Notes: generated by a model from the sequence alone, not told the origin. Positions 1-64,000 are shown, counted from the stretch's first letter. The stretch is DNA of 64,000 nucleotides from an uncultured delta proteobacterium (GCA_963843145.1 CAWJJC010000002.1:96001-160000); one strand, 5' to 3'. Made by a program: numbers and translations.

Positions 1-789
1 AATTTCCAGCGGGGAAAAGATGGGGACCTCCATCCCTTCGATAGCCGTTTCTGGAACCACATGAGGGAGCTCCTGCTTTTCCAATTCCCCCAATCGGATT
101 ATCTGCACGAAAAGGTGAGCGATCTCCTCAAAGAAAAGATCGTCCCCTCGCTGACCATAACCGTTCCGGCTTTTCTGCTTTCCATTCTGGTGACCCTGCC
201 CATAGCCCTTTTTATTGCCTATTACCGGGGCACGTACCTCGACCGCCTGGCCTTGTTCCTTTGCGTTATCCTGATGAGTATCGTCATCTTGAATTACATC
301 ATCGTCGGCCAATACCTTTTGGCTGTGGTTTTTAAATACTTTCCCATTTACGGCTATGCCTTCGGTTGGGGCGCCTGGAAGTTCGTGCTGCTGCCTATCA
401 TCCTGGCCGTGGCGGCCGGACTGGGGGGAGGGGTGCGCTTTTACCGGACCGTCATGCTCAACGAGGTGCGCGCCGACTATGTCCGCACGGCCCTGGCCAA
501 GGGAGTCAGCGAGGAAGGGGTGCTTTTTCGACATGTGCTCAAAAACGCCATGATCCCCATACTGACGGTCACCGTGCTTTCTCTCCCTTTTCTCATCACC
601 GGGAGCCTCCTGCTGGAAATGTATTTCGGCATACCCGGTATGGGCAACCTGATGCTCAACGCCATCAACAGCCACGATTATCCGGTCATCCGGACCCTGG
701 TCTATATCTATTCCTTGCTCTATATTGCCGGCAGCATCCTGACGGACATCAGCTATACCCTGGTCGATCCCCGGGTGGGCTTCGAATAG
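1..789 (+). CDS. Peptide/nickel ABC transporter permease (OppB/DppB-like), 5' end probably outside the window
   Basis: Hydrophobic protein with EAA-like loop DYVRTALAKG..HVLKNA and C-terminal DISYTLVDPRV. Confidence 0.9.
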   Translation, partial: NFQRGKDGDLHPFDSRFWNHMRELLLFQFPQSDYLHEKVSDLLKEKIVPSLTITVPAFLLSILVTLPIALFIAYYRGTYLDRLALFLCVILMSIVILNYIIVGQYLLAVVFKYFPIYGYAFGWGAWKFVLLPIILAVAAGLGGGVRFYRTVMLNEVRADYVRTALAKGVSEEGVLFRHVLKNAMIPILTVTVLSLPFLITGSLLLEMYFGIPGMGNLMLNAINSHDYPVIRTLVYIYSLLYIAGSILTDISYTLVDPRVGFE

Positions 790-797
790 GCACATCC

Positions 798-1733
798 ATG
801 GCCGAATCGCATCTGAAAATCGCCGTGAAACGGATCAGGAAGGACCGACTGGCTGTGTTTGGTTTCGGCGTCATCTGTCTCTTTGCCCTGGTGGCCCTGT
901 TGGACTCGGTGCCCCTTCCCCGTCGGGACCGGGGGGGAGTTCAATGGAATCGGACCGTGCTGGACGCTCTCTGCCAGAAGGAGGTGGAACGGTCCTATTC
1001 ACCGCCCCTGGCCGTAACGGGTGTCCTCAACCGCCAAAAGTTTTCCCTGAAGTCACGTCATCTGCTGGGCACCAATAATCTCGGCGAAGACGTGCTCTAT
1101 AATGCCCTCAAGGGGGTCAGGACGGCCTTCATCATCGGGATCGTCCCGTCGGCCGTGGCCGTTTCCTTCGCCATCCTTCTCGGGCTCCTGGCCGGCTTTT
1201 ACGGCGGCTGGGTGGATGACCTCATCCAGTATGTCTACCAGGTCCTTTCCTCCATTCCGGGCATCCTCCTGCTGATCGCCATGCTCATGGTCATGGAGCG
1301 GGGGCTCTGGCAACTGTGCGTCGCCCTGGGGGTCACCTCCTGGGTGGGGCTCTGCCGGCTGATCCGGGGGGAAACCCTCAAGGTCAAAAAAATGGAATAT
1401 ATTGAAGCGGCCCGGGCCCTGGGGGCCGGGGACCTGCGCATCTTGCTCCGACACATCCTGCCCAATGTGATGTACCTGGTCATCATTGAGATGACCCTGG
1501 ATTTTTCTTCCCTGGTCATGTCCGAGACCGTACTGACCTATATCGGCATCGGGGTCGAGCCGGGGACCGGGAGTTGGGGGAGGATGATCATGATGGCCGA
1601 TCGGGAACTGCCTAATGCCATCTGGTGGAATCTCACGGCCGCCTCGGTCTTTCTTTTTGTTCTGGTGCTGGCCTTCAACCTTTTTGCCGACGCCTTGCGC
1701 GACGCTCTGGATCCGCGTTTGAGACAGGCTTGA
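798..1733 (+). CDS. Peptide ABC transporter permease (OppC/DppC-like)
   Basis: HLLGTNNLGEDV, EYIEAARALGA, RHILPN, DALRDALDPR motifs; ATG at 798 inside ORF 366..1733. Confidence 0.92.
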   Translation: MAESHLKIAVKRIRKDRLAVFGFGVICLFALVALLDSVPLPRRDRGGVQWNRTVLDALCQKEVERSYSPPLAVTGVLNRQKFSLKSRHLLGTNNLGEDVLYNALKGVRTAFIIGIVPSAVAVSFAILLGLLAGFYGGWVDDLIQYVYQVLSSIPGILLLIAMLMVMERGLWQLCVALGVTSWVGLCRLIRGETLKVKKMEYIEAARALGAGDLRILLRHILPNVMYLVIIEMTLDFSSLVMSETVLTYIGIGVEPGTGSWGRMIMMADRELPNAIWWNLTAASVFLFVLVLAFNLFADALRDALDPRLRQA

Positions 1734-2093
1734 GTGGCTATGAGCTTTTGGTTGTTCGCCCTTTTCGGCGGGTGGCCGCAATATTCAGTAGGTCACTCTG
1801 TGATCGGGCCTTCGTGGCCGCCGGGTCTCGACGAAAAGGTTTTCCAGATTTCTTTTTCGGTTCTAACCCGGCCCCCATGTTTTCAAATTTTCCAGGAGGC
1901 AGGGCCGGCCAGGAAGGTGTCAAGCGTCTCGGAGTATGGGCCTGCTTTAAATAAATTTAGTCAGTTAGGCCAGGATTCGAAGTCCGGAGTATCTTTGGAA
2001 AACCTTTTCGTCGAGACCCGGCGGCCATACCGGATAGGGGGGATACTCCCAAAGGGGCGAAGGCGCATTTTTTGAAAGGCCAGGCTGAAATCA

Positions 2094-3068
2094 GTGGAAC
2101 CCGTACTCGATATCGAAAATCTGAAAACGTATTTTTTCACCGATGAAGGGGTGGCCCGGGCCGTGGACGGGGTCTCGCTGCGCGTGGGGAAGAATCGGAC
2201 CTTGGGAGTGGTCGGCGAATCCGGGTGCGGTAAATCCGTCACGGCCCTGTCCATTCTTCGGTTGATCCCTTCCCCTCCCGGCCGGATCGTCGGAGGCCGT
2301 CTGACGCTTTCCGGCCGGGAACTCCTGTCGCTGCCGGAAGTGGAAATGCGCCGTATCAGGGGACGCCTGGCTTCCATGATCTTTCAGGAGCCCATGACCA
2401 GCCTGAACCCGGTCTTAACCATCGGCCTGCAGATCGTGGAGGCCGTGCGTCTCCACACCAGGCGGGGAAAAGCGGAGGCCCGGGAGATCGCCGTGGAATA
2501 TCTGGCCAAGGTCGGGATCCCCGCCCCGCGACAGCGGATGGGGCAATATCCCCATCAACTGTCGGGCGGCATGAAGCAGCGGGTGATGATCGCCATGGCC
2601 CTCTGCCTCAACCCCCGGTTACTGATCGCCGACGAGCCGACCACGGCCCTGGACGTCACCATCCAGGCCGGGATCTTGAGACTGATCAAAGACCTGCAAG
2701 CCGAGAGCGGCATGGCCGTGCTGCTGATTACCCATGACTTGGGGGTCGTGGCCGAGATGGCCGACGAAGTGGCCGTGATGTACGCCGGAAAAGTGGTGGA
2801 GTCCGGCCCCTGCCAGGCCATTTTTTCATCCTTTCGGCATCCTTATACGGAGGGGCTTTTCAAAAGTCTCCCCGGTCGGGCCGAGCGGGGCCAACGTCTC
2901 CAGACCATCGCCGGGACCGTGCCTTCGGCCACTAGATTTCCGTCCGGCTGCCGATTCCACACCCGTTGTCCCCTGGTCATCGAGCGCTGTCGGAGCGAAG
3001 AACCGCCGCTGAGTGAATTCGATCCGGGGCGGAAGTGTGCCTGTTGGGTCCGTTGCGGGGAGGGCTGA
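2094..3068 (+). CDS. Peptide ABC transporter ATP-binding protein (OppD/DppD-like)
   Basis: Walker [28 protein letters not shown]-terminal GCRFHTRC. Confidence 0.95.
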
Positions 3069-3070
3069 AG

Positions 3071-4012
3071 GTGCTGGAAATTCGAGATTTAAAAATGCAT
3101 TTTCCGGTGAAGCAGGGGTTCCTGCGGCGCCCCGCGGGCCGGGTCAAGGCCGTGGACGGGGTTTCCTTCTCCATCGGCCGGGGAGAGACCCTGGGCCTGG
3201 TGGGAGAATCCGGCTGCGGCAAGACCACCGTGGGCAAATGCGTGGTCCGGCTCCTGCGCCCCAGCGGCGGGAGCATCCTCTTTGAGGGCCGGGATATTGC
3301 CGCGCTGGACCGGAAGGCGCTCAAGGAATATCGAAGGAGAATGCAGATCGTTTTCCAGGACCCCTTCGGTTCCCTTAATCCCCGGATGACGGTTTCCGAC
3401 ATCGTCGGAGAGGGACCGGCTATACTGGGAGATCCTTCGAGGGAGAAGCGGGTCCTGGAACTGCTTGAGATTGTCGGCCTCTCCCCGGAAGACGGGTCGC
3501 GTTATCCCCACGAATTTTCCGGGGGGCAGCGGCAGCGGATCGGCATCGCCCGGGCCCTGGCCGTAGGACCCTCCTTTCTCGTTTGTGATGAGCCCGTCTC
3601 GGCGCTGGACGTGTCCATCCAAGCCCAGATCCTGAACCTGCTGGAAGAGCTTCAGGAGAAATTCTCCCTCTCTTATCTGATCGTAGCCCACGACCTGTCG
3701 GTCGTGCGACACATAGCCGACAAAGTGGTGGTCATGTATGTAGGCCAGATCATGGAAGAGGCGCCCACGGAGGAGCTTTTCGCGCGACCCCTCCATCCCT
3801 ACAGCCGGGTCCTTTTCTCTTCCATCCCTTCATTGGATCCTTCCCGGCGGGGCGGTCTGAAACCAATACCCGGTGAGCCCCCCTCGCCCGTGGATCCCCC
3901 ACCGGGCTGCCGGTTCGCCTCCCGTTGCCCGCAGCGCATGGACATATGCCGGGAGGGGGAGATTGCGCTGATCGAGGTTTCCCCCCACCACCGGGTCCGC
4001 TGTCTGCTTTAA
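3071..4012 (+). CDS. Peptide ABC transporter ATP-binding protein (OppF/DppF-like)
   Basis: GESGCGKT, YPHEFSGGQRQR, CDEPVSALD; start codon uncertain (GTG 3071). Confidence 0.93.
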   Translation: MLEIRDLKMHFPVKQGFLRRPAGRVKAVDGVSFSIGRGETLGLVGESGCGKTTVGKCVVRLLRPSGGSILFEGRDIAALDRKALKEYRRRMQIVFQDPFGSLNPRMTVSDIVGEGPAILGDPSREKRVLELLEIVGLSPEDGSRYPHEFSGGQRQRIGIARALAVGPSFLVCDEPVSALDVSIQAQILNLLEELQEKFSLSYLIVAHDLSVVRHIADKVVVMYVGQIMEEAPTEELFARPLHPYSRVLFSSIPSLDPSRRGGLKPIPGEPPSPVDPPPGCRFASRCPQRMDICREGEIALIEVSPHHRVRCLL

Positions 4013-4422
4013 TGTGAGATCAAATAGGCAATAAACTCCGCTTCCAACTGGTCAACCGTCCGGCTGAAAACCTGCTGAAAAGCATCAGCAAAAGGGATCC
4101 CCGAACCCACTTTGGTCAGCACCGCTTTTGCCTGGCTCACACCCTTCTGAGTAATCAGGTAATCCAGGACGACAGCCGCTTCGAGGTAAATCCAGTCTTT
4201 ATTCGGAGTGGCCGTCTGGGCCGTCCATTGGGACTCGGTGGTCAGGGCCTGGAGAGAGATCCATTGCCCTGTCTGAACACCGGTCTTAACCTGGTTCCAA
4301 ATCAGAGGTAGGTAGATGGTTGCGTGAGCGGAAGAAAACGAAACGGCTTCCATCATTAGAATAGATACAGGGAAAACAAGTAATATGCTCTTGGCTTTTT
4401 TTAATTGGTCTCCTTTGAGCAT
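4009..4422 (-). CDS. Hypothetical exported protein; possible remnant of a peptidase MA-like C-terminal region
   Basis: Signal-like N-terminus ending AHA, then TIYLPLIW; C-terminal F..AFQQVF...DQLEAEF..Y pattern. Confidence 0.45.
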   Translation of the reverse strand: MLKGDQLKKAKSILLVFPVSILMMEAVSFSSAHATIYLPLIWNQVKTGVQTGQWISLQALTTESQWTAQTATPNKDWIYLEAAVVLDYLITQKGVSQAKAVLTKVGSGIPFADAFQQVFSRTVDQLEAEFIAYLISH

Positions 4423-4798
4423 TTTCAGGCTTCGCGGCTGCCTTGAGGGGAATGGCGGTTTAATCGGAATATTCTTCGAGACGGGCCGAGTGTAGAATAG
4501 GGTGAAAGGGCGGTCAAGAAGAAAAAACGAAGAGAAAACAGTGAAGTATAAGGGTGTTAAGGGGTTTCGGGCGGGTCAGCCGGGTAGTAAAGAGGTCGGG
4601 TTTTGTCCACGGACCGGGTCTGGTTGACAATGATGTTAGCATCAGCTCCCAGATGGAAAACTGAACGTTCTCCTTGCCGGCGAAAAAAATTTGAATAAAT
4701 TAGAATAATAAGTTAAATTAATAAATTGGGCTGAAAGGGATAGGGCCGTCCATTTTACTATCCCGGTCGTTCTTAAAAGATCGGATTTATTTAGCGTT

Positions 4799-6145
4799 AT
4801 GTCTTTCACCGAAAAAATTTATACCGTTTCCGAGCTGACCCGGGAGATCAAGGAAATCCTGGAGGAGGAGTTCCCCTTCATCTGGGTGGAAGGGGAGATC
4901 TCCAATTTCCGGGTGCCGCCAAGCGGCCATTTTTATTTCACCCTCAAGGACGCGGCCAGCCAACTGCGGGCGGTTTTCTTTCGGTCCGGCCAGGGGAGCC
5001 TCAACTTCGTCCCGGAAGACGGGCTCCAGGTGTTGTGCCTGGGACGGGTCAGCGTCTACGCCGGGCGGGGTGAGTACCAGGTCATCCTGGAACGGATGGA
5101 GCTGAAGGGCTGGGGCGCTCTGCAGTTGGCTTTCGAGCGGCTCAAGGAAAAGCTGCAAAAGGAAGGACTTTTCGATCCGGAGCGGAAGAAGCCCCTACCG
5201 GTCCTGCCCCGGAAGGTGGCCGTGGTCACTTCACCGACGGGGGCGGCGGTCCGGGATTTCCTGAGGATCCTCTACCGGCGGTTTGAAAATATTCAAACCT
5301 TTATTTTTCCGGTTTTGGTTCAGGGGGAAAAGGCCTCGAATGAGATTGCCGAGGCGATAGCCAAAATAAACGATTCCGACCTGGGAATTGAAGTCATTAT
5401 CCTGGCCAGGGGAGGGGGGTCGATCGAAGATTTGTGGGCTTTTAATGAAGAGCGGGTGGCCCGGGCCATGGCCGCCTCGGTCATCCCGATCATCTCCGCC
5501 GTGGGGCATGAGGTGGATTTTACCATCGCCGATTTTGTAGCCGACCTGCGGGCCTCCACGCCCTCGGCGGCGGCGGAAATCCTGGTCCGGCCTCAGGGGG
5601 AGCTGGAAACGGAACTGGATGATTTTCAGGCCCGTCTGGAATGGCTGTTGGCCCAAAAAGTGAGTCGTCTGCAGGAAAAACTTTTTCATCTGCGGAAACG
5701 CCTGGCTGACCCCCGCCGCCGCTGGCTGGAGGTAGCTCAACGTTTGGATGATGGAGCGGTCCGGCTGCGGCTGGCCTTGATGGGCGGTCTTCAGCAAAAA
5801 GCCAACCGCTTGGGGTGGACCGGAGAGCGGTTGTTCGGCCTCAGCCCCAGGGAAACCATAAATGTACGCGGGGCCCAGTTGGCCACCATGCTGTTCAAGC
5901 TCCAGGGGCACTCCCGACAACTGGTCCACCGCTGGGAACTGGAAATGAAACGGGCCGAAAATACGCTCCGGGCCTTGAGCCCTTGGGCCGTCCTCTCCCG
6001 GGGCTACGCCCTGGCCCGAACCCTGCCGGAACTGCGGGTTATTCGGGAAGTGGATCACCTCCGGCCGGGACAGGCCATCCGGGTCCAGGTGGCCCGGGGG
6101 GCAGTGGATTGCCGGGTCGAGGAAGTACTAACCAAAAATGAATGA
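4799..6145 (+). CDS. xseA: Exodeoxyribonuclease VII large subunit
   Basis: WVEGEISNF, SGHFYFTLKD, ARGGGSIEDLWAFNEE, AVGHEVDFTIADFVAD. Confidence 0.97.
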   Translation: MSFTEKIYTVSELTREIKEILEEEFPFIWVEGEISNFRVPPSGHFYFTLKDAASQLRAVFFRSGQGSLNFVPEDGLQVLCLGRVSVYAGRGEYQVILERMELKGWGALQLAFERLKEKLQKEGLFDPERKKPLPVLPRKVAVVTSPTGAAVRDFLRILYRRFENIQTFIFPVLVQGEKASNEIAEAIAKINDSDLGIEVIILARGGGSIEDLWAFNEERVARAMAASVIPIISAVGHEVDFTIADFVADLRASTPSAAAEILVRPQGELETELDDFQARLEWLLAQKVSRLQEKLFHLRKRLADPRRRWLEVAQRLDDGAVRLRLALMGGLQQKANRLGWTGERLFGLSPRETINVRGAQLATMLFKLQGHSRQLVHRWELEMKRAENTLRALSPWAVLSRGYALARTLPELRVIREVDHLRPGQAIRVQVARGAVDCRVEEVLTKNE

Positions 6146-6277
6146 AAGTTTGTCTCTAATAGAAACCACTGCATCAGATGAAGAAGTAGCCTTTTAATTT
6201 TTAGATTCTTACATCCATTGTTAGAGACAAATTCTCAGAACAATGGATGTAAGAATCTAACAGGGAGGAACAATCCG

Positions 6278-6541
6278 TTGGCTAAGGAAACCTTTGAGGA
6301 TTCTTTTAAAAAGTTAGAGAAAATTATTGCTAAGATGGAGGGCGGGGACCTTCCCTTGGAGGAGACCCTTAAGCTATATGAAGAGGGGATGCGTCTCTAC
6401 ACTCATTGTTCCCAGAAATTGACTGAGGTTCAAAAAAAAGTGGAACTGCTCAGCCAGACCTCGGAAGGCAAGCTGGCGGGAAAGCCTTTTCCGATGGAGG
6501 AGGGAGAGGAGGATCGAGACGGGGGGATAACGGGTAGCTAA
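6278..6541 (+). CDS. xseB: Exodeoxyribonuclease VII small subunit
   Basis: FEDSFKKLEKII..ME.GDLPLEE.LKLYEEG; TTG start after GGAGG. Confidence 0.93.
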   Translation: MAKETFEDSFKKLEKIIAKMEGGDLPLEETLKLYEEGMRLYTHCSQKLTEVQKKVELLSQTSEGKLAGKPFPMEEGEEDRDGGITGS

Positions 6542-6591
6542 AACGAGGGGAAAACAGATTTCGAATTCATGGATTAAACCCCCAGGCACTT

Positions 6592-7515
6592 ATGGATATT
6601 AACGTAAAAACCTTGCAATTAAGCTCGGGAGTGAGTCGATTGTTGGACGACTACCGGGAGCGGATAAACCTGGCCCTCCGGAGAAATCTGACGGACCCGA
6701 ATCGCTTCACCCATCGGGTTTTTAAGGCCATGGAATACAGCTTGTTCGCCGGCGGAAAGCGGCTGCGGCCCATCCTCTGCCTGCTGGCCTGCCGGCTGGT
6801 GAAGGGCCGGGCGGTCCAGGCCCTGCCGTTCGCCTGTGCCCTGGAATATATCCACACCTATTCCCTGATCCATGATGATCTCCCGGCCCTGGATAACGAC
6901 GATTTCCGTCGCGGGCGGCCCAGTTGCCATAGAAAGTTCGGAGAGGCCACGGCCATCCTGGCCGGAGATGCTTTACTGACCGAGGCCTTTTCCCTGCTGA
7001 GCAGCCTCCGGTATTTGAAGGCTGTCTCCCCGGAAATCCGGCTGCAGTTGATCCGGGAAATTGCCCTGGCCTCCGGCCTGTCCGGTATGATCGGCGGACA
7101 GGAAGCCGATCTGGCCGGGGAGAAAAAAAAGGTTTCTCTGGCCTACCTGCAGGACCTGCAGCAAAAGAAAACCGGGGCCCTGATAACGGCCTCTCTGGTT
7201 GGCGGCGGGCTGATCGGCGGGGCAGACTCGGAGACGCTGAGGACGTTGCGCCAATTTGGCCTAAGAATCGGCCTGGCTTTTCAAATCCGGGACGACCTTT
7301 TAAACGTGGAAGGCCTATTCCAGGTTACCGGTAAAGTCTCGGGAACCGACGCCCAGCGTAACAAAGCGACCTATCCGGCGAAGGTCGGGGTAGGGGTCTC
7401 CAGGGAAACGGCCCGAGGCCTGGTGGAGCAGGCGGTGGAAATCCTCCGGCCTTTTGGTCGAAAGGCTCGACCTCTGGCGGAAATAGGCTATTACATAATC
7501 TCCAGAAACCGATAG
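6592..7515 (+). CDS. ispA: Farnesyl/geranylgeranyl diphosphate synthase
   Basis: GGKRLRP, SLIHDDLPALDNDDFRRG, FQIRDD; xseB-ispA-dxs synteny. Confidence 0.95.
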   Translation: MDINVKTLQLSSGVSRLLDDYRERINLALRRNLTDPNRFTHRVFKAMEYSLFAGGKRLRPILCLLACRLVKGRAVQALPFACALEYIHTYSLIHDDLPALDNDDFRRGRPSCHRKFGEATAILAGDALLTEAFSLLSSLRYLKAVSPEIRLQLIREIALASGLSGMIGGQEADLAGEKKKVSLAYLQDLQQKKTGALITASLVGGGLIGGADSETLRTLRQFGLRIGLAFQIRDDLLNVEGLFQVTGKVSGTDAQRNKATYPAKVGVGVSRETARGLVEQAVEILRPFGRKARPLAEIGYYIISRNR

Positions 7516-7520
7516 AACCG

Positions 7521-9449
7521 ATGGAAACGAAGAATAGCGCAAACCAATCGATACTACCCTCCGGGGTATTAGCCACCCTCGCCGGTCCGGAGGAACTGAA
7601 ACGGTTTTCTTTGACCCAATTAAAGGAACTGGCCGAAGAAATCAGGACGGTAATTATTCAAACCGTGGCCCGCAACGGCGGGCATCTGGCGCCCAATTTG
7701 GGGGTGGTGGAATTGACCCTGGCCCTTCATTATGTCTTCAACAGTCCGCGGGATAAGATCATCTGGGACGTTGGGCATCAATGTTATACCCATAAACTGT
7801 TGACCGGTCGGGCCGGCGTTTTTTCGACTTTGAGGACCTGCGGGGGTCTGAGCGGCTTCCCCAAAAGGGAGGAAAGTCCCCATGATGCCTTTAATACCGG
7901 TCACAGCGGGACTTCCATTTCCGCGGCCCTGGGGATTGCCACCGCCAAGGACTTGAAGCGCGAGGCCGCCAAAGTGGTGGCTGTTATCGGGGACGGTTCC
8001 CTGACCGCCGGAGAAGCCTTTGAAGGGTTGAATCAGGCCGGGCACTTGAATAAGGACCTGATCGTAGTCCTCAATGATAATGAGATGTCCATTTCCAATA
8101 ATGTGGGCGCCCTTTCTTCCTTCCTGAGTAAACGCTTGACCGGCAAAGGTTTTGTTCAGTTCAAACGGGAAATGGAATCGTTTTTTAAGTCCCTGCCGGG
8201 GATTGGAGAATCGATCCTCCAGTGGGCCAAAAAAAGTGAGGATTCCCTCACCGGGTTTTTTACGCCGGGGATGCTTTTTTCGGCCCTCCATTTCGATTAC
8301 GTGGGGCCGGTCAGAGGGCACCGACTGGAAGCCCTCATCGAGACCTTCGAAAATATCCGCCATTTGGAAGCCCCGGTTTTGGTCCATGTTCTGACCACTA
8401 AAGGGAAGGGCTATCCTCCGGCGGAAAAGGACCCCACCCGGTTCCACGGGGTCGGCCCTTTTGAGATTGAGAGCGGGGAGCCTCTCGGGCTGAAAAACGG
8501 CGCTCCGGTCACCTATACCCGGGTTTTCGGGGATACGGTAACGGCCCTGGCTGAGAAGGACTTCCGGGTGGTAGCCGTTACCGCCGCTATGACCGAAGGT
8601 ACGGGGTTGGATGAATTTGCCCGGCGCTTTCCCCGGCGATTTTTTGACGTAGGGATCGCCGAGCAGCATGCCGTCACCTTTGCCGCCGGGTTGGCCTCCG
8701 AAGGGTTGAGACCCATCGTGGCCATTTACTCGACCTTTATGCAGCGGGCCTACGACCAGATCCTGCATGATGTCTGCCTGCCCGACTTGCCGGTTATATT
8801 GGCCCTGGACCGGAGTGGGATTGTGGGAGAGGATGGTCCCACCCACCAGGGACTGTTTGACCTTTCCTACCTTCGCCCGCTCCCCAACCTGACGGTGATG
8901 GCCCCCAAGGATGAAAGGGAGCTGCGGAACCTGTTGGCCTCGGCCCTGACCTATGATACTCCGGCGGCTATCCGCTACCCGCGGGGGGAAGGTCTGGGGG
9001 TCCCACTGGAAGGAGACCCGGACATCATTCCCCGGGGGCAGTGGGAATGGCTGGAAGCCGGGGAGCAGACTGCGATCCTGGCTGTGGGAAATATGGTCAC
9101 CCCGGCCCTGCAGGCGTCTCGCCTGTTGAAGGACGAGGGGATTTCCGCGGCCGTGATCAATGCGCGTTTCATCAAACCCCTGGATGAGGCCCTGCTTCAG
9201 GAACTGGCCGCACGGTTCCCGCTGCTGTTTACGGTGGAGGAAAATGTCCTGCTCGGGGGATTTGGAAGTGCTGTGCTGGAGGCCCTGCAGCGTTTGGGAA
9301 GAACAGGGAACCGGATCCGGTCCCTGGGGGTCCCCGATCGCTTTATCACGCACGGCAGTCCCCGGGAACTACGACGACTCTGCGGTCTGGACACCGAGGG
9401 GATCATTCAAGCCATCCGGGAGGAATGGAGTGGCCCCTCCCGCGGCTAA
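7521..9449 (+). CDS. dxs: 1-deoxy-D-xylulose-5-phosphate synthase
   Basis: GGHLAPNLG, WDVGHQCY.HK, GDGSLT, DVGIAEQHA, GEDGPTHQG. Confidence 0.98.
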   Translation: METKNSANQSILPSGVLATLAGPEELKRFSLTQLKELAEEIRTVIIQTVARNGGHLAPNLGVVELTLALHYVFNSPRDKIIWDVGHQCYTHKLLTGRAGVFSTLRTCGGLSGFPKREESPHDAFNTGHSGTSISAALGIATAKDLKREAAKVVAVIGDGSLTAGEAFEGLNQAGHLNKDLIVVLNDNEMSISNNVGALSSFLSKRLTGKGFVQFKREMESFFKSLPGIGESILQWAKKSEDSLTGFFTPGMLFSALHFDYVGPVRGHRLEALIETFENIRHLEAPVLVHVLTTKGKGYPPAEKDPTRFHGVGPFEIESGEPLGLKNGAPVTYTRVFGDTVTALAEKDFRVVAVTAAMTEGTGLDEFARRFPRRFFDVGIAEQHAVTFAAGLASEGLRPIVAIYSTFMQRAYDQILHDVCLPDLPVILALDRSGIVGEDGPTHQGLFDLSYLRPLPNLTVMAPKDERELRNLLASALTYDTPAAIRYPRGEGLGVPLEGDPDIIPRGQWEWLEAGEQTAILAVGNMVTPALQASRLLKDEGISAAVINARFIKPLDEALLQELAARFPLLFTVEENVLLGGFGSAVLEALQRLGRTGNRIRSLGVPDRFITHGSPRELRRLCGLDTEGIIQAIREEWSGPSRG

Positions 9450-10180
9450 ACGACGATTGGACCACCTGCTGTTGGAAAGGGGGCTGGCCACTTCCCTGGA
9501 AAAAGCCAAGGCCTTGATTTATGCCGGGGCGGTCTGGATAGACCGGACCCCGTCGGTCAAGCCCGGCCGAGCGGTATCCCTGGACGTCACTCTGGTGGTC
9601 AAGGAGCCCGAACACCCCTATGTGAGCCGCGGCGGGGTCAAATTAGCCGGGGCCCTGGATCACTTTAACCTGCCTGTAGGAGGAAAAATCGCCCTGGACA
9701 TAGGGGCCTCCACCGGAGGGTTCACCCATTGTTTACTCCTGCGGGGGGCCGTCCGGGTCCATGCCGTGGATGTCGGGTACGGTCAGTTGGCCTGGACGCT
9801 GAGACAGGACCCTCGGGTCCGGGTTCTGGAACGCCGCAATGCCAGGTACCTGAGCCTGGAGGATATCGGAGAAAGGGTGGATTTAATAGTGATCGACGCC
9901 TCATTTATTTCCCTGAAAATCATTATCCCCCCCCTGTTAGCCATCGTCAAGCCGGGAGGAGATATGCTCCCTCTGGTCAAACCCCAATTCGAAGTCGGCA
10001 AGGGCAAGGTGGGGAAGGGGGGAGTGGTTCGTAATCCGGAAGATCGGAAAGAGGTCCTCCAAGTCCTTGAAGGACCACTTTGAAGAATTAGGTCTCCGGG
10101 TGGCAGGACCACTGGAGTCCCCCATCTTAGGGGCTAAAGGAAACCAGGAGTATTTTTTTCATTTGAAGAAAGAGAATTGA
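9430..10180 (+). CDS. tlyA: TlyA family RNA methyltransferase, apparent frameshift near 10065-10080
   Basis: RLDHLL, YVSRGGVKL, DIGASTGGFT, VKPQFE; the conserved tail ESPILGAKGNQEYF continues in another frame to TGA 10180. Confidence 0.88.
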
Positions 10181-10183
10181 ACC

Positions 10184-11374
10184 GTGGTGAAATTGGCCGA
10201 TAGGGTTTCCTGTATTAAACCCTCATTAACTACAGCCGTGGATACCAAGGCCAAGGCCATGGAAAAAGCTGGTCGGGATGTGGTCAACTTCGGGGTCGGC
10301 GAACCTGATTTTGACACTCCTGAACGCATTAAGGAAGCCGCGATTCAGGCTATTAATGAGGGGTTTACCAAATATACGCCGGTGGGAGGCATCGACGAAC
10401 TCAAAGAGGCGATTCGAACCCGGTTTCAGGAAGACCTGGGTTTATCTTATCAGTTGAATGAAGTAGTCATATCCTGCGGCGGGAAGCACTCGCTGTATAA
10501 TATTGCCCAGGTCCTTTGGGGCCCTGGGGACGAGGTTATTGTCCCGGCCCCCTACTGGGTCTCTTATCCCCCCATGATTCTTTTAGCGGGGGCCACTCCG
10601 GTGATCCTGCCCACTAAGGAAGAAAACGGTTTTAAGGCCACCCCGGAAGAATTGGCCTCGGTGGTCACCAGAAAGACCCGGGCCGTCATCATTAATAGCC
10701 CCTCCAACCCCACGGGTTCCGTCTATAATCGGGGAGAATTGGAAGCCTTGGGCCGCATCATTCTGGAAAAAGACCTCACCGTGGTCAGCGACGACCTTTA
10801 TGACAAGATTATATTTAACGGCCGTTCTTTCGTAAATTTGGCCATGCTGGGGGAGGATTATAGAACCCGAACCCTCATCGTCAATGGGGTATCCAAGGCC
10901 TACGCCATGACCGGCTGGCGAATCGGATATGTCGCCGGTCCAAGGGAAGTCATTGCCGCCATTAACAAAATCCAAAGCCACAGTACTTCCAATCCGACCT
11001 CTATCGCTCAGAAAGCGGCACTGGCGGCGCTGGGGGGACCCCAGGATTTCGTTCAACATCTGCGGCAGGAATTCGACCGTCGCCGGACCTACATCGCGGA
11101 GCGATTAGCCGCTCTGCCGGAGGTCCGAACCTCCCTGCCGGACGGCGCTTTTTATATTTTCCCTAATTTTTCCGCCTATTATCACAAAAAAATAAGTGGG
11201 AAAACTATTAAAGATTCCCTTGAGTTGGCCGATTATCTATTAGAGAAGGCCCAGATCGCCGTAGTCCCCGGGGTGGCATTTGGAGAGGACCAATGCCTCC
11301 GTTTTTCATACGCCACTTCCCTGGCTTTGATTGAAAAGGGAATGGATCGGCTGGAAAAGGTCCTAAAGGGATGA
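10184..11374 (+). CDS. PLP-dependent class I aminotransferase (aspartate aminotransferase-like)
   Basis: GEPDFDTP, NSPSNPTG, SKAYAMTGWRIGY. Confidence 0.95.
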   Translation: MVKLADRVSCIKPSLTTAVDTKAKAMEKAGRDVVNFGVGEPDFDTPERIKEAAIQAINEGFTKYTPVGGIDELKEAIRTRFQEDLGLSYQLNEVVISCGGKHSLYNIAQVLWGPGDEVIVPAPYWVSYPPMILLAGATPVILPTKEENGFKATPEELASVVTRKTRAVIINSPSNPTGSVYNRGELEALGRIILEKDLTVVSDDLYDKIIFNGRSFVNLAMLGEDYRTRTLIVNGVSKAYAMTGWRIGYVAGPREVIAAINKIQSHSTSNPTSIAQKAALAALGGPQDFVQHLRQEFDRRRTYIAERLAALPEVRTSLPDGAFYIFPNFSAYYHKKISGKTIKDSLELADYLLEKAQIAVVPGVAFGEDQCLRFSYATSLALIEKGMDRLEKVLKG

Positions 11375-11486
11375 CCTCTAAGAAAAATATTATTAATTTT
11401 GGACAGAGGAAGATTCCAACTTCCGACGGCGGAGCCTTCTTGGGACCCAAGAAGGCTCCGGACCTCAGGGAAAAGGGTAAGGAATC

Positions 11487-11768
11487 CTAACGAGTGCTGC
11501 GTTTGGAGGCCTTCAAGGGATTAATTTTTTGAGCAGGTTTAGTCGGGGCCTTAGGCTTTATGTGGGTGGCCAGATTGCAGTTGCCGAATTTCCACTTCTG
11601 AGCCGGATCGGGGCAGGAGATGCAAAATTTGCCGCTGGGAAAGTCTTTCGCCCGATCACAGCCGTCGCATTGTTCACTAACCGTCAGGCAGCCGCCACCG
11701 GTAAAGGAGCAACCTTTGGTATTCATGAAAGTGCAGGCCGTCCCGGCCTTTAAGGTTGTACAGTCCAT
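11487..11768 (-). CDS. PxxKW family cysteine-rich small protein
   Basis: Multiple Cys, PAQKW..GNCNLATH and KINPLKASKR tail. Confidence 0.85.
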   Translation of the reverse strand: MDCTTLKAGTACTFMNTKGCSFTGGGCLTVSEQCDGCDRAKDFPSGKFCISCPDPAQKWKFGNCNLATHIKPKAPTKPAQKINPLKASKRSTR

Positions 11769-11854
11769 GGGTTTCACCCCCCTTCTTACTAAAATTTATC
11801 AATCTATAATATTTTTCTTATAAATGTCAATATTTTTTTTAATTATTAATAGCC

Positions 11855-13552
11855 ATGTTTAAAAGTCGCCGCATCGGGGAACTGTTACTCCGGGAAAACA
11901 AGATCACTCCGCAACAACTGCAGGAGGCCCTGGAAGATCAGAAAAGACAGGGGGGGCAACAAAAAATCGGAGCCATCTTGGTCAAGAAAGGATTTGTCAC
12001 CGAAGAAACGCTGACTTTCTTTTTGTCCAAGCACTTTGGTCTGCCTCAGATTCAATTGGAGGGGTTGGTCTTGGATCCGGCGTTGACCGAGGTCATCCCG
12101 GCCCAGGTGGCGCGAAAATATGAAATCTTGCCGATTGGCCGGGATGGGGCCAATTTAAAAATAGCCATCTCCGATCCCTCCAACATTTTTGCCCTGGATG
12201 ACCTGAAATTTCTAACCGGAAGCAACATCCAGCTTTTTTTGGTGTCCGATCATAGTCTCAAGGAGGCCCTCGACAAATATTACACCATCACCGATACCAT
12301 CTCCGATGTCCTGGAAGACATTAAAAACCTGGAGGTGGATGTCATTAAGCCCGAAGAGGACCAGGACGATCTGAGCCTGGAAATGGCCGCCGCGGAAGCC
12401 CCGGTGGTCAAACTGGCCAATTTGATCCTCATGGACGCCATCAAACGGGGGGCCAGCGATATCCATTTTGAGACCTACGATAAGGCCTTCCGGGTTCGTT
12501 ACCGTATCGATGGCGTGCTTTATGAGGTGATGAATCCTCCCCTAAAATTGAAAAACGCGATCATCTCCCGGTTGAAAATCATGTCCAATCTCAATATCGC
12601 CGAAAGAAGGCTCCCGCAGGACGGACGACTGAAGTTGGGGTTCGGCCAGGGCAGAGAGATGGACTTCCGGGTCTCAACGCTACCGACCCTTTTTGGCGAA
12701 AAAGTGGTCCTCCGGCTGATGGATAACCGTGATTCTCGTTTCGACTTAAACCTTCTGGGATTTGAGCCGGAGGCCTTGAAAGAGTTCCAATCGGCCATTC
12801 ATAAGCCTCATGGCATGGTACTGGTCACCGGACCGACGGGCAGCGGCAAAAGCACCACCCTTTACTCGGCCCTGAGAGAATTAAACCAGACCACCCAAAA
12901 TATATCTACCGCTGAAGATCCGGTGGAAATGAATATTATGGGCATCAACCAGGTTCAGATCCACGAAGAGATAGGACTGACTTTCTCCCATACCTTAAGA
13001 TCCTTCCTCCGTCAAGACCCGGATATCATTATGGTCGGTGAAATCCGGGATCGGGATACCGCCGAGATCGCTATCAAAGCGGCCCTCACCGGGCATTTGG
13101 TTCTGAGCACCCTGCATACCAACGATGCCCCTAATACCGTGACTCGCCTTTTGGATATGGGCGTCGAGCCTTTTTTGGTGTCCTCCTCCTTGAACCTGGT
13201 GGTGGCCCAACGTTTAATTCGAACCCTCTGTACCAAATGCAAACAGCGGATCGATGCACCGGAAGAATTGTTTCGAGAATTTAATCTGGATCCCGCGAGC
13301 GTGAGCTTATTCGGAGGCGCCGGTTGTCCGGAATGCAATTTTTCAGGCTATCGGGGCCGGATTGCCATCTATGAAGTGCTGCCTTTCCGCGACGAATTGA
13401 AAGAACTGATCTTCGAACGTTCCTCGGCGGCTGAAATCCGGAAAAAGGCTCGAACCTTAGGGATGATGACCCTTCGGGAAACCGGGATCAATAAGGTGAT
13501 TGCCGGAGTGACGACCTTGGAAGAAGTATTACGAATAACCGAAAGGGAGTAG
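11855..13552 (+). CDS. pilB: Type IV pilus assembly ATPase
   Basis: MshEN-like RIGELL N-terminus, GPTGSGKST, LRQDPDIIMVGEIRD, tetracysteine motif. Confidence 0.96.
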   Translation: MFKSRRIGELLLRENKITPQQLQEALEDQKRQGGQQKIGAILVKKGFVTEETLTFFLSKHFGLPQIQLEGLVLDPALTEVIPAQVARKYEILPIGRDGANLKIAISDPSNIFALDDLKFLTGSNIQLFLVSDHSLKEALDKYYTITDTISDVLEDIKNLEVDVIKPEEDQDDLSLEMAAAEAPVVKLANLILMDAIKRGASDIHFETYDKAFRVRYRIDGVLYEVMNPPLKLKNAIISRLKIMSNLNIAERRLPQDGRLKLGFGQGREMDFRVSTLPTLFGEKVVLRLMDNRDSRFDLNLLGFEPEALKEFQSAIHKPHGMVLVTGPTGSGKSTTLYSALRELNQTTQNISTAEDPVEMNIMGINQVQIHEEIGLTFSHTLRSFLRQDPDIIMVGEIRDRDTAEIAIKAALTGHLVLSTLHTNDAPNTVTRLLDMGVEPFLVSSSLNLVVAQRLIRTLCTKCKQRIDAPEELFREFNLDPASVSLFGGAGCPECNFSGYRGRIAIYEVLPFRDELKELIFERSSAAEIRKKARTLGMMTLRETGINKVIAGVTTLEEVLRITERE

Positions 13553-13554
13553 CC

Positions 13555-14763
13555 ATGCGGACCTATAGCTGGGAAGGAAAATTGAAAACAGGAGAAGTAA
13601 AAAAGGGCGAGCTGGTGGCCGAAACCATTTCCATTGCCCGCATTCAATTGCGCAAGCTGCGTATCACCCCCATTCGGATTCGGGAGAAAAAAGACCAAAC
13701 AAAGGCCGGCTTTTCCATCCGCCGTCGAATTCCCGAAAAGAACATCGTCGTCTTCACCCGCCAGTTTGCCACGATGATTAATGCCGGCCTGCCTTTGGTC
13801 CAATGTTTAAGCATCCTGGCCTCCCAGGAGGAAAACCCGGCCTTTTTAAAGGTCATCTCTCAGGTGAAAGGCGATGTGGAAAGCGGGCAGTCGTTGGCCG
13901 ACGCCCTCAAGAAATTCCCAAAGGTTTTCAATGACTTGTATGTTAATCTGGTGGAGGCCGGGGAAGCAGGTGGAATCTTGGATGTTATTCTCAATCGACT
14001 CTCTGAGTATATTGAGAAGGTGCAAAAGTTGAAAAAAAAGGTCAAGGGGGCGATGGTTTATCCGGCCGTCGTGGTGAGCGTGGCCGTTCTGGTCGTGACC
14101 GTCATCTTAATTTTTGTCATTCCGGTTTTTGAAAAAATGTTCTCCGAGTCCGGCCAGGCCCTCCCGCTTCCAACTCAGATAGTCATTGAACTGAGCCGGT
14201 TCGTCAAAAAGAACATTCTCTTCCTGGGCGTCGGGTTCGGATTTATCCTCTTCCTGCTCAAAAAATTTCATCGAACCTCGGCCGGAAAATACCTGATGGA
14301 CGATTTCTCTCTGCGCATGCCGATTTTCGGGCCTCTGCTGCGCAAGGTGGCCGTTGCCAAATTTGCCCGGACCTTCGGGACCATGGTCAGCAGCGGTGTG
14401 CCCATCCTGGAGGCGTTGGAAATCGTCGCCCGCTCGGCGGGAAACAAGGTCATTGAGAAGGCAATTATCAAAGCCCGCGGCAGCATCAGTCAGGGGAAAA
14501 CCATTGCCGAGCCGTTGACCGAAAGCAAGGTTTTTCCGCCCATGGTTACCCAGATGATTCAGGTGGGGGAATCCTCGGGCGAACTGGATACCATGCTCGG
14601 AAAGATCGCTGACTTTTACGATGATGAAGTCGACGCGGCCGTGAGCACCTTGACCGCCATGCTGGAACCTCTAATGATGGTTCTTCTGGGAGGACTGGTT
14701 GGCGGTTTAGTGGTGGCTATGTATCTGCCCATCTTTAAAATGGCGGCGGTCATTTCCGGATAA
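13555..14763 (+). CDS. pilC: Type IV pilus inner-membrane platform protein
   Basis: FTRQFATMINAGLPL, GEAGGILD, GESSGELD, AMYLPIF. Confidence 0.96.
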   Translation: MRTYSWEGKLKTGEVKKGELVAETISIARIQLRKLRITPIRIREKKDQTKAGFSIRRRIPEKNIVVFTRQFATMINAGLPLVQCLSILASQEENPAFLKVISQVKGDVESGQSLADALKKFPKVFNDLYVNLVEAGEAGGILDVILNRLSEYIEKVQKLKKKVKGAMVYPAVVVSVAVLVVTVILIFVIPVFEKMFSESGQALPLPTQIVIELSRFVKKNILFLGVGFGFILFLLKKFHRTSAGKYLMDDFSLRMPIFGPLLRKVAVAKFARTFGTMVSSGVPILEALEIVARSAGNKVIEKAIIKARGSISQGKTIAEPLTESKVFPPMVTQMIQVGESSGELDTMLGKIADFYDDEVDAAVSTLTAMLEPLMMVLLGGLVGGLVVAMYLPIFKMAAVISG

Positions 14764-14766
14764 GAA

Positions 14767-16464
14767 ATGGAAGGGGATTCCTCTCTGCATCAATGGCTAC
14801 AGGCTAAGTCGGACCTGCTCAGGAAAACCCAATGGCTGATCCTTTGGCGGTTGGTCTTCAGCTCCTTCATGCTGCTGTTGACCATTTTTTTTCATGAAAA
14901 AAAAGACTTCCCCGGAGCTTTCCCCCCGGGACCGCTTTACTTCTTAATCGCCCTGCAATTCTGTTTTTCCCTGGTCTATATCCTGGCCCTGCTCCGTCTC
15001 CAGGCCGTAAAACCCATTGCCGTAGCGCAGTTGTTAATCGACGGATTAATCGTCTCGGGCGTGGTGCTGGTCACCGGAGGCCTGGAAAGCCTTTGGTTCT
15101 ACCTCTATTTTTTCGTGATTTTAACCTCCGGGATCCTCTTTTATCGCCGGGGAGGCGCTCTGATGGCCGCGTACCTCAGTTTATTGTACGGGCTCCTGCT
15201 TCTTTTCCAGTACCAGGGCATCCTGGCCGAATATCTGCCCGGGTATGAAGGGTTATCCTCCTACCGCTGGGGAACTTTTGTTTATCGGTATGGAATGGCC
15301 ACCGCCGGTTTCTTTTTGGTCGGCTATTTGGGCAGTTTTTTCCCGGAGCAATCCTATCGCCAACGAATCGAGTTGGTTGCTCAACGTAAAAATATCGATC
15401 GGTTGGCGGAGTTTAACCACCTGATCCTTCACCATTTGGATATGGGCTTGATCACCTTGGATTCCGGGGAGCACATCCTGAGCATCAATCCGGCCGGGGA
15501 GGCGATTCTGGGGCAAGACACTTCCCGATTAAAAGCTCAACCGGTGCTGGAAATCCTCCCCGGACTTCAGCATATTCCCGGATGGCCTAATCTGCTCCAG
15601 GGGGAACGATTTGAAGTAGACTACCAGCACCCTGACGGCCAGACCCTCTATCTTGGTTTTTCGCTGACCTATCCCAGAGAAGGACAATCCACCGGCCTGG
15701 AAAAAATTATCACTTTTAAAGATTTGACCCAAATTCACGAGATGGAAGATCATCTCCGCCAAATGGACCGGTTGGCCATGATGGGGCAGATGGCCGCCGG
15801 GATCGTCCATGAGATTAAAAACCCGCTGGCCTCGATCAGCGGATCCATTCAAATGATCCGAGAGGAACTGAAAGAGGACGGGCCGGGTGACCGACTAATC
15901 AATCTGGTCTCCCGGGAAGTCGAGAAACTGGATGCCTTGCTCAATGATTTTATCACCTTTGCCCGCCCCTCTCAAACTTCCGAAAAAGGAGTGGATTTAG
16001 ATGAAGTGATCCCTGGAACGATTGAAATGATCCAGAAAAACAAAGGGGTGGCCGGGACGATTCAGTGGGAGCTCAATCTGGAACCGAACCTGGTTTTGAA
16101 AATCCCGCCCAATGAACTTTCCCAAATACTCTGGAATCTGCTGACCAATGCCCTTCAGGCGGTTTCGGAAGGGGGGCATATTCGACTGGTCGGACGACGG
16201 CTCAAGGAAGGCCGTTTTCGGGACGGGGTGGAGATCCGGATAAGGGATGACGGCCCCGGTATCACGGAGGATCAAGGCAAACGAATTTTTGAACCTTTTT
16301 TCACCACCAAAGAAAAAGGCCTGGGCTTGGGATTAAGTATTGTTCAAAAACTGGTTTCCCAGCATCAGGGAATCATCAAAGTGAGTAGTCCCGTGGAAGG
16401 AGGGACCGAATTTATCCTGATTTTTCCCCCTGGGCAGGAAAAAGCGTTGACATTGTCCGAATAA
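14767..16464 (+). CDS. pilS: Membrane PAS/histidine kinase, PilS-like
   Basis: Multi-TM N-terminus, HEIKNPL H-box, NALQA, DDGPG, FFTTK, GLGLGL; follows pilC. Confidence 0.8.
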   Translation: MEGDSSLHQWLQAKSDLLRKTQWLILWRLVFSSFMLLLTIFFHEKKDFPGAFPPGPLYFLIALQFCFSLVYILALLRLQAVKPIAVAQLLIDGLIVSGVVLVTGGLESLWFYLYFFVILTSGILFYRRGGALMAAYLSLLYGLLLLFQYQGILAEYLPGYEGLSSYRWGTFVYRYGMATAGFFLVGYLGSFFPEQSYRQRIELVAQRKNIDRLAEFNHLILHHLDMGLITLDSGEHILSINPAGEAILGQDTSRLKAQPVLEILPGLQHIPGWPNLLQGERFEVDYQHPDGQTLYLGFSLTYPREGQSTGLEKIITFKDLTQIHEMEDHLRQMDRLAMMGQMAAGIVHEIKNPLASISGSIQMIREELKEDGPGDRLINLVSREVEKLDALLNDFITFARPSQTSEKGVDLDEVIPGTIEMIQKNKGVAGTIQWELNLEPNLVLKIPPNELSQILWNLLTNALQAVSEGGHIRLVGRRLKEGRFRDGVEIRIRDDGPGITEDQGKRIFEPFFTTKEKGLGLGLSIVQKLVSQHQGIIKVSSPVEGGTEFILIFPPGQEKALTLSE

Positions 16465-16492
16465 CTGCGTTATGGGAGAAGTTGAGAAAAGG

Positions 16493-16525
16493 GGATTGCT
16501 TCGTCGCTTCGCTCCTCGCAATGAC
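16493..16525. repeat. Short palindromic REP-like interspersed element
   Basis: GGATTGCTTCGTCGCTTCGCTCCTCGCAATGAC, intergenic, imperfect palindrome. Confidence 0.6.
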
Positions 16526-16585
16526 AGTCCGAGGGGGGATTGGCGTGGAACTATCGGTTTTGAACTTTTGGGAAGGATAACCCTG

Positions 16586-17380
16586 ATGACCGGGCCTGAA
16601 AATTTTTTCAATACCTCCGAATGGGCCTTTCAAGATCTGCTGGCCGGAGTGGACCACGTTTGGGAAGTCCTGCCGAAGATCAAAAATTATATCCGAGAAA
16701 CAATCCATCCCAATCTGAAACCGCTTTTCCAAAAAGGCCCCTTCCTGGCCAAAACCGTAGTCCTCTATCAGGGGGATTTATTGGAAGATGGATTTACGCT
16801 GCTCCCCGGCGATGCCACCAAAGGCAATTTTCAGGTCAAATTTGGAGGGATGATACTAGCCGGGGCCACGGTCATTTACGGAGGCGTAACCCTGGCTGGG
16901 GAAGAAATCTCCATCGGAGAAGGGTCCGTGGTGGAATCCGGGGCCTTTATTCAGGGCCCGACCTTGATCGGCCGGCAAACGGAGGTACGGCAGGGGGCCT
17001 ATATCCGCGGGGCCTGCTTAATCGGAGACCGCTGTGTCGTGGGCCACGTCACCGAAATGAAAAATTCGGTTATGCTGGACGGGGCCAAGGCCGGGCATTT
17101 TGCCTATATTGGGGACAGCATTCTGGGAAAGCAGTGCAATCTGGGCGCCGGGACCAAATGTGCCAATTTAAAAATGGTCAAAACCCCCATCACGATAAGG
17201 TGCGACCAAAAGATCTATGAGACGGGGCTGAGGAAATTCGGTGTGGTTATGGGCGACCGGACAGAGACCGGTTGCAACGCCGTGACCAGCCCGGGGACGC
17301 TGCTCGGACCCGGATGTCTGGTGGCCCCCAACGTGACGGTCAAAGGCGGCTACTACCCTCCCAAATCCGTTATTCGCTGA
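16586..17380 (+). CDS. Left-handed beta-helix acyltransferase (GlmU C-terminal-like)
   Basis: Hexapeptide repeats, HFAYIGDSILG..NLGAGT, GLRKFG; ATG 16586. Confidence 0.85.
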   Translation: MTGPENFFNTSEWAFQDLLAGVDHVWEVLPKIKNYIRETIHPNLKPLFQKGPFLAKTVVLYQGDLLEDGFTLLPGDATKGNFQVKFGGMILAGATVIYGGVTLAGEEISIGEGSVVESGAFIQGPTLIGRQTEVRQGAYIRGACLIGDRCVVGHVTEMKNSVMLDGAKAGHFAYIGDSILGKQCNLGAGTKCANLKMVKTPITIRCDQKIYETGLRKFGVVMGDRTETGCNAVTSPGTLLGPGCLVAPNVTVKGGYYPPKSVIR

Positions 17381-17391
17381 GGTTTTCCGGT

Positions 17392-18171
17392 ATGGGTGGA
17401 GCGTGCATTGCTTTCAGTCATCGTTTTAAAGCCTGTCCCGACGTAGTCTTTATTCCCCCCCGTCCCAATTTTTCGGACTTTTCCCCGCGAGAAAAAGACC
17501 TGATCCGAACCGCAGAGAAGATTTATTATCCGAACCCGCTCTATGTGGACGTCTTTCTGACCCTGGGGAAATTGATTTTTCCCAGCCGGGAGACGTACGT
17601 TTATTCGGGGGATAAAATCAAACAGACCGTCCTTTTTCAACTCTTACGGATTCCCCATCCTCAAACCCGATTTTATTTTGGACGTCAAAAAGACCGGATC
17701 CCCGGAGAATTCCCCTTTCCTTTTATCGCTAAGATCCCTCGGGGGTCTTCCATGGGGGAGGGGGTTTATTTGATCACTAATGAAACCGAATTAGGGCACT
17801 ATAAGGACCGAAACCCGGTGGCCTATATCCAGGAATACCTTCCTCTGGAAAGAGACCTGCGGGTTGTTCTGATCAATCACCAGGTGATCCTGGCCTATTG
17901 GAAGAAAGGCCGGCCGGGTGAATTTCGCCACAACCTGGCCCAGGGAGGCGAGCTGGATTTTGAGGAGATTCCTGGCGAGGCCTTGCGATTCGCCCAAGAG
18001 GTTACCCGGGCTTGCAATTTTAATGACGTGGGTTTGGATTTATGCCATACTGAAAAAGACGGCTGGATGGTCATGGAAGCCAATATGAACTACGGCCGGC
18101 AGGGCTTGGCCAGCCGGGGATTCATACTGTCGGAGGTCTACCGCTCTCTGGTGGAGAAAGGCGCTATCTAA
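17392..18171 (+). CDS. RimK-like ATP-grasp ligase
   Basis: DKIKQT, PFIAKIPRGSSMGEGV, YIQEYL, RDLRVV, FRHNLAQGG, MEAN. Confidence 0.85.
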   Translation: MGGACIAFSHRFKACPDVVFIPPRPNFSDFSPREKDLIRTAEKIYYPNPLYVDVFLTLGKLIFPSRETYVYSGDKIKQTVLFQLLRIPHPQTRFYFGRQKDRIPGEFPFPFIAKIPRGSSMGEGVYLITNETELGHYKDRNPVAYIQEYLPLERDLRVVLINHQVILAYWKKGRPGEFRHNLAQGGELDFEEIPGEALRFAQEVTRACNFNDVGLDLCHTEKDGWMVMEANMNYGRQGLASRGFILSEVYRSLVEKGAI

Positions 18172-18183
18172 TTGAAGATCTTT

Positions 18184-18251
18184 AAATCCGAAATTCGAAG
18201 CACGAAATCCGAAACAAGCACGTCGGATTTCGAAATTCGGATTTCGAATTT
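18184..18251. repeat. Degenerate heptamer (AAATTCG-like) palindromic repeat; related copies at 56631-56663, 62112-62137, 42973-43000
   Basis: 18184-18216 matches the reverse complement of 56631-56663 at about 29/33 nt. Confidence 0.65.
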
Positions 18252-18276
18252 GGACCAATAGTATTGGTTAGATTTT

Positions 18277-18699
18277 ATGATCGCCATCGACTTGAAATGT
18301 TCTCAAGACCACTGCTTTGAGGGCTGGTTTGCCGGTCTTGAGGTCTTTTATCAGCAGCAGAAGGACGGGGAAATTCAATGCCCCATTTGTGACGACCATC
18401 AAATTTCCCGGATCCTCTCCCCGGTAGCCATTCGCCGGCATGGGGCTGCGCCGCCCCAAACCGTTCCGGAAGCTAAGCCGGGAGCCGCTCTGACCAAGCA
18501 ATGGCAGGAGCTGAAAACGTACCTCCAAGAGCATTTCGAGGAGGTGGGAACGGATTTTGCCAAAGAAGCGTTGAAAATGCACTACGGGGCCACGGAAAAA
18601 CGAAATATCAAGGGATCCTCCACGGCCCAGGAGGAAGAAGTCCTTCAAAAAGAAGGGGTAGAATTCTTCAAAATCCCGATGCTCAAAGAAGGGAACTGA
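18277..18699 (+). CDS. DUF1178 family protein
   Basis: MI..DLKC...H.FEGWF, CPIC, EVG.DFAKEALKMHYG. Confidence 0.9.
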   Translation: MIAIDLKCSQDHCFEGWFAGLEVFYQQQKDGEIQCPICDDHQISRILSPVAIRRHGAAPPQTVPEAKPGAALTKQWQELKTYLQEHFEEVGTDFAKEALKMHYGATEKRNIKGSSTAQEEEVLQKEGVEFFKIPMLKEGN

Positions 18700-18879
18700 C
18701 CTTTATCTTTGCATAAAAATTTGGCGAAAGGCATGGATAAATTTATTTTTACCCTTCGGGAAAGCCGGGGAGGCCTCATCTCCTTTGTTCTCCAGGGCTT
18801 GCAGTATAAGGTATACCACTTCGCCCTGGACGCCTCGGATCTGCGGCCTCCGCGACTTTTGCAAAAATAAGGTCCGCGG

Positions 18880-19569
18880 ATGGCCCTTAGCCGGCCGAAG
18901 CAAATTCAAATTTCCCTGGCGGCCAATTTGGCCTACGGCCTCTGTAAACTCTGGTTTTCCACCTGCCGCGTTAAAATTCTCCAGCCGGAAATCCATCAAC
19001 AATGGGCGTTAGGACCTCGGCCCTACATCGGCGCCACCTGGCACCGAGGGGCCATCTTCTATTGCTATTACTACGGCCCGCAGCATCACCAGGTCATGTT
19101 CAGCCAGAGCGAGGATGGAGAATATTTGGCCCGCTTCGCCCAAAAATGCGGCATGATACCGGTGCGGGGCTCTTCCACCCGGGGCGGGGAGCGGGCGCTG
19201 GTCCAAATGATCCGGCACCTGCGCCAGGGTCGGGGGCACTGCGCCACGGTCCTGGATGGGCCCCAGGGGCCGCGCTTCGTCGCCAAAAAAGGGTTGCTGG
19301 TCCTGGCCAAAAATACCGGGGCCCCGCTTCTGCCGGGTAACTGGTCCGCTTCCCGGGCCATCACCCTGGAAAGAACCTGGGACCGGACCATGGTCCCGGC
19401 CCCTTTCAGCCGGATCGCCATCGCCTACGGAGAGCCCCTGTTCATCCCCCGGGATTGCTCCGAGGATGATCTGGAGGGTTTCCGTCTGGAACTCGAAACC
19501 CGTATGAATAATGCGATGCGGGAAGCGGATGATCATTGCGGGTACAGGACCCGCTGGCTGAATTCTTAG
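18880..19569 (+). CDS. DUF374 / lysophospholipid acyltransferase family protein
   Basis: WH, S.SEDGE, RGSSTRGG, DGPQGP, WDR..VP.PF. Confidence 0.88.
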   Translation: MALSRPKQIQISLAANLAYGLCKLWFSTCRVKILQPEIHQQWALGPRPYIGATWHRGAIFYCYYYGPQHHQVMFSQSEDGEYLARFAQKCGMIPVRGSSTRGGERALVQMIRHLRQGRGHCATVLDGPQGPRFVAKKGLLVLAKNTGAPLLPGNWSASRAITLERTWDRTMVPAPFSRIAIAYGEPLFIPRDCSEDDLEGFRLELETRMNNAMREADDHCGYRTRWLNS

Positions 19570-19894
19570 GGTTGCGTTTAGGGCTGTCTCCACCATTCCT
19601 GGGAACCGTGATTTATTATCGCCGCCATTTTCAACCGAGGGATATCATCACCCGTGTTGAAACTTGCTTCCTGTAATCGTTTAAGTTGCCAATTCATAGA
19701 AATGAAAGAGTACAAACGCAAATCGTTGAAAGATGCCCCCCAGTAAGGGTTCCCGCCATAGCGAAAAATCTCCCTATTTATTATTCTCGAAACCTTGAAT
19801 AATGGGGGCCATTCAAAGGCCAGATCAATAAGGTAACCTGTCTTCCAGCAACGCCAATTTGGCTTAAAGGGGAGCCAGCAAATAGAGGAAATTA

Positions 19895-19930
19895 GGAAAC
19901 CCCGTTTCTCAAGCGAGAGAGGGGGTTTTT
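19895..19930 (+). terminator. Terminator-like hairpin upstream of module 1 cargo
   Basis: AAACCCCGTTTCTC-AAGC-GAGAGAGGGGGTTTTT; homologous copy at 26559. Confidence 0.7.
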
Positions 19931-20017
19931 GATTTTTCCCCTGATACAACAACGAAGGAAGCGAGTCCCTTTCTACGGAGATTCCTGGGCATTAAACAAC
20001 AAAAAAGGAGGTTCGCA

Positions 20018-20842
20018 ATGCGTAGCAGAGAACTATTGGCAGGATTCGTAATGGGCATTGTAATGGGGGTACTGTTTTCGGCGGCTGTGGTGCTGGCCGG
20101 GGGCCTGGAGCCGAGCGGAGGGCCGACTGCTGGCAGTTCGCAGATGTACACCCTGAATCAGATCTATAACCGGATCAACAACGGCACAGCCGCCACCAAG
20201 ATGACCACGTTCACGGAGCCGAGCAGCGGGCCAGCGGCCGGGACCATGCACACGTTGGATGAGATCTACAACCTGGTGGGGTTACGCGCCCCAGTTCCCA
20301 AGACCGGGCAGACCAAAACGGTGCCCTTCGCCGCCCCCTCCGGGTCCGACGGCGACCTGCAGAAGGGGGTAGCCCGGCCGAACCCTCGATTTACGGATAA
20401 CAACAACGGGACGGTGATGGACAATCTGACTGGGCTGATCTGGCTGACGAACGCCAACTGCGCCAACGCCACCAGAGACTGGCTGACCGCCTTGAGCGAT
20501 GTGGTGATGCTTAATACCGCCGGCACAATGAACGGAATAAACTGCGGCGATATCAGCAACGGCGGCAGTCATCAAATCGACTGGCGCCTGCCCAATGTCA
20601 AGGAGCTTCAGAGTCTGATCGATTATGCCTTTTACAACCCTGCTTTATCGAATACGGCCGGGACCGCGCAGTGGAAGGCGGGTGATCCGTTCACCGGCGT
20701 CCAGTCGGCTTACTACTGGTCGAGCTCTACGTACGCGGGCGATACGGGCGTCGCGTGGTACGTGGCCCTGGTCAATGGCCTTGTGGGTGGCGACGTTAAG
20801 TCGAACGCGCTCTACGTTTGGCCCGTCCGTGGTGGACAATGA
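20018..20842 (+). CDS. Exported DUF1566 (Lcl/CLec-like) domain protein, candidate DGR target
   Basis: VPKTGQT, RFTDNNNGTV.DNLTGLIW, DWRLPNVKELQSL, YWSSS, YVWPVRGG; RBS AGGAGG. Confidence 0.9.
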   Translation: MRSRELLAGFVMGIVMGVLFSAAVVLAGGLEPSGGPTAGSSQMYTLNQIYNRINNGTAATKMTTFTEPSSGPAAGTMHTLDEIYNLVGLRAPVPKTGQTKTVPFAAPSGSDGDLQKGVARPNPRFTDNNNGTVMDNLTGLIWLTNANCANATRDWLTALSDVVMLNTAGTMNGINCGDISNGGSHQIDWRLPNVKELQSLIDYAFYNPALSNTAGTAQWKAGDPFTGVQSAYYWSSSTYAGDTGVAWYVALVNGLVGGDVKSNALYVWPVRGGQ

Positions 20843-20992
20843 AGATCATTGGGGTTTTTGATTCTTTGGGTTATTTGATCTTCTATGGGGGTGCAGGGGG
20901 CTATGCCCCCGCGGAGCGGAAATTTTTGAGGTTCCGGGATGGTGTTCTCAAAAAAGTTAGCTGATCAGTATCGCAGCAAGGGAGGGATTTAG

Positions 20993-21532
20993 ATGATCTA
21001 CACAACGAAACCGATATTGGGTTTAGCATTGTTTGCGGCCGTTGTTCTGGCCCTGCTGGGTACGTACCAGACAGGTTCAGCAGCGGGAATGGACCCTGCG
21101 GCCAAATGGGCCTGGAGCACTAACGCCGGCTGGATCAATTTCAACCCGATCATCGGCGGAGATGTGGCCGTGTACGGGGATCACCTGGAAGGCTATATCT
21201 GGGCCGAGAATGTCGGCTGGATTCGATTGGGAACCCACACCGGCGGCAGCCCCTATACCTATGCCAACACCGATGCCACCAACTATGGGATCAACCGCGA
21301 TCCCACTGGCATTTTGTCCGGCTATGCCTGGGGCGCCAACGTGGGCTGGATCAACTTTGCCCCCACCGGCGGCGGGGTGACCATTGACCCCCAGACCGGA
21401 GATTTTGCCGGTTACGCTTGGGGGGAGAATATGGGCTGGATCAGTCTCAAAGGAGGTAGCGGGCCCAAAGCCTACGGGGTGGTCACCGATTTTAGCCAAA
21501 TCTTTCTGCCCCTGATCCTGAAGTCATCGTGA
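20993..21532 (+). CDS. Secreted hypothetical protein with WxxNxGWI repeats and C-terminal IFLPLILK
   Basis: Signal peptide; four AWS.NAGWI / WAENVGWI / AWGANVGWI / AWGENMGWI repeats. Confidence 0.8.
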   Translation: MIYTTKPILGLALFAAVVLALLGTYQTGSAAGMDPAAKWAWSTNAGWINFNPIIGGDVAVYGDHLEGYIWAENVGWIRLGTHTGGSPYTYANTDATNYGINRDPTGILSGYAWGANVGWINFAPTGGGVTIDPQTGDFAGYAWGENMGWISLKGGSGPKAYGVVTDFSQIFLPLILKSS

Positions 21533-21854
21533 GGATTTAGCCGTTACCATCTTTCAAACCAAACAGAGAAGCAGGCAGGGGCACAAAAGGCCCTGCTTCG
21601 TCGCACAGTTCCATGCGTAATCGTTAGATCTCGGTAGCATACCGGCAAAACATTTGTAGGTGAATTCAATGAGGCCAGAAATATTATTTAAAATTGAAGA
21701 AATTATGTATTGGTCTCTGGAGGATACTTTTCTCATTTATTGGTTTATTTTCAGGTCCCTTTTCCCGACCATCCGGCAGACTTTTTATTTGCCTTTGAAC
21801 TCTTCATAATGGGGGGACCCCCATTAACCTCCAATCCTACCAAGGAGGTACCGT

Positions 21855-22693
21855 ATGAAGACCAAAGAGGCCATTACCTTGTTCCAAACCTATCAACGGT
21901 CCAGTCATCGAAAAAGGACCCTACAGAGCTATCTGCCGATGCTCAACCAGTTCAAGGCCCTGTACGGGGAAACGGTATTTGAAAATCTTGGGTCCGATGA
22001 GGTATACCGCTTCCTGGAGAAGCCTGACCCAGGGCTTGGCCCGATCAACCCGGAGACTACGGTATGCCCAGTTAAAATCCCTTTTCAATTTTGTGATCAA
22101 CCGGTGCGATCTGGACATGAAAAACCCCTGCAATACCTCATTGCTCTCGAAAACCTTCCGGACCCCGAAACAAAGTCCCAGGAGAATTTTCGAAAAAGAG
22201 GCAATAGACGAGATCATCTACAACACCAAAAACCTCCGGGACCGGTTGATCCTGGAACTCCAGGCCGTGTGGGCTTCGGGTCGGGGAATCCTTAAAGATC
22301 AAGGTATCGGATATCTCGGAGAGGAAAATAGTCCTCCGGGAGCCGAAGTCCGGGAAGGAGGCCGAAGTGGCCTATATGCCGGAGCCTATTGCCAAGCGAT
22401 TGGAGGAATATATCCGGAACAAAAAGCTGGGGCCGGATGATCGTCTTTTTCCGGTTTCTTATTCAACGGTCAGGTCAATGATAAAAAGTCTTGGTTCCCA
22501 GCTTAAAATTTCGATCAGGCCCCATGACCTCCGGCGGCATTCAGCCACTTATGCCAGCCGGAATGGGGTCCCCCTGGAGATCGTCTCCAAGGTGATCCTG
22601 AGGCACCAGGACCTGAAGACTACCCAGGCCTATTTGGGCAAGGTGAGCGAGACGGAAGCCATCCGGTGGATGGATATCATTCACGGAAAGTAG
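21855..22693 (+). pseudogene. Tyrosine recombinase copy 1, frameshifted (+1 near 22020, -2 near 22266)
   Basis: Collinear with the intact copy at 30448; 839 vs 840 nt. Confidence 0.9.
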
Positions 22694-23276
22694 GCAGGTT
22701 AACCTTTGATTACCATTATAAATCTGGAGGTTTTGGGGGTATTTTTGGGGCGGTCTGGGAGAGGTTTTTAGGGAGACCGGGGGCTATCCGAAGAATAGCT
22801 TCCTGAAATCGTGACCTTTTTGCGATTTTAAAAATATCAGAAGAGTACAAGGCGTAATCGACGATAAATGGGTCTTGATCTTTATCGCCCTCGGAAATGG
22901 CAACAAGGCATGGGTTAAACCAAATTATTAACGGTCTCATAATTGTATTTACACGGGGTGTTCTTTTTATCTCTCGCCCGCTTGGCTCGAGTTCGCCGAG
23001 GGCGCAGAGAAAGACGAATTTCCTTTTTGAAAAATCGCGGAGACGCCGATTTTCCAAAAGAACTCACGCCTCAGGCGGGGTCTTATTCGCGGAGCGGGAG
23101 ATTTTGTCTTTGGTTGTGGCTGGGCGGCGTTAAGAAATCCTGTCAATATTATTTTGAGACCGTTAATAAGTATATTGGGCAAAGTAGGCTAAATAAAAAT
23201 TAGATATCAGCAAGAAAGGTATAATGTTCAGCCTTCCAAGCACAATAAACTTAAGTGGTTACGTTTAGGTGTATTT

Positions 23277-25136
23277 CCTAAATCCACCACCTAATTTTTG
23301 ACAGATCGATATTCCTATTTTTAAATGCTATTTTTACTGGCGGTTAAAGCCTATGGCCCCGGAGGAGGCCCTGCTTGCTCAATTATTTATAAAAAAACAA
23401 CCTCCATTAGCTCGGTGGGCACAAGAATGGGCGCATTTCATCCTTTTCCTGGAAAATTACCCTGACCATCACCAAACGAATCCTTTTAGGTTAATTGGGT
23501 GCCCAATTACCCTGAGGACACCGGATCAAGGGCCATGATCCGGCCTCTGGCCTCCAGAAGAAGATCAAACGCCGGATGTCCTTTCACCAACCGAATGATC
23601 AATTCTCGGGAACGTTCAACAATGCGCCCGGGTAGGTTAATAAACGAAAACCGAATCGCCTTCATTCGCTTGGATACCCAGGACTTCCCTAAAACCAACT
23701 GCTTCATGACGCTATTAAGGTTCAAGGCCAAAATCATGATCCAAAACCAGGCGGCATTCTCACCAAAATCACCAGAAGGTAATTGCCCTCCGGCCAAATC
23801 TCCTTTCATTACCGAATGGGCCTCCTCGGACTTCCCACAACGCTTTCGATGCCAGTCAATCAAGGCCCCCCCCATCCCAATTCATGTTCGTCACCACCCC
23901 GAAAAGCTTGTACCCTTGCCTGCCCATTTGCATCGTCGGAAAAGGTAACGACTGCTGTAATGCGGCCATCCCTGGCAGCGTCATCGACCCCATCCCCTCC
24001 CGGATGGCCAAGTACCGATACACCGGGGACTTCTTACTATAGCCCATCTTTCCGGGAACAAAACAAACCTCGGCCCATTCCTGATTCGTCTTGATCCGAT
24101 ACCCTTCCGACCTCCTTGTAAATCACCTTCCATTCTGATTCCTCTACTTCCAAAACCGCCCTCTTAAACTCCGGGGTCACATCACAGCCAATCGCAAACT
24201 CGATCCGACCAAATCGCTCCTCCTTCCCTTCTTCACAGTATCGGAGTAGCTCATGCTGATATCCCGCCGTGTCGGAACGTAATCGGACTTTCTCAACCCC
24301 TTCCGGCAGTAAAGCCAACGCCTCCTTCAATGACCCGCAATTGCTCATATCCCGCCGGAACATTCCCATCCCGAAACTCCGTATGCAAGACCATCTCCTG
24401 TTCCGCCCACCAGGTGTTCAATGGCTGGTAGGCTTTGTATCCTTTGTAGCCATATAAAGCCTCCCGCTTCGCCGTCTCCACCAAGGTCGCATCCTGATCC
24501 AGCGTCGCTACCTTTTGGGGATTCTGCTTCTGCATAAAATCAACCATTTCTCCGTTCACCTTCTCTAATCCCCTCAGAGCCTCATTCTTGACCGGTATGA
24601 ACGCCTTCCCCTCCACTCGTTTCTTCTCTTGCTCCGCATCGTGAAATAATGACAAATATCGAAAAACTGCAGAGGCGGAAGGCACCGTTCGTCTCCGTTC
24701 CTTTCGCCAACGACGCTCCGCCTCCCGTCTCTCCTGTCGTTTCATCCCTTTGTGTTCTATTCGCCTTAATACCTGACAAAATCCATCATCCCCCTCCAAC
24801 CGGCGTAAATCCTCCACACAATCCCCGCCCGCAAGATTCATCAATATCAACGAGAGTACCGTCTGGGCATCCGTCCAGCCTTGCTTCTTTAGGTGTAAAT
24901 GCCTCTCTATGCTGCCCGCCTATCCCCATCACCGAAGCTAAATCCAGATAAACCGGCAATCCCCCCAACGCCGTCATCCCCGTCTCTTTCTTCTCTTCTT
25001 CGTACTTGAATGAGAGAACTCCTTGTGTCATACTGCCTTCACCTCGTTGATGATAGTTTTTTCTTGTAAAAAAACTCTATCACCTCGTTCCATCGAGATC
25101 AACGAGGTTTTATATTTTTTTGATGGTGAATTAAGG
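23277..25136 (-). mobile_element. IS1380-family insertion sequence with frameshifted transposase (about 25031-23507)
   Basis: Imperfect TIRs CCTAAATCCACCACC / CCTTAATTCACCATC, 5-bp flanking duplication TATTT (23272-76, 25137-41); TLDQDAT, RSDTAGY, R.RCGKSEE.H, LPSGDFGENAAW. Confidence 0.9.
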
Positions 25137-25231
25137 TATTTTTGCTTTTATTGAATATGCTGAAACTTTCTGATATTATCCAGGAAACCGTTCAATGAAT
25201 TGGGCGTCGTTAACTAGAAAGGGAGTGAATC

Positions 25232-26102
25232 GTGATTCGTCAGACCATCCTTATCATCGCGTGGGTTCTCGTCAGCGCTGTCCCAGGATTGCTCGCTGCA
25301 GATTTGAACCCTCCAATTCTTCGTACTTCACAGTTCGATCAGCAATGGCTTGACACCGTCGTATCAATTGAACGACAGGTCGAAAAAAAAATGGTTCCGA
25401 TCGGTACTGGCTTCATCGTAGCGACTGCTCGTAAGCACCTACTCCTTGTCACCGCGAAGCACGTCGTTAAAGACGAAAAGGGAGGATTTCGGGGTGATCT
25501 CTTTTATCGCCTAAATCGAGCTGGCGGCTCTAGCCAACAGCTAAAGGATGCTGATCTCGTCAAAGCTGGCATAGGCGCTTGGTTCGAGTCCCCCAAAATG
25601 ATGTTGCAGTCCGCTTCTTGCCCATTGTCCAGGGCGCGTCGGTGAAAGCGATACCCCCTTGACCGCTTTATCGAACAAACACAGGTCGAGGCTGGGGCTC
25701 CGCTGGTGGCGCTTGGATTCCCAATGGGGCTACGCTCTCTGGATCATGCCTTGCCGATCGCCCGTCGGGGGATGATCGGGCCGCGCGGGCTCCAATTCGC
25801 TCCTGGCAGACCTCTTTATCTTTCCCGGAAACAGTGGCGGGCCTGTGCTGTATGTGCCAGCATTCAAGACCGGTGGGGTCTCCTTTGGCGAGGGGGTCGT
25901 TCATAACGAGATGCTCGTCGGCATTGTGTTGTCGTTCATCCCGTACCGAGATGTTGCGGTAAGCGAGCAAACTAAGCGTCCCAGGGTCGTGTTCGAAGAG
26001 AATTCGGGCTTGGCAAACCTGGTACCAGCGTGGGTCTTGAAACGGTTCATCACGACGGGATCTGTCGACTCTCTCGATCAGCAACTCGGCCTACCGAAGT
26101 AG
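25232..26102 (+). pseudogene. Secreted trypsin-like serine protease, split by frameshifts
   Basis: Signal peptide, IGTGFIV, VTAKHVV, LGFPMG and FPGNSGGPV distributed over three frames. Confidence 0.8.
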
Positions 26103-26558
26103 GTCCCCCGCCAACCAGCAAATGAACCCGATAAGCAACCACGGGGCAAGTCTCCCGATTTTATCCCAAAGTTCTTAGCCGTGGTTGCTTGCGGGTTATC
26201 CGCCCGCTACTCTAACTTTCAAACCGCAATCATTAAATTTCAGTTCAGTTCCTGATCAACATTTGTAGGTGTGTAGGTGTACAGAGAAATTATGGGGTGA
26301 GGAGGCAGTTTTTTGAGGGATATCAAGATGTTCTTCCTGAAGTCATGTTTTTGATGAATGGGCCATTTTGGAAGACTTCAAACGAAAAGTGTTGCTCGAA
26401 CTCCCACCTTGCTCTTCCCACCCAACGAAATTAAAGTCCTACTTACGAGGCAAAAAATAGTGTATACTTCTGTTCATTCTAAGTTCATAACAATCGAATA
26501 ACCCTCTTCCAGTTTTGCCACTACACTTTTAGGGAGGGCACACAGATGAGAGATTTCT

Positions 26559-26595
26559 GGAAACCCCGTTTCTCAAACGAGAGGCGGGGTTTTTT
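26559..26595 (+). terminator. Terminator-like hairpin upstream of module 3 cargo
   Basis: AAACCCCGTTTCTC-AAAC-GAGAGGCGGGGTTTTTT. Confidence 0.72.
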
Positions 26596-26610
26596 GCTGG
26601 AGGGTTTATT

Positions 26611-29600
26611 TTGATTTGTCCCAAGTGTCGAACCGACCTTCCTGAGGGGGCAAATTTCTGCCTGAAGTGTGGGCATGACCTTAAGGCAGACACTGCTGCT
26701 CCCGAACCTCACCACGCTCCTGAAGCTGAGCGCAAGCACGTTACCGTCCTGTTCTCGGATCTCACCGGTTACACGGCCCTGACGGAGAAGTTTGACCCCG
26801 AGCAGGTCAAGCAAATAACCGGACACATCTTCACCAGGGTCAAAGAGATCGTTGCCAATTACGAGGGCTTCATTGATCGATTGATGGGTGACGGGGTGCT
26901 GGCCTTTTTCGGAATCCCGAAGGCCCACGAAGACGACCCGGGCCGGGCCGTTCAGGCCGCCATCGAGATCCATGCCTTCGTCAAAGGGCTCAGTCCCCAA
27001 TACGAAAGCCGCATCGGGGTTCCCCTGTCCATGCACAGTGGGATCAATACTGGTCTGGTGGTGACGGCCGAGGTGGACCTTGAGAAAGGTTCCCAGGAGG
27101 TAACGGGGGAGGCGGTCAACCTGGCCGCGCGCCTCAGCGGTCTGGCCAAACCCGGTGAAATCCTGGCGGGTGAGGAGACGGTGCGGCGGACCAGAGGGCG
27201 GTTCGAGTTTCAGGACCTGGGGGCCAAACGGGTCAAAGGGAAGGCCGAACCGGTTATCGTATTTAGGCTGATTTCCGCCAGAGCTCAAACGCAAAGCCTG
27301 GATCGCCAAGTCTCTTCCGTCATGGTGGGTCGGGACCAGGAGTTGAACCGGCTTGAGTTGCAGGTGATGAAGTCCATCAACGGTGAAGGGTCGGTGGTGA
27401 ATATCATAGGGGAAGCGGGCATCGGGAAATCCCGCCTCATGGCCGAGCTGCGCCAGCGCGAGGTTATACAAAAAGTCATCCTCCAGGAAGGCCGGGCCAT
27501 CTCCATCGGCCGGAACCTGAGTTTTCACCCCTTCATCTATCTGTTGAAACAGTGGGCCAGGATCTCCGAAGAGGACTCGGAAGGCTGCCGCCTTCGACAA
27601 GCTGGACCGGACCATCCGGTCGATCCACCCGGAAGAGGCCGATGAAATACTGCCCTTCGTGGCCACCCTCATGAGCATGAAGCTGAAGGGGAAATACTGC
27701 TGAACGAGTCCGGGGAATCGAAGGCGAGGCCCTGGAGAAGCTGATCTTCAAAAACCTCCGCGAGTTGCTCATCCAGGGGAGCGAACAAACCCCGCTGGTC
27801 ATCGTCATGGAGGACCTGCATTGGGCCGATACAAGCTCCCTTTTACTCCTGCAATCCCTCCTCCGCCTGACCGAGAAACATCGGATTCTCTTCATCAACC
27901 TGTTCCGGCCCGGCTACTGGCAGGGAGAGGACGGGTCCATGGAAAAGATCGGCGACCTGCTGCCCAAACACTACGTGGAGCTGAAAATCCAGCCCCTGGA
28001 CCCGCAGGCCGGCGAGGCCCTCATTGCCAACCTGCTGAACATCCCGGGGCTGCCCTATTCCCTCCGACAGCAGATCATCGAACGGAGCGGCGGCAACCCC
28101 TTTTTTATCGAAGAAGTGGCCCGCTCCCTGATCGAAGACGGGGCCATCATCCGTTCCGGCGAGTCCTTTGAAGTGACTGATAAGATCACCTCGGTAGTGG
28201 TCCCCTCGACCATCAACGATGTGCTGATCGCTCGGATCGACCGCTTGGAAGAACAGACCCGGGAGTTGGTCAAAACGGCCGCGGTGATCGGACGGAGTTT
28301 CTTCGACCGGATCATCAGGGATGTGGCCGCTTCGATCGACGGGCTGGACCATCGACTGGGCTACCTCAAGGATACCCAACTGATCCGGGACCGGGTGCGG
28401 ATGGAAGAGTTGGAGTATTTCTTCAAACACGCCCTTGCCCAGGAGGCGGCCTACGAATCCACCCTCATCCAGCAGCGCAAGGGCTTGCATCTCAAGGTGG
28501 CGAAGTCTATAGAAAAGGTCTTCCAAGAGAGACTCCACGAGTTCTACGGCCTGTTGGCCTTTCACTACGGGAAAGGGGAAGACCTGGAAAAGACGGAAGA
28601 ATACATGGCCAAGGCCGGGGAGGAAGCCCTGTGGGCGTCCGCCTCCAGTGAGGCCCTGCACTACTACCAGGAGGCTTTGAGACTCTATGTGAACAAACAG
28701 GGCCAGGCCGCCGACCCGGAAAAGCTGGCCCAGTACGAGAAAAACATTGCCATTGCCCTGGCCAGTAAAGGGCAGCTTGTCGAATCCGTCAAATACTTCG
28801 AAAAGGTGCTGGACCGCTGGGGGGCGCCACTGCCAAAAAAAGGCCTGGCCGCTATGGTTAGACTCATCGGTGATTTTTTGGTTATTATCAAGGCGCTCTA
28901 TATTGGTCAGCACCGAACCAGGAAGGCGCTTAACGAAAGGGAAAACGAAATATTAGAGTGCTCCTGGAGAGTCGCCACAGCGCTCAGCTATTTCGATGTT
29001 TTCCAGTATATGAAGGTTTCCATGGGCACTATGAAGAGACACATTAGAACCGGCATTTCAACCCTGCCTAATGGATGGAACGCTTGGGTGGCAATATCCG
29101 GGGCTTTTTTATGGCTTTCCTTTAAGCTCAGTAACCGGATGCTGGAGATCTCACAACGGCTTGGGAAGGCGGTAGATATCGGAGGCCGAATTCATTTTGC
29201 TTGCTGGAGCACTTTTAACCAGCACTGTCAGGGAACCTGGGACCAGATCAAGGAGATGGATAGAGATTTATTGGATTCTTCGCTTGGAATTGGAGAATTC
29301 TATAACTATGGAACCTATTTGTGGTCTTATGGCGTGGTTAAAGGGGAACAGGGGGAGTTTAAGGAGGTGCTGCAGATAATTGAAACTTTATTCAATAGCT
29401 GGTCAGTCCTATGACAAAAGCGAAATTACGTTAAATGCCATAGGCCTGAAAATAGATTTTTTGGTCCGGAAGAGGGTGGCCTATGATTTCCTGTATGGAA
29501 GCTGATCAGTTTTTTCTATATGCCCGCGAAAAAGGGACCGAACTCCATGAGCTTGGGGGGCATGGCATTCAAGGCTGAATCCCAGATACTACTCAGCGAT

Positions 29601-30164
29601 TGGGACGGGGCCAACGAATCGCTGTCACAAGCCAAGGCGATTTATGATAGGCAGAAGCGGATCATCCCTGTTGCCGCTGCCCCTTATCTTGCGGCACATC
29701 TATTGTTTAATATCCATCGCTTGGAACAGGCTGTCCTTTCGGGGGATTCCTCGAACCTGGCTCCTATCCGCAAGCAGGCCTATCAGTCCGGCCAAGCAGC
29801 GGTCCGAAATTCACGCAAATACGCCCCTTACCGGACCAAGATCTTCAGACTGATGGGGCGCTACTACTGGCTGGTCGGCAAGCAGCGCCAGGCGCTTAAG
29901 TGGTGGGCGCGGACCATCCGGGAAGGCGAACGACTCGGGGCACGCCCCGATCTGGCCCGCACCTATTTTGAGGTGGGCAAATCCCTGATAGAACCTCAAA
30001 GCAACTACCGGGAACTCAACGGCCTCAGCGCCCAAGAATATCTGGACAAGGCCGAGAAGCTGTTCCGGGAGATGGACCTCCAATGGGACTTGGAGCAACT
30101 GGAACGGGTGGGCAGTGCGTGGTTAGACTTCGAGTCCGGCAGCAAACAGATTCTTGCACGCTGA
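26611..30164 (+). pseudogene. Zinc ribbon + class III adenylate/guanylate cyclase + AAA ATPase + TPR protein, split into several frames
   Basis: CPKC..CLKCG; VLFSDLTGYT, MGDGVLAFFG, GEAVNLAARL; GEAGIGKS, MEDLHWAD, GNPFFIEE, FKHALAQEAAY. Confidence 0.88.
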
Positions 30165-30447
30165 AAAAGAATTGCGATTAATGAACCCTTAAGGATGATG
30201 AACATTTTTAACCGTAATCGTTGAATCTTGTGTTCGGTAAAAAACAACAGTTGTAGGTGCATTCAACGAAACCTTAAATATAAAGTAAAATTAGTTATTT
30301 AAGAAAATGACCTTTGAGGGATTCCCGTTTTTTAGGTTATATTTGCCGGGTCATTTTCAGACCATACCTCAGCCTTTTTATTTGCCTTTGAAATCCTCAT
30401 AATGGGGGGACCCCCATTAACCTCCAACCCCACCGAGGAGGTGCCGT

Positions 30448-31287
30448 ATGAAGACCAAAGAGGCTATTACCTTGTTCCAAACCTATCAGCGGTCCAGTCA
30501 CCGGAAAAGGACCCTTCAGAGCTATCTGCCGATGCTCAACCAGTTCAAGGCCCTGTACGGGGATACGGTATTCGAAAATCTCGGGTCTGATGAGGTATAC
30601 CGCTTCCTGGAGAGCCTGACCCAGGGTTTGGCCCGATCAACCCGTAGACTCCGGTATGCCCAGCTCAAGTCCCTTTTCAATTTTGTCATCAACCGGTGCG
30701 ACCTGGACATGAAAAACCCCTGCAACACCTCGCTGCTCTCCAAGACCTTCCGGACCCCGAAACAGAGCCCCAGGAGAATTTTCGAAAAAGAGGCGATCCA
30801 TGAGATTATCTACAACACCAAAAACCTCCGAGACCGGTTGATCCTGGAACTCCAGGCTCGCTGTGGGCTTCGGGTCGGGGAGTCTTTAAAGATCAAGGTA
30901 TCGGATATCTCGGAGAGGAAAATAGTCCTCCGGGAGCCGAAGTCCGGGAAAGATGCCGAGGTGGCCTATATGCCGGAGCCGATTGCCAAGCGTTTGGAGG
31001 AATATGTCCGAACCCAAAAACTGGGGCCGGATGATCGTCTTTTCCCGGTTTCTTATTCAACGGTCAGGTCATTGATCAAAAGCCTTGGGTCCCAGCTTAA
31101 AATTTCGATCAGGCCCCATGACCTCCGGCGGCATTCGGCCACTTATGCCAGTCGAAATGGGGTCCCCTTGGAGATTGTCTCCAAGGTCATTTTGAGGCAC
31201 CAGGACTTGAAGACCACCCAGGCCTATTTGGGCAGGGTGAGCGAGACGGAAGCCATCCGGTGGATGGACATCATTCACGGGAAGTAG
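30448..31287 (+). CDS. Tyrosine recombinase copy 2, intact, 279 aa
   Basis: Catalytic set GLRVGE, KSGK, PHDLRRH, LRHQDLKTTQAY; RBS GGAGGT. Confidence 0.95.
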   Translation: MKTKEAITLFQTYQRSSHRKRTLQSYLPMLNQFKALYGDTVFENLGSDEVYRFLESLTQGLARSTRRLRYAQLKSLFNFVINRCDLDMKNPCNTSLLSKTFRTPKQSPRRIFEKEAIHEIIYNTKNLRDRLILELQARCGLRVGESLKIKVSDISERKIVLREPKSGKDAEVAYMPEPIAKRLEEYVRTQKLGPDDRLFPVSYSTVRSLIKSLGSQLKISIRPHDLRRHSATYASRNGVPLEIVSKVILRHQDLKTTQAYLGRVSETEAIRWMDIIHGK

Positions 31288-31547
31288 GCAGGTTAACCTG
31301 TTGATTACCATTATAAATATGGAGGTTTTGGGGGTGTTTTTGAGGCGGCCTGGTGGAGGTTTTTAGGGAGACCGGGGGCTATCCGAAGAATAGCTTCCTG
31401 TAGTTTTGTTTTAGAATTATGGCCTGACCTGCCAGATTTCAAACGAAAATTATTAGTCATCACCCAAATAGACACGGTGAAGGTATCCCCAGCTTTTTTC
31501 CACGAGCCTATCCCTACCAGGATCAATAAAATACTCTTTTTGCCTTA

Positions 31548-31576
31548 TTGACATTGAGTCTTTCCCGATCAATAAT
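31548..31576 (+). promoter_or_regulatory. Putative sigma70 promoter inside module 4
   Basis: TTGACA-17nt-AATAAT. Confidence 0.55.
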
Positions 31577-31669
31577 TCATTAATATTATGAAGATACTAA
31601 TATTTCCAGGTTAGGGGTCCTGCTGTAAGTTTGAATAAACCACTATTGAGCGATGGAGGCCTGTCAGCG

Positions 31670-33270
31670 ATGAAATTCATTCGAATCCTGATCCTCGGGA
31701 TTGTTAGCCTATTTCCAGCTTTTATAATAGTTCCTTCATCTCAAGCGGTCGATGCCGTGGTCGGGGGGGCCTGTACGGATACAGAATTCAATACGGCTTT
31801 GAACACCGTTCAAAGCACGGGAGGCGGAACGATTACCTTCAACTGCGGCACGTCGCCGGTCATCATTACCGTAACCGGGGCCAAGCCCATCAGCAGCCAA
31901 ACGACCATTGACGGTGGATCCCTGATCACTCTCAGCGGCGCGAATGCCTCTCGGGTTTTCTTGGTGAATCCGGGCATATCGCTAACGTTAAATAACCTGA
32001 CCGTCACCAAGGGTTTGAGCAGTAGCGATGACGGCGGTGCGATTCGTAACGAGGGTACACTGAACATTAATAACTGTAAATTCATCAACAACCAAACCGG
32101 CTCGGCGTGGAGCGGCGGAGCCATCGTCAGTTATGGACCGCTGAATATTGCCGATAGCGAATTCGCGAACAACTCGGCCGGGAACGGTGGCGCGCTTTAC
32201 CCTCGCTACGCGCCTGCCGTAACCACCATTACCCGCAGTACTTTTCACGACAACGTGGCTATAAACACGACCGACGGCTGGGGCGGGGCGATCCTGGCCT
32301 GGGATGGCGCGCCGGTGACGATTGAGGGCAGCGACATCTTCAACAACAGTAGTGCTAATTTTGGGGGGGTATCTACATCTCCCCCAATTCGTCGGTCACT
32401 TTCAACGGAAGCACGCTTCACGACAACACGGCCGGATTCACCGGCGGTGGTGTCTACAACAACAACGGCACGGCGACCCTGACCAACGTCACTCTCAGCG
32501 GCAACTCGACCAGTCTGGGCAGCGGCGGCGGAATCGGCAACAATAATAACGGCACGGCGACCCTGACCAACGTCACCCTCAGCGGCAACTCGGTCTCTTT
32601 TGGCGGGGGCGGATTTTCCAACTTAAACAACGGCACGGCGACCCTGACCAACGTCACCCTCAGCGGCAACTCGGCCGGATACGCCGGCGGTGGTGTCTAC
32701 AACAACAACGGCACGGCGACCCTGACCAACGTCACTCTCAGCGGCAACTCGGTCTCTTATCACGGCGGCGGATTCTACAACATAGACGGCACGGCGACCC
32801 TGACCAACGTCACCCTCAGCGGCAACTCGGCCCCTTATGGCGGCGGTATCTACCAAATCGGTTCCCTCAGTGGCCAGATCGTGAAGCTGAAGAATTCCAT
32901 CGTAGCCAACAGCCCTGAGGGTGGAAACTGTTTTCAAAGTCCAAGCAGTTCGACCAACATCACATCAAGCGGTTTCAATCTTTCCAGCGACAACTCCTGC
33001 ACGTCATATTTCACTCAAGCCGGCGATCAAAATAACAAACCCGCGCAGCTCGGTCCTTTGGCGAACAACGGCGGATTTACGCTGACGCATCTGCCGCTGC
33101 CCCCCATCGCAGGAGGCACGGGTCCGATTGATAATGGCTCTTGCCTGGTCGGGTCATTTGACCAACGCGGCGTGATGCGCCCTCAAGGATTGGCATGCGA
33201 TATCGGCGCGGTGGAGTACCGCCAGGGGGAGCTAACACCGTGGTTGTACCTGCCGCTGATCGAGAGATAG
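31670..33270 (+). CDS. Secreted beta-helix repeat protein with choice-of-anchor-Q-like domain; one frameshift at the G run near 32365
   Basis: Signal peptide, GGAI repeats, LGPLANNGGFTLTH, DQRGVMRPQG.ACDIGAVE, tail WLYLPLIER. Confidence 0.82.
32440..32850 (+). repeat. Five intragenic tandem repeats, period about 78-84 nt
   Basis: Near-identical ACGGCACGGCGACCCTGACCAACGTCACYCTCAGCGGCAACTCG (GTATLTNVTLSGNS). Confidence 0.92.
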
Positions 33271-33916
33271 AAATCCGTTTTTTCTTAGAACATGAAGAAA
33301 ATATTCCGAGTCCCCCCAAGGGGTACCAATTTGAATCCTGTCCCGTGTTTTACCGCTGATTAGCCGGTTTGGCTGAACACCTTCAATCGGTAATCCTTTA
33401 TTCCTCAAGCTTATGGTGTTCAACAGTAGTAGGTGACATCCTCAAGCCCAGGGGAAGAAGCCGATTTTCAAGTAATATTGGGGGCTTCTTCCTGTAGTCT
33501 TGTTTTTGAATTTTGGCAATCCCTGCAAAATTGTGGCGGTAATCCTTAATGAGACGGTGGGAGATTTAACTTCCCGCAGGACTTCGCCTCAATCGGAATT
33601 CACCCTTAAGGTCTCGGATCTGCAACCTCCTCGGTTCAGGCAATGTTTTTGGAGATCCGCTACTTGGAAAAAATAAAAAAATACAGCCTTTCTCATCGTA
33701 TAATACCTTGTTTACCCTATTCTTTTTTTAATTTCAAAATCATATTTCTTTAATAGAATGACAGAAAGGTGAAATCTGCCAATTTTTAGGGGATAGCCTC
33801 GGCCCTAGCCTCCTTCCTGGAGACAAAATTAAGAGGTCGTTTCCAATTATTTGCACTTTGCATTCCAGTTGATTTTTATCTGGCAGGGTATGAATTGAAC
33901 GGAGGAAGGGGAAAAG

Positions 33917-35544
33917 ATGAACATAAAAAAAGCAGATTCTTGCTGTTATTTTTAACTATTGGATTGATCATGGTCACGCTTTGGTCCGCCCATTCCCTCC
34001 AGGCCGCTACCAACATCAAATTGAGCGGCGTCATGCCGTCTTTCGGGGATGTTGATTCTTTCGGGATCAGTCCGGACGGCCGATATGCCGTATATTTGGC
34101 GGACCAAGACACCGACGGAGTTTTCGAGCTTTACAGCGTCCGCTTGGGGGGAGGGCCTCCAACTCGACTCAATCCCCTTCTCCCGTCTGGTAGAGGGGTA
34201 TATTCGTACCGGATAAGTCCGGATAGCGGTCGGGTGGTCTATTTGGCCAACCAAGAGACAGCTTCTGCCTTCGAGTTGTTCAGCGTCCCGATTGGAGGCC
34301 CGGCAGCCGCCGGGGTCAAGCTCAACGGGGCACTGGTGTCTGGCGGAAATGTTTCTAATAATTTCCAGCTTAGTCCGGATAGCAACCGAGTGGTGTATGT
34401 AGCCGACCAGGAGTAGGTAACGTTAACCAACTTTACAGCGTCCCGATTGGAGGCCCGGCGGCGGACGGTGTCAAGCTCAACGGGACTTTAGTCCTTAATG
34501 GGAATGTAACTGGGTTTAGGATCAGCCCCGACAGCCGCCGGGTGGTTTATCTATCCGATCGGGACACCGCCGGGGTTGTCGAGATGTACAGCGTCCCGAT
34601 CGGGGGACCAGCGATGGCCGGGGTAAAACTTAGCGTTCCCCTGGTTTCTCCCGGGAATATTAATGGATTTTTCTTTATCAGCTCGGACAGTAGTCGAGTG
34701 GTTTATGATGCCCAACCGACGGCTACTGTCTCTGAGCTGTACAGCGTCCCAATCTGGAGGTCCGGCGGCGGCCGGTGTCAGGCTCAACGACCCTCTGGGT
34801 TCCGGTAAGAATATTTTTGATTTTCGGATCAGCCCGGACAGTAGCCGAGTGGTTTATATCTCCGATCAACAGACGGCTACTGTTCTTGAGCTATACAGCG
34901 TCCCAATCGGAGGTCCGGCGGCGGCCAGGATTAAGCTAAATGGGGCCTTGGCCCTCAACGGGAATGTCACCGCTATTCAGATCAGCCCGGACAGCCGTCG
35001 GGTGGTTTATAACGCCGACCAGCAAACCGATCAAGTCTTTGAGTTGTACAGCGTTCCCATCACGGGTCCAGCGGCAGCCGGGGTCAAGCTCAACGGTCCC
35101 CTATCACCCGGCGGGGTCGTGGTGGCCGGATCAGCCCGGATAGCGGTCAGGTGGTTTATTACGCCACCCAACTTACGGATAATGTCCCTGGGCTTTACAG
35201 TGTCCCCATCACGGGTCCGGCGGCGAATGCGGTCAAAATCACACCCCCCCTGGTCCAGGTCAATGGGGGATGGTGGGAAATCAGTCCGGAGGGAAGCCGG
35301 GTGGTTTATATCGGGAACCAACAGATGACGACTGTCTCTGAGTTGTACAGCACCCCCGTAGGGACCGGCGGCGGCCGGGGTCAAGCTTAACGGTCCTTTA
35401 ACCCTCAATGGGAATGTTACCATCTTCGAGATTAGTCCGGACAACGGACGGGTTCTCTATGTCGCTGATCAGGATACCGACGAGGTATTTGAGCTCTATA
35501 TGACTTCCAATTATTTGATCTATTTGCCCCTGATTTTGAAGTAG
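33917..35544 (+). pseudogene. Secreted repeat protein (TolB/WD40-like beta-propeller), several frameshifts and a stop
   Basis: About 10 repeats ISPDS.RVVY.ADQ....ELYSVPIGGPAAAGVKLNG; tail IYLPLILK*. Confidence 0.82.
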
Positions 35545-36033
35545 GGCTAATGGGGATTCAAGTCTTTCTCTGCCCTCTCCAAGGGGAAAAATTGCAATCG
35601 GGAAAACCACTCTTCGGGAATAGGTTCTGAAGGAGGAATGCTTCCAGCAGCTTTTCTCTGTTTCCATAAAGACAAAGGCCTAGCCAAAAAATACCCAACC
35701 CCTTTTTTACTGATTTTGGTAATCCTTGAATACTAAAATCTAACGAGTCCTACATATTTGGAGGGTCTGCCGTGTAAAACATGTGACTAGTCGGTTAAAG
35801 TCCGACCATTGGAATTCGGTAGCTCGTCCACGTAGCTGGGGGGAGGGAGTCAAGGAGATCCGCTCATTAAAACAGTATAGGAGGATTAATCTCCTTCAAA
35901 ATCGGTTGAAGAGTTCAAAGGATAATTACTGATTTCTGGAATGGTCTTGGTGAAAGACTTGTAGGTGTACATCGCCACGAAACCCCTCTGGAGATGGGGT
36001 AAGGCTTACATTTTCGGAGCGAAGATATCCTCT

Positions 36034-36687
36034 TTAATCCTGCCAGCCGTGATCGCCGATCAGGCTGACGAAACGCACCCCGCCCAAATCTTCTTGAATG
36101 ACTCCCTGCTCCGTTTTGCTGAGGCGTAACAGGTTTTGGGAAAAACGGTCTCCCACCGGGATCACCAGGCGGCCTTGAGGAGCCAACTGCTGGAGATAGG
36201 CTTCCGGGACCCTGGGGGCCGCGGCGGTGACGATGATCCCGTCGAAGGGGCTTTCCTCCGGCCAGCCATAGGTGCCGTCAAAAACCTTGATCAGCACATT
36301 GTGATAGTGAAGCTGGTCCAGGATCTTTCGGGCCCTGATCACCAGGGGACGGACCCGTTCGATGGAATAGACCTTTTTGCAGGTTTCGGCCAGGACGGCG
36401 GTCTGGTAGCCTGAACCTGTCCCGATTTCCAGGATGTTTTCCTGACCGGTGAGCCCTAAGGATTGGGTCATGAGGGCCACGATATAGGGCTGAGAGATGG
36501 TCTGATGTTCACCGATCGGCAGGGGATAATCGTTGTAGGCTTCTCCCCAGAGGGCTTCTTCGATGAAGAGGTGACGGGGCACCCGGCCCATAGCCTTCAA
36601 GACCCCCGGGTCGGTAATGCCCCGGGGAAGGAGCTGTTCTTTGACCATCCGTTCCCGGGCTTTTTGAAAGTCCTGTGTCGGCTTCAT
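36034..36687 (-). CDS. pcm: Protein-L-isoaspartate O-methyltransferase
   Basis: QTISQPY, LEIGTGSGYQ, PFDGIIVTAA, GRLVIPVG, RFVSL. Confidence 0.97.
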   Translation of the reverse strand: MKPTQDFQKARERMVKEQLLPRGITDPGVLKAMGRVPRHLFIEEALWGEAYNDYPLPIGEHQTISQPYIVALMTQSLGLTGQENILEIGTGSGYQTAVLAETCKKVYSIERVRPLVIRARKILDQLHYHNVLIKVFDGTYGWPEESPFDGIIVTAAAPRVPEAYLQQLAPQGRLVIPVGDRFSQNLLRLSKTEQGVIQEDLGGVRFVSLIGDHGWQD

Positions 36688-36797
36688 TCCTCGTCTGCGG
36701 CGTTCAAACTATTTTATTTTTAAGAAGGTTTATGCTATATAAGGCTGAATAGCTAAAACTGTCAATGGGATTTTTGTTCTTCAAGGGGATATCAAAA

Positions 36798-37025
36798 ATG
36801 AATCCAAGGTTCAAACGGATCGGGAAGAAAATGGGTATTCTCCTGGCAGGGATGGCTATTTTTTTGGCGGTTACTATGTGGCTCAAGGGGATGGAGTTCA
36901 AATTCCGGGTTTTCATGGCCATCTTTGCCGGTTTGTCGGCCTGGATGGGATTAATCACCATGGTGATCTGGCTGTGGCGGGACAGCGCGGCAGAGGAAGA
37001 AAAGGAGATCCCGGAAGGAAAATAA
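36798..37025 (+). CDS. Small two-TM membrane protein
   Basis: Two hydrophobic segments, acidic tail, RBS AGGGG. Confidence 0.55.
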   Translation: MNPRFKRIGKKMGILLAGMAIFLAVTMWLKGMEFKFRVFMAIFAGLSAWMGLITMVIWLWRDSAAEEEKEIPEGK

Positions 37026-37043
37026 CTTTCTCGAGAATGCCGG

Positions 37044-37184
37044 CTACCTTATTCTTGATTTTTCTTGGACCATCTCTTTTATTTTGTTAACAAAATCAGC
37101 CAACTCCTCCTCGGACAATTGACTGCTCAAGGGCGATTCCAACAGGGATTCCATCACTTCCAGATTCGTGATTTTTTCATCCAT
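37044..37184 (-). CDS. Possible 46-aa acidic helical protein (MDEKITNLEVMESLL...)
   Basis: Open frame read by hand, protein-like composition; AAGGAG upstream but far from the ATG. Confidence 0.3.
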   Translation of the reverse strand: MDEKITNLEVMESLLESPLSSQLSEEELADFVNKIKEMVQEKSRIR

Positions 37185-37557
37185 GGCTTAATTAATTTAT
37201 CCGCTCCTTTATAGAATAGCAGCGCTCCCCCAAAATAGCTATTCTATAGTCCAGAAATTACAAAAAATCAAGCCTTCCATCCGTCAGGCCAAACATTTTT
37301 GACGCTTCGCCTATGGGAGTAGGGGCCACAGTAGGGGATAGATTGACCTGAAATTGGGTCTCCGTGGCCGACGGGTCTCGGCGAAAGGGTTTTCCAAAGG
37401 CACTCCGAACTCCGAATCCGCGCCTAAATTAATAATTCTTATTCGCCAGGTCCCGTCGGCCAGACCAGATTTTATGACGGGGTTTCATCCGGTTGATCGG
37501 GACCCAGAGCTTTTTTTAGTCGATAGACAAAATCGGAGATCCAGCTAATTCTATCTC

Positions 37558-38640
37558 TTATATGGCCTTTCGTAGAAAAGGCCGGCATTCCTGGGAAAAG
37601 GAGATCAATTGATCGAGTTTGTTTTTGGCCTGGCCGGAATCGATGGACTGCTCTCCCCGCCGAAGGCCTTCATTAAAATTGTTATCCAGCCCGGCGGCCA
37701 TAAAAGCGGCCGCGGCATTCATTAAGACCATCTCCCGCTTCGCTCCCGGTTTTCCTTCCAGGATGGAGCGGATGATCCGGGCGTTGGCGGCGGCGTCCCC
37801 GCCGCGGATGCCCTCCGGGTCGGCCCGTTGGAATCCCAATTCCTCGGGGGTCAGTTCAAAGGTCCTGACCTGATTATTTTTAAGATGGGAAACCCGGGTC
37901 GGTCCGCAAATGCTGATTTCATCCAGGAACCCTTCCCCGCAGACCACGAAGGCTTCCCTGGAACCCAGCCTTTGGAGGACCTGGGCCATTTTTTCGGTCA
38001 ACTCCGGAGCATAAACCCCCATCACCTGGGCCGAGGCCCCGGCCGGGTTGGTCAAGGGGCCGAGGAGGTTAAAGATGGTCCGCAGGCCGATCTCCTGACG
38101 AGGCCCAGCCGCATGCTTCATCGCCCCGTGGAAAAGCGGGGCGTATAGAAATCCGATCCCCAATTCCCGCAGGCATCGTTCCACATCGGAGCGGGTCAGC
38201 TCGAGATTGACTCCCAACTGTTCCAGGACGTCGGCACTGCCGCACTGGCTGGAGATGGCCCGGTTGCCGTGTTTGGCCACTTTGACCCCCGCGCCGGCCG
38301 TTACCAGGGCGGTGGCCGTGGAGACATTGAAGGTCCGCGTTCCGTCTCCGCCGGTCCCACAAGTGTCCAGGATGGTTTCCTCTTCGATGTTGATCTCGTC
38401 CCGGTCCAGGTTGATCGAATGGTTGTTCAGGTTCAAAGCGCCGGCCCGGGCCCGTAAGGCCCGGGCCGCGCCGGTGATCTCTTCGACCGTTTCCCCCTTG
38501 ATGCGCAGAGCCGTGATGAAGGCCCCAATTTGGGCCGGGGTGGCCTGCCCGCCGATGATTTCGTCCATGGCCCTTTCCATTTCCTTCTCGCCCAGGTCTT
38601 CCCCTCGGACTACTTTGGCGATCATGTTTCTAATTTCCAT
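37558..38640 (-). CDS. trpD: Anthranilate phosphoribosyltransferase
   Basis: DTCGTGGDG..TFNVST, KHGNR..SS.CGSAD, RTIFNLLGPLTNP. Confidence 0.97.
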   Translation of the reverse strand: MEIRNMIAKVVRGEDLGEKEMERAMDEIIGGQATPAQIGAFITALRIKGETVEEITGAARALRARAGALNLNNHSINLDRDEINIEEETILDTCGTGGDGTRTFNVSTATALVTAGAGVKVAKHGNRAISSQCGSADVLEQLGVNLELTRSDVERCLRELGIGFLYAPLFHGAMKHAAGPRQEIGLRTIFNLLGPLTNPAGASAQVMGVYAPELTEKMAQVLQRLGSREAFVVCGEGFLDEISICGPTRVSHLKNNQVRTFELTPEELGFQRADPEGIRGGDAAANARIIRSILEGKPGAKREMVLMNAAAAFMAAGLDNNFNEGLRRGEQSIDSGQAKNKLDQLISFSQECRPFLRKAI

Positions 38641-38687
38641 TTGTTTTTCCTCCTTCAGTGGGTAGGGATTTAAAGAAATTCTTAATA

Positions 38688-38722
38688 AAAAAAGGCCGTG
38701 AGAGTTTCACGGCCTTTTTTTA
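38688..38722 (-). terminator. Second terminator hairpin in the trpD leader
   Basis: GGCCGTGA-AACTC-TCACGGCC followed by a U run on the minus strand. Confidence 0.75.
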
Positions 38723-38734
38723 TAGATACCAAAT

Positions 38735-38775
38735 AAAAAAGCCGTGGAGAACCGGAGCGGCTCTCCACGGCTTTT
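38735..38775 (-). terminator. Attenuator terminator of the trpD leader
   Basis: AAAAGCCGTGGAGA...TCTCCACGGCTTTTTT. Confidence 0.85.
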
Positions 38776-38791
38776 CAGTTAATGGCTTTGA

Positions 38792-38863
38792 TTAGCGGTG
38801 GACGAACCCCTCCCTCAAATTCCGCCACCACCAATTGTTTTTTGAAGTAAAATAGGATTGCAT
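38792..38863 (-). CDS. trpL: Trp leader peptide MQSYFTSKNNWWWRNLREGFVHR
   Basis: Three tandem TGG codons, RBS AAGGA, downstream terminator and antiterminator pairing. Confidence 0.9.
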   Translation of the reverse strand: MQSYFTSKNNWWWRNLREGFVHR

Positions 38864-38890
38864 AAAATTCCTTTAAAAAAATTGACACTA

Positions 38891-38919
38891 ATTTTACCAA
38901 ACCGACCTATCCGTGTCAA
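38891..38919 (-). promoter_or_regulatory. sigma70 promoter for trpL-trpD
   Basis: TTGACA-17nt-TAAAAT on the minus strand. Confidence 0.8.
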
Positions 38920-38944
38920 TATTTTTTTTGACGAAAAATAATGC

Positions 38945-38973
38945 TTGACACGGATAGGAGTACCGTTTATAAA
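38945..38973 (+). promoter_or_regulatory. sigma70 promoter for the aro operon
   Basis: TTGACA-17nt-TATAAA. Confidence 0.8.
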
Positions 38974-39014
38974 AAAAGAAAATCTATTTGAGGATTCAAA
39001 AAGACGTAACCACC

Positions 39015-39089
39015 ATGATCAGTCAAAAATCCCAGCAAGACTTTTATTACTTTTATTACTGGCCGGGGACCCGTCTGCTTATGGTTTGA
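39015..39089 (+). CDS. Aromatic leader peptide MISQKSQQDFYYFYYWPGTRLLMV
   Basis: Seven consecutive aromatic codons followed by a terminator at 39109-39147. Confidence 0.88.
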   Translation: MISQKSQQDFYYFYYWPGTRLLMV

Positions 39090-39108
39090 TTTCATTTTTT
39101 CGAAATTC

Positions 39109-39147
39109 AAAAGCCGTGGGCGGATTGAAGCTCACGGCTTTTTTTTT
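39109..39147 (+). terminator. Attenuator terminator upstream of aroK
   Basis: AAAAGCCGTGGGC-GGATTGAA-GCTCACGGCTTTTTTTTT. Confidence 0.88.
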
Positions 39148-39227
39148 GGTCCAAAATGGCCGGATGCTGAAGAAGGCTGACGGATTTGCAAAAAGTCGCT
39201 TTTTGACTTTTTGCGAGGTTTTCAAAA

Positions 39228-39770
39228 TTGAATATTGTCTTAATCGGATATCGATGCTCGGGGAAAACCACGGTGGGAAGGCTTTTAGCCGAAAGAACCG
39301 GGAAAGACTTCCGGGATACGGACATCGTGGTGGAGGAAACAATGGGAATTTCCATTGAAGACCTGGTTTCATCCAAAGGCTGGAATACCTTCAGGGCCCT
39401 GGAGAGACAGGCGGTTCAGGCGGTTTCCGCTCAGGATAACCAGGTGATTGCCGTCGGCGGCGGGGCGGTCCTGGACGAAGAAAACGTTCGGAATCTGGGC
39501 CGGGGGGGCTTTGTCGTCTGGCTCGACGGCGCACCTGAAGTATTGCGAGGGCGAATGGCAGAAGAGCAACGGGTAGGTAAAATTCGGCCCTCCCTTACCG
39601 GAGAAGCTCCGTTGACGGAGATTCGGCAGGTTTTGAATTCCCGTCGGCCCGTTTATGAAAAGGCCTCCGCTTTGCGGGTGGATACCTCCGCCTTTGGACC
39701 GGAAGAAACGGCAACCCTTATTATCGAGGCCCTGTCTGAGAAAAGGGAGAAGCGACTTCATGGCCGGTAA
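39228..39770 (+). CDS. aroK: Shikimate kinase
   Basis: GYRCSGKTT, DTD, GWNTFRALE, GGGAV, RP.Y. Confidence 0.93.
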   Translation: MNIVLIGYRCSGKTTVGRLLAERTGKDFRDTDIVVEETMGISIEDLVSSKGWNTFRALERQAVQAVSAQDNQVIAVGGGAVLDEENVRNLGRGGFVVWLDGAPEVLRGRMAEEQRVGKIRPSLTGEAPLTEIRQVLNSRRPVYEKASALRVDTSAFGPEETATLIIEALSEKREKRLHGR

Positions 39771-40866
39771 TTCCATCGGAGAACTGTTCAGGGTGACCAC
39801 CTTTGGGGAATCCCATGGGGAGGGGATCGGGGCGGTGATCGACGGTTGTCCTTCCCGGATCGCTTTGTCTGCGGAGGATTTCGTTCCGGCCATGGCCCGT
39901 CGCCGCCCTGGGCGGACGCCTCTTGATACGCCGCGCCGGGAAGAGGACCGGGTGGAAATCCTTTCCGGGGTTTTCGAAGGCGAGACCACCGGCACACCTA
40001 TCGCCCTTTTCATTCGCAACCGGGATGCCGACAGCCGGCCCTATGAAATCCTGCGCAACGCCTTTCGGCCCGGCCACGCCGACTACAGCTATTATCGGAA
40101 GTACGGCCACTTCGATTTCCGGGGCGGCGGCAGGTCGTCAGCCCGGGAAACGGCGGCTCGGGTGGCGTCCGGCGTGGTGGCCCAAAAGATCCTGGAGCCG
40201 GCAGGGATTCAGGTGTCCGCCTGGACCCTGGAATTAGGCGGTATTCGGGCCCGAAAAATTATTCCCGAAGCCGTTGGGAATAATCCTTTCTGCTGCCCTG
40301 ATCCCGATGTGGTGCCGGAGGTGGAAGCGCTTCTAAAAAAAGCCCGGCTAGAAGACGACTCCCTGGGGGGTATCGTGGAGGTCCGGGTCCTGGGCTGTCC
40401 CCCCGGATTGGGAGAGCCGGTATTCGACAAACTGGATGCTGACCTGGCCCGGGCCGTCATGTCGGTGGGCGCGGTCAAGGGGGTTGAAATCGGGGCCGGT
40501 TTTGCGGCTGCCCGGCTTAGGGGGTCGGAAAACAACGATCCCCTGATTCCCGAGGGCTTCCGGACGAACCACGCCGGCGGTATTCTGGGAGGGATTTCCA
40601 ACGGCGACGAAATTCTCCTGAGGGCGGCGATCAAGCCCATCCCTTCCATCAAAAGGGAACAGGATACCATCACCAGGGAAGGGGCGGCCGTTAAACTCCA
40701 TCTGGAAGGCCGGTACGATATATCGGCTGTCCCCCGAGTGGTCCCGGTCCTGGAGGCGATGATCCGGATCGTCCTGGCGGATCACCTGTTGCGCTTCCGG
40801 GCTGTGAAAGCGGAAGATTCTTTCCTGGACCGCAGACCAATACGGACAACTAGCGATGGAGAATGA
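39760..40866 (+). CDS. aroC: Chorismate synthase
   Basis: TTFGESHG, RPGHAD, GGGRSSARET, NHAGGILGGIS. Confidence 0.97.
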   Translation: MAGNSIGELFRVTTFGESHGEGIGAVIDGCPSRIALSAEDFVPAMARRRPGRTPLDTPRREEDRVEILSGVFEGETTGTPIALFIRNRDADSRPYEILRNAFRPGHADYSYYRKYGHFDFRGGGRSSARETAARVASGVVAQKILEPAGIQVSAWTLELGGIRARKIIPEAVGNNPFCCPDPDVVPEVEALLKKARLEDDSLGGIVEVRVLGCPPGLGEPVFDKLDADLARAVMSVGAVKGVEIGAGFAAARLRGSENNDPLIPEGFRTNHAGGILGGISNGDEILLRAAIKPIPSIKREQDTITREGAAVKLHLEGRYDISAVPRVVPVLEAMIRIVLADHLLRFRAVKAEDSFLDRRPIRTTSDGE

Positions 40867-40870
40867 AGCG

Positions 40871-41011
40871 ATGAAAATCTATTTCAATAGCCGCCGTTAT
40901 TATTGGTACTACTTTTTTAACTGGACAGGTCCGCCCCGGCAAACTGCTTTGATTTTCAATGGCCGTGGGGGGATCGAAACCCACGGCCTTTCTTATTTCA
41001 AACGGAGATAA
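40871..41011 (+). promoter_or_regulatory. Internal aromatic leader peptide (MKIYFNSRRYYWYYFF...) and terminator hairpin 40961-40994
   Basis: Aromatic codon run; GGCCGTGGG...CCCACGGCC-TTTCTT. Confidence 0.8.
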
Positions 41012-41015
41012 AATC

Positions 41016-41888
41016 ATGGATAACCTGAAACTCAGCATTAAAAACGGCAACCCGGATAAAAGGACGGTGGTCACTGTCGGCCCGGTTAGAGTCGGCGAGG
41101 ACTTTGTCGTCATCGCGGGACCCTGCAGCGTGGAAAGCGAAGAACAGGCCCTTCAAACCGCCCGGGCGGTAAAAAAGGCGGGGGCCAACATGCTTAGGGG
41201 CGGGGCCTTCAAGCCCAGGACCTCTCCGTATGATTTCCAGGGGTTGGGGCTCAAGGGCCTGAAGATTTTGGAAAAGGCCAAGAAGGAGACCGGCCTGCCG
41301 GTGGTTACCGAAGTGACCGACCCCCGGGATGTTTCCTGGGTCAGCGAATACGCGGACGTCCTCCAGATCGGAACCCGAAACATGCAGAATTTTTCACTGC
41401 TTAAGGAAGTAGGCAAGATGAATAAACCGGTGCTCTTGAAAAGAGGCATGTACTCCACCCTGAAGGAATGGCTGAGCTGTGCCGAGTATATCCTGGCGGG
41501 TGGGAACTCCCAGGTCATCCTCTGTGAACGCGGGATCCGAACCTTCGAAACCTATACCCGCAACACGCTGGATCTGAGCATCGTACCGGCGGTCAAAGAG
41601 ATCTCCCACCTGCCCATTATCGTCGATCCCTCCCACGGGACCGGCCGATTAAGCCTGATTGAACCCATGAGCCTGGCGGCCCTGGCCGCCGGAGCCGACG
41701 GGATCATCGTGGAAGTGCATTACAATCCGGCCGAGGCGCTGTGCGACAAGGACCAGGCCATGTCGCCCGTCCTGTTTACCGTAATGATGAACAAGCTCCG
41801 GGGCCTGAAAGTGGCGCTGGGCTACAGAATCTCCGCAGGTGCGGGAGGGGAGGTCGAGCCCCTTCCGCTGATCGCGGCGGGACGCTAA
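41016..41888 (+). CDS. aroF: DAHP synthase type I-beta, without N-terminal ACT domain
   Basis: IAGPCSVES, RGGAFKPRTSPY.FQGLG, QIGTRNMQNF, ILCERGIR, VDPSH. Confidence 0.95.
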   Translation: MDNLKLSIKNGNPDKRTVVTVGPVRVGEDFVVIAGPCSVESEEQALQTARAVKKAGANMLRGGAFKPRTSPYDFQGLGLKGLKILEKAKKETGLPVVTEVTDPRDVSWVSEYADVLQIGTRNMQNFSLLKEVGKMNKPVLLKRGMYSTLKEWLSCAEYILAGGNSQVILCERGIRTFETYTRNTLDLSIVPAVKEISHLPIIVDPSHGTGRLSLIEPMSLAALAAGADGIIVEVHYNPAEALCDKDQAMSPVLFTVMMNKLRGLKVALGYRISAGAGGEVEPLPLIAAGR

Positions 41889-41897
41889 AGGAAACCG

Positions 41898-42923
41898 ATG
41901 CCGGTATTGACTATCCAGGGCCGGACGGGAAATTCGACCGTCCGGATCGGGGAAAGCCTCCAGAGCCTGCCCCGTTATCTTTCCCTCGGGAAAACCATTA
42001 TCATCACCGATGCCAATGTCCGGGAAGCGTACGGGCGGTTCTTCCCTTCGGCGGAAGTCATCGAGATTGGCACCGGGGAGGAAATAAAGAACCTCGAGAC
42101 GGTGGGCAGGATATATGCAGCCCTGATCCGCTACGAAGCCGATCGGGCTTCTTTCATCGTGGGTATCGGGGGCGGGATCGTCTGTGACGTAACCGGCTAT
42201 GCCGCTTCGACCTATCTGCGTGGCCTGAAATTCGGCTTCGTGGCCACCACGCTGTTGGCCCAGGTCGATGCCGCCGTGGGCGGGAAAAACGGCGTCAATT
42301 GGGAGGGCTATAAAAATATGATCGGGGTGTTCAGCCAACCCGATTTTGTGATTTGTGATCCGGTCTTGCTCCGGACCCTCCCCCGAAGAGAAGTCCTTTC
42401 CGGGATGGCAGAGGTCATTAAACACGCGCTGATCGCCGATGCCGATCTATTTTTCTATCTGGAAGAAAACGGCCCGGCGGTGTTGGATCTCAGGCCGGAG
42501 GTGGTGGAAAGGCTGGTGGAAGATTCCGTAGGGATTAAATCCTCCATTGTCAACCGGGATGAGCGGGAGCAGGGGGAAAGGCGGGTGCTGAATTTCGGGC
42601 ACACCTTCGGTCATGCCCTGGAAAGGGCCGTCGGGGTTTCCCATGGGGAGGCGGTCAGTGCCGGTATGGTCTTGGCGGCGGCGATTTCCGAACAAAAAGG
42701 CTATCTGCCGGGCCATGACCGGGAAAGGATTGAGAAGCTGCTTTCCTCCCTGGGGCTGCCGCGCCGACTTCCCTGCCCGAGAGAGCGGCTGCTGGAGGCC
42801 TTGCGAAAAGACAAAAAGCGGGAAGGGGAGAGGCTCCATTTTGTCTTGTTGAAGGCCCTGGGCCGGGCCGTGGTGGAAGAGATGTCTTTCGAAGAATTGG
42901 AAAAGTTTCTTTCTCGAGCTTAA
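41898..42923 (+). CDS. aroB: 3-dehydroquinate synthase
   Basis: GGGIVCD, TTLLAQVDAAVGGKNG, KNMIG, LNFGHTFGHALE, HGEAV. Confidence 0.97.
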   Translation: MPVLTIQGRTGNSTVRIGESLQSLPRYLSLGKTIIITDANVREAYGRFFPSAEVIEIGTGEEIKNLETVGRIYAALIRYEADRASFIVGIGGGIVCDVTGYAASTYLRGLKFGFVATTLLAQVDAAVGGKNGVNWEGYKNMIGVFSQPDFVICDPVLLRTLPRREVLSGMAEVIKHALIADADLFFYLEENGPAVLDLRPEVVERLVEDSVGIKSSIVNRDEREQGERRVLNFGHTFGHALERAVGVSHGEAVSAGMVLAAAISEQKGYLPGHDRERIEKLLSSLGLPRRLPCPRERLLEALRKDKKREGERLHFVLLKALGRAVVEEMSFEELEKFLSRA

Positions 42924-43030
42924 GGGGTGCAGCGATTCATACGAAGATAAACTCGGGCTCACTGAAAAGTTGAACATCGAACATCGAACGTCCAACATCG
43001 AAAGTTGAATACGAAACAAGGAAACCCATA

Positions 43031-44086
43031 ATGACCCTAGAAGAGATTAGAAAGAATATCGACCGACTGGATACCAGGATATTGAAACTCCTGAACGACC
43101 GGATGGAGCAGGCCCTGATGGTCCGAAAGTTAAAGCAGCGGATCGAGGATCCCGAAAGGGAACAGCAGGTCCTGGAGCAGATACGGCGCAGTGCCACGGA
43201 ATTGATCCATCCGGAATTCATCGAGCGGATCTATTTGGACATCATTCAGGAAAGCAAGACGCTGCAGCAAAAAAACCGGGAGCTGATTGCCTTCCAGGGC
43301 GAACACGGGGCCTACAGCGAGGTCGCCGCCCGGGCCTGGGATCCGAACCTGGTTCCGATTCCCTGTCCGGAGTTTACCGATCTCTTTGAGGGGCTGGAGA
43401 GCGGTCTCTTTGACTATGGGCTGGTTCCAGTGGAGAATACGCTGGGGGGGATGGTCGGCCCGGTGAATGACCTGCTTATCGCAACGGAACTTAAGGTGGT
43501 GGGAGCGGTGGAATGGCCTGTCCATCACTGCCTGCTGGCCCCGCCGGAAATGGACCACCGGGAAATCCGATCGGTTTTTTCCCACCCCCAGGCCCTGGCC
43601 CAATGCCGCCGTTTCCTGGCGCGGAATAAACTGGAGCCGGTTCGCTACCACGATACCGCTGGCGCGGCCCGGATGGTAGCCGATACAAGGCCGACCGGAG
43701 CGGCCGCCATCGCCAGCGCGATATGCGCCAAGCTGTATGGCCTGAAAATCATCAAGGAGGGGATTGAAGATCATGAGAGAAACCTGACCCGGTTCCTGGT
43801 CCTTTCCCAAAGGGAGGCCCGGGAGGAGGGAGATAAATGCTCGGCCCTCTTCTCCACCGCCCACAAAGCCGGGACCCTCTTCCGGGTCTTGGAGGTCTTC
43901 GCCCGGGAGGGTCTCAATCTAACCCGGATCGAATCGGTTCCCGAAGAGCCGGGTGCTTATGCCTTTTTCCTGGATTTTATGGGGTCGATCCGGGATCCGC
44001 AGGTCCAGAAAGCCATTGAAGAAATCAAAGGGATAACGACCCGTTTCAAACTGCTGGGCTGTTACCTGGAAAAGAGGGGTTCATGA
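43031..44086 (+). CDS. pheA: Chorismate mutase / prephenate dehydratase
   Basis: N-terminal CM (IRKNID), FQGE.GAYSE, PVEN, SHPQALAQC, NLTRF, ACT NLTRIES. Confidence 0.95.
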   Translation: MTLEEIRKNIDRLDTRILKLLNDRMEQALMVRKLKQRIEDPEREQQVLEQIRRSATELIHPEFIERIYLDIIQESKTLQQKNRELIAFQGEHGAYSEVAARAWDPNLVPIPCPEFTDLFEGLESGLFDYGLVPVENTLGGMVGPVNDLLIATELKVVGAVEWPVHHCLLAPPEMDHREIRSVFSHPQALAQCRRFLARNKLEPVRYHDTAGAARMVADTRPTGAAAIASAICAKLYGLKIIKEGIEDHERNLTRFLVLSQREAREEGDKCSALFSTAHKAGTLFRVLEVFAREGLNLTRIESVPEEPGAYAFFLDFMGSIRDPQVQKAIEEIKGITTRFKLLGCYLEKRGS

Positions 44087-44856
44087 GGATAGTTGTCGTC
44101 GGGGCCGGACGGATGGGAACCTGGCTGGTGGAGGCGCTCAGCCCGAATCACGAGGTGTCGGTTTATGATCAGGATCCCCGGAAATTGCAGTATTTTTTTC
44201 AGGCGAAGAAATTATCCTCCCTGGCGGAGATTCAGGATCTGGCGCCCGAATTGATGATCAATGCCGTCGATCTGGTTCATACCCGGCAGGCCTTCGAAGA
44301 GGTCCTCTCCTATCTGCCGGAGGACTGTCTGCTGGCCGATATTGCTTCGGTCAAGACCGGCTTGGCGGACCTCTACCGGACCCTGGGGAAACGGTTTGTC
44401 TCCACCCATCCCATGTTCGGACCGACCTTTGCCGATGTGCGCGACCTCAAGGGTGAGCATGCCATCCTGATCGGAGAATCCGATCCCGTCGGGAAGGAAT
44501 TTTTTCGGGATTTTTACCAGGGGCTCCACCTTATGGTCCATGAATATTCCTTTGAAGAGCATGATCGAACCATCGCTTATTCCTTGTCGGTCCCCTTTGT
44601 TTCGACCCTGGTCTTTGCGGCCTGTATGAAAAGACAGGAGGCCCCCGGGACCACCTTTCGCAAGCATATGGACATCGCCCGGGGATTGTTCTCCGAGGAC
44701 GATCAATTGTTGACCGAAGTCCTGTTCAATCCGGCCACCATCCGCCAGATCGAGCGGATCAATTCGCGGCTATCTTTCTTAACCCATATCATCCGGGAAC
44801 GGGACACCGAGGAAATGCAGAAATTCCTGGGCAAATTAAGAAGGAATATCGCTTGA
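44083..44856 (+). CDS. tyrA: Prephenate dehydrogenase
   Basis: GAGRMG, DIASVK, HPMFGP, EEHD. Confidence 0.9.
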   Translation: MRIVVVGAGRMGTWLVEALSPNHEVSVYDQDPRKLQYFFQAKKLSSLAEIQDLAPELMINAVDLVHTRQAFEEVLSYLPEDCLLADIASVKTGLADLYRTLGKRFVSTHPMFGPTFADVRDLKGEHAILIGESDPVGKEFFRDFYQGLHLMVHEYSFEEHDRTIAYSLSVPFVSTLVFAACMKRQEAPGTTFRKHMDIARGLFSEDDQLLTEVLFNPATIRQIERINSRLSFLTHIIRERDTEEMQKFLGKLRRNIA

Positions 44857-45557
44857 AGATCTGCATACCCATCGGCGCTACCACTACCGAAGGGGCGACC
44901 GAAAAGATCATTCGGGCCAATGAACTCGCGGACCTGCTGGAATTTCGTCTGGATCTCTTGGGTCCCGTCCGTCTGGAAGAATTGCGGCGGGCTGCCGTCA
45001 GACCGGTGATCGCCACCTGCCGGTCCAAAAGGCAGGGGGGGCAGGGGCCGGACGACGGCGAGAGGCAGGCCCGGGCTTTACGCCGGGCCAGGGAAGCCGG
45101 GGCCGATCTGGTGGACCTGGAGTACGATCTGGCCCCTCGAATTCGGGAGGACTTGCTGAGGGTCTTTGGATCGGAGCGGGTTATTCTTTCCACCCATCTG
45201 CTCACCGGGACCCCGTCCTGGAGGTCCCTGCAGGGCCTGCTGAAACGAATGGCGGCTGTCGGTTCCTCCCTGGTCAAGATTGTCACTCGGGCAGAGACGA
45301 TTGAAGACAATCTCCGGGTGCTCCGATTAATCCCTGAGGCCGGAAGAATGGGCTTGGAAATTATCGCCTTCTGCCTCGGTCCGCTGGGACGAATCAGCCG
45401 GATCGCTTCTCCTTTGCTGGGAGGATATCTAACCTTCGCCGCACTGGAACCCGGGGAGGGATCCGCCCCGGGGCAGATTCCGGCCGAGGAGATGAGGAGG
45501 GTGTTAACGCTAATGAGCTCAGAAGGATATTCAAGTTCTCATAATGAGACTGGCTGA
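44853..45557 (+). CDS. aroD: Type I 3-dehydroquinate dehydratase
   Basis: EFRLD, ATCR...GG, VDLE, ILSTH, G.ISR, APGQ. Confidence 0.92.
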   Translation: MKICIPIGATTTEGATEKIIRANELADLLEFRLDLLGPVRLEELRRAAVRPVIATCRSKRQGGQGPDDGERQARALRRAREAGADLVDLEYDLAPRIREDLLRVFGSERVILSTHLLTGTPSWRSLQGLLKRMAAVGSSLVKIVTRAETIEDNLRVLRLIPEAGRMGLEIIAFCLGPLGRISRIASPLLGGYLTFAALEPGEGSAPGQIPAEEMRRVLTLMSSEGYSSSHNETG

Positions 45558-45582
45558 TAATTTCTTTATGAGGTTAACCCCC

Positions 45583-46401
45583 ATGATCGACCGAAAAACA
45601 CAAATCTATGGCGTCATTGGATATCCCTTGGGACACACCTTGAGCCCGGTGATGCACAATGCCGCCTTCAAAGCCAATGACCTCAACGCCGTTTACCTTT
45701 CCTTTGAGACCCGGGATCTCCCCGGGGCCCTGGCCGGGATGCGGGCCCTGGGAATCCGGGGAATGAGCGTCACCCTTCCCCATAAAACAGCCGTAATTTC
45801 TTTGCTGGACGGGGTGGATGACCTGGCCAAAAAGATCGGGGCCGTCAATACCATCATCAATAAAGAAGGACGGCTGACCGGAACCAACACGGATGCCCTG
45901 GGCGCTTTAAGGGCCTTGGAAGAGAAAACGAAACTTACCGGGAAGACCGCTCTTATAGTCGGCGCCGGAGGCGCGGCCCGGGCCATAGGTTATCTGTTAA
46001 AGGAACAGGGGGTGCGCCTGACCCTGACCAACCGTTCCCGGGAGAAGGGAGAAGCGTTGGCCGATTGCTTGAATTGCCCTTTCCTGCCTCTGGAGAAAAT
46101 TTCGAGGGTGGATTCCGACCTGCTGGTTCAGACCACACCGGTAGGAATGGTTCCCCATGAGGATCAATGCCTTTTGGAACCCGAAAATCTTAAAAAAGGG
46201 ATGATCGTCATGGATGTGATTTACAACCCCCTGGAGACCCGCCTGATTCGAATGGCCCGGGACCGGGGCTGTACGGCCATCAATGGACTGACCATGTTTA
46301 TCCATCAGGGTGCGGAGCAGTTCCGGCATTGGACCGGTCTTCATCCCCCGCTTACGGAAATGATCGCAGCGGTCAAATCGGCCCTGGGAGCATTCCAATG
46401 A
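45583..46401 (+). CDS. aroE: Shikimate dehydrogenase
   Basis: HTLSP.MHN, SVTLPHK, GAVNT, NTD, GAGGAARA, YNP. Confidence 0.95.
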   Translation: MIDRKTQIYGVIGYPLGHTLSPVMHNAAFKANDLNAVYLSFETRDLPGALAGMRALGIRGMSVTLPHKTAVISLLDGVDDLAKKIGAVNTIINKEGRLTGTNTDALGALRALEEKTKLTGKTALIVGAGGAARAIGYLLKEQGVRLTLTNRSREKGEALADCLNCPFLPLEKISRVDSDLLVQTTPVGMVPHEDQCLLEPENLKKGMIVMDVIYNPLETRLIRMARDRGCTAINGLTMFIHQGAEQFRHWTGLHPPLTEMIAAVKSALGAFQ

Positions 46402-47663
46402 AAGAAATCAAACCACGAGAGACCATCGCGGCCACCGTACCCATCCCTGGGTCCAAGAGCCTGAGCCACCGGGCCTTGATCGCCGCCAGTCTGGCGAACG
46501 GTGAGAGCCGGATCACCAATCTGCTGGAATGCGAGGATACAGACTATACCCTCAAGGCCCTGCAGGGCTTGGGGATAGCTATAAAAACCGATAAAGGAAC
46601 AACGACTATTGCTGGAAAGGGGGGGCGGTTCCCTGTTGCGCCCGGAACCAGATCTCTGTTTCTGGGAAATTCAGGAACTTCCCTGCGCTTTCTGCTTTCT
46701 ACGGCGGCCCTGGTCCGAGGGGAAACGATCCTGACCGGTTCTTCGCGCCTGCAGGAAAGGCCGGTCGGTGAACTGGTCAGGGCCTTGCGCGAACTGGGAG
46801 TGGAAGACATCTCGGCCGGTGGAGACGAATACCCGCCGGTGCGTGTCCGTTCCGGAGGAATAAAGGGGGGAAAGACCCAGTTGACCGGCCGGGAAAGCAG
46901 TCAGTATCTTTCCTCGCTTCTGCTGGCGGCCCCCTATGCCGGTACGGAGGTGGAGATCGAGGTGGACGGATCGATCGTTTCCCGTCCCTACGTGGACCTG
47001 ACCCTGAAGGTGATGGACCGTTTTGGGGTGAGGGTCCAGCGGGAAGGGTATAGCCGATTCAAGATCCCTGCGGGACCGGGCTACTGCCCCGCAGACTACC
47101 AAGTGGAAGGGGATGCCTCCAGCGCTTCGTATTTTTGGGCCGCCGCCGCTGTCACCGGTGGCACCGTGGCTACGGAGAACCTGTTCCCGGAAAGTTCGTT
47201 GCAAGGGGATATGTCCTTTCTGGATCTCTTGGGAACAATGGGGGCAGTGGTAAGAAAAGAAGCCCGCCGGGCGGTCGTTAAGGGAGGGACGCTGGCCGGC
47301 ATCGAAGCGGATATGAGCAGGATGCCGGACATGGTGCCGACACTGGCCGCCCTGGCCCTGTTCGCCAAAGGAAGAACGGTGATTCGTAACGTCGCTCACC
47401 TCCGGCACAAGGAGAGCGATCGCCTCCAAGCCCTTCGGGAGGAATGGACCCGGCTGGGGGCGCGGATCGAAGAGCTTCCCGACGGACTGATTATCGAAGG
47501 TTCAGTACCTTTAACCGGCGTGCTGTGCGACCCCCACAACGACCATCGCTTGGCCATGAGCCTGGCCGTCATCGGCTTAAAGGTCCCGGGGATCCAGATC
47601 CGTCAGCCCGAATGCGTCAGTAAATCCTTTCCCTTGTTTTGGGATTTTTGGAACCGCCTCTAG
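46398..47663 (+). CDS. aroA: EPSP synthase
   Basis: PGSKSLSHR, GNSGTSLR, SSQYLS, RHKESDR, NDHRLAM, VSKSFP. Confidence 0.97.
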   Translation: MKEIKPRETIAATVPIPGSKSLSHRALIAASLANGESRITNLLECEDTDYTLKALQGLGIAIKTDKGTTTIAGKGGRFPVAPGTRSLFLGNSGTSLRFLLSTAALVRGETILTGSSRLQERPVGELVRALRELGVEDISAGGDEYPPVRVRSGGIKGGKTQLTGRESSQYLSSLLLAAPYAGTEVEIEVDGSIVSRPYVDLTLKVMDRFGVRVQREGYSRFKIPAGPGYCPADYQVEGDASSASYFWAAAAVTGGTVATENLFPESSLQGDMSFLDLLGTMGAVVRKEARRAVVKGGTLAGIEADMSRMPDMVPTLAALALFAKGRTVIRNVAHLRHKESDRLQALREEWTRLGARIEELPDGLIIEGSVPLTGVLCDPHNDHRLAMSLAVIGLKVPGIQIRQPECVSKSFPLFWDFWNRL

Positions 47664-47759
47664 TCCCGCTAGAAAAATCGGAAGAGAATTGGGAGTTGAT
47701 GAAGGGGCGGTTAGTAGGAGAATCAAAAAATGATTACTATTTGAAAGTGGCTTTTATTC

Positions 47760-48572
47760 TTATTTCGAAATCGCTGTGGTTTCAAATCCATAGTCTCTCA
47801 GTATCTTTTGGCCCTGGGGCGACAAAATATACATGGCGAGTCTCCAGGCCTCATTCGGCGCTCCATCCCTGACTAAAAGGCCGTAGTCGGCTTCTACAGA
47901 AAGGTCTTCAGGTATCCTGATGATCTTAAGGGCTGGTACTTCTTTTCGAGCCAATACAGCGTTGGTGCAGTAGGTAAGGAAGACGTCAGCCTTCTTCTCG
48001 CTCATCACCCATCCGTATTGGTTGCGTCCTTCGGGAGCCTTATCACTGTCTGGCCCGCCAGTGAGTTGAAGTGCCTTCCCGGAAAGCGTCGTAAAGCTCC
48101 CTTTCTTGATCGCATCTGCTTTTCTAAAAAGTTCCCAGGCATAGTCTCCGCTTGGATCTGCTTTTGGTGTCGAAATCCCCACTCGGACGTTCTTATTCAT
48201 AAGGGTGTTAAAGAGATTTTCTGTTGTACCCTCTACATCAGACTGAGCTAATGCACAAAGCTGATTACGGGCAAACAAGACTACGGGACTTCCCCATCCG
48301 CTGGACGCGAGTTTTTCGGGGTGAGCCATATCCGCGGAAGCGAAAACATCGCAATTTTCACCTCCTTCAATGGCCTTTCTCAAAAGGCCGCTGGGGCCGA
48401 ATTGTTTAGTAACTTTCGTCCCATAGGTTTTTTCATAGGAAGCCGCCACATCGTCGAGGGCTGTCTTCAAGCTTCCTGCTGCATAAAGTTTTAAGGATTC
48501 GGCCGATACGGACAAAGGCGTCGAAAGGACAAGAAGCGCAACAAAAACCAAGTATTTTCGATAGATCTTCAC
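47760..48572 (-). CDS. modA: Molybdate ABC transporter substrate-binding protein
   Basis: Signal peptide, YAAGSL, GPSGLL, DVFASA, DPSGDYA, ADVFLTYCTN. Confidence 0.88.
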   Translation of the reverse strand: MKIYRKYLVFVALLVLSTPLSVSAESLKLYAAGSLKTALDDVAASYEKTYGTKVTKQFGPSGLLRKAIEGGENCDVFASADMAHPEKLASSGWGSPVVLFARNQLCALAQSDVEGTTENLFNTLMNKNVRVGISTPKADPSGDYAWELFRKADAIKKGSFTTLSGKALQLTGGPDSDKAPEGRNQYGWVMSEKKADVFLTYCTNAVLARKEVPALKIIRIPEDLSVEADYGLLVRDGAPNEAWRLAMYILSPQGQKILRDYGFETTAISK

Positions 48573-48874
48573 AATGGCCTCCTTTCTTTTGTGACAACAA
48601 TATAGTTAAGTGGATTTCCCGGAATGTCCCCGAAAATGAATTTATTTATAAAAAAATACTGAAAACTGGATACAATCTCTTTAATCTTCTAACTGCCACA
48701 AGAAAAGCTGTTTAAATTACTTGAGATTTCCTACCCCCTAATAGCAATAAAGTCAATAAACAGTAATCCCCTCTTGTTGACTTCCCTTTGAAGAAATAGA
48801 TAATCTATCAGAAGGTCTCTGGACGCCCAAGCCTTCATAATCAGACGGTCCAAACGGCCCGGATAGAAAGTTCC

Positions 48875-49849
48875 CTACTCGACAACAACGGTTACCACGT
48901 AATTTGAGCCTCCCTGGAGACGCGCCTCGATTTCGGCAACGCCCGGCGTCGGTCCACCTGTAACGTGAATGCGCACGACTCCTAAACGGGCGAAACCCGG
49001 CCCAAAGGGCTCCGGTTTAAGCGTGACCGGGACGCCGCGCCGGGTGATCGTTCCGATCGGTTTCCCGTCGCTCAAGATATCCATGTCGCCTCCCGCTGTC
49101 GAGCGAAGCATCATAGATGAACGACAATCATTCGGCAACGTTATTAAGAGATCAATGGGCAGCGTGGCGGTTTGGCCTGTCTTCACATGCTGCCAATTCT
49201 CGTTGAGGCCTTCATGAAGTTGATTGTAGGCGGCGATATTCGGTAACGGTTTGGCGGTGATGTGTGCGATGGCCTGGGTCGTCCCGGAAAATTCCCCAGC
49301 ATCCGAGAGCTGGATCGTGATTGGGTAATCCCCTGCCTCCTTGGGGTTAAGTGGTCCCCACCGTAGGTGTATCGACTTCAGACCAGGCCTTTCCGGCGGG
49401 AAGGCAGGAAAGGACGCCGATATTTTGAGAACAATTGTTCGCATGTCCTGCGGATCCAACGCGATGGTGAATGGCACGGGCGCGGCCTTTTGCGGCCAAT
49501 TGTAAAGAAGAACAGCCTGCGGGGCATGTCCGGTCTGCGGCGTAAAGGCCGCCGGGAAAGTGAAACGGAATGTCGCCCCGGCCGGTAGAGACATGCCCGG
49601 TACGGTCGGGTTCGGCGACATATTAAAAACGACCCATGACTCAAACGGATAACCGGCCGCAAGACCGCTGCTCGTCATGGGTTGATATTCGATGGTCGAG
49701 CCGAGTGGAGCCGCCACAACAGGCGCGGCCAAAAGTGCTAAAATCAGCGCAACTGGGGTGATTAGCCGTAGCGTTCGAAACCCTATAAATGCGCTCGGAT
49801 CTGGCCTACTTATCTGCCTACGAGAAAATCCACCAAATACTTTCCACAT
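48875..49849 (-). CDS. Hypothetical exported protein
   Basis: 324-aa ORF, signal-like segment, RBS GGAGG; no recognised motif. Confidence 0.6.
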   Translation of the reverse strand: MWKVFGGFSRRQISRPDPSAFIGFRTLRLITPVALILALLAAPVVAAPLGSTIEYQPMTSSGLAAGYPFESWVVFNMSPNPTVPGMSLPAGATFRFTFPAAFTPQTGHAPQAVLLYNWPQKAAPVPFTIALDPQDMRTIVLKISASFPAFPPERPGLKSIHLRWGPLNPKEAGDYPITIQLSDAGEFSGTTQAIAHITAKPLPNIAAYNQLHEGLNENWQHVKTGQTATLPIDLLITLPNDCRSSMMLRSTAGGDMDILSDGKPIGTITRRGVPVTLKPEPFGPGFARLGVVRIHVTGGPTPGVAEIEARLQGGSNYVVTVVVE

Positions 49850-50150
49850 TTTAAACCTCCAGGATATGTTTATTGCTATCTTTGGTGCCAGTTGAGGCGC
49901 ATAGGCGCCAGCCCCTGGCGCCTGGAAGATCTGGAATGCATGGTTAGCGGTAAGGAAGGGAAAATCTCGACAAGGTGTTTCCGCCCATCCATTTTTACGA
50001 GACTCTCATTTTTCCATTGATCGGTATTACTTTAATCGCCTAAGACGCCGGGAAGTTTTTAGCGATAGCCTTACCTTCTATAAGGTCTTTTCATATCCCT
50101 CCCCTGAGTCTTGAAAATAGCGAACCGGCGGCCTTCTCGAAACTCGGGGG

Positions 50151-51722
50151 TTAGAGGGGAATATTCCCATGTCGCCGAAAGGGGACCGGTCTTTTCTTGT
50201 TTCGCAGCATACGCAGGGCCTTGATTAACTGAGGACGGGTTTCGCTCGGTTTGATGACCTGGTCTACCAGCATGTTGGAAGCCGCATGAAAGGGATTTGA
50301 AAACTTGTAGTCGTATTGATCGATCTTTTCCTGCCGGAAAGCCGGGGCATCGTCGGCCTTGGCGATCTCCTGGCGGAAGATCAGGTCCACCGCCGTGGCC
50401 GTATCCAGCACCACCAGTTGGGCAATGGGCCAGGCCAGCATGAGATCCACTCCCATGCCGACGCAGCACATGGCCATGACGGCGCCGCCGTACTCTTTTC
50501 TCAGGGCCAGGGTGATTTTGGGGACCGTGGCTTCGGCATAGGCATAGAGCATCTTGGCCCCGTGGCGGATGATGCCCGAGTGTTCCTGCTTAACCCCGGG
50601 GAGGTAGCCGGGAACATCCACAAAATTGAGGAGAGGAATATTGAAGGAATCGCAGAAGCGAATAAAACGGGCCGCCTTGTCGGCCGAGTCCGAGTCCAGG
50701 CTTCCGGCCCAGATCTTGGGCTGGTTGGCCACGATGCCTACCGTCCGACCTTCCATTCGTCCGAAGCCGACGATAATATTCTTGGCGAATTTGGGAAGGA
50801 TCTCAAAGAAATCGTTGTGGTCCACTATCCGGAGAACCACCTCCCGCATGTCGTAGGCCTTTCGAAAGTCGGCCGGGACGATTTGTTCCAGGGTCTCATC
50901 GGTTCTTTCCGGGTCATCCGTGCATTCCCGCACCGGAGCTTCCGCTTCATGGCTGGATGGAAGGTAGCCCAGTAACTTTTTTATCAGTTGGAGGCAATCT
51001 TCATCGTTCTTGGCCACAAAATGGGCGGTACCGGTGACCTGGCTGTGCACCTTGGACCCCCCTAATTCCTCCATGGAGACTTCCTCACCGGTCACCGATT
51101 TGATCACCGCCGGCCCGGTGATGATCATGTGGCCGGTCTTCTCGACCATGATGATAAAGTCGGTGATGGCCGGGGAGTAGACGGCCACCCCGGCGCAGCT
51201 CCCCATGATGGCGGAGATCTGGGGAATAACTCCCGAGGCGGCGGTGTTGCGAAAGAACATGCCGGCCACGCTTTTGGAGGCAAAAAAACCTTCGTTCAAT
51301 CGACCCCCGCCGGAATCGTTCAAACCCACCAGGGGGGCTTTGACTTTCAGGGCCTCCTCCATGATGCGGCAGATCTTTTCGCCGTGGATGGCGCCCACCG
51401 ACCCGCCCAGGACCGTGGCGTCCTGGGCATAGGCAAAGGTCAGACGTCCGTCGACGTTTCCGTAACCGATGACCACGCCGTCGCCCGGGACTTTCTTTTC
51501 CTGCATGCCGAAATCGCGCGACTGGGTTTCCGCCAGACCGTTCATTTCCACGAAGGTTCCCGGGTCGAACAGGAGTTCCAATCGTTCGCGGGCCGTCAAT
51601 TTGCCCTGGGCGTGACGTTTTTCAATGGCCTTGGTCCCGCCGCCCAGGCGGGCTTTTTCCTGCAGCCGCTCCAGACGTTCCAATTCGCTCCGGTGTGATT
51701 TTTCCACGTGGTATCTCCTCAT
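50151..51722 (-). CDS. Acyl-CoA carboxylase/decarboxylase carboxyltransferase subunit
   Basis: GKLTARER, NDSGGGR, IVANQP, KAARFIRFCD.F, VDVPGYLPG, HGNIPL. Confidence 0.95.
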   Translation of the reverse strand: MRRYHVEKSHRSELERLERLQEKARLGGGTKAIEKRHAQGKLTARERLELLFDPGTFVEMNGLAETQSRDFGMQEKKVPGDGVVIGYGNVDGRLTFAYAQDATVLGGSVGAIHGEKICRIMEEALKVKAPLVGLNDSGGGRLNEGFFASKSVAGMFFRNTAASGVIPQISAIMGSCAGVAVYSPAITDFIIMVEKTGHMIITGPAVIKSVTGEEVSMEELGGSKVHSQVTGTAHFVAKNDEDCLQLIKKLLGYLPSSHEAEAPVRECTDDPERTDETLEQIVPADFRKAYDMREVVLRIVDHNDFFEILPKFAKNIIVGFGRMEGRTVGIVANQPKIWAGSLDSDSADKAARFIRFCDSFNIPLLNFVDVPGYLPGVKQEHSGIIRHGAKMLYAYAEATVPKITLALRKEYGGAVMAMCCVGMGVDLMLAWPIAQLVVLDTATAVDLIFRQEIAKADDAPAFRQEKIDQYDYKFSNPFHAASNMLVDQVIKPSETRPQLIKALRMLRNKKRPVPFRRHGNIPL

Positions 51723-51922
51723 TTTTACTTGAAATATGCTTCCGCAAGACCAAAGTATAGAGAAAGGGGAGAAGGGGAGTCAAGGGCAAAATGGGAGAGG
51801 GAGGCTGGAGGTAGTCCGTTTTTAGTCTAGACAGCCCTAGTTTATGCGATTGACATTCTCCCTCTATTTTTACTATGTTAGATCAGTAAACTATCCTCTG
51901 GAACAAATGAAAGGGCACGCTT

Positions 51923-53068
51923 ATGGATTTTGAATTTACGGAAGAGCAAAACGAATTTCGACGACAGATTGCCCGGTTTGTCGATGAACGGGTGATTCCG
52001 CGAGCGGAAGCCTATGACCAAAGCGGGGAATTCCCTCGGGACATCATGCTGGAATTAGGGGAATTGGGGTATCTGGGGATCAAATATCCGGAAGCCTATG
52101 GCGGCTCCGGCCTGGAGGAACCTCATGTGTATCATACCATATTCTGTGAAGAGCTGGCCCGGGGGTCACTGGGCATCGCGGCCGGCATCGCCATGCAAAC
52201 CTCCACCGCCACCTACGGGGTCAATAAATGGGGGACCGAAGAACTGAAACAGAAATACCTGGTCCCCGCCCTGCAGGGGAAAATGATCGCGGCCTTCGGT
52301 CTGACCGAACCCAACGCCGGTTCGGATGCGGCCGCGATCCGAACCAAAGCCGAACGCGACGGCGATCACTACATCCTCAATGGGACCAAGATATTCACTA
52401 CCAATGGAACGGTGGCCTCCTTCATAACCATTGCGGCCCGGACCACTCCGGGGAAAGGCTTTAAAGGAATCTCCCTTTTTTTGTTGGATACGAGCACTCC
52501 AGGGTTTTCCGTGGGCCGGAAATTGGAAAAATTCACTATTCATTGCTCCGATACCGCGGAACTGGTACTGGACAACGTTCGCATTCCGGCGGAGTGCCTG
52601 TTGGGCGAAGAGGATATGGGCTTGCTCAATATCAACCAATCCTTGGTGGACGATCGGGTCATGACCGCCGGCCTGTCTTTGGGTGTGGCCCGGGCCGCCT
52701 ACCAGGCGGCGCTCAAGTATGCTCAGGAACGGGAACAATTCGGGAAAACCATTGGTAGTTTTCAAGCCGTACGCTTTCGCCTGGTGGATATGCTGGCCCG
52801 TTTGAAGACGGCTGAATTGATTACCTACTATGCGGCCTGGAAGGCGGATCGAGGCGATAAAATTATCCAAGAGGCCGCCCTGGCCAAACTGGTAGCCTCG
52901 GAAGCGGCCAACTATATCTGCCGAAAGGCCCTCTCCGTCTTCGGGGGGTATGGGCTGATGATGGAATACCCGGCCCAGCGTTTTCTGCGGGATTCTTTTT
53001 TTCCGCTGGTAGGCGGAGGCACCTCCGATATCATGAAGGTGGTGATTTCGAAGGAAATGGGGCTATAA
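51923..53068 (+). CDS. Acyl-CoA dehydrogenase
   Basis: FGLTEPNAGSD, LNGTKIFTTNG, REQFGK.I..FQ, GGYG. Confidence 0.95.
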   Translation: MDFEFTEEQNEFRRQIARFVDERVIPRAEAYDQSGEFPRDIMLELGELGYLGIKYPEAYGGSGLEEPHVYHTIFCEELARGSLGIAAGIAMQTSTATYGVNKWGTEELKQKYLVPALQGKMIAAFGLTEPNAGSDAAAIRTKAERDGDHYILNGTKIFTTNGTVASFITIAARTTPGKGFKGISLFLLDTSTPGFSVGRKLEKFTIHCSDTAELVLDNVRIPAECLLGEEDMGLLNINQSLVDDRVMTAGLSLGVARAAYQAALKYAQEREQFGKTIGSFQAVRFRLVDMLARLKTAELITYYAAWKADRGDKIIQEAALAKLVASEAANYICRKALSVFGGYGLMMEYPAQRFLRDSFFPLVGGGTSDIMKVVISKEMGL

Positions 53069-53100
53069 TCCTCAAAGGAGGACGATCCATTAAAACGATT

Positions 53101-53805
53101 TTGACGGTTGCCCTGCTGGTCGGCCTTTTTCTATTGACTCCGGGGAGCGGTTTGTCCTCGCTCTGGGCTATGGGCGGTAAACCGCAGGCCCCTCCGGTTC
53201 CGGTTTCCAGGAAAAAGGAGGTCAGCGCGCCCGCACCCTCCGTTCCGGAAACCATGCTAGTCAGCCTTCCGGTGGGGAGCCCGATTCGCGTCCAGCTTAA
53301 TCAGACCCTCCGGGTCTCCCTCCTCCGGGTCGGATCCGCGTTCTCCGGCACGCTGAAGGAACCCCTGGCGGTGGGGGGGCAGGTGATCGTCCCCCGAGGA
53401 TCGTTTCTGGAGGGCTTCGTTTCCAGGGCGGTCCCGAAGAACCGCTTCTGGGGAGGAGGTTTATTGGAACTGAAACTAACTCGACTGGTACTGCCGGACC
53501 GAAAGGGTTATTTCATTAGTACGGAACCGTTCATCAAGGCCGGGAAATCCAGCCTCTTTCGAAACATCAGCCTGATCGCTGGAGGCGGGATTGTGGGGGT
53601 TGGACTGGGTTCCCTCCTGGGACAAACGGCCGGGACTCTGATCGGAATGGGGATCGGGGGCGGAACCGGAGGGATTTTAGCCTGGGTCACCGGCCAATCC
53701 GATATTACCTTGCCCGCCGAGTCGGAGGCGGTGTTTATCTTATCAATCCCCGTAGCCATGACGATCAAAACGCCAGTCCCCAGCCGGATCTTGGGACCGA
53801 AATAG
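53101..53805 (+). CDS. Hypothetical exported protein with glycine zipper
   Basis: Signal-like N-terminus, beta-rich core, Gly-rich hydrophobic C-terminus; start uncertain. Confidence 0.65.
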   Translation: MTVALLVGLFLLTPGSGLSSLWAMGGKPQAPPVPVSRKKEVSAPAPSVPETMLVSLPVGSPIRVQLNQTLRVSLLRVGSAFSGTLKEPLAVGGQVIVPRGSFLEGFVSRAVPKNRFWGGGLLELKLTRLVLPDRKGYFISTEPFIKAGKSSLFRNISLIAGGGIVGVGLGSLLGQTAGTLIGMGIGGGTGGILAWVTGQSDITLPAESEAVFILSIPVAMTIKTPVPSRILGPK

Positions 53806-53845
53806 CCGCAGAGCGGATCAGATGATACGGGTTTACCCAATAAAT

Positions 53846-53930
53846 CGTCATTCCCGCAGCGTTTTTGAGCGGGAATCCAGACTTTTCTCGGGGGGTACCG
53901 GATCCCCGATAAAAGTAGTCGGGGATGACG
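53846..53930. repeat. 85-bp palindromic REP/MITE-like element
   Basis: Ends CGTCATTCCCG / CGGGGATGACG with two internal hairpins. Confidence 0.75.
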
Positions 53931-53969
53931 ATAAATTGCCTTTCGGTAAGGGTGCAATCGGGAGTTTTT

Positions 53970-54510
53970 TTAGGCTACCACGTTATACTTCTTCTTTTTT
54001 TTCCAGAGGGTGACCCGGCTCAGGCCCAGTCGCCGGGCGGCCTCGGCTTTTTTCTCCTGGGACTGTTCCAGGGCCAGCAGGATTTTTTCCAGCTCTCCCG
54101 GGCCCCGTGGTCTTTCCCCCCTCGGCTTTTCTCCTTGGTATTTTCGGGGTCGTTCATGGATCATGTAGCCGGGCAGGTGTTTGCTGCGAATCCATTTTTC
54201 CTTGCAGACACCAAAGGCATACTCCAGCACGTTGATCAGTTCTCGGATATTCCCAGGCCAGTGATAATTCATCAAGTGGTCCATGGCCTCCGGGCTTAAC
54301 CCCTGTATATCTTTCAATCCCCGGAGGCGGATTTTAACCATGACCGATTCGGTCAAGCGGGGGATATCCTCTTTTCGCTCCCGAAGGGGCGGGATGCGGA
54401 TGGGGATGACGTTCAAGCGGTAAAACAAGTCTTCCCGAAAAGCCTCACGGTCGACCAGATCCTTTAAATCCCGGTTAGTGGCCGAGATAAGCCGAACGTC
54501 GGTTGCTATA
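53970..54510 (-). pseudogene. C-terminal fragment of a sigma54-dependent activator
   Basis: DVRLISATNRDL, FREDLFYRLNV, PPLRERKED, WPGNIREL, Fis HTH; no Walker A or GAFTGA upstream. Confidence 0.85.
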
Positions 54511-54582
54511 AATAATTACTTCCCTCGCAGTAACCCCCCTAAACCCCCGGACCGCTTTCTCAGGGTCCGGGGTCCCCCCGAA

Positions 54583-56598
54583 TTATCCCTGCTTATAGAG
54601 AACGCCGATGACCTCTTCGAGTCCCAGTCGGGTCAACCGCTCCCGGTCGGGTCTACCGGTCTCCCGATCCCAGCCCAGGGCCTGGTAAAAACCGTCGGTC
54701 AAGGCTTCCACCTCCAGGGTAATCCCCTTGGCCGGCCCCTGGGAAGCGGGCGGTTCGCCGAATAGTCGGGGGTGGGGTCGAAAATCCTTTTTGGGATTCA
54801 AACCTTCCCGGAGGTTAAAGGCCTGGCGGAGCTGTTCGATCCGCTCGCCGATGATCAGATACTCCTCCGGAGGATTTTCCCAGCCGGTGGCCGCGTTAAG
54901 CCACTCGCAAAGCGGAAAACTTCCTCCTATCTGGGTGCCGAACAGACAGGCCCCAGCCCCGTCGATGAGCATTTTGTAAAAACTATCCACGGCCTGAGCC
55001 TCCCCCTTGTTGTCGGTCCGATATTTTTGCCTGCGGGTGGTGAAAAAGGGGATTTTTTTCGCCCGGGGGAATTTTTTTTCCAAAAATTGCAGGTCCAGAT
55101 AGGTGTAGGAGGAAACGGTGTGGCGGCCCGGCGCCGGTTCGCAGGCATAGGCCATTCCAAACCCGGGGTCGAATTTGGGGTCATGCATGGGAGGTTCTAC
55201 CCCGCCGCAATGGACGGCAAATTGTTCCGAACCGCGCCCCAGCTTTTCCGCGGCCCTTTTTACTCCGTCGGCCAGGAGATCCCCCAGCCCCTCGCGCCGG
55301 ATGATTTTTTCGGTCAAGGCCAGAATAGCCGAGGCGTTGCCCCAGCGTAATTCCAGCCCTTCCGTGTCTTCCGGTTTCAGTATTCCCTTTTCATAACACT
55401 CGATGGCGAAAGCGACGGTTCCGCCGCAGGAGATGGAGTCCATTCCGGCCCGGTTCAGCAGGTCGTTGATTTTGAAAATGGTAAACAAGTCATCGTTGAG
55501 CAGCAGGCTCCCGAAGGCGCAGAGCGTTTCATATTCAATTTTATGCATTTCCGGGATAGGGAAAGGGCCTTCTTCGATTTTCATCAATCCGCCGCAATGA
55601 AGCGGACAGGAAAAACAGCCGTATTTTTTGGTTTCGTAACGGCGCACGGCTTCGGCCCCGATTTTCTGGGACCGGGAAAGAGGAAAATCGCGGGTTCCCA
55701 CTCCGCTCCAGTTTTTGATTGGGCTATCCCCGTTCTCGGCGCTCATGGCGGTCAGGGCCGTGGTGCCGAATTTTTTCAGCAGGAGACGCCAGAGGTCGGC
55801 CGGTTGGCGGGGATAGATCCGGCTGCGGCGGGTGATTTTCCCCATCGTTCCCAGAAGCCCGTCGGTCAAAAACCGTTCCAGCCACTTCTTGGCGGAAAGC
55901 TGTTTCTGGAAGTCCCGGCTGAGGCGGTTGATCCGGGGGCGGTCAAAGACCTCCACCCGCCGGGTCCCGGCGGCGACGACGGCCTTCAGCTTTTTGGAGC
56001 CCATGACCGCCCCCAGTCCGCTCCGGGCGGCTATCCTTCCCCGATCGGTTACGATTCCGGAAATGAGACTCACTCTTTCCCCGGCCGGCCCGATGCAGGC
56101 CACCTGAGCCCGGCTTCCGTGCCGCTCCTGCAAGCGAGTTTCCGTTTCGATAGCGTCCAGACCCCAGAGATTCGCGGCGTCTTTCAGCTCGGCGGTTTGG
56201 TCATCCAGATAAAGGTACTGGGGCTGTTCGCCGACACCGGTAAAAAAGAGGGCATCCAGGCCGCAGCGTTTCAACCAGGGTGAAAAATAGCCGCCGCAAT
56301 TGGCATCTCCCCAACCCCCGGAAAGAGGGGATTTCCCCACGACGGTGAACCGTCCGGTAAAAAGGCTCCCCGTGTCGGTCAACAGCCCGGTGGTGAATCC
56401 CAGGATATTTTCGGGACCCAGCGGATCACTCCCGGCCGGCATCCGGTCCCAGAGGACCTTGGCCCCCAGCCCTACCCCGCAAAGGAATTTTTGATAATGG
56501 GCATCCGCCAATTCCTCAACGGTTATTTTCCCGGCGGAGAGGTCCACCCAAAGTATCCGTCCCCAGTACCCTTTTTCCTTCGGCAAAATTTCGGGCAT
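54583..56598 (-). CDS. Aldehyde:ferredoxin oxidoreductase family protein
   Basis: IL.VDLS, KSPLSG, CIGPAGE, GLGAVMGSKKLKA, C..CP..C, EYET, GMDSIS. Confidence 0.95.
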   Translation of the reverse strand: MPEILPKEKGYWGRILWVDLSAGKITVEELADAHYQKFLCGVGLGAKVLWDRMPAGSDPLGPENILGFTTGLLTDTGSLFTGRFTVVGKSPLSGGWGDANCGGYFSPWLKRCGLDALFFTGVGEQPQYLYLDDQTAELKDAANLWGLDAIETETRLQERHGSRAQVACIGPAGERVSLISGIVTDRGRIAARSGLGAVMGSKKLKAVVAAGTRRVEVFDRPRINRLSRDFQKQLSAKKWLERFLTDGLLGTMGKITRRSRIYPRQPADLWRLLLKKFGTTALTAMSAENGDSPIKNWSGVGTRDFPLSRSQKIGAEAVRRYETKKYGCFSCPLHCGGLMKIEEGPFPIPEMHKIEYETLCAFGSLLLNDDLFTIFKINDLLNRAGMDSISCGGTVAFAIECYEKGILKPEDTEGLELRWGNASAILALTEKIIRREGLGDLLADGVKRAAEKLGRGSEQFAVHCGGVEPPMHDPKFDPGFGMAYACEPAPGRHTVSSYTYLDLQFLEKKFPRAKKIPFFTTRRQKYRTDNKGEAQAVDSFYKMLIDGAGACLFGTQIGGSFPLCEWLNAATGWENPPEEYLIIGERIEQLRQAFNLREGLNPKKDFRPHPRLFGEPPASQGPAKGITLEVEALTDGFYQALGWDRETGRPDRERLTRLGLEEVIGVLYKQG

Positions 56599-56667
56599 AA
56601 TATGCCTCCCCTATAGACCTTGAGTTAAACTGTTTCGAATTTCGATATTCGAATTTCGGATTTGAAG

Positions 56668-57168
56668 TTATACTACTCTTTTAAACTTACCCGGAATGGC
56701 CCCGCAAACCGGGCAGTTTTCAGGAGCGCGACTTTCACTGATATACCCGCAGACCTGGCAGACATAGTAATCTTCATCCGGGGCGGTGAGGTTTTCCAGT
56801 AAGGCTCTTTCCAGGAGGGCGGCCTGAAGCGGCTCCACTTCCCGGCTTTGGGAAAAGGCCATCCGGGCGCTTTTTAGCCCTTCCTCTTCCGCTTCCCGAA
56901 TCATGGGGGGATATTCCTGTTCATAGGCCCGCTGGTTACGGGTGAGAGCGGATTCCAGGTTTTCTCGACTGCCGCCGATTTTTCCCCGCAGCAAGAGCAG
57001 AAAGCGGTGGGCCTGAACGGACTCGGATTCGGCCAGTGCCCGGAAAAGGCGGGCCAGCGAGGGGTTGGCCTCGTGGTCGGCTTTCTGGGCAAAGGCCGTA
57101 TCGCGGGCCGAAGCTTGCGATTCGGCGGCCAAAGCCCAGGACAAATTCCTCTCTGTTTTTTCTGACAT
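56668..57168 (-). CDS. Rubrerythrin family protein
   Basis: T..NL..A.AAESQA, LFRALAESE..., C-terminal CQVCGY..CPVCG. Confidence 0.9.
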   Translation of the reverse strand: MSEKTERNLSWALAAESQASARDTAFAQKADHEANPSLARLFRALAESESVQAHRFLLLLRGKIGGSRENLESALTRNQRAYEQEYPPMIREAEEEGLKSARMAFSQSREVEPLQAALLERALLENLTAPDEDYYVCQVCGYISESRAPENCPVCGAIPGKFKRVV

Positions 57169-57289
57169 AAAAGCGCTCCCTATTTCCGCTGAGTATGGTA
57201 TACTGCAACGTATTATGCCCATGGGGTCGGGGCGCTGTCAAGCAAAGCCAAAGCGGCCCAAAGCCTTTCCGACTCCTTCGGCTTGGAGG

Positions 57290-58066
57290 ATGAAGAGGAT
57301 AAAAATGAGTAGCGGCAGGACGGTTTTTTGTTTTTTAATCGGATTCGTGATCCTGGCCTGCGGGTGGCTGGTCCCGGGAGACGGGCAGGCTTCACTGTGG
57401 AGAAACCTGTCTGCCGACGGCCGGACGAATACAATGCCGGTGCTCTGGGATCAGGTTTCCCGGAAAATCATCCCCCGCCTCGACCTGAAAAGGCTGGAAC
57501 GGGGGGAGGTGATCTCCGAAATTAAAATACTAGATTCCCAGACCGTGGCGGCCGAGAGTGTGGGACTGATCAAGGCCACTCCCGAGGCCTGTTTTAAGGT
57601 GGTTCGTTCCTATAATCGGTATACGCAGATCATGCCCTGCACAGTGGAAAACCGGGTGATTCGGGCTTTTAAGTTGGAGGGAGCCTATGCCGGGGCTGAA
57701 GCGGTTGACTTTTGGACCCGGGTGAGCGTTCTGGGGTTTGACACCCGGTATCTGCTCCGTATCGCCCATCTCTCCGACCTGCAAAACCGGCGGTTTCGCA
57801 GCTTCTGGACCCTGGTAGGTAACCCTTCCCAGGTGGCCGGGGTTTGCGATTCGGGAAAAACGCCCTGCGAGAATGATTTGGCCCTCAATCTGGGGTCACA
57901 CCAATTTGAGCCCTATCCTGGAAATCCGAACTATACCCTGCATACCTACACCTTAACCCTCGAAGGCAAAAACTGGCTCCAGCAGACGGCCATTCGGCTG
58001 GGTGGCCTAAAAACTATGGAAGAGGTCACTGAGGGTATCCGCAAGGCCCTGAAGGTCAAGGAGTAA
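57290..58066 (+). CDS. Exported SRPBCC/START-like hypothetical protein
   Basis: Signal peptide; I.ATPE.CF.VV..YNRY..IMP pattern. Confidence 0.55.
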   Translation: MKRIKMSSGRTVFCFLIGFVILACGWLVPGDGQASLWRNLSADGRTNTMPVLWDQVSRKIIPRLDLKRLERGEVISEIKILDSQTVAAESVGLIKATPEACFKVVRSYNRYTQIMPCTVENRVIRAFKLEGAYAGAEAVDFWTRVSVLGFDTRYLLRIAHLSDLQNRRFRSFWTLVGNPSQVAGVCDSGKTPCENDLALNLGSHQFEPYPGNPNYTLHTYTLTLEGKNWLQQTAIRLGGLKTMEEVTEGIRKALKVKE

Positions 58067-58109
58067 AAAGAGGGGAAGAAGTCTCCCGCTCATCCTTTGG
58101 AGCAGGTCT

Positions 58110-58877
58110 TCACCGCAGAAAATCGTTCGCTGCGAGGGAGGGGCTTCCCTGCCAGCGTAAGAAGCACCGGGTTTCGTTCGGGGGTATAAAGGCCCGCACT
58201 TCCACCATCCGCGTAGCCGTATCAATGGAAACATAGCGCAGGGAATCCGGCGCACAGGCCCCCGAGTTCACGTAGACACCCTGGCCTATGGGGATACAGG
58301 CCATCTGATGGGAGTGCCCCATGACAATCACATCGTTTTTCCCGAGATGGAGGGCCTTGTTGGCGGCCATTTCCAGGGCTTTGAAAAACCGCTGGCCCCA
58401 GTCATAGAAGGGGCCCTCGAGAAAATCCGCCAGACGGCTGAAGCCCAAACGGCGCAGTCCGCCGATCATCCAGGTGACAAAAAAGGGCAGTCGTCCGTGA
58501 TCGCCGATAAAGGGGTCAAATTGATGCCCATGGGTCAACCAGATACGCCAATTATCCTGTTTTAAGCGAATCTGGTTTAACGTTCCCAAAAATTTTTGAG
58601 TGATCAGGTCGTGATTTCCAAAAATGGAAGAATAGTAACTTTCCCGCCAGCGACTGACAATCCGGGAATAGCGTTTCAGAATGGCTTCCAACACCTCGGA
58701 TCGGGAACCGGGATAGCTCCCGTAGTCCGTCTGATAGATATCCCCCATCAAAATAATCCGCTCATGGGTCCGGTGGAGATGATCATCCAAGCGTAGTAAA
58801 CGGCCTTCTTCCCCTAAAAATTTGTCCAAAAGCGGGGTATGACCCAGGTGAAGGTCCCCAAAAGTGGCAATGCGCAT
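58110..58877 (-). CDS. Calcineurin-like metallophosphoesterase
   Basis: GDLH, MGD, GNHD, THGH, MGHSH, NSG. Confidence 0.9.
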   Translation of the reverse strand: MRIATFGDLHLGHTPLLDKFLGEEGRLLRLDDHLHRTHERIILMGDIYQTDYGSYPGSRSEVLEAILKRYSRIVSRWRESYYSSIFGNHDLITQKFLGTLNQIRLKQDNWRIWLTHGHQFDPFIGDHGRLPFFVTWMIGGLRRLGFSRLADFLEGPFYDWGQRFFKALEMAANKALHLGKNDVIVMGHSHQMACIPIGQGVYVNSGACAPDSLRYVSIDTATRMVEVRAFIPPNETRCFLRWQGSPSLAANDFLR

Positions 58878-59000
58878 CAGTGGCCTTTCTGACCTTATTA
58901 TCGTTTCGAGGGCAAAAAGATTTTCAACATACCTTTTTTTTGCCGAAATGGGGACATTTTTTTGCCGGAAAACAAAATATTTTTCAGCTATCAGGTTTTG

Positions 59001-59171
59001 AATAAAAGTCTGTTTGTTAAGGAAATGGTGGAAATAGCCAAAACCAAGGGAGGGGGTTGGGTAAACTATAGTTGGACCAATCCGGCGACCAAGAAGGTGT
59101 AACCCAAAAAGACCTGGGTACAGCGGGTCGAAGGCATGGACATTTATGTCGGTTGCGGGATCTTCCAATAA
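59001..59171 (+). pseudogene. Remnant of a single Cache domain gene with an internal stop at 59100
   Basis: FVKEMVEIAKTKGGGWVNYSWTNPATKKV*PKKTWVQRVEGMDIYVGCGIF. Confidence 0.75.
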
Positions 59172-59693
59172 AAGTATTCGGAAGAGCCGCCGGAGTTATT
59201 CGGGGACGGCTTGATCCGTCTTAGTGGCAACTACCAGAGGGGCGACCGGTGTCGGTCGCCCCTCTTTTGTTATGATGGGATGGTCATTGGCTTACCGTTC
59301 AGTCTGATAAATCCATGGGCAGTCATCCAATCAATCATCGGTGGACCGAGTGGACTTGGTGGACGGAGTAAACGACTGCTTTTGTCCGCTCCACTCATTT
59401 ATAACTCCATCAGGTCCCGGCCGGCGATGATCCGGCCGCTGAAATGCTTCCGCGCCCCTTCGATCCAGATTTCATCCGTCAAGGTGGGATCGTCTACTGC
59501 CTGCTCCTTTCATTCGTTTAAGTATCAATCGCCGAGCCTTATCTGAGGCGGCCAATTGGTATCAATTCCGTCTTCGCTGAGGATAGCAAAAACAATTTTA
59601 TTTTGCTATGTTAACCCCATCGGTCCGACCCTCATTCACCATGGGGCAGAATCATATAATAATATCGGCTTAAAAAGTATACGGAAATCAATT

Positions 59694-60200
59694 ATGACCG
59701 GATTAATACACCTGGCGATCTGGGTTCTCTGTTTGACCGGAATTTTACTTTCCCTGTTTTCCCTTTCCGGGACCTGGCTGGTAGTCGGAGCCGCCATTCT
59801 GGCCTTTTTTCTACCCGGAGCGAATGCCCCGGGGATTTGGACGGTACTGTCCTTCCTGGTACTGGCCTTATTGATGGAGGTGTTGGAATGGGTGGCCGGC
59901 GCCTGGGGTGTCATTAAAAGGGGCGGCTCCAGGTTGGGTTCCCTGATGGCCCTGATCGGGGGGGTGCTGGGGTTCTTTTTGGGTTTTGCGATCCCGATTC
60001 CGCTGATCGGCAATTTTGTTGGCATGCTCCTGCTCAGTTTCCTGCTGGTTTTTTGGGTGGAACGGCAGCGCCTGGGTGATGACCGCCAGGCGGGTCATAT
60101 TGCCCTGGGGGCGGTGCTGGCTCAAGTCTATATGGTGCTGGTGAAAACCGGGGCCGCGCTGGGGATGAGTATTTGGCTTCTTTGGAACCTGTATTCTTAG
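59694..60200 (+). CDS. DUF456 family membrane protein
   Basis: Hydrophobic; GAWGVIKRGGSR, G..GG..G, IP.IG. Confidence 0.8.
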   Translation: MTGLIHLAIWVLCLTGILLSLFSLSGTWLVVGAAILAFFLPGANAPGIWTVLSFLVLALLMEVLEWVAGAWGVIKRGGSRLGSLMALIGGVLGFFLGFAIPIPLIGNFVGMLLLSFLLVFWVERQRLGDDRQAGHIALGAVLAQVYMVLVKTGAALGMSIWLLWNLYS

Positions 60201-60211
60201 ACAGGCAATTC

Positions 60212-61381
60212 CTAATTCTCTGAAAATTGGGTGTAGAGTTCTCGGGCTAAGGCCCGCAGCCCTTCATCCGCCTTCCCGCCGCTGATGTTGGTGGCGGTGA
60301 CGATGGCCAAATCGCGGTTGCGGTCGATCCAGATGTGGGCCAGGTTCATGCCGTTCGAGCCGCCGTGATACAGCAGCGGACCGGGCGCCCAGGGGACGGT
60401 GAGTTCTCCCCAGCCCAGGGCATACCGGCCCTGGGCTGGCGTGCCGGGCGCGGCCTCCTTTTTCTCCGCCATGGTGATGACCGGCGTATGGAGCCGGCGC
60501 AGGGTTTCCGGCCTGACCAGCTTCGGTTCCCGCTTTCCCTCGCCGGCGTTCCAGCCGGCCCAGCGGGCGAAGTCCAGGATCGACATATGGGCGATCCCGG
60601 CCGGACCGATAATGGCCGGGTTATCGCCGTTCGGGCCGGCGAGGAAGGCTTTCACCTTCCCATTGATCAGGGCATGACCCAGGGGAGCATCTATCCGACC
60701 GAGGGAGGCCTGGGAACCGAGGCCGGCTGTTTTTAAATTCAGCGGCCTGAAGATCTGCTCGGTAATCAACTCATCCCAGGTCTTCTTGCTGACCCGTTCG
60801 ATCATGGCCCCCACAATCGTGTAGCCCATGTTCGAATAGGTAAAAGTAGTACCCGGTTTGGAGGCCAGCGGCAACCGACTCCAGCGGCCAACCAGCCAAT
60901 AACGTAGTTCATCCAGGTTTCCCTCCTGGGAGATCGATTCTTTGAGCAAATTTCCAAAGGTTTCGTTGTCAACCGGCAGGCCGCCGGTGTGGGAAAGAAG
61001 CTGGGCGAGGGTCACCTTCCGGAACCCCGGGTCCATCGTTTCCGCCAATTCGGGAAAGACACCGGCCGTGGTGGAATCCCAATGAAGCTTTCCCTCTTCC
61101 ACCAGCCGGGCCGCCAGCAGGGCGGTCATGGCCTTGGTATCCGAACCCAGATGGAAGCGGTCGTTTATGGTCACCGGAATATTCATCCCGGCCCGGCGTG
61201 TCCCCACCGCCCCGGCGGCCAGGATTTCTCCGTTCTTAACCACGGCCGCGGCCAGGGCCGGCAGGTCGTACCGGGAGAGGTATGGGGTGAGCGTCGTGTC
61301 GAGGGATGTTTGCGCCGGCAGAGGCCAGGGAACCGGTAAGATGAGAAGCAGGGTGAACAAAATCAATCGAAGGCATTTCAT
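60212..61381 (-). CDS. Beta-lactamase-related serine hydrolase
   Basis: Signal peptide, F.LGSDTK (SxxK), LLSHTGG, YSN, HGGSNG. Confidence 0.92.
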   Translation of the reverse strand: MKCLRLILFTLLLILPVPWPLPAQTSLDTTLTPYLSRYDLPALAAAVVKNGEILAAGAVGTRRAGMNIPVTINDRFHLGSDTKAMTALLAARLVEEGKLHWDSTTAGVFPELAETMDPGFRKVTLAQLLSHTGGLPVDNETFGNLLKESISQEGNLDELRYWLVGRWSRLPLASKPGTTFTYSNMGYTIVGAMIERVSKKTWDELITEQIFRPLNLKTAGLGSQASLGRIDAPLGHALINGKVKAFLAGPNGDNPAIIGPAGIAHMSILDFARWAGWNAGEGKREPKLVRPETLRRLHTPVITMAEKKEAAPGTPAQGRYALGWGELTVPWAPGPLLYHGGSNGMNLAHIWIDRNRDLAIVTATNISGGKADEGLRALARELYTQFSEN

Positions 61382-61401
61382 TTTAGTTCTAACTCCATTC
61401 A

Positions 61402-61878
61402 TTATTGACTCAGCGCTTTGATCAGGTGGGGAAGCAGAAAACCGATCAAAAACAAGGCCATGACCGGACGCAGTAAGTTGACCGTTTTCAGGTTCCTTTC
61501 CCTGATGGCGGTGGCGGCATGATTGGCCGCCGAAAAAGTGAAGAACAGCAACATGGCGGTGACGATGGTAGCCTCCGCATAGCGTCCCCAATCCAGCAGA
61601 TAAACGAGCAAAGCCGTGATGGCTGTGGCCGCATTGGCCAGACCCGATTGAATTTGATAGGCCCGATTGGGTTTATAGCCAATCTTTTCGGAGGCGGCTT
61701 CCCCTAAGAACAGGGATTCAAAGGCCACTGTGCCGGACATGAACATGACGATGAAGGGCCCGATAATGTGAAATCGGGCTATCGCGTCCCGCCCCCAATA
61801 GTAGGCGAAAAAAATGGCCAGCCCGATGCCGGCCGGCCGGAGCCACTCCATCAGCATTGCCAGGTTTTTCTTAGTCAT
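61402..61878 (-). CDS. Hypothetical membrane protein
   Basis: 158-aa multi-TM ORF co-oriented with the hydrolase. Confidence 0.7.
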   Translation of the reverse strand: MTKKNLAMLMEWLRPAGIGLAIFFAYYWGRDAIARFHIIGPFIVMFMSGTVAFESLFLGEAASEKIGYKPNRAYQIQSGLANAATAITALLVYLLDWGRYAEATIVTAMLLFFTFSAANHAATAIRERNLKTVNLLRPVMALFLIGFLLPHLIKALSQ

Positions 61879-62228
61879 TCCGCTTCGCTTTCTCGATCAT
61901 CGCTACCCTTTAGTAATTTATGTTGTTAGACCCGGTCTCGTCTTCCAAATTTATCTTATCCTACTTAAACCATTTTTTATGTCAACAACGGAAGAGGGTT
62001 TGCCCGTTCCGCAAAGATTTTCTTGCCTTGCCTTTGAGCAAGCAAGAAGGTAAGATTTTTCCCGAGATTAATCCGAGGATTCAGCGCCACCATTTAAACA
62101 AAGGGAACTTTAAATTCGAAATCCGGACTTCGAATTCAATCCAATAGTTCAAACAAGCCGGAATCTTAAAAAGGCTCTAATTGAAACCCAGGCGGACCTA
62201 TAGCCACCAGTCGAAATAACCCTCAAAA

Positions 62229-64000
62229 ATGATTTCATCGGATCTGGAAGTCCTCTCCGAAGAGGCGAAAAAAAAATCTTCCCGTTCTCTGCCCACTGCA
62301 ACGATAGCAGGCCTTCTGTTGGCGACAGTCCTGCTGATCCTGCTGTCGGTCGGGGTGGAAAAGAAGACCGTTCTCCTCTGGCAAATCGGGAAGCCGGATC
62401 AAGACAACCGGGAATTCGCGCTGGCCGCCAAGGATTACGGCCGTTATCAGGAAGACGGGCTATTTGTCGTCGGCCAGTCCGACAGCCGGACCGACTGGCC
62501 TTATGTCCAGCCCGGTCCCGGAGACGATTTCGGGGGAAGGCACCCCCACACGTTTTCCATCTGGTTTGGCGTCAAGAATCCGGAGGCGGCGGGTTCGTGT
62601 AAACTCAAGTTCAGGTTGCTGGACCGGGCGAGGGTCAACCCGCCGAGGCTCCGGGTGGAAATTAATGGCTGGGGTTATGAAATCCTCCTGCCTCCCGGCG
62701 CCGGAGACCTGTCCATCAACGGCCGGCCCGAGCAGGGTTATCTTTACCTGTTTGAAATCCCCTTTGCTGCCGGCCGGCTTCAAGTCGGCGACAATGTCAT
62801 TCGGATCACCACGGTCTCCGGGAGTTGGTTGCTCTATGACTGGATCGGGTTGGAGGCGTCCCCGCAACTCCAATCCATCCCGGTGGCCAACCGCACCTGG
62901 ATTAAGGCGGTCCAGCCCCTGCCCGTCCTGCAGGAACGGAACGGCCGGTCCTGGCAACGGATCCGTCTTCAGGTCCGGCATTTCGGTAATCCCCTGGAGA
63001 CCCTCATCCGGGTGGAGGGAAACGAACCCCAAGCGGCATTGTTCCGGAAGGTGTCCGAAACGGTAGAAGTGCCGGTCGCGGCCGTCAAACGGGAAACGAG
63101 TCTGCGGGTGGGTATCGAAGCCGCCGGACGGCTGTTAGCTACGGCCGGGGTGATCCTGAAACCGGTTCGCCCGCTGACGATTTACCTTCTGCCCCATTCC
63201 CATACCGATATCGGCTATACCGCCCTTCAGACCGAGATCGAAGCTCGACAGGTGAACAACCTCCGTCAGGGGATGGAAACCGCGCGAAAAACAGCCTCCT
63301 ATCCTCCCGGTGCCCGGTTCATCTGGAATGTGGAGGTCCTCTGGGCCGCGGATTTGTATCTCCGCCGGATGAATTTCTCCCAAAAGGCTGCTTTTGAGGA
63401 AGCGGTCAGGAAAGGGCAGGTGGCCCTCAACGGGATGTACCTGAACGAATTGACCGGGCTCTGCCGACCGGAGGAACTGCTGCGGCTGTTTCGCTTTTCC
63501 ACCCAATTGGCCGCCCGCTGCGGCGTTCGGATTGATTCGGCCATGACCAGCGATGTCCCCGGTCAAACCTGGGGAACGGTAACCGCCATGGCTCAGGCCG
63601 GCATCAAGTATTTTTCCACGGCCCCCAACTATTTCGACCGCATCGGGAATATTTTGGAGCAGTGGGAAGACCGCCCCTTCTATTGGGTTTCCCCCTCGGG
63701 GAAGGAGAAGGTCCTGGTCTGGATCCCCTATGAGGGCTATGCCCTATCCCACCTGGAAGAAAAAATGAGCCCGAAATTTGTCGAGAGGTATCTGGCTCAT
63801 CTGGAAAAAACGGGCTATCCTTATGAACTGGCCCACTTGCGCTGGAGCGGGCTGGGCGATAACGCTCCCCCCGACGCCTCCATCTGCGATTTTGTGAAAG
63901 ACTGGAATGCCAGGAACACCTGGCCCCGATTCGTTATCGCCTCAACCCGGGAGGCCTTTAAGAACTTTGAGCGGCGCTACGGCAACCAAATCCCTCGACT
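62229..64000 (+). CDS. GH38-like glycoside hydrolase with N-terminal carbohydrate-binding-like domain, runs off the window end
   Basis: Frame read by hand: WQIGKPD..N.EFALA, then IYLLPHSHTDIGYT, SDVPG.TWG, PFYW..PSG. Confidence 0.8.
   Translation, partial: MISSDLEVLSEEAKKKSSRSLPTATIAGLLLATVLLILLSVGVEKKTVLLWQIGKPDQDNREFALAAKDYGRYQEDGLFVVGQSDSRTDWPYVQPGPGDDFGGRHPHTFSIWFGVKNPEAAGSCKLKFRLLDRARVNPPRLRVEINGWGYEILLPPGAGDLSINGRPEQGYLYLFEIPFAAGRLQVGDNVIRITTVSGSWLLYDWIGLEASPQLQSIPVANRTWIKAVQPLPVLQERNGRSWQRIRLQVRHFGNPLETLIRVEGNEPQAALFRKVSETVEVPVAAVKRETSLRVGIEAAGRLLATAGVILKPVRPLTIYLLPHSHTDIGYTALQTEIEARQVNNLRQGMETARKTASYPPGARFIWNVEVLWAADLYLRRMNFSQKAAFEEAVRKGQVALNGMYLNELTGLCRPEELLRLFRFSTQLAARCGVRIDSAMTSDVPGQTWGTVTAMAQAGIKYFSTAPNYFDRIGNILEQWEDRPFYWVSPSGKEKVLVWIPYEGYALSHLEEKMSPKFVERYLAHLEKTGYPYELAHLRWSGLGDNAPPDASICDFVKDWNARNTWPRFVIASTREAFKNFERRYGNQIPR

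Follow-up and report, generated by a model that had tools for sequence, protein, structure and literature searches.

What is the 16.3-kb insert that separates two housekeeping genes in this genome, and by what route might its parts have been brought together? The insert lies in the window, the whole 64,000-nt stretch analysed, between a DUF374 gene (18880..19569, + strand; Pfam PF04028, E 8.7e-23) and an ORF with orthologues in related genomes (36034..36687, - strand), for which we keep the earlier note's label pcm (protein-L-isoaspartate O-methyltransferase). Between these flanks, five modules, two recombinase units and two short spacers follow one another on the + strand, and the positions previously given for them stand. 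Module 1 (19667..21662) runs from a left end that begins at 19667 to a right end that closes at 21662 and carries an Lcl_C/DUF1566 gene (20018-20842) and a gene for a secreted protein with a C-terminal LPLI tag (20993-21532); it is followed by inter-module recombinase unit 1 (21663..22798), which holds a frameshifted recombinase pseudogene (21855-22693). Module 2 (22799..26279), with an ORF at 25232-25645, is broken by DDE transposase fragments (23507-24850, - strand; Pfam DDE_Tnp_1_4 on two - strand ORFs), and its right terminus exists in two tandem copies (26264-26271 and 26272-26279). A gene-less inter-module spacer (26280..26332) separates it from module 3 (26333..30259), which contains a split zinc-ribbon/adenylate cyclase/AAA_16/TPR protein (26611-27645 and 27765-29414) and an ORF at 29520-30164. 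Inter-module recombinase unit 2 (30260..31393) contains the intact gene for a 279-aa tyrosine recombinase (30448-31287), a -10-like CATAAT (30398-30403) and an inverted repeat found by inverted-repeat statistics (left arm 30411-30425, right arm 31321-31334). Module 4 (31394..33435) encodes a frameshifted beta-helix/PMP-repeat surface protein (31631-32482 and 32881-33270), and beyond the second spacer (33436..33487) module 5 (33488..35967) carries apparently fragmented PD40 beta-propeller repeat ORFs (33895-34416 and 34663-35328). Because TGTAGGTG is present as a tandem duplicate (26264-26279), the first spacer has the 53 nt once assigned to it only if module 2 ends at 26279, and measures 61 nt if module 2 ends at 26271, as originally proposed; the second spacer has 52 nt.

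The module boundaries carry a common signature. CTTCCTGWA starts on the + strand at 19667, 22799, 26333, 31394 and 33488, and with a sixth match on the - strand at 10425 it occurs six times in the window versus 1.18 expected (six or more in 0 of 100 shuffles); WGTAGGTG ends on the + strand at 21662, 26271, 26279, 30259, 33435 and 35967, with a seventh match on the - strand at 25436 (seven versus 0.90 expected, seven or more in 0 of 100 shuffles). The shared starts and ends described earlier lie far above chance in the window. The two recombinase units are 91.5% identical over ~1.08 kb, and their similarity stops at the left-end motif, as had been claimed. These observations support an array of discrete, co-oriented cassettes with unrelated cargo in the insert; the initial observation is confirmed, and the system is larger than first described. 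Although enriched in the window, the short motifs alone are not rare across the genome (194 and 150 matches), whereas the full ends are specific and reach nhmmer E-values as low as 1e-21.

Rather than the 8-9 nt of the original description, the real ends are much longer: a left end of ~75 nt whose outermost 7 nt are CTTCCTG, and a right end of ~60 nt whose final 7 nt are GTAGGTG. Left and right ends have in common, in the same orientation, one quasi-palindrome of ~20 nt, laid out as two ~7-nt inverted arms around 6-7 nt, and its central bases differ between the two ends of one module. The termini themselves are, by eye, imperfect inverted copies: the initial 12 nt of a left end and the final 12 nt of a right end, once reverse-complemented, both follow the pattern C..C...WA.T.; in Nitrospirota, exact inverted 7-mers flank the recombinase unit. 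Neither site shows conservation in its outer arms, an unusual trait for the core site of a simple tyrosine recombinase. An 11-6-11 dif-like layout is absent from the termini, and breakpoints do not map to the internal quasi-palindromic 20-mer. RNAalifold predicted 0 pairs in 32 right ends, two whole junctions treated as single-stranded DNA folded no better than their shuffles (z = +1.84 and -0.08), and Rfam gave no match in the region at E<=1. Four right-end/spacer/left-end junctions, each of 52-53 nt and alignable by eye, are present in the genome; no empty left-plus-right shell of ~125 nt was found there, the sole short pair (C20:157232-157631) spanning ~400 nt and lacking the left 20-mer. 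In the left-end alignment the sharpest conservation falls on the outermost 7-mer, not on a -35 or -10 box. An extended -10-like sequence, TGn-AACATT/AAGATT, is conserved there by eye, together with TT(C/G)AA(T/A) ~16 nt upstream; a strict scan found a sigma-70-like site in 0 of 5 left ends. Because cargo orientation is strict, the left end probably supplies expression signals as well.

Modules of 1-13 kb contain one to five cargo genes, with the first ORF beginning 137-430 nt past the left terminus. The cargo is rich in sensor proteins and in secreted beta-helix proteins with an unrecognised C-terminal tag. Its co-orientation, previously stated for all cargo genes, holds for 49 of the 59 non-overlapping ORFs (100 aa or longer) counted in 21 modules genome-wide; among the 10 on the other strand are IS fragments, an antisense shadow ORF and at least one reverse gene that appears to be real. 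The strict orientation of the cargo suits an expression role of the ends at least as well as a recombination role.

The same ends occur well beyond the window. At nhmmer E<1e-3, the 5.3-Mb genome contains 29 full left and 22 full right ends, mostly paired on the same strand and 1-8 kb apart; ~16 further modules with these ends lie outside the array, and modules of this kind are spread over at least 12 contigs, most of them solo with unrelated flanks. The gap from a right end to the next left end (n = 20 pairs) is 34-63 nt in four, 1056-1302 nt in 10, 1719-2075 nt in three and >100 kb in three. Left ends were found in 25 of 61 relatives, among them 19 of 20 other same-family genomes, with tens per genome in most of the same-family genomes searched and up to at least 76 among the candidates scored. 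The idea of a single capture platform therefore gives way to ends that bound solo modules genome-wide. Two nearly complete genomes, G032 (20 contigs) and G014 (70 contigs), carry 37-61 left ends and no detected recombinase, and arrays with ~50-nt gaps are also present in genomes without a detected recombinase. The cassettes, seen in many sediment and sludge bacteria and often adjoining a small recombinase gene, belong to a large family of swappable gene cassettes that is apparently undescribed; no published description of such a double-ended system was found in the literature searched, in line with the earlier note, which had recognised none.

Comparison of duplicated and replaced modules places the breakpoints at the outer edges of the ends. 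A module of 3.8-4.4 kb is duplicated in C26 and C20 at 98-99% identity, with identity running exactly from CTTCCTG to GTAGGTG and both flanks unrelated. A block composed of the recombinase unit and module 4 is duplicated between C2 and C20 (96.8%) and is bounded on both sides by GTAGGTG; in the second copy of module 4 (G000:C20:540108-542153) the surface protein is intact, at 546 aa. At one chromosomal site (C8), the 6.47-kb module of G000 corresponds to a different one, of 2.17 kb, in G002, and the 96-98% identical flanks break within 3 nt of the termini. Across these three events, the 45 nt between the terminus and the 20-mer differ between alleles. Furthermore, the metagenome contigs L131 and L132 contain the recombinase unit at 87-93% identity, with homology beginning at the right terminus and unrelated sequence upstream; L132 continues into a different module, while L131 stops at the recombinase stop, so the unit is itself bounded and exchangeable, as had been proposed. 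The locus is also strain-variable: in the same-genus genomes G001-G003, which retain orthologues of DUF374 (70-97% identity) and pcm (93-97%), the two genes are ~200 bp apart in G002 and ~2 kb apart in G001; in G003, 11.6 kb lie between them and the modules differ. Neither a circle nor an empty 13-mer joint nor an excision product was seen, and the solo modules yielded no clean empty site.

Searches of NCBIfam, PDB and Pfam profiles indicate that the 279-aa protein is a simple Xer-like tyrosine recombinase and, in agreement with the first reading of the gene, not an integron integrase. It matches Pfam Phage_integrase (1.7e-19) and Phage_int_SAM_1 (a SAM-like N domain), giving a core-binding and a catalytic domain and no arm-binding domain. 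Its catalytic Arg, Lys, His-x-x-Arg, His and Tyr line up with a solved XerC-like structure, and 20 homologues show no variation at R142, K165/K168, H224, R227, H251 and Y260, which match the motifs of 4a8e in the alignment. The closest solved relatives are XerC-like and XerA, and the best profile, that of archaeal XerA, gives a score of 117 bits where the cut-off is 220, while the integron-integrase models reach 55.4 bits over residues 15-191 only (TIGR02249, cut-off 265) and 29.7 bits (NF011946, cut-off 435). This genome has three copies, two of them broken, the one in unit 1 being recovered as three tblastn pieces 72-99% identical to the intact copy. A housekeeping Xer, the dimer resolvase, was considered and rejected: the gene is multi-copy, partly pseudogenised and under all Xer cut-offs, and it cannot be read as that resolvase because it is embedded between cassette ends and found in few genomes.

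The recombinase keeps a conserved place, with a right end on one side and a left end on the other. The order right end, recombinase, left end, with both termini recognised by regular expression, was found at 52 homologous loci; a left terminus with at most one mismatch lies within 200 nt past the recombinase stop at 43 of 74 loci, and a right end lies upstream at 29 of 66. Loci with this placement span recombinases 58-100% identical, and every genome with a recombinase at least 60% identical has left ends, one adjoining each recombinase copy. The protein collection contains more than 2500 homologues, and 383 stretches were confirmed in species-representative genomes; the gene was detected in three of the 61 relatives (E<=1e-60) and, in a sample taken across the phylum, in six of 151 genomes. 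In Nitrospirota relatives, the homology between two recombinase loci is bounded by a perfect 8-nt inverted repeat. An IS or integrative element with a duplicated core was tried as a description of the unit and rejected, the unit lying between GTAGGTG and CTTCCTG without a significant direct repeat: across 52 loci, the longest repeat in direct orientation that its upstream part shares with its downstream part measures 5-9 nt, barely above the level of shuffled sequence (6-9 nt). That the recombinase serves the array, as was suggested, agrees with its fixed position between the ends; because it was found in 3 relatives versus 25 with left ends, we infer rather than assert its role as catalyst.

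A separate, unrelated element of ~2.1 kb, encoding two tyrosine recombinases and bounded by 10-nt inverted termini, bears directly on the use of the left terminus. It occurs in 8 of 61 relatives, and in four of the four copies for which both flanks were seen (C10, C28, L029 and L050) CTTCCTG stands on both sides, always at a left terminus, as a 7-nt direct repeat flanking the element. This two-recombinase element clearly parasitises the left terminus in a site-specific manner. Since CTTCCTG flanks it on both sides, the 7-mer serves as a tyrosine-recombinase crossover, which this second element uses and duplicates.

Based on the anatomy, the breakpoints and the placement of the recombinase, we propose that the insert holds five stacked members of a widespread double-ended gene cassette family and that such cassettes are exchanged at the two 7-nt termini; to this reading as a whole we assign about even probability. 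Breakage and rejoining of the DNA would take place precisely at these termini, the simplest route being conservative site-specific recombination in which a left end pairs with a left end and a right end with a right end. Recombination between the right ends of neighbouring modules would release a circle composed of one inter-module unit and one module, and this circle could enter any other right end. Repeats of such events would give rise to arrays with an inter-module unit between successive cargo modules, be it a spacer of 52-53 nt or a 1.13-kb unit with the gene for the 279-aa Xer-like tyrosine recombinase, which would presumably catalyse the exchanges. More tentatively, the ends may constitute a natural two-site system, in which heterospecific double-stranded sites, with no folded single-strand site, are used by an Xer-like recombinase that pairs only like ends, and in which leader-bearing modules are swapped, stacked and copied. 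An equally tentative part of this reading is that the recombinase gene rides in the exchangeable inter-module unit and that the system is spread over Syntrophales-like Thermodesulfobacteriota and Nitrospirota. The chief caveat to exchange by this enzyme is that the ends abound where the recombinase was not found (25 of 61 versus 3 of 61 relatives); their conservation without it points to another function or another enzyme.

That imbalance also speaks for an explanation we regard as rather unlikely, in which the ends are mainly host expression signals (a promoter and leader on one side, a 3' end on the other), the recombinase unit and the two-recombinase element are IS-like parasites that insert there, and module turnover is a by-product of the parasites' activity and ordinary island dynamics; one regulator may even bind both ends through the shared 20-mer. 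The ends are abundant where neither recombinase was found (left ends in 25 genomes, the 279-aa gene in 3 and the two-recombinase element in 8 of 61), the cargo is co-oriented with them and begins 137-430 nt past the left terminus, the left end has its extended -10-like sequence by eye, the two-recombinase element is plainly such a parasite, and the Nitrospirota recombinase unit, with its perfect 8-nt inverted repeat at the homology bounds, resembles a plain IS. However, the strict scan detected no sigma-70-like site in the five left ends, and conservation peaks at the outermost 7-mer instead of a -35 or -10 box. Nor does a role in expression predict module duplication and replacement that break exactly at the outer edges, and the direct repeat expected around the recombinase region from simple insertion is not significant; why right and left ends lie a fixed 52-53 nt apart is left unexplained.

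Two further alternatives keep recombination and move its target. Modules could be non-autonomous tyrosine-transposon-like elements with imperfect inverted-repeat termini, forming a circle with a right-left joint and having no conserved target, which would suit the terminal 12-nt pattern, the exact inverted 7-mers in Nitrospirota, the many solo modules with unrelated flanks and the C26/C20 duplicate, which differs at both flanks. We consider this improbable: the block of recombinase unit and module 4 is bounded by two right termini and not by a left and a right, two different modules occupy an identical chromosomal position in G000 and G002, which insertion without a target would be unlikely to produce, the arrays' spacers, homologous and constant at 52-53 nt, go unexplained, and no joint was seen. 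Quite improbable, in our judgement, is that the true crossovers are the internal ~20-nt quasi-palindromes, used in a dif-like manner by a host Xer or the 279-aa enzyme, with cargo excised between directly oriented 20-mers and the outer 7-mers accessory. The 20-mer does resemble a simple tyrosine-recombinase core and belongs to the conserved parts of both ends, the recombinase is Xer-like, and a host enzyme would account for ends that persist without the 279-aa gene. Yet identity starts or stops at the outer termini in 3 of 3 duplication or replacement events, the 45 nt from terminus to 20-mer differ between alleles, the two 20-mers of a single module have different central bases, and no empty ~125-nt shell was found, the ~400-nt pair in C20 lacking the left 20-mer. 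Finally, the co-oriented array adjoining a tyrosine recombinase, which inspired the initial analogy, could be a classical integron with divergent attC sites. This is extremely improbable given integrase scores of 55 and 30 bits against cut-offs of 265 and 435, the absence of consensus pairing in 32 right ends, the junction z values and the empty Rfam search, a co-oriented recombinase inside the array and two different conserved ends per cassette.

If exchange at the two termini is correct, simple tyrosine recombinases shuffle gene cassettes in more settings than integrons and Acinetobacter dif modules, and a structurally different, double-ended form exists in abundant uncultured anaerobes of sediments, peat, aquifers and digesters. 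The two-site, like-end reading, if true, would make it a third kind of gene-capture device beside those two, one that diversifies surface and signalling proteins; the beta-helix and sensor cargo points to rapid cell-surface and signalling diversification in these syntrophs. Given short double-stranded sites and two apparently non-cross-reacting termini, a working pair of enzyme and site would be a ready-made natural cassette-exchange tool. Whether many ends and few recombinase genes reflect trans-mobilisation, another enzyme or a second function of the ends is a question that the survey raises.

How does this family relate to known systems? With integrons it has in common co-oriented arrays of unrelated cargo adjoining a tyrosine recombinase without an arm-binding domain, and specialised parasites of the recombination site. 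The IntegronFinder paper reportedly describes many cassette clusters in genomes without an integrase (CALIN), and the many cassette ends here in genomes without a detected recombinase represent a CALIN-like state. The likeness first drawn to integrons is functional at most and fails in structure, since each cassette has two different ends, there is no IntI signature or folded attC, the termini CTTCCTG and GTAGGTG differ from GTTRRRY boxes, and nothing comparable to attI/Pc is present. Moreover, the recombinase here is co-oriented with the cargo and lies between modules, whereas intI is divergent beside attI/Pc, and the modules, of 1-13 kb with 140-430-nt leaders, are mostly solo around the chromosome. 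With Xer-type recombinases (XerA, XerC/D, XerH and XerS) the 279-aa protein has in common a two-domain architecture of SAM-like core-binding and catalytic domains; it differs in scoring 117 bits versus the XerA equivalog cut-off of 220 and in being multi-copy and partly pseudogenised. It fits the 'simple YR' class in the sense of PMC8138268.

The precise whole-cassette replacement at the C8 site recalls, in logic only, recombinase-mediated cassette exchange. Engineered Cre/lox and Flp/FRT exchange uses two heterospecific sites whose central bases differ, each recombining only with its like. That method is artificial, whereas here the outer arms are unconserved and catalysis is presumed; no natural system of heterospecific-site cassette exchange was found in the literature searched.

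In Acinetobacter dif modules, unrelated cargo lies between two short recombination sites that face opposite ways, neighbours share one site so that two kinds of unit alternate, modules are shuffled between contexts, and insertion sequences targeting the sites exist. Here, too, cargo modules with oppositely oriented ends alternate with spacer or recombinase units, and the two-recombinase element targets the left terminus. The sites, however, are not 28-bp XerC/XerD sites, having instead different 7-nt termini and 60-75 nt of conserved inner sequence, and a dedicated Xer-like recombinase gene lies within some inter-module units. The cassettes stand on long contigs beside housekeeping genes of uncultured Thermodesulfobacteriota and relatives, not on Acinetobacter plasmids, and they carry surface and signalling cargo, not resistance genes. 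By analogy of organization, the Acinetobacter dif (pdif) modules (PMC13141974, PMC10132070 and PMC12907356) are the closest published analogue that we found, closer than integrons.

The stretch between the DUF374 gene on the left (Pfam) and the ORF that the earlier note labels pcm on the right (19667-35967) is built as that note described, from five modules alternating with recombinase units and spacers, each module consisting of a left end that starts with CTTCCTG, its cargo and a right end that finishes with GTAGGTG. A motif scan of the window places CTTCCTGWA on the + strand at 19667, 22799, 26333, 31394 and 33488, and WGTAGGTG with its ends at 21662, 26271, 26279, 30259, 33435 and 35967; the former has six matches in the 64 kb against 1.18 expected, a count never reached in shuffles, and the latter has seven matches in the window against 0.90 expected. 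The second spacer is 52 nt long, and the 53 nt claimed for the first hold only if counted from 26279, because two copies of the right-end motif lie in tandem at 26264-26279. Between the recombinase units (21663-22798 and 30260-31393) the identity is 91.5%, and it runs up to the left-end motif, as had been claimed. The cargo of the five modules is mutually unrelated and comprises Lcl_C with a secreted repeat protein (module 1), one ORF with DDE transposase fragments (module 2), a split cyclase-AAA-TPR protein (module 3), a frameshifted beta-helix/PMP protein (module 4) and PD40 repeats (module 5). The array matches its flanks in GC content, and an Rfam search of 17000-38000 at E ≤ 1 gave no match.

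The array is largely decayed, with the genes for recombinase 1 (21855-22693), the cyclase-AAA-TPR protein (26611-29414), the PMP protein (31631-33270) and the PD40 protein (33895-35328) interrupted by frameshifts or stop codons; on contig C20 of the same genome the PMP gene has a duplicate that is intact and encodes 546 aa. An extra G behind 32362 appears in one low-depth soil contig. Contigs from two soil runs (0.13 and 0.07 of sampled words) on 18500-37500 are short pieces with no terminus joint among them, and they bear on neither side of the argument.

To describe the ends, we aligned five left and five right ends from the window and later a wider set (63 left, 32 right) drawn from many genomes. 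The left end is conserved over ~75 nt with its first 7 nt almost invariant, the right end over ~60 nt with its last 7 nt almost invariant, and the outer edge of both 7-mers marks an abrupt end of conservation. Both ends carry, in the same orientation, a quasi-palindrome of ~20 nt with a consensus near TTTCAAACGGTAATCGTTGA, which is set in from the left terminus by ~45 nt and from the right one by ~30 nt. Single-stranded DNA folding of two junctions and a consensus fold of the 32 right ends revealed no structure. About half of the right ends in the window's genome (G000) are followed by a loosely conserved stretch of 40-60 nt with a small hairpin-like motif before a GAGATGRGGG-like sequence (flanks at C2:131968, C28:339404, C10:88655, C8:35939, C12:9224 and C26:12818); this stretch is similar to the 5' half of the spacers, and a stretch like the 3' half of a spacer lies upstream of several left ends.

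Scanning with end profiles derived from the window, a check that the earlier note had proposed, detected 29 left ends and 22 right ends at E < 1e-3, spread over many contigs of the 5.3-Mb genome. The usual layout pairs a left end with a right end 1-8 kb further along the same strand, and 21 such pairs served as the module list for cargo counts; among non-overlapping ORFs of ≥100 aa in these modules, 49 of 59 read from left to right. The genome has only four right-spacer-left junctions, all of 52-53 nt and alignable, and three junctions that hold a recombinase unit. A sequence-only covariance model recognizes left ends in 25 of the 61 related genomes; within the same family, 19 of 20 other genomes have them, with counts per genome reaching the 76 candidates scored; nearly complete, few-contig assemblies among the genomes with left ends contain 37-61 ends. 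Arrays with ~50-nt gaps also occur in genomes in which no recombinase was found. The gene cassettes, double-ended and associated with a Xer-like recombinase, are a real, non-random and widespread family that extends far beyond one locus. The family is apparently undescribed, and a full-text search of the literature returned no description of a double-ended cassette system.

The joints of moved modules lie at the 7-mers, neither in the spacer nor at the internal 20-mer, as five duplication, replacement and locus comparisons reveal. Modules on C26 and C20 are 98-99% identical from CTTCCTG to GTAGGTG in unrelated flanks, apart from internal indels that include a ~1.27-kb segment present in the C26 copy only. 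The block of recombinase unit and module 4 has a second copy on C20 (96.8% identity), which directly abuts the right terminus of another module and stops at its own. At a site on C8, a 6.47-kb module in G000 stands where the same-genus genome G002 has a different module of 2.17 kb; the flanks are 96-98% identical and divergence sets in within 3 nt of both termini. On two metagenome contigs (L131 and L132) the recombinase unit recurs at 87-93% identity with homology beginning at the right terminus and unrelated DNA upstream; L132 has a different module downstream, and L131 ends at the recombinase stop. The DUF374-pcm locus, whose comparison had likewise been proposed, measures ~200 bp in G002 and, in G001 and G003 of the same genus, ~2 kb and 11.6 kb respectively; the modules in G003 are different, and the one adjoining pcm is only a distant relative of module 1. 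By eye, translations of the G001 interval (L103 reverse, about 2180-2720) give an antitoxin/toxin-like pair and an outer-membrane-protein-like ORF, and G002 (L101 2830-3030) retains no more than the 3' portion of the toxin gene.

Two other placements of the crossover were rejected. A crossover inside the spacer, yielding an integron-like circle with one spacer, is at odds with duplicated or replaced modules that diverge right after GTAGGTG and right before CTTCCTG. The empty joint 13-mer, in which the termini are joined via the shared TGWAG, has no match in the genome, which rejects the outer 5 and 3 nt as a target sequence. Solo modules at C12, C20, C25 and C28 have no clean empty site in G001-G003; the loci there have been rearranged or carry other DNA instead, and a clean target sequence does not emerge from them. 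A ~170-nt repeat at one of the compared loci (L112 10347-10517, i.e., G000:C28:610346-610516) has many copies of 80-96% identity on various G002 and G003 contigs, and L107 9700-10030 is a similar multi-copy stretch; both belong to small repeat families distinct from the cassette ends.

Insertions of a second, ~2.1-kb element show, as judged from their flanking DNA, that the left terminus serves as a working tyrosine-recombinase crossover. Between 10-nt inverted termini, this element encodes a tandem pair of Xer-like tyrosine recombinases of 379 and 297 aa, which share ~25% identity with the 279-aa protein. Three copies in G000 are ~95% identical (C10:92960-95150 in L113, C28:349690-351870 in L121 and C13:72770-74873), further loci are L029, L050, L060, L133, L151 and L170, and the element was found in 8 of the 61 relatives. 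In all four copies with both flanks visible (C10, C28, L029 and L050), CTTCCTG stands on both sides and the insertion point is invariably where a left end begins; the single flanks in six more loci are consistent. This repetition is the signature of integration with a 7-bp overlap, and the element parasitizes the cassette ends in a site-specific manner. At L035 8470-8510, a 16-nt perfect palindrome that corresponds to the element's inverted termini head to head has TTTCCTG on one side and a left end's CTTCCTG on the other; it resembles a gutted copy of the element or its footprint.

The 279-aa recombinase of the array combines, by Pfam, a SAM-like core-binding domain with a catalytic domain, and the catalytic Arg, Lys, His-x-x-Arg, His and Tyr residues are conserved. 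The best profile is the archaeal XerA model, at 117 bits below its threshold of 220; two integron-integrase models stay below their cut-offs, one at 55 bits (cut-off 265) and one at 30 bits (cut-off 435), bearing out the view that the protein lacks integron-integrase character. The gene in unit 1 is frameshifted, as is a third copy at C20:539161-539998, leaving that of unit 2 as the sole intact copy in the genome. Homologues number >2,500 in metagenomes, nearly all of 279-293 aa; sources with a named organism are Syntrophales, Syntrophorhabdales or Thermodesulfobacteriota, and 383 confirmed stretches in species-representative genomes reach into Nitrospirota. The order right end, recombinase, left end recurs with both termini at regular distances in 52 loci; a left terminus follows the recombinase stop within 200 nt in 43 of 74 loci, and an upstream right end was found in 29 of 66. 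The gene is bracketed by an inverted repeat (30411-30425 and 31321-31334 in the window), ~39 nt 5' of the start, just past a -10-like box, and ~30 nt 3' of the stop. The sequence of this repeat shifts between lineages with its complementarity kept, and an exact repeat of at least 9 nt is present in 108 of 144 loci versus 3 of 144 shuffled controls; it could reflect base pairing between the two ends of the mRNA or a site bound by a protein.

In two Nitrospirota loci (L067 and L068) the recombinase unit is enclosed by 8-nt inverted repeat arms that match perfectly; their inner 7 nt are the left 7-mer and its reverse complement, and homology between the two loci stops at these arms. A third (L073) has CAGGAAG on the left and the one-mismatch variant CATCCTG on the right. 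The end profiles detected no cassette ends of the Syntrophales type at these three loci. Spacer ends resemble recombinase-unit ends, by eye only. A simple insertion of the recombinase gene into a spacer with duplication of a core was rejected, the longest direct repeats in 52 loci being no better than in shuffles.

How recombinase and ends depend on each other is best judged from their distribution. Among the 61 relatives, the recombinase was found in three (G000, G007 and G012), all with left ends; 22 genomes have left ends with no recombinase found, the end-rich G010, G014 and G032 among them, and neither was found in 36. Sampling across the phylum yielded the recombinase in 6 of 151 genomes. 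Wherever it is at least 60% identical, a left end lies beside every copy, as in G086, which has 17 ends and four copies, each next to a left end. This constant neighborhood, together with the many end-bearing genomes in which no recombinase was found, indicates that the recombinase depends on the ends and not the reverse. The scarcity of recombinase genomes relative to left ends argues against a simple reading in which the recombinase serves the array. We give about an even chance to an autonomous/non-autonomous relation, as in integron-less attC clusters. The distribution is fitted equally well by a recombinase that parasitizes sites with another function or another enzyme, a reading that we regard as rather unlikely.

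Conservative recombination between like ends would be the simplest scheme to fit all breakpoints; we infer the recombinase as catalyst, the pairing of like ends and the circles. Recombination between two right ends in direct orientation would excise an inter-module unit and a module together as one circle, which could enter any other right end, an entry that would match the structure of the C2/C20 duplicate exactly. Left ends would follow the same logic, and a module would be swapped in situ by one exchange at each end, which is the pattern of the C8 site. Compared in inverted orientation, the left and right 7-mers differ at 5/7 positions, so recombination of left with right ends is not expected; its absence would guard modules against inversion. 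Arrays would then be cargo modules alternating with inter-module units, and the 52-53-nt spacers might be recombinase units minus the gene, a likeness seen by eye only.

The strict orientation of the cargo and a conserved -10-like motif suggest that the left end may also drive expression, a role that a strict promoter scan does not confirm: the sigma-70 scan gave no site in left ends and 8 sites overall, below the 13 of shuffles. A sigma-54 promoter in the left end was rejected by eye, the GG-to-GC spacing being two bases short. Many cargo proteins are secreted beta-helix/PMP proteins with a choice-of-anchor Q domain, DUF4394 proteins and others, and these end in L-Y/F-L-P-L-I-x-K/R directly before the stop codon (21502-21532 and 33240-33270 in the window; also modules on C8, C10, C12, C20 and C26 of the genome). 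The 21 modules make up 1.5% of the genome and hold 12 of its 28 ORFs with this tag, which may be an unrecognized C-terminal sorting signal.

An integron was rejected, as there is no IntI signature, no folding site and no attI/Pc platform. The integron analogy of the earlier note is only partly right; what stands is a family of cassettes with an associated recombinase as putative catalyst. The nearest described system is the dif modules of Acinetobacter, which likewise have oppositely oriented bounding sites, alternating unit types, shuffling and site-targeting insertion sequences. The cassettes here differ from those modules in the nature of the sites, in having two different termini, in a dedicated recombinase gene within inter-module units, and in chromosomal setting and host range.
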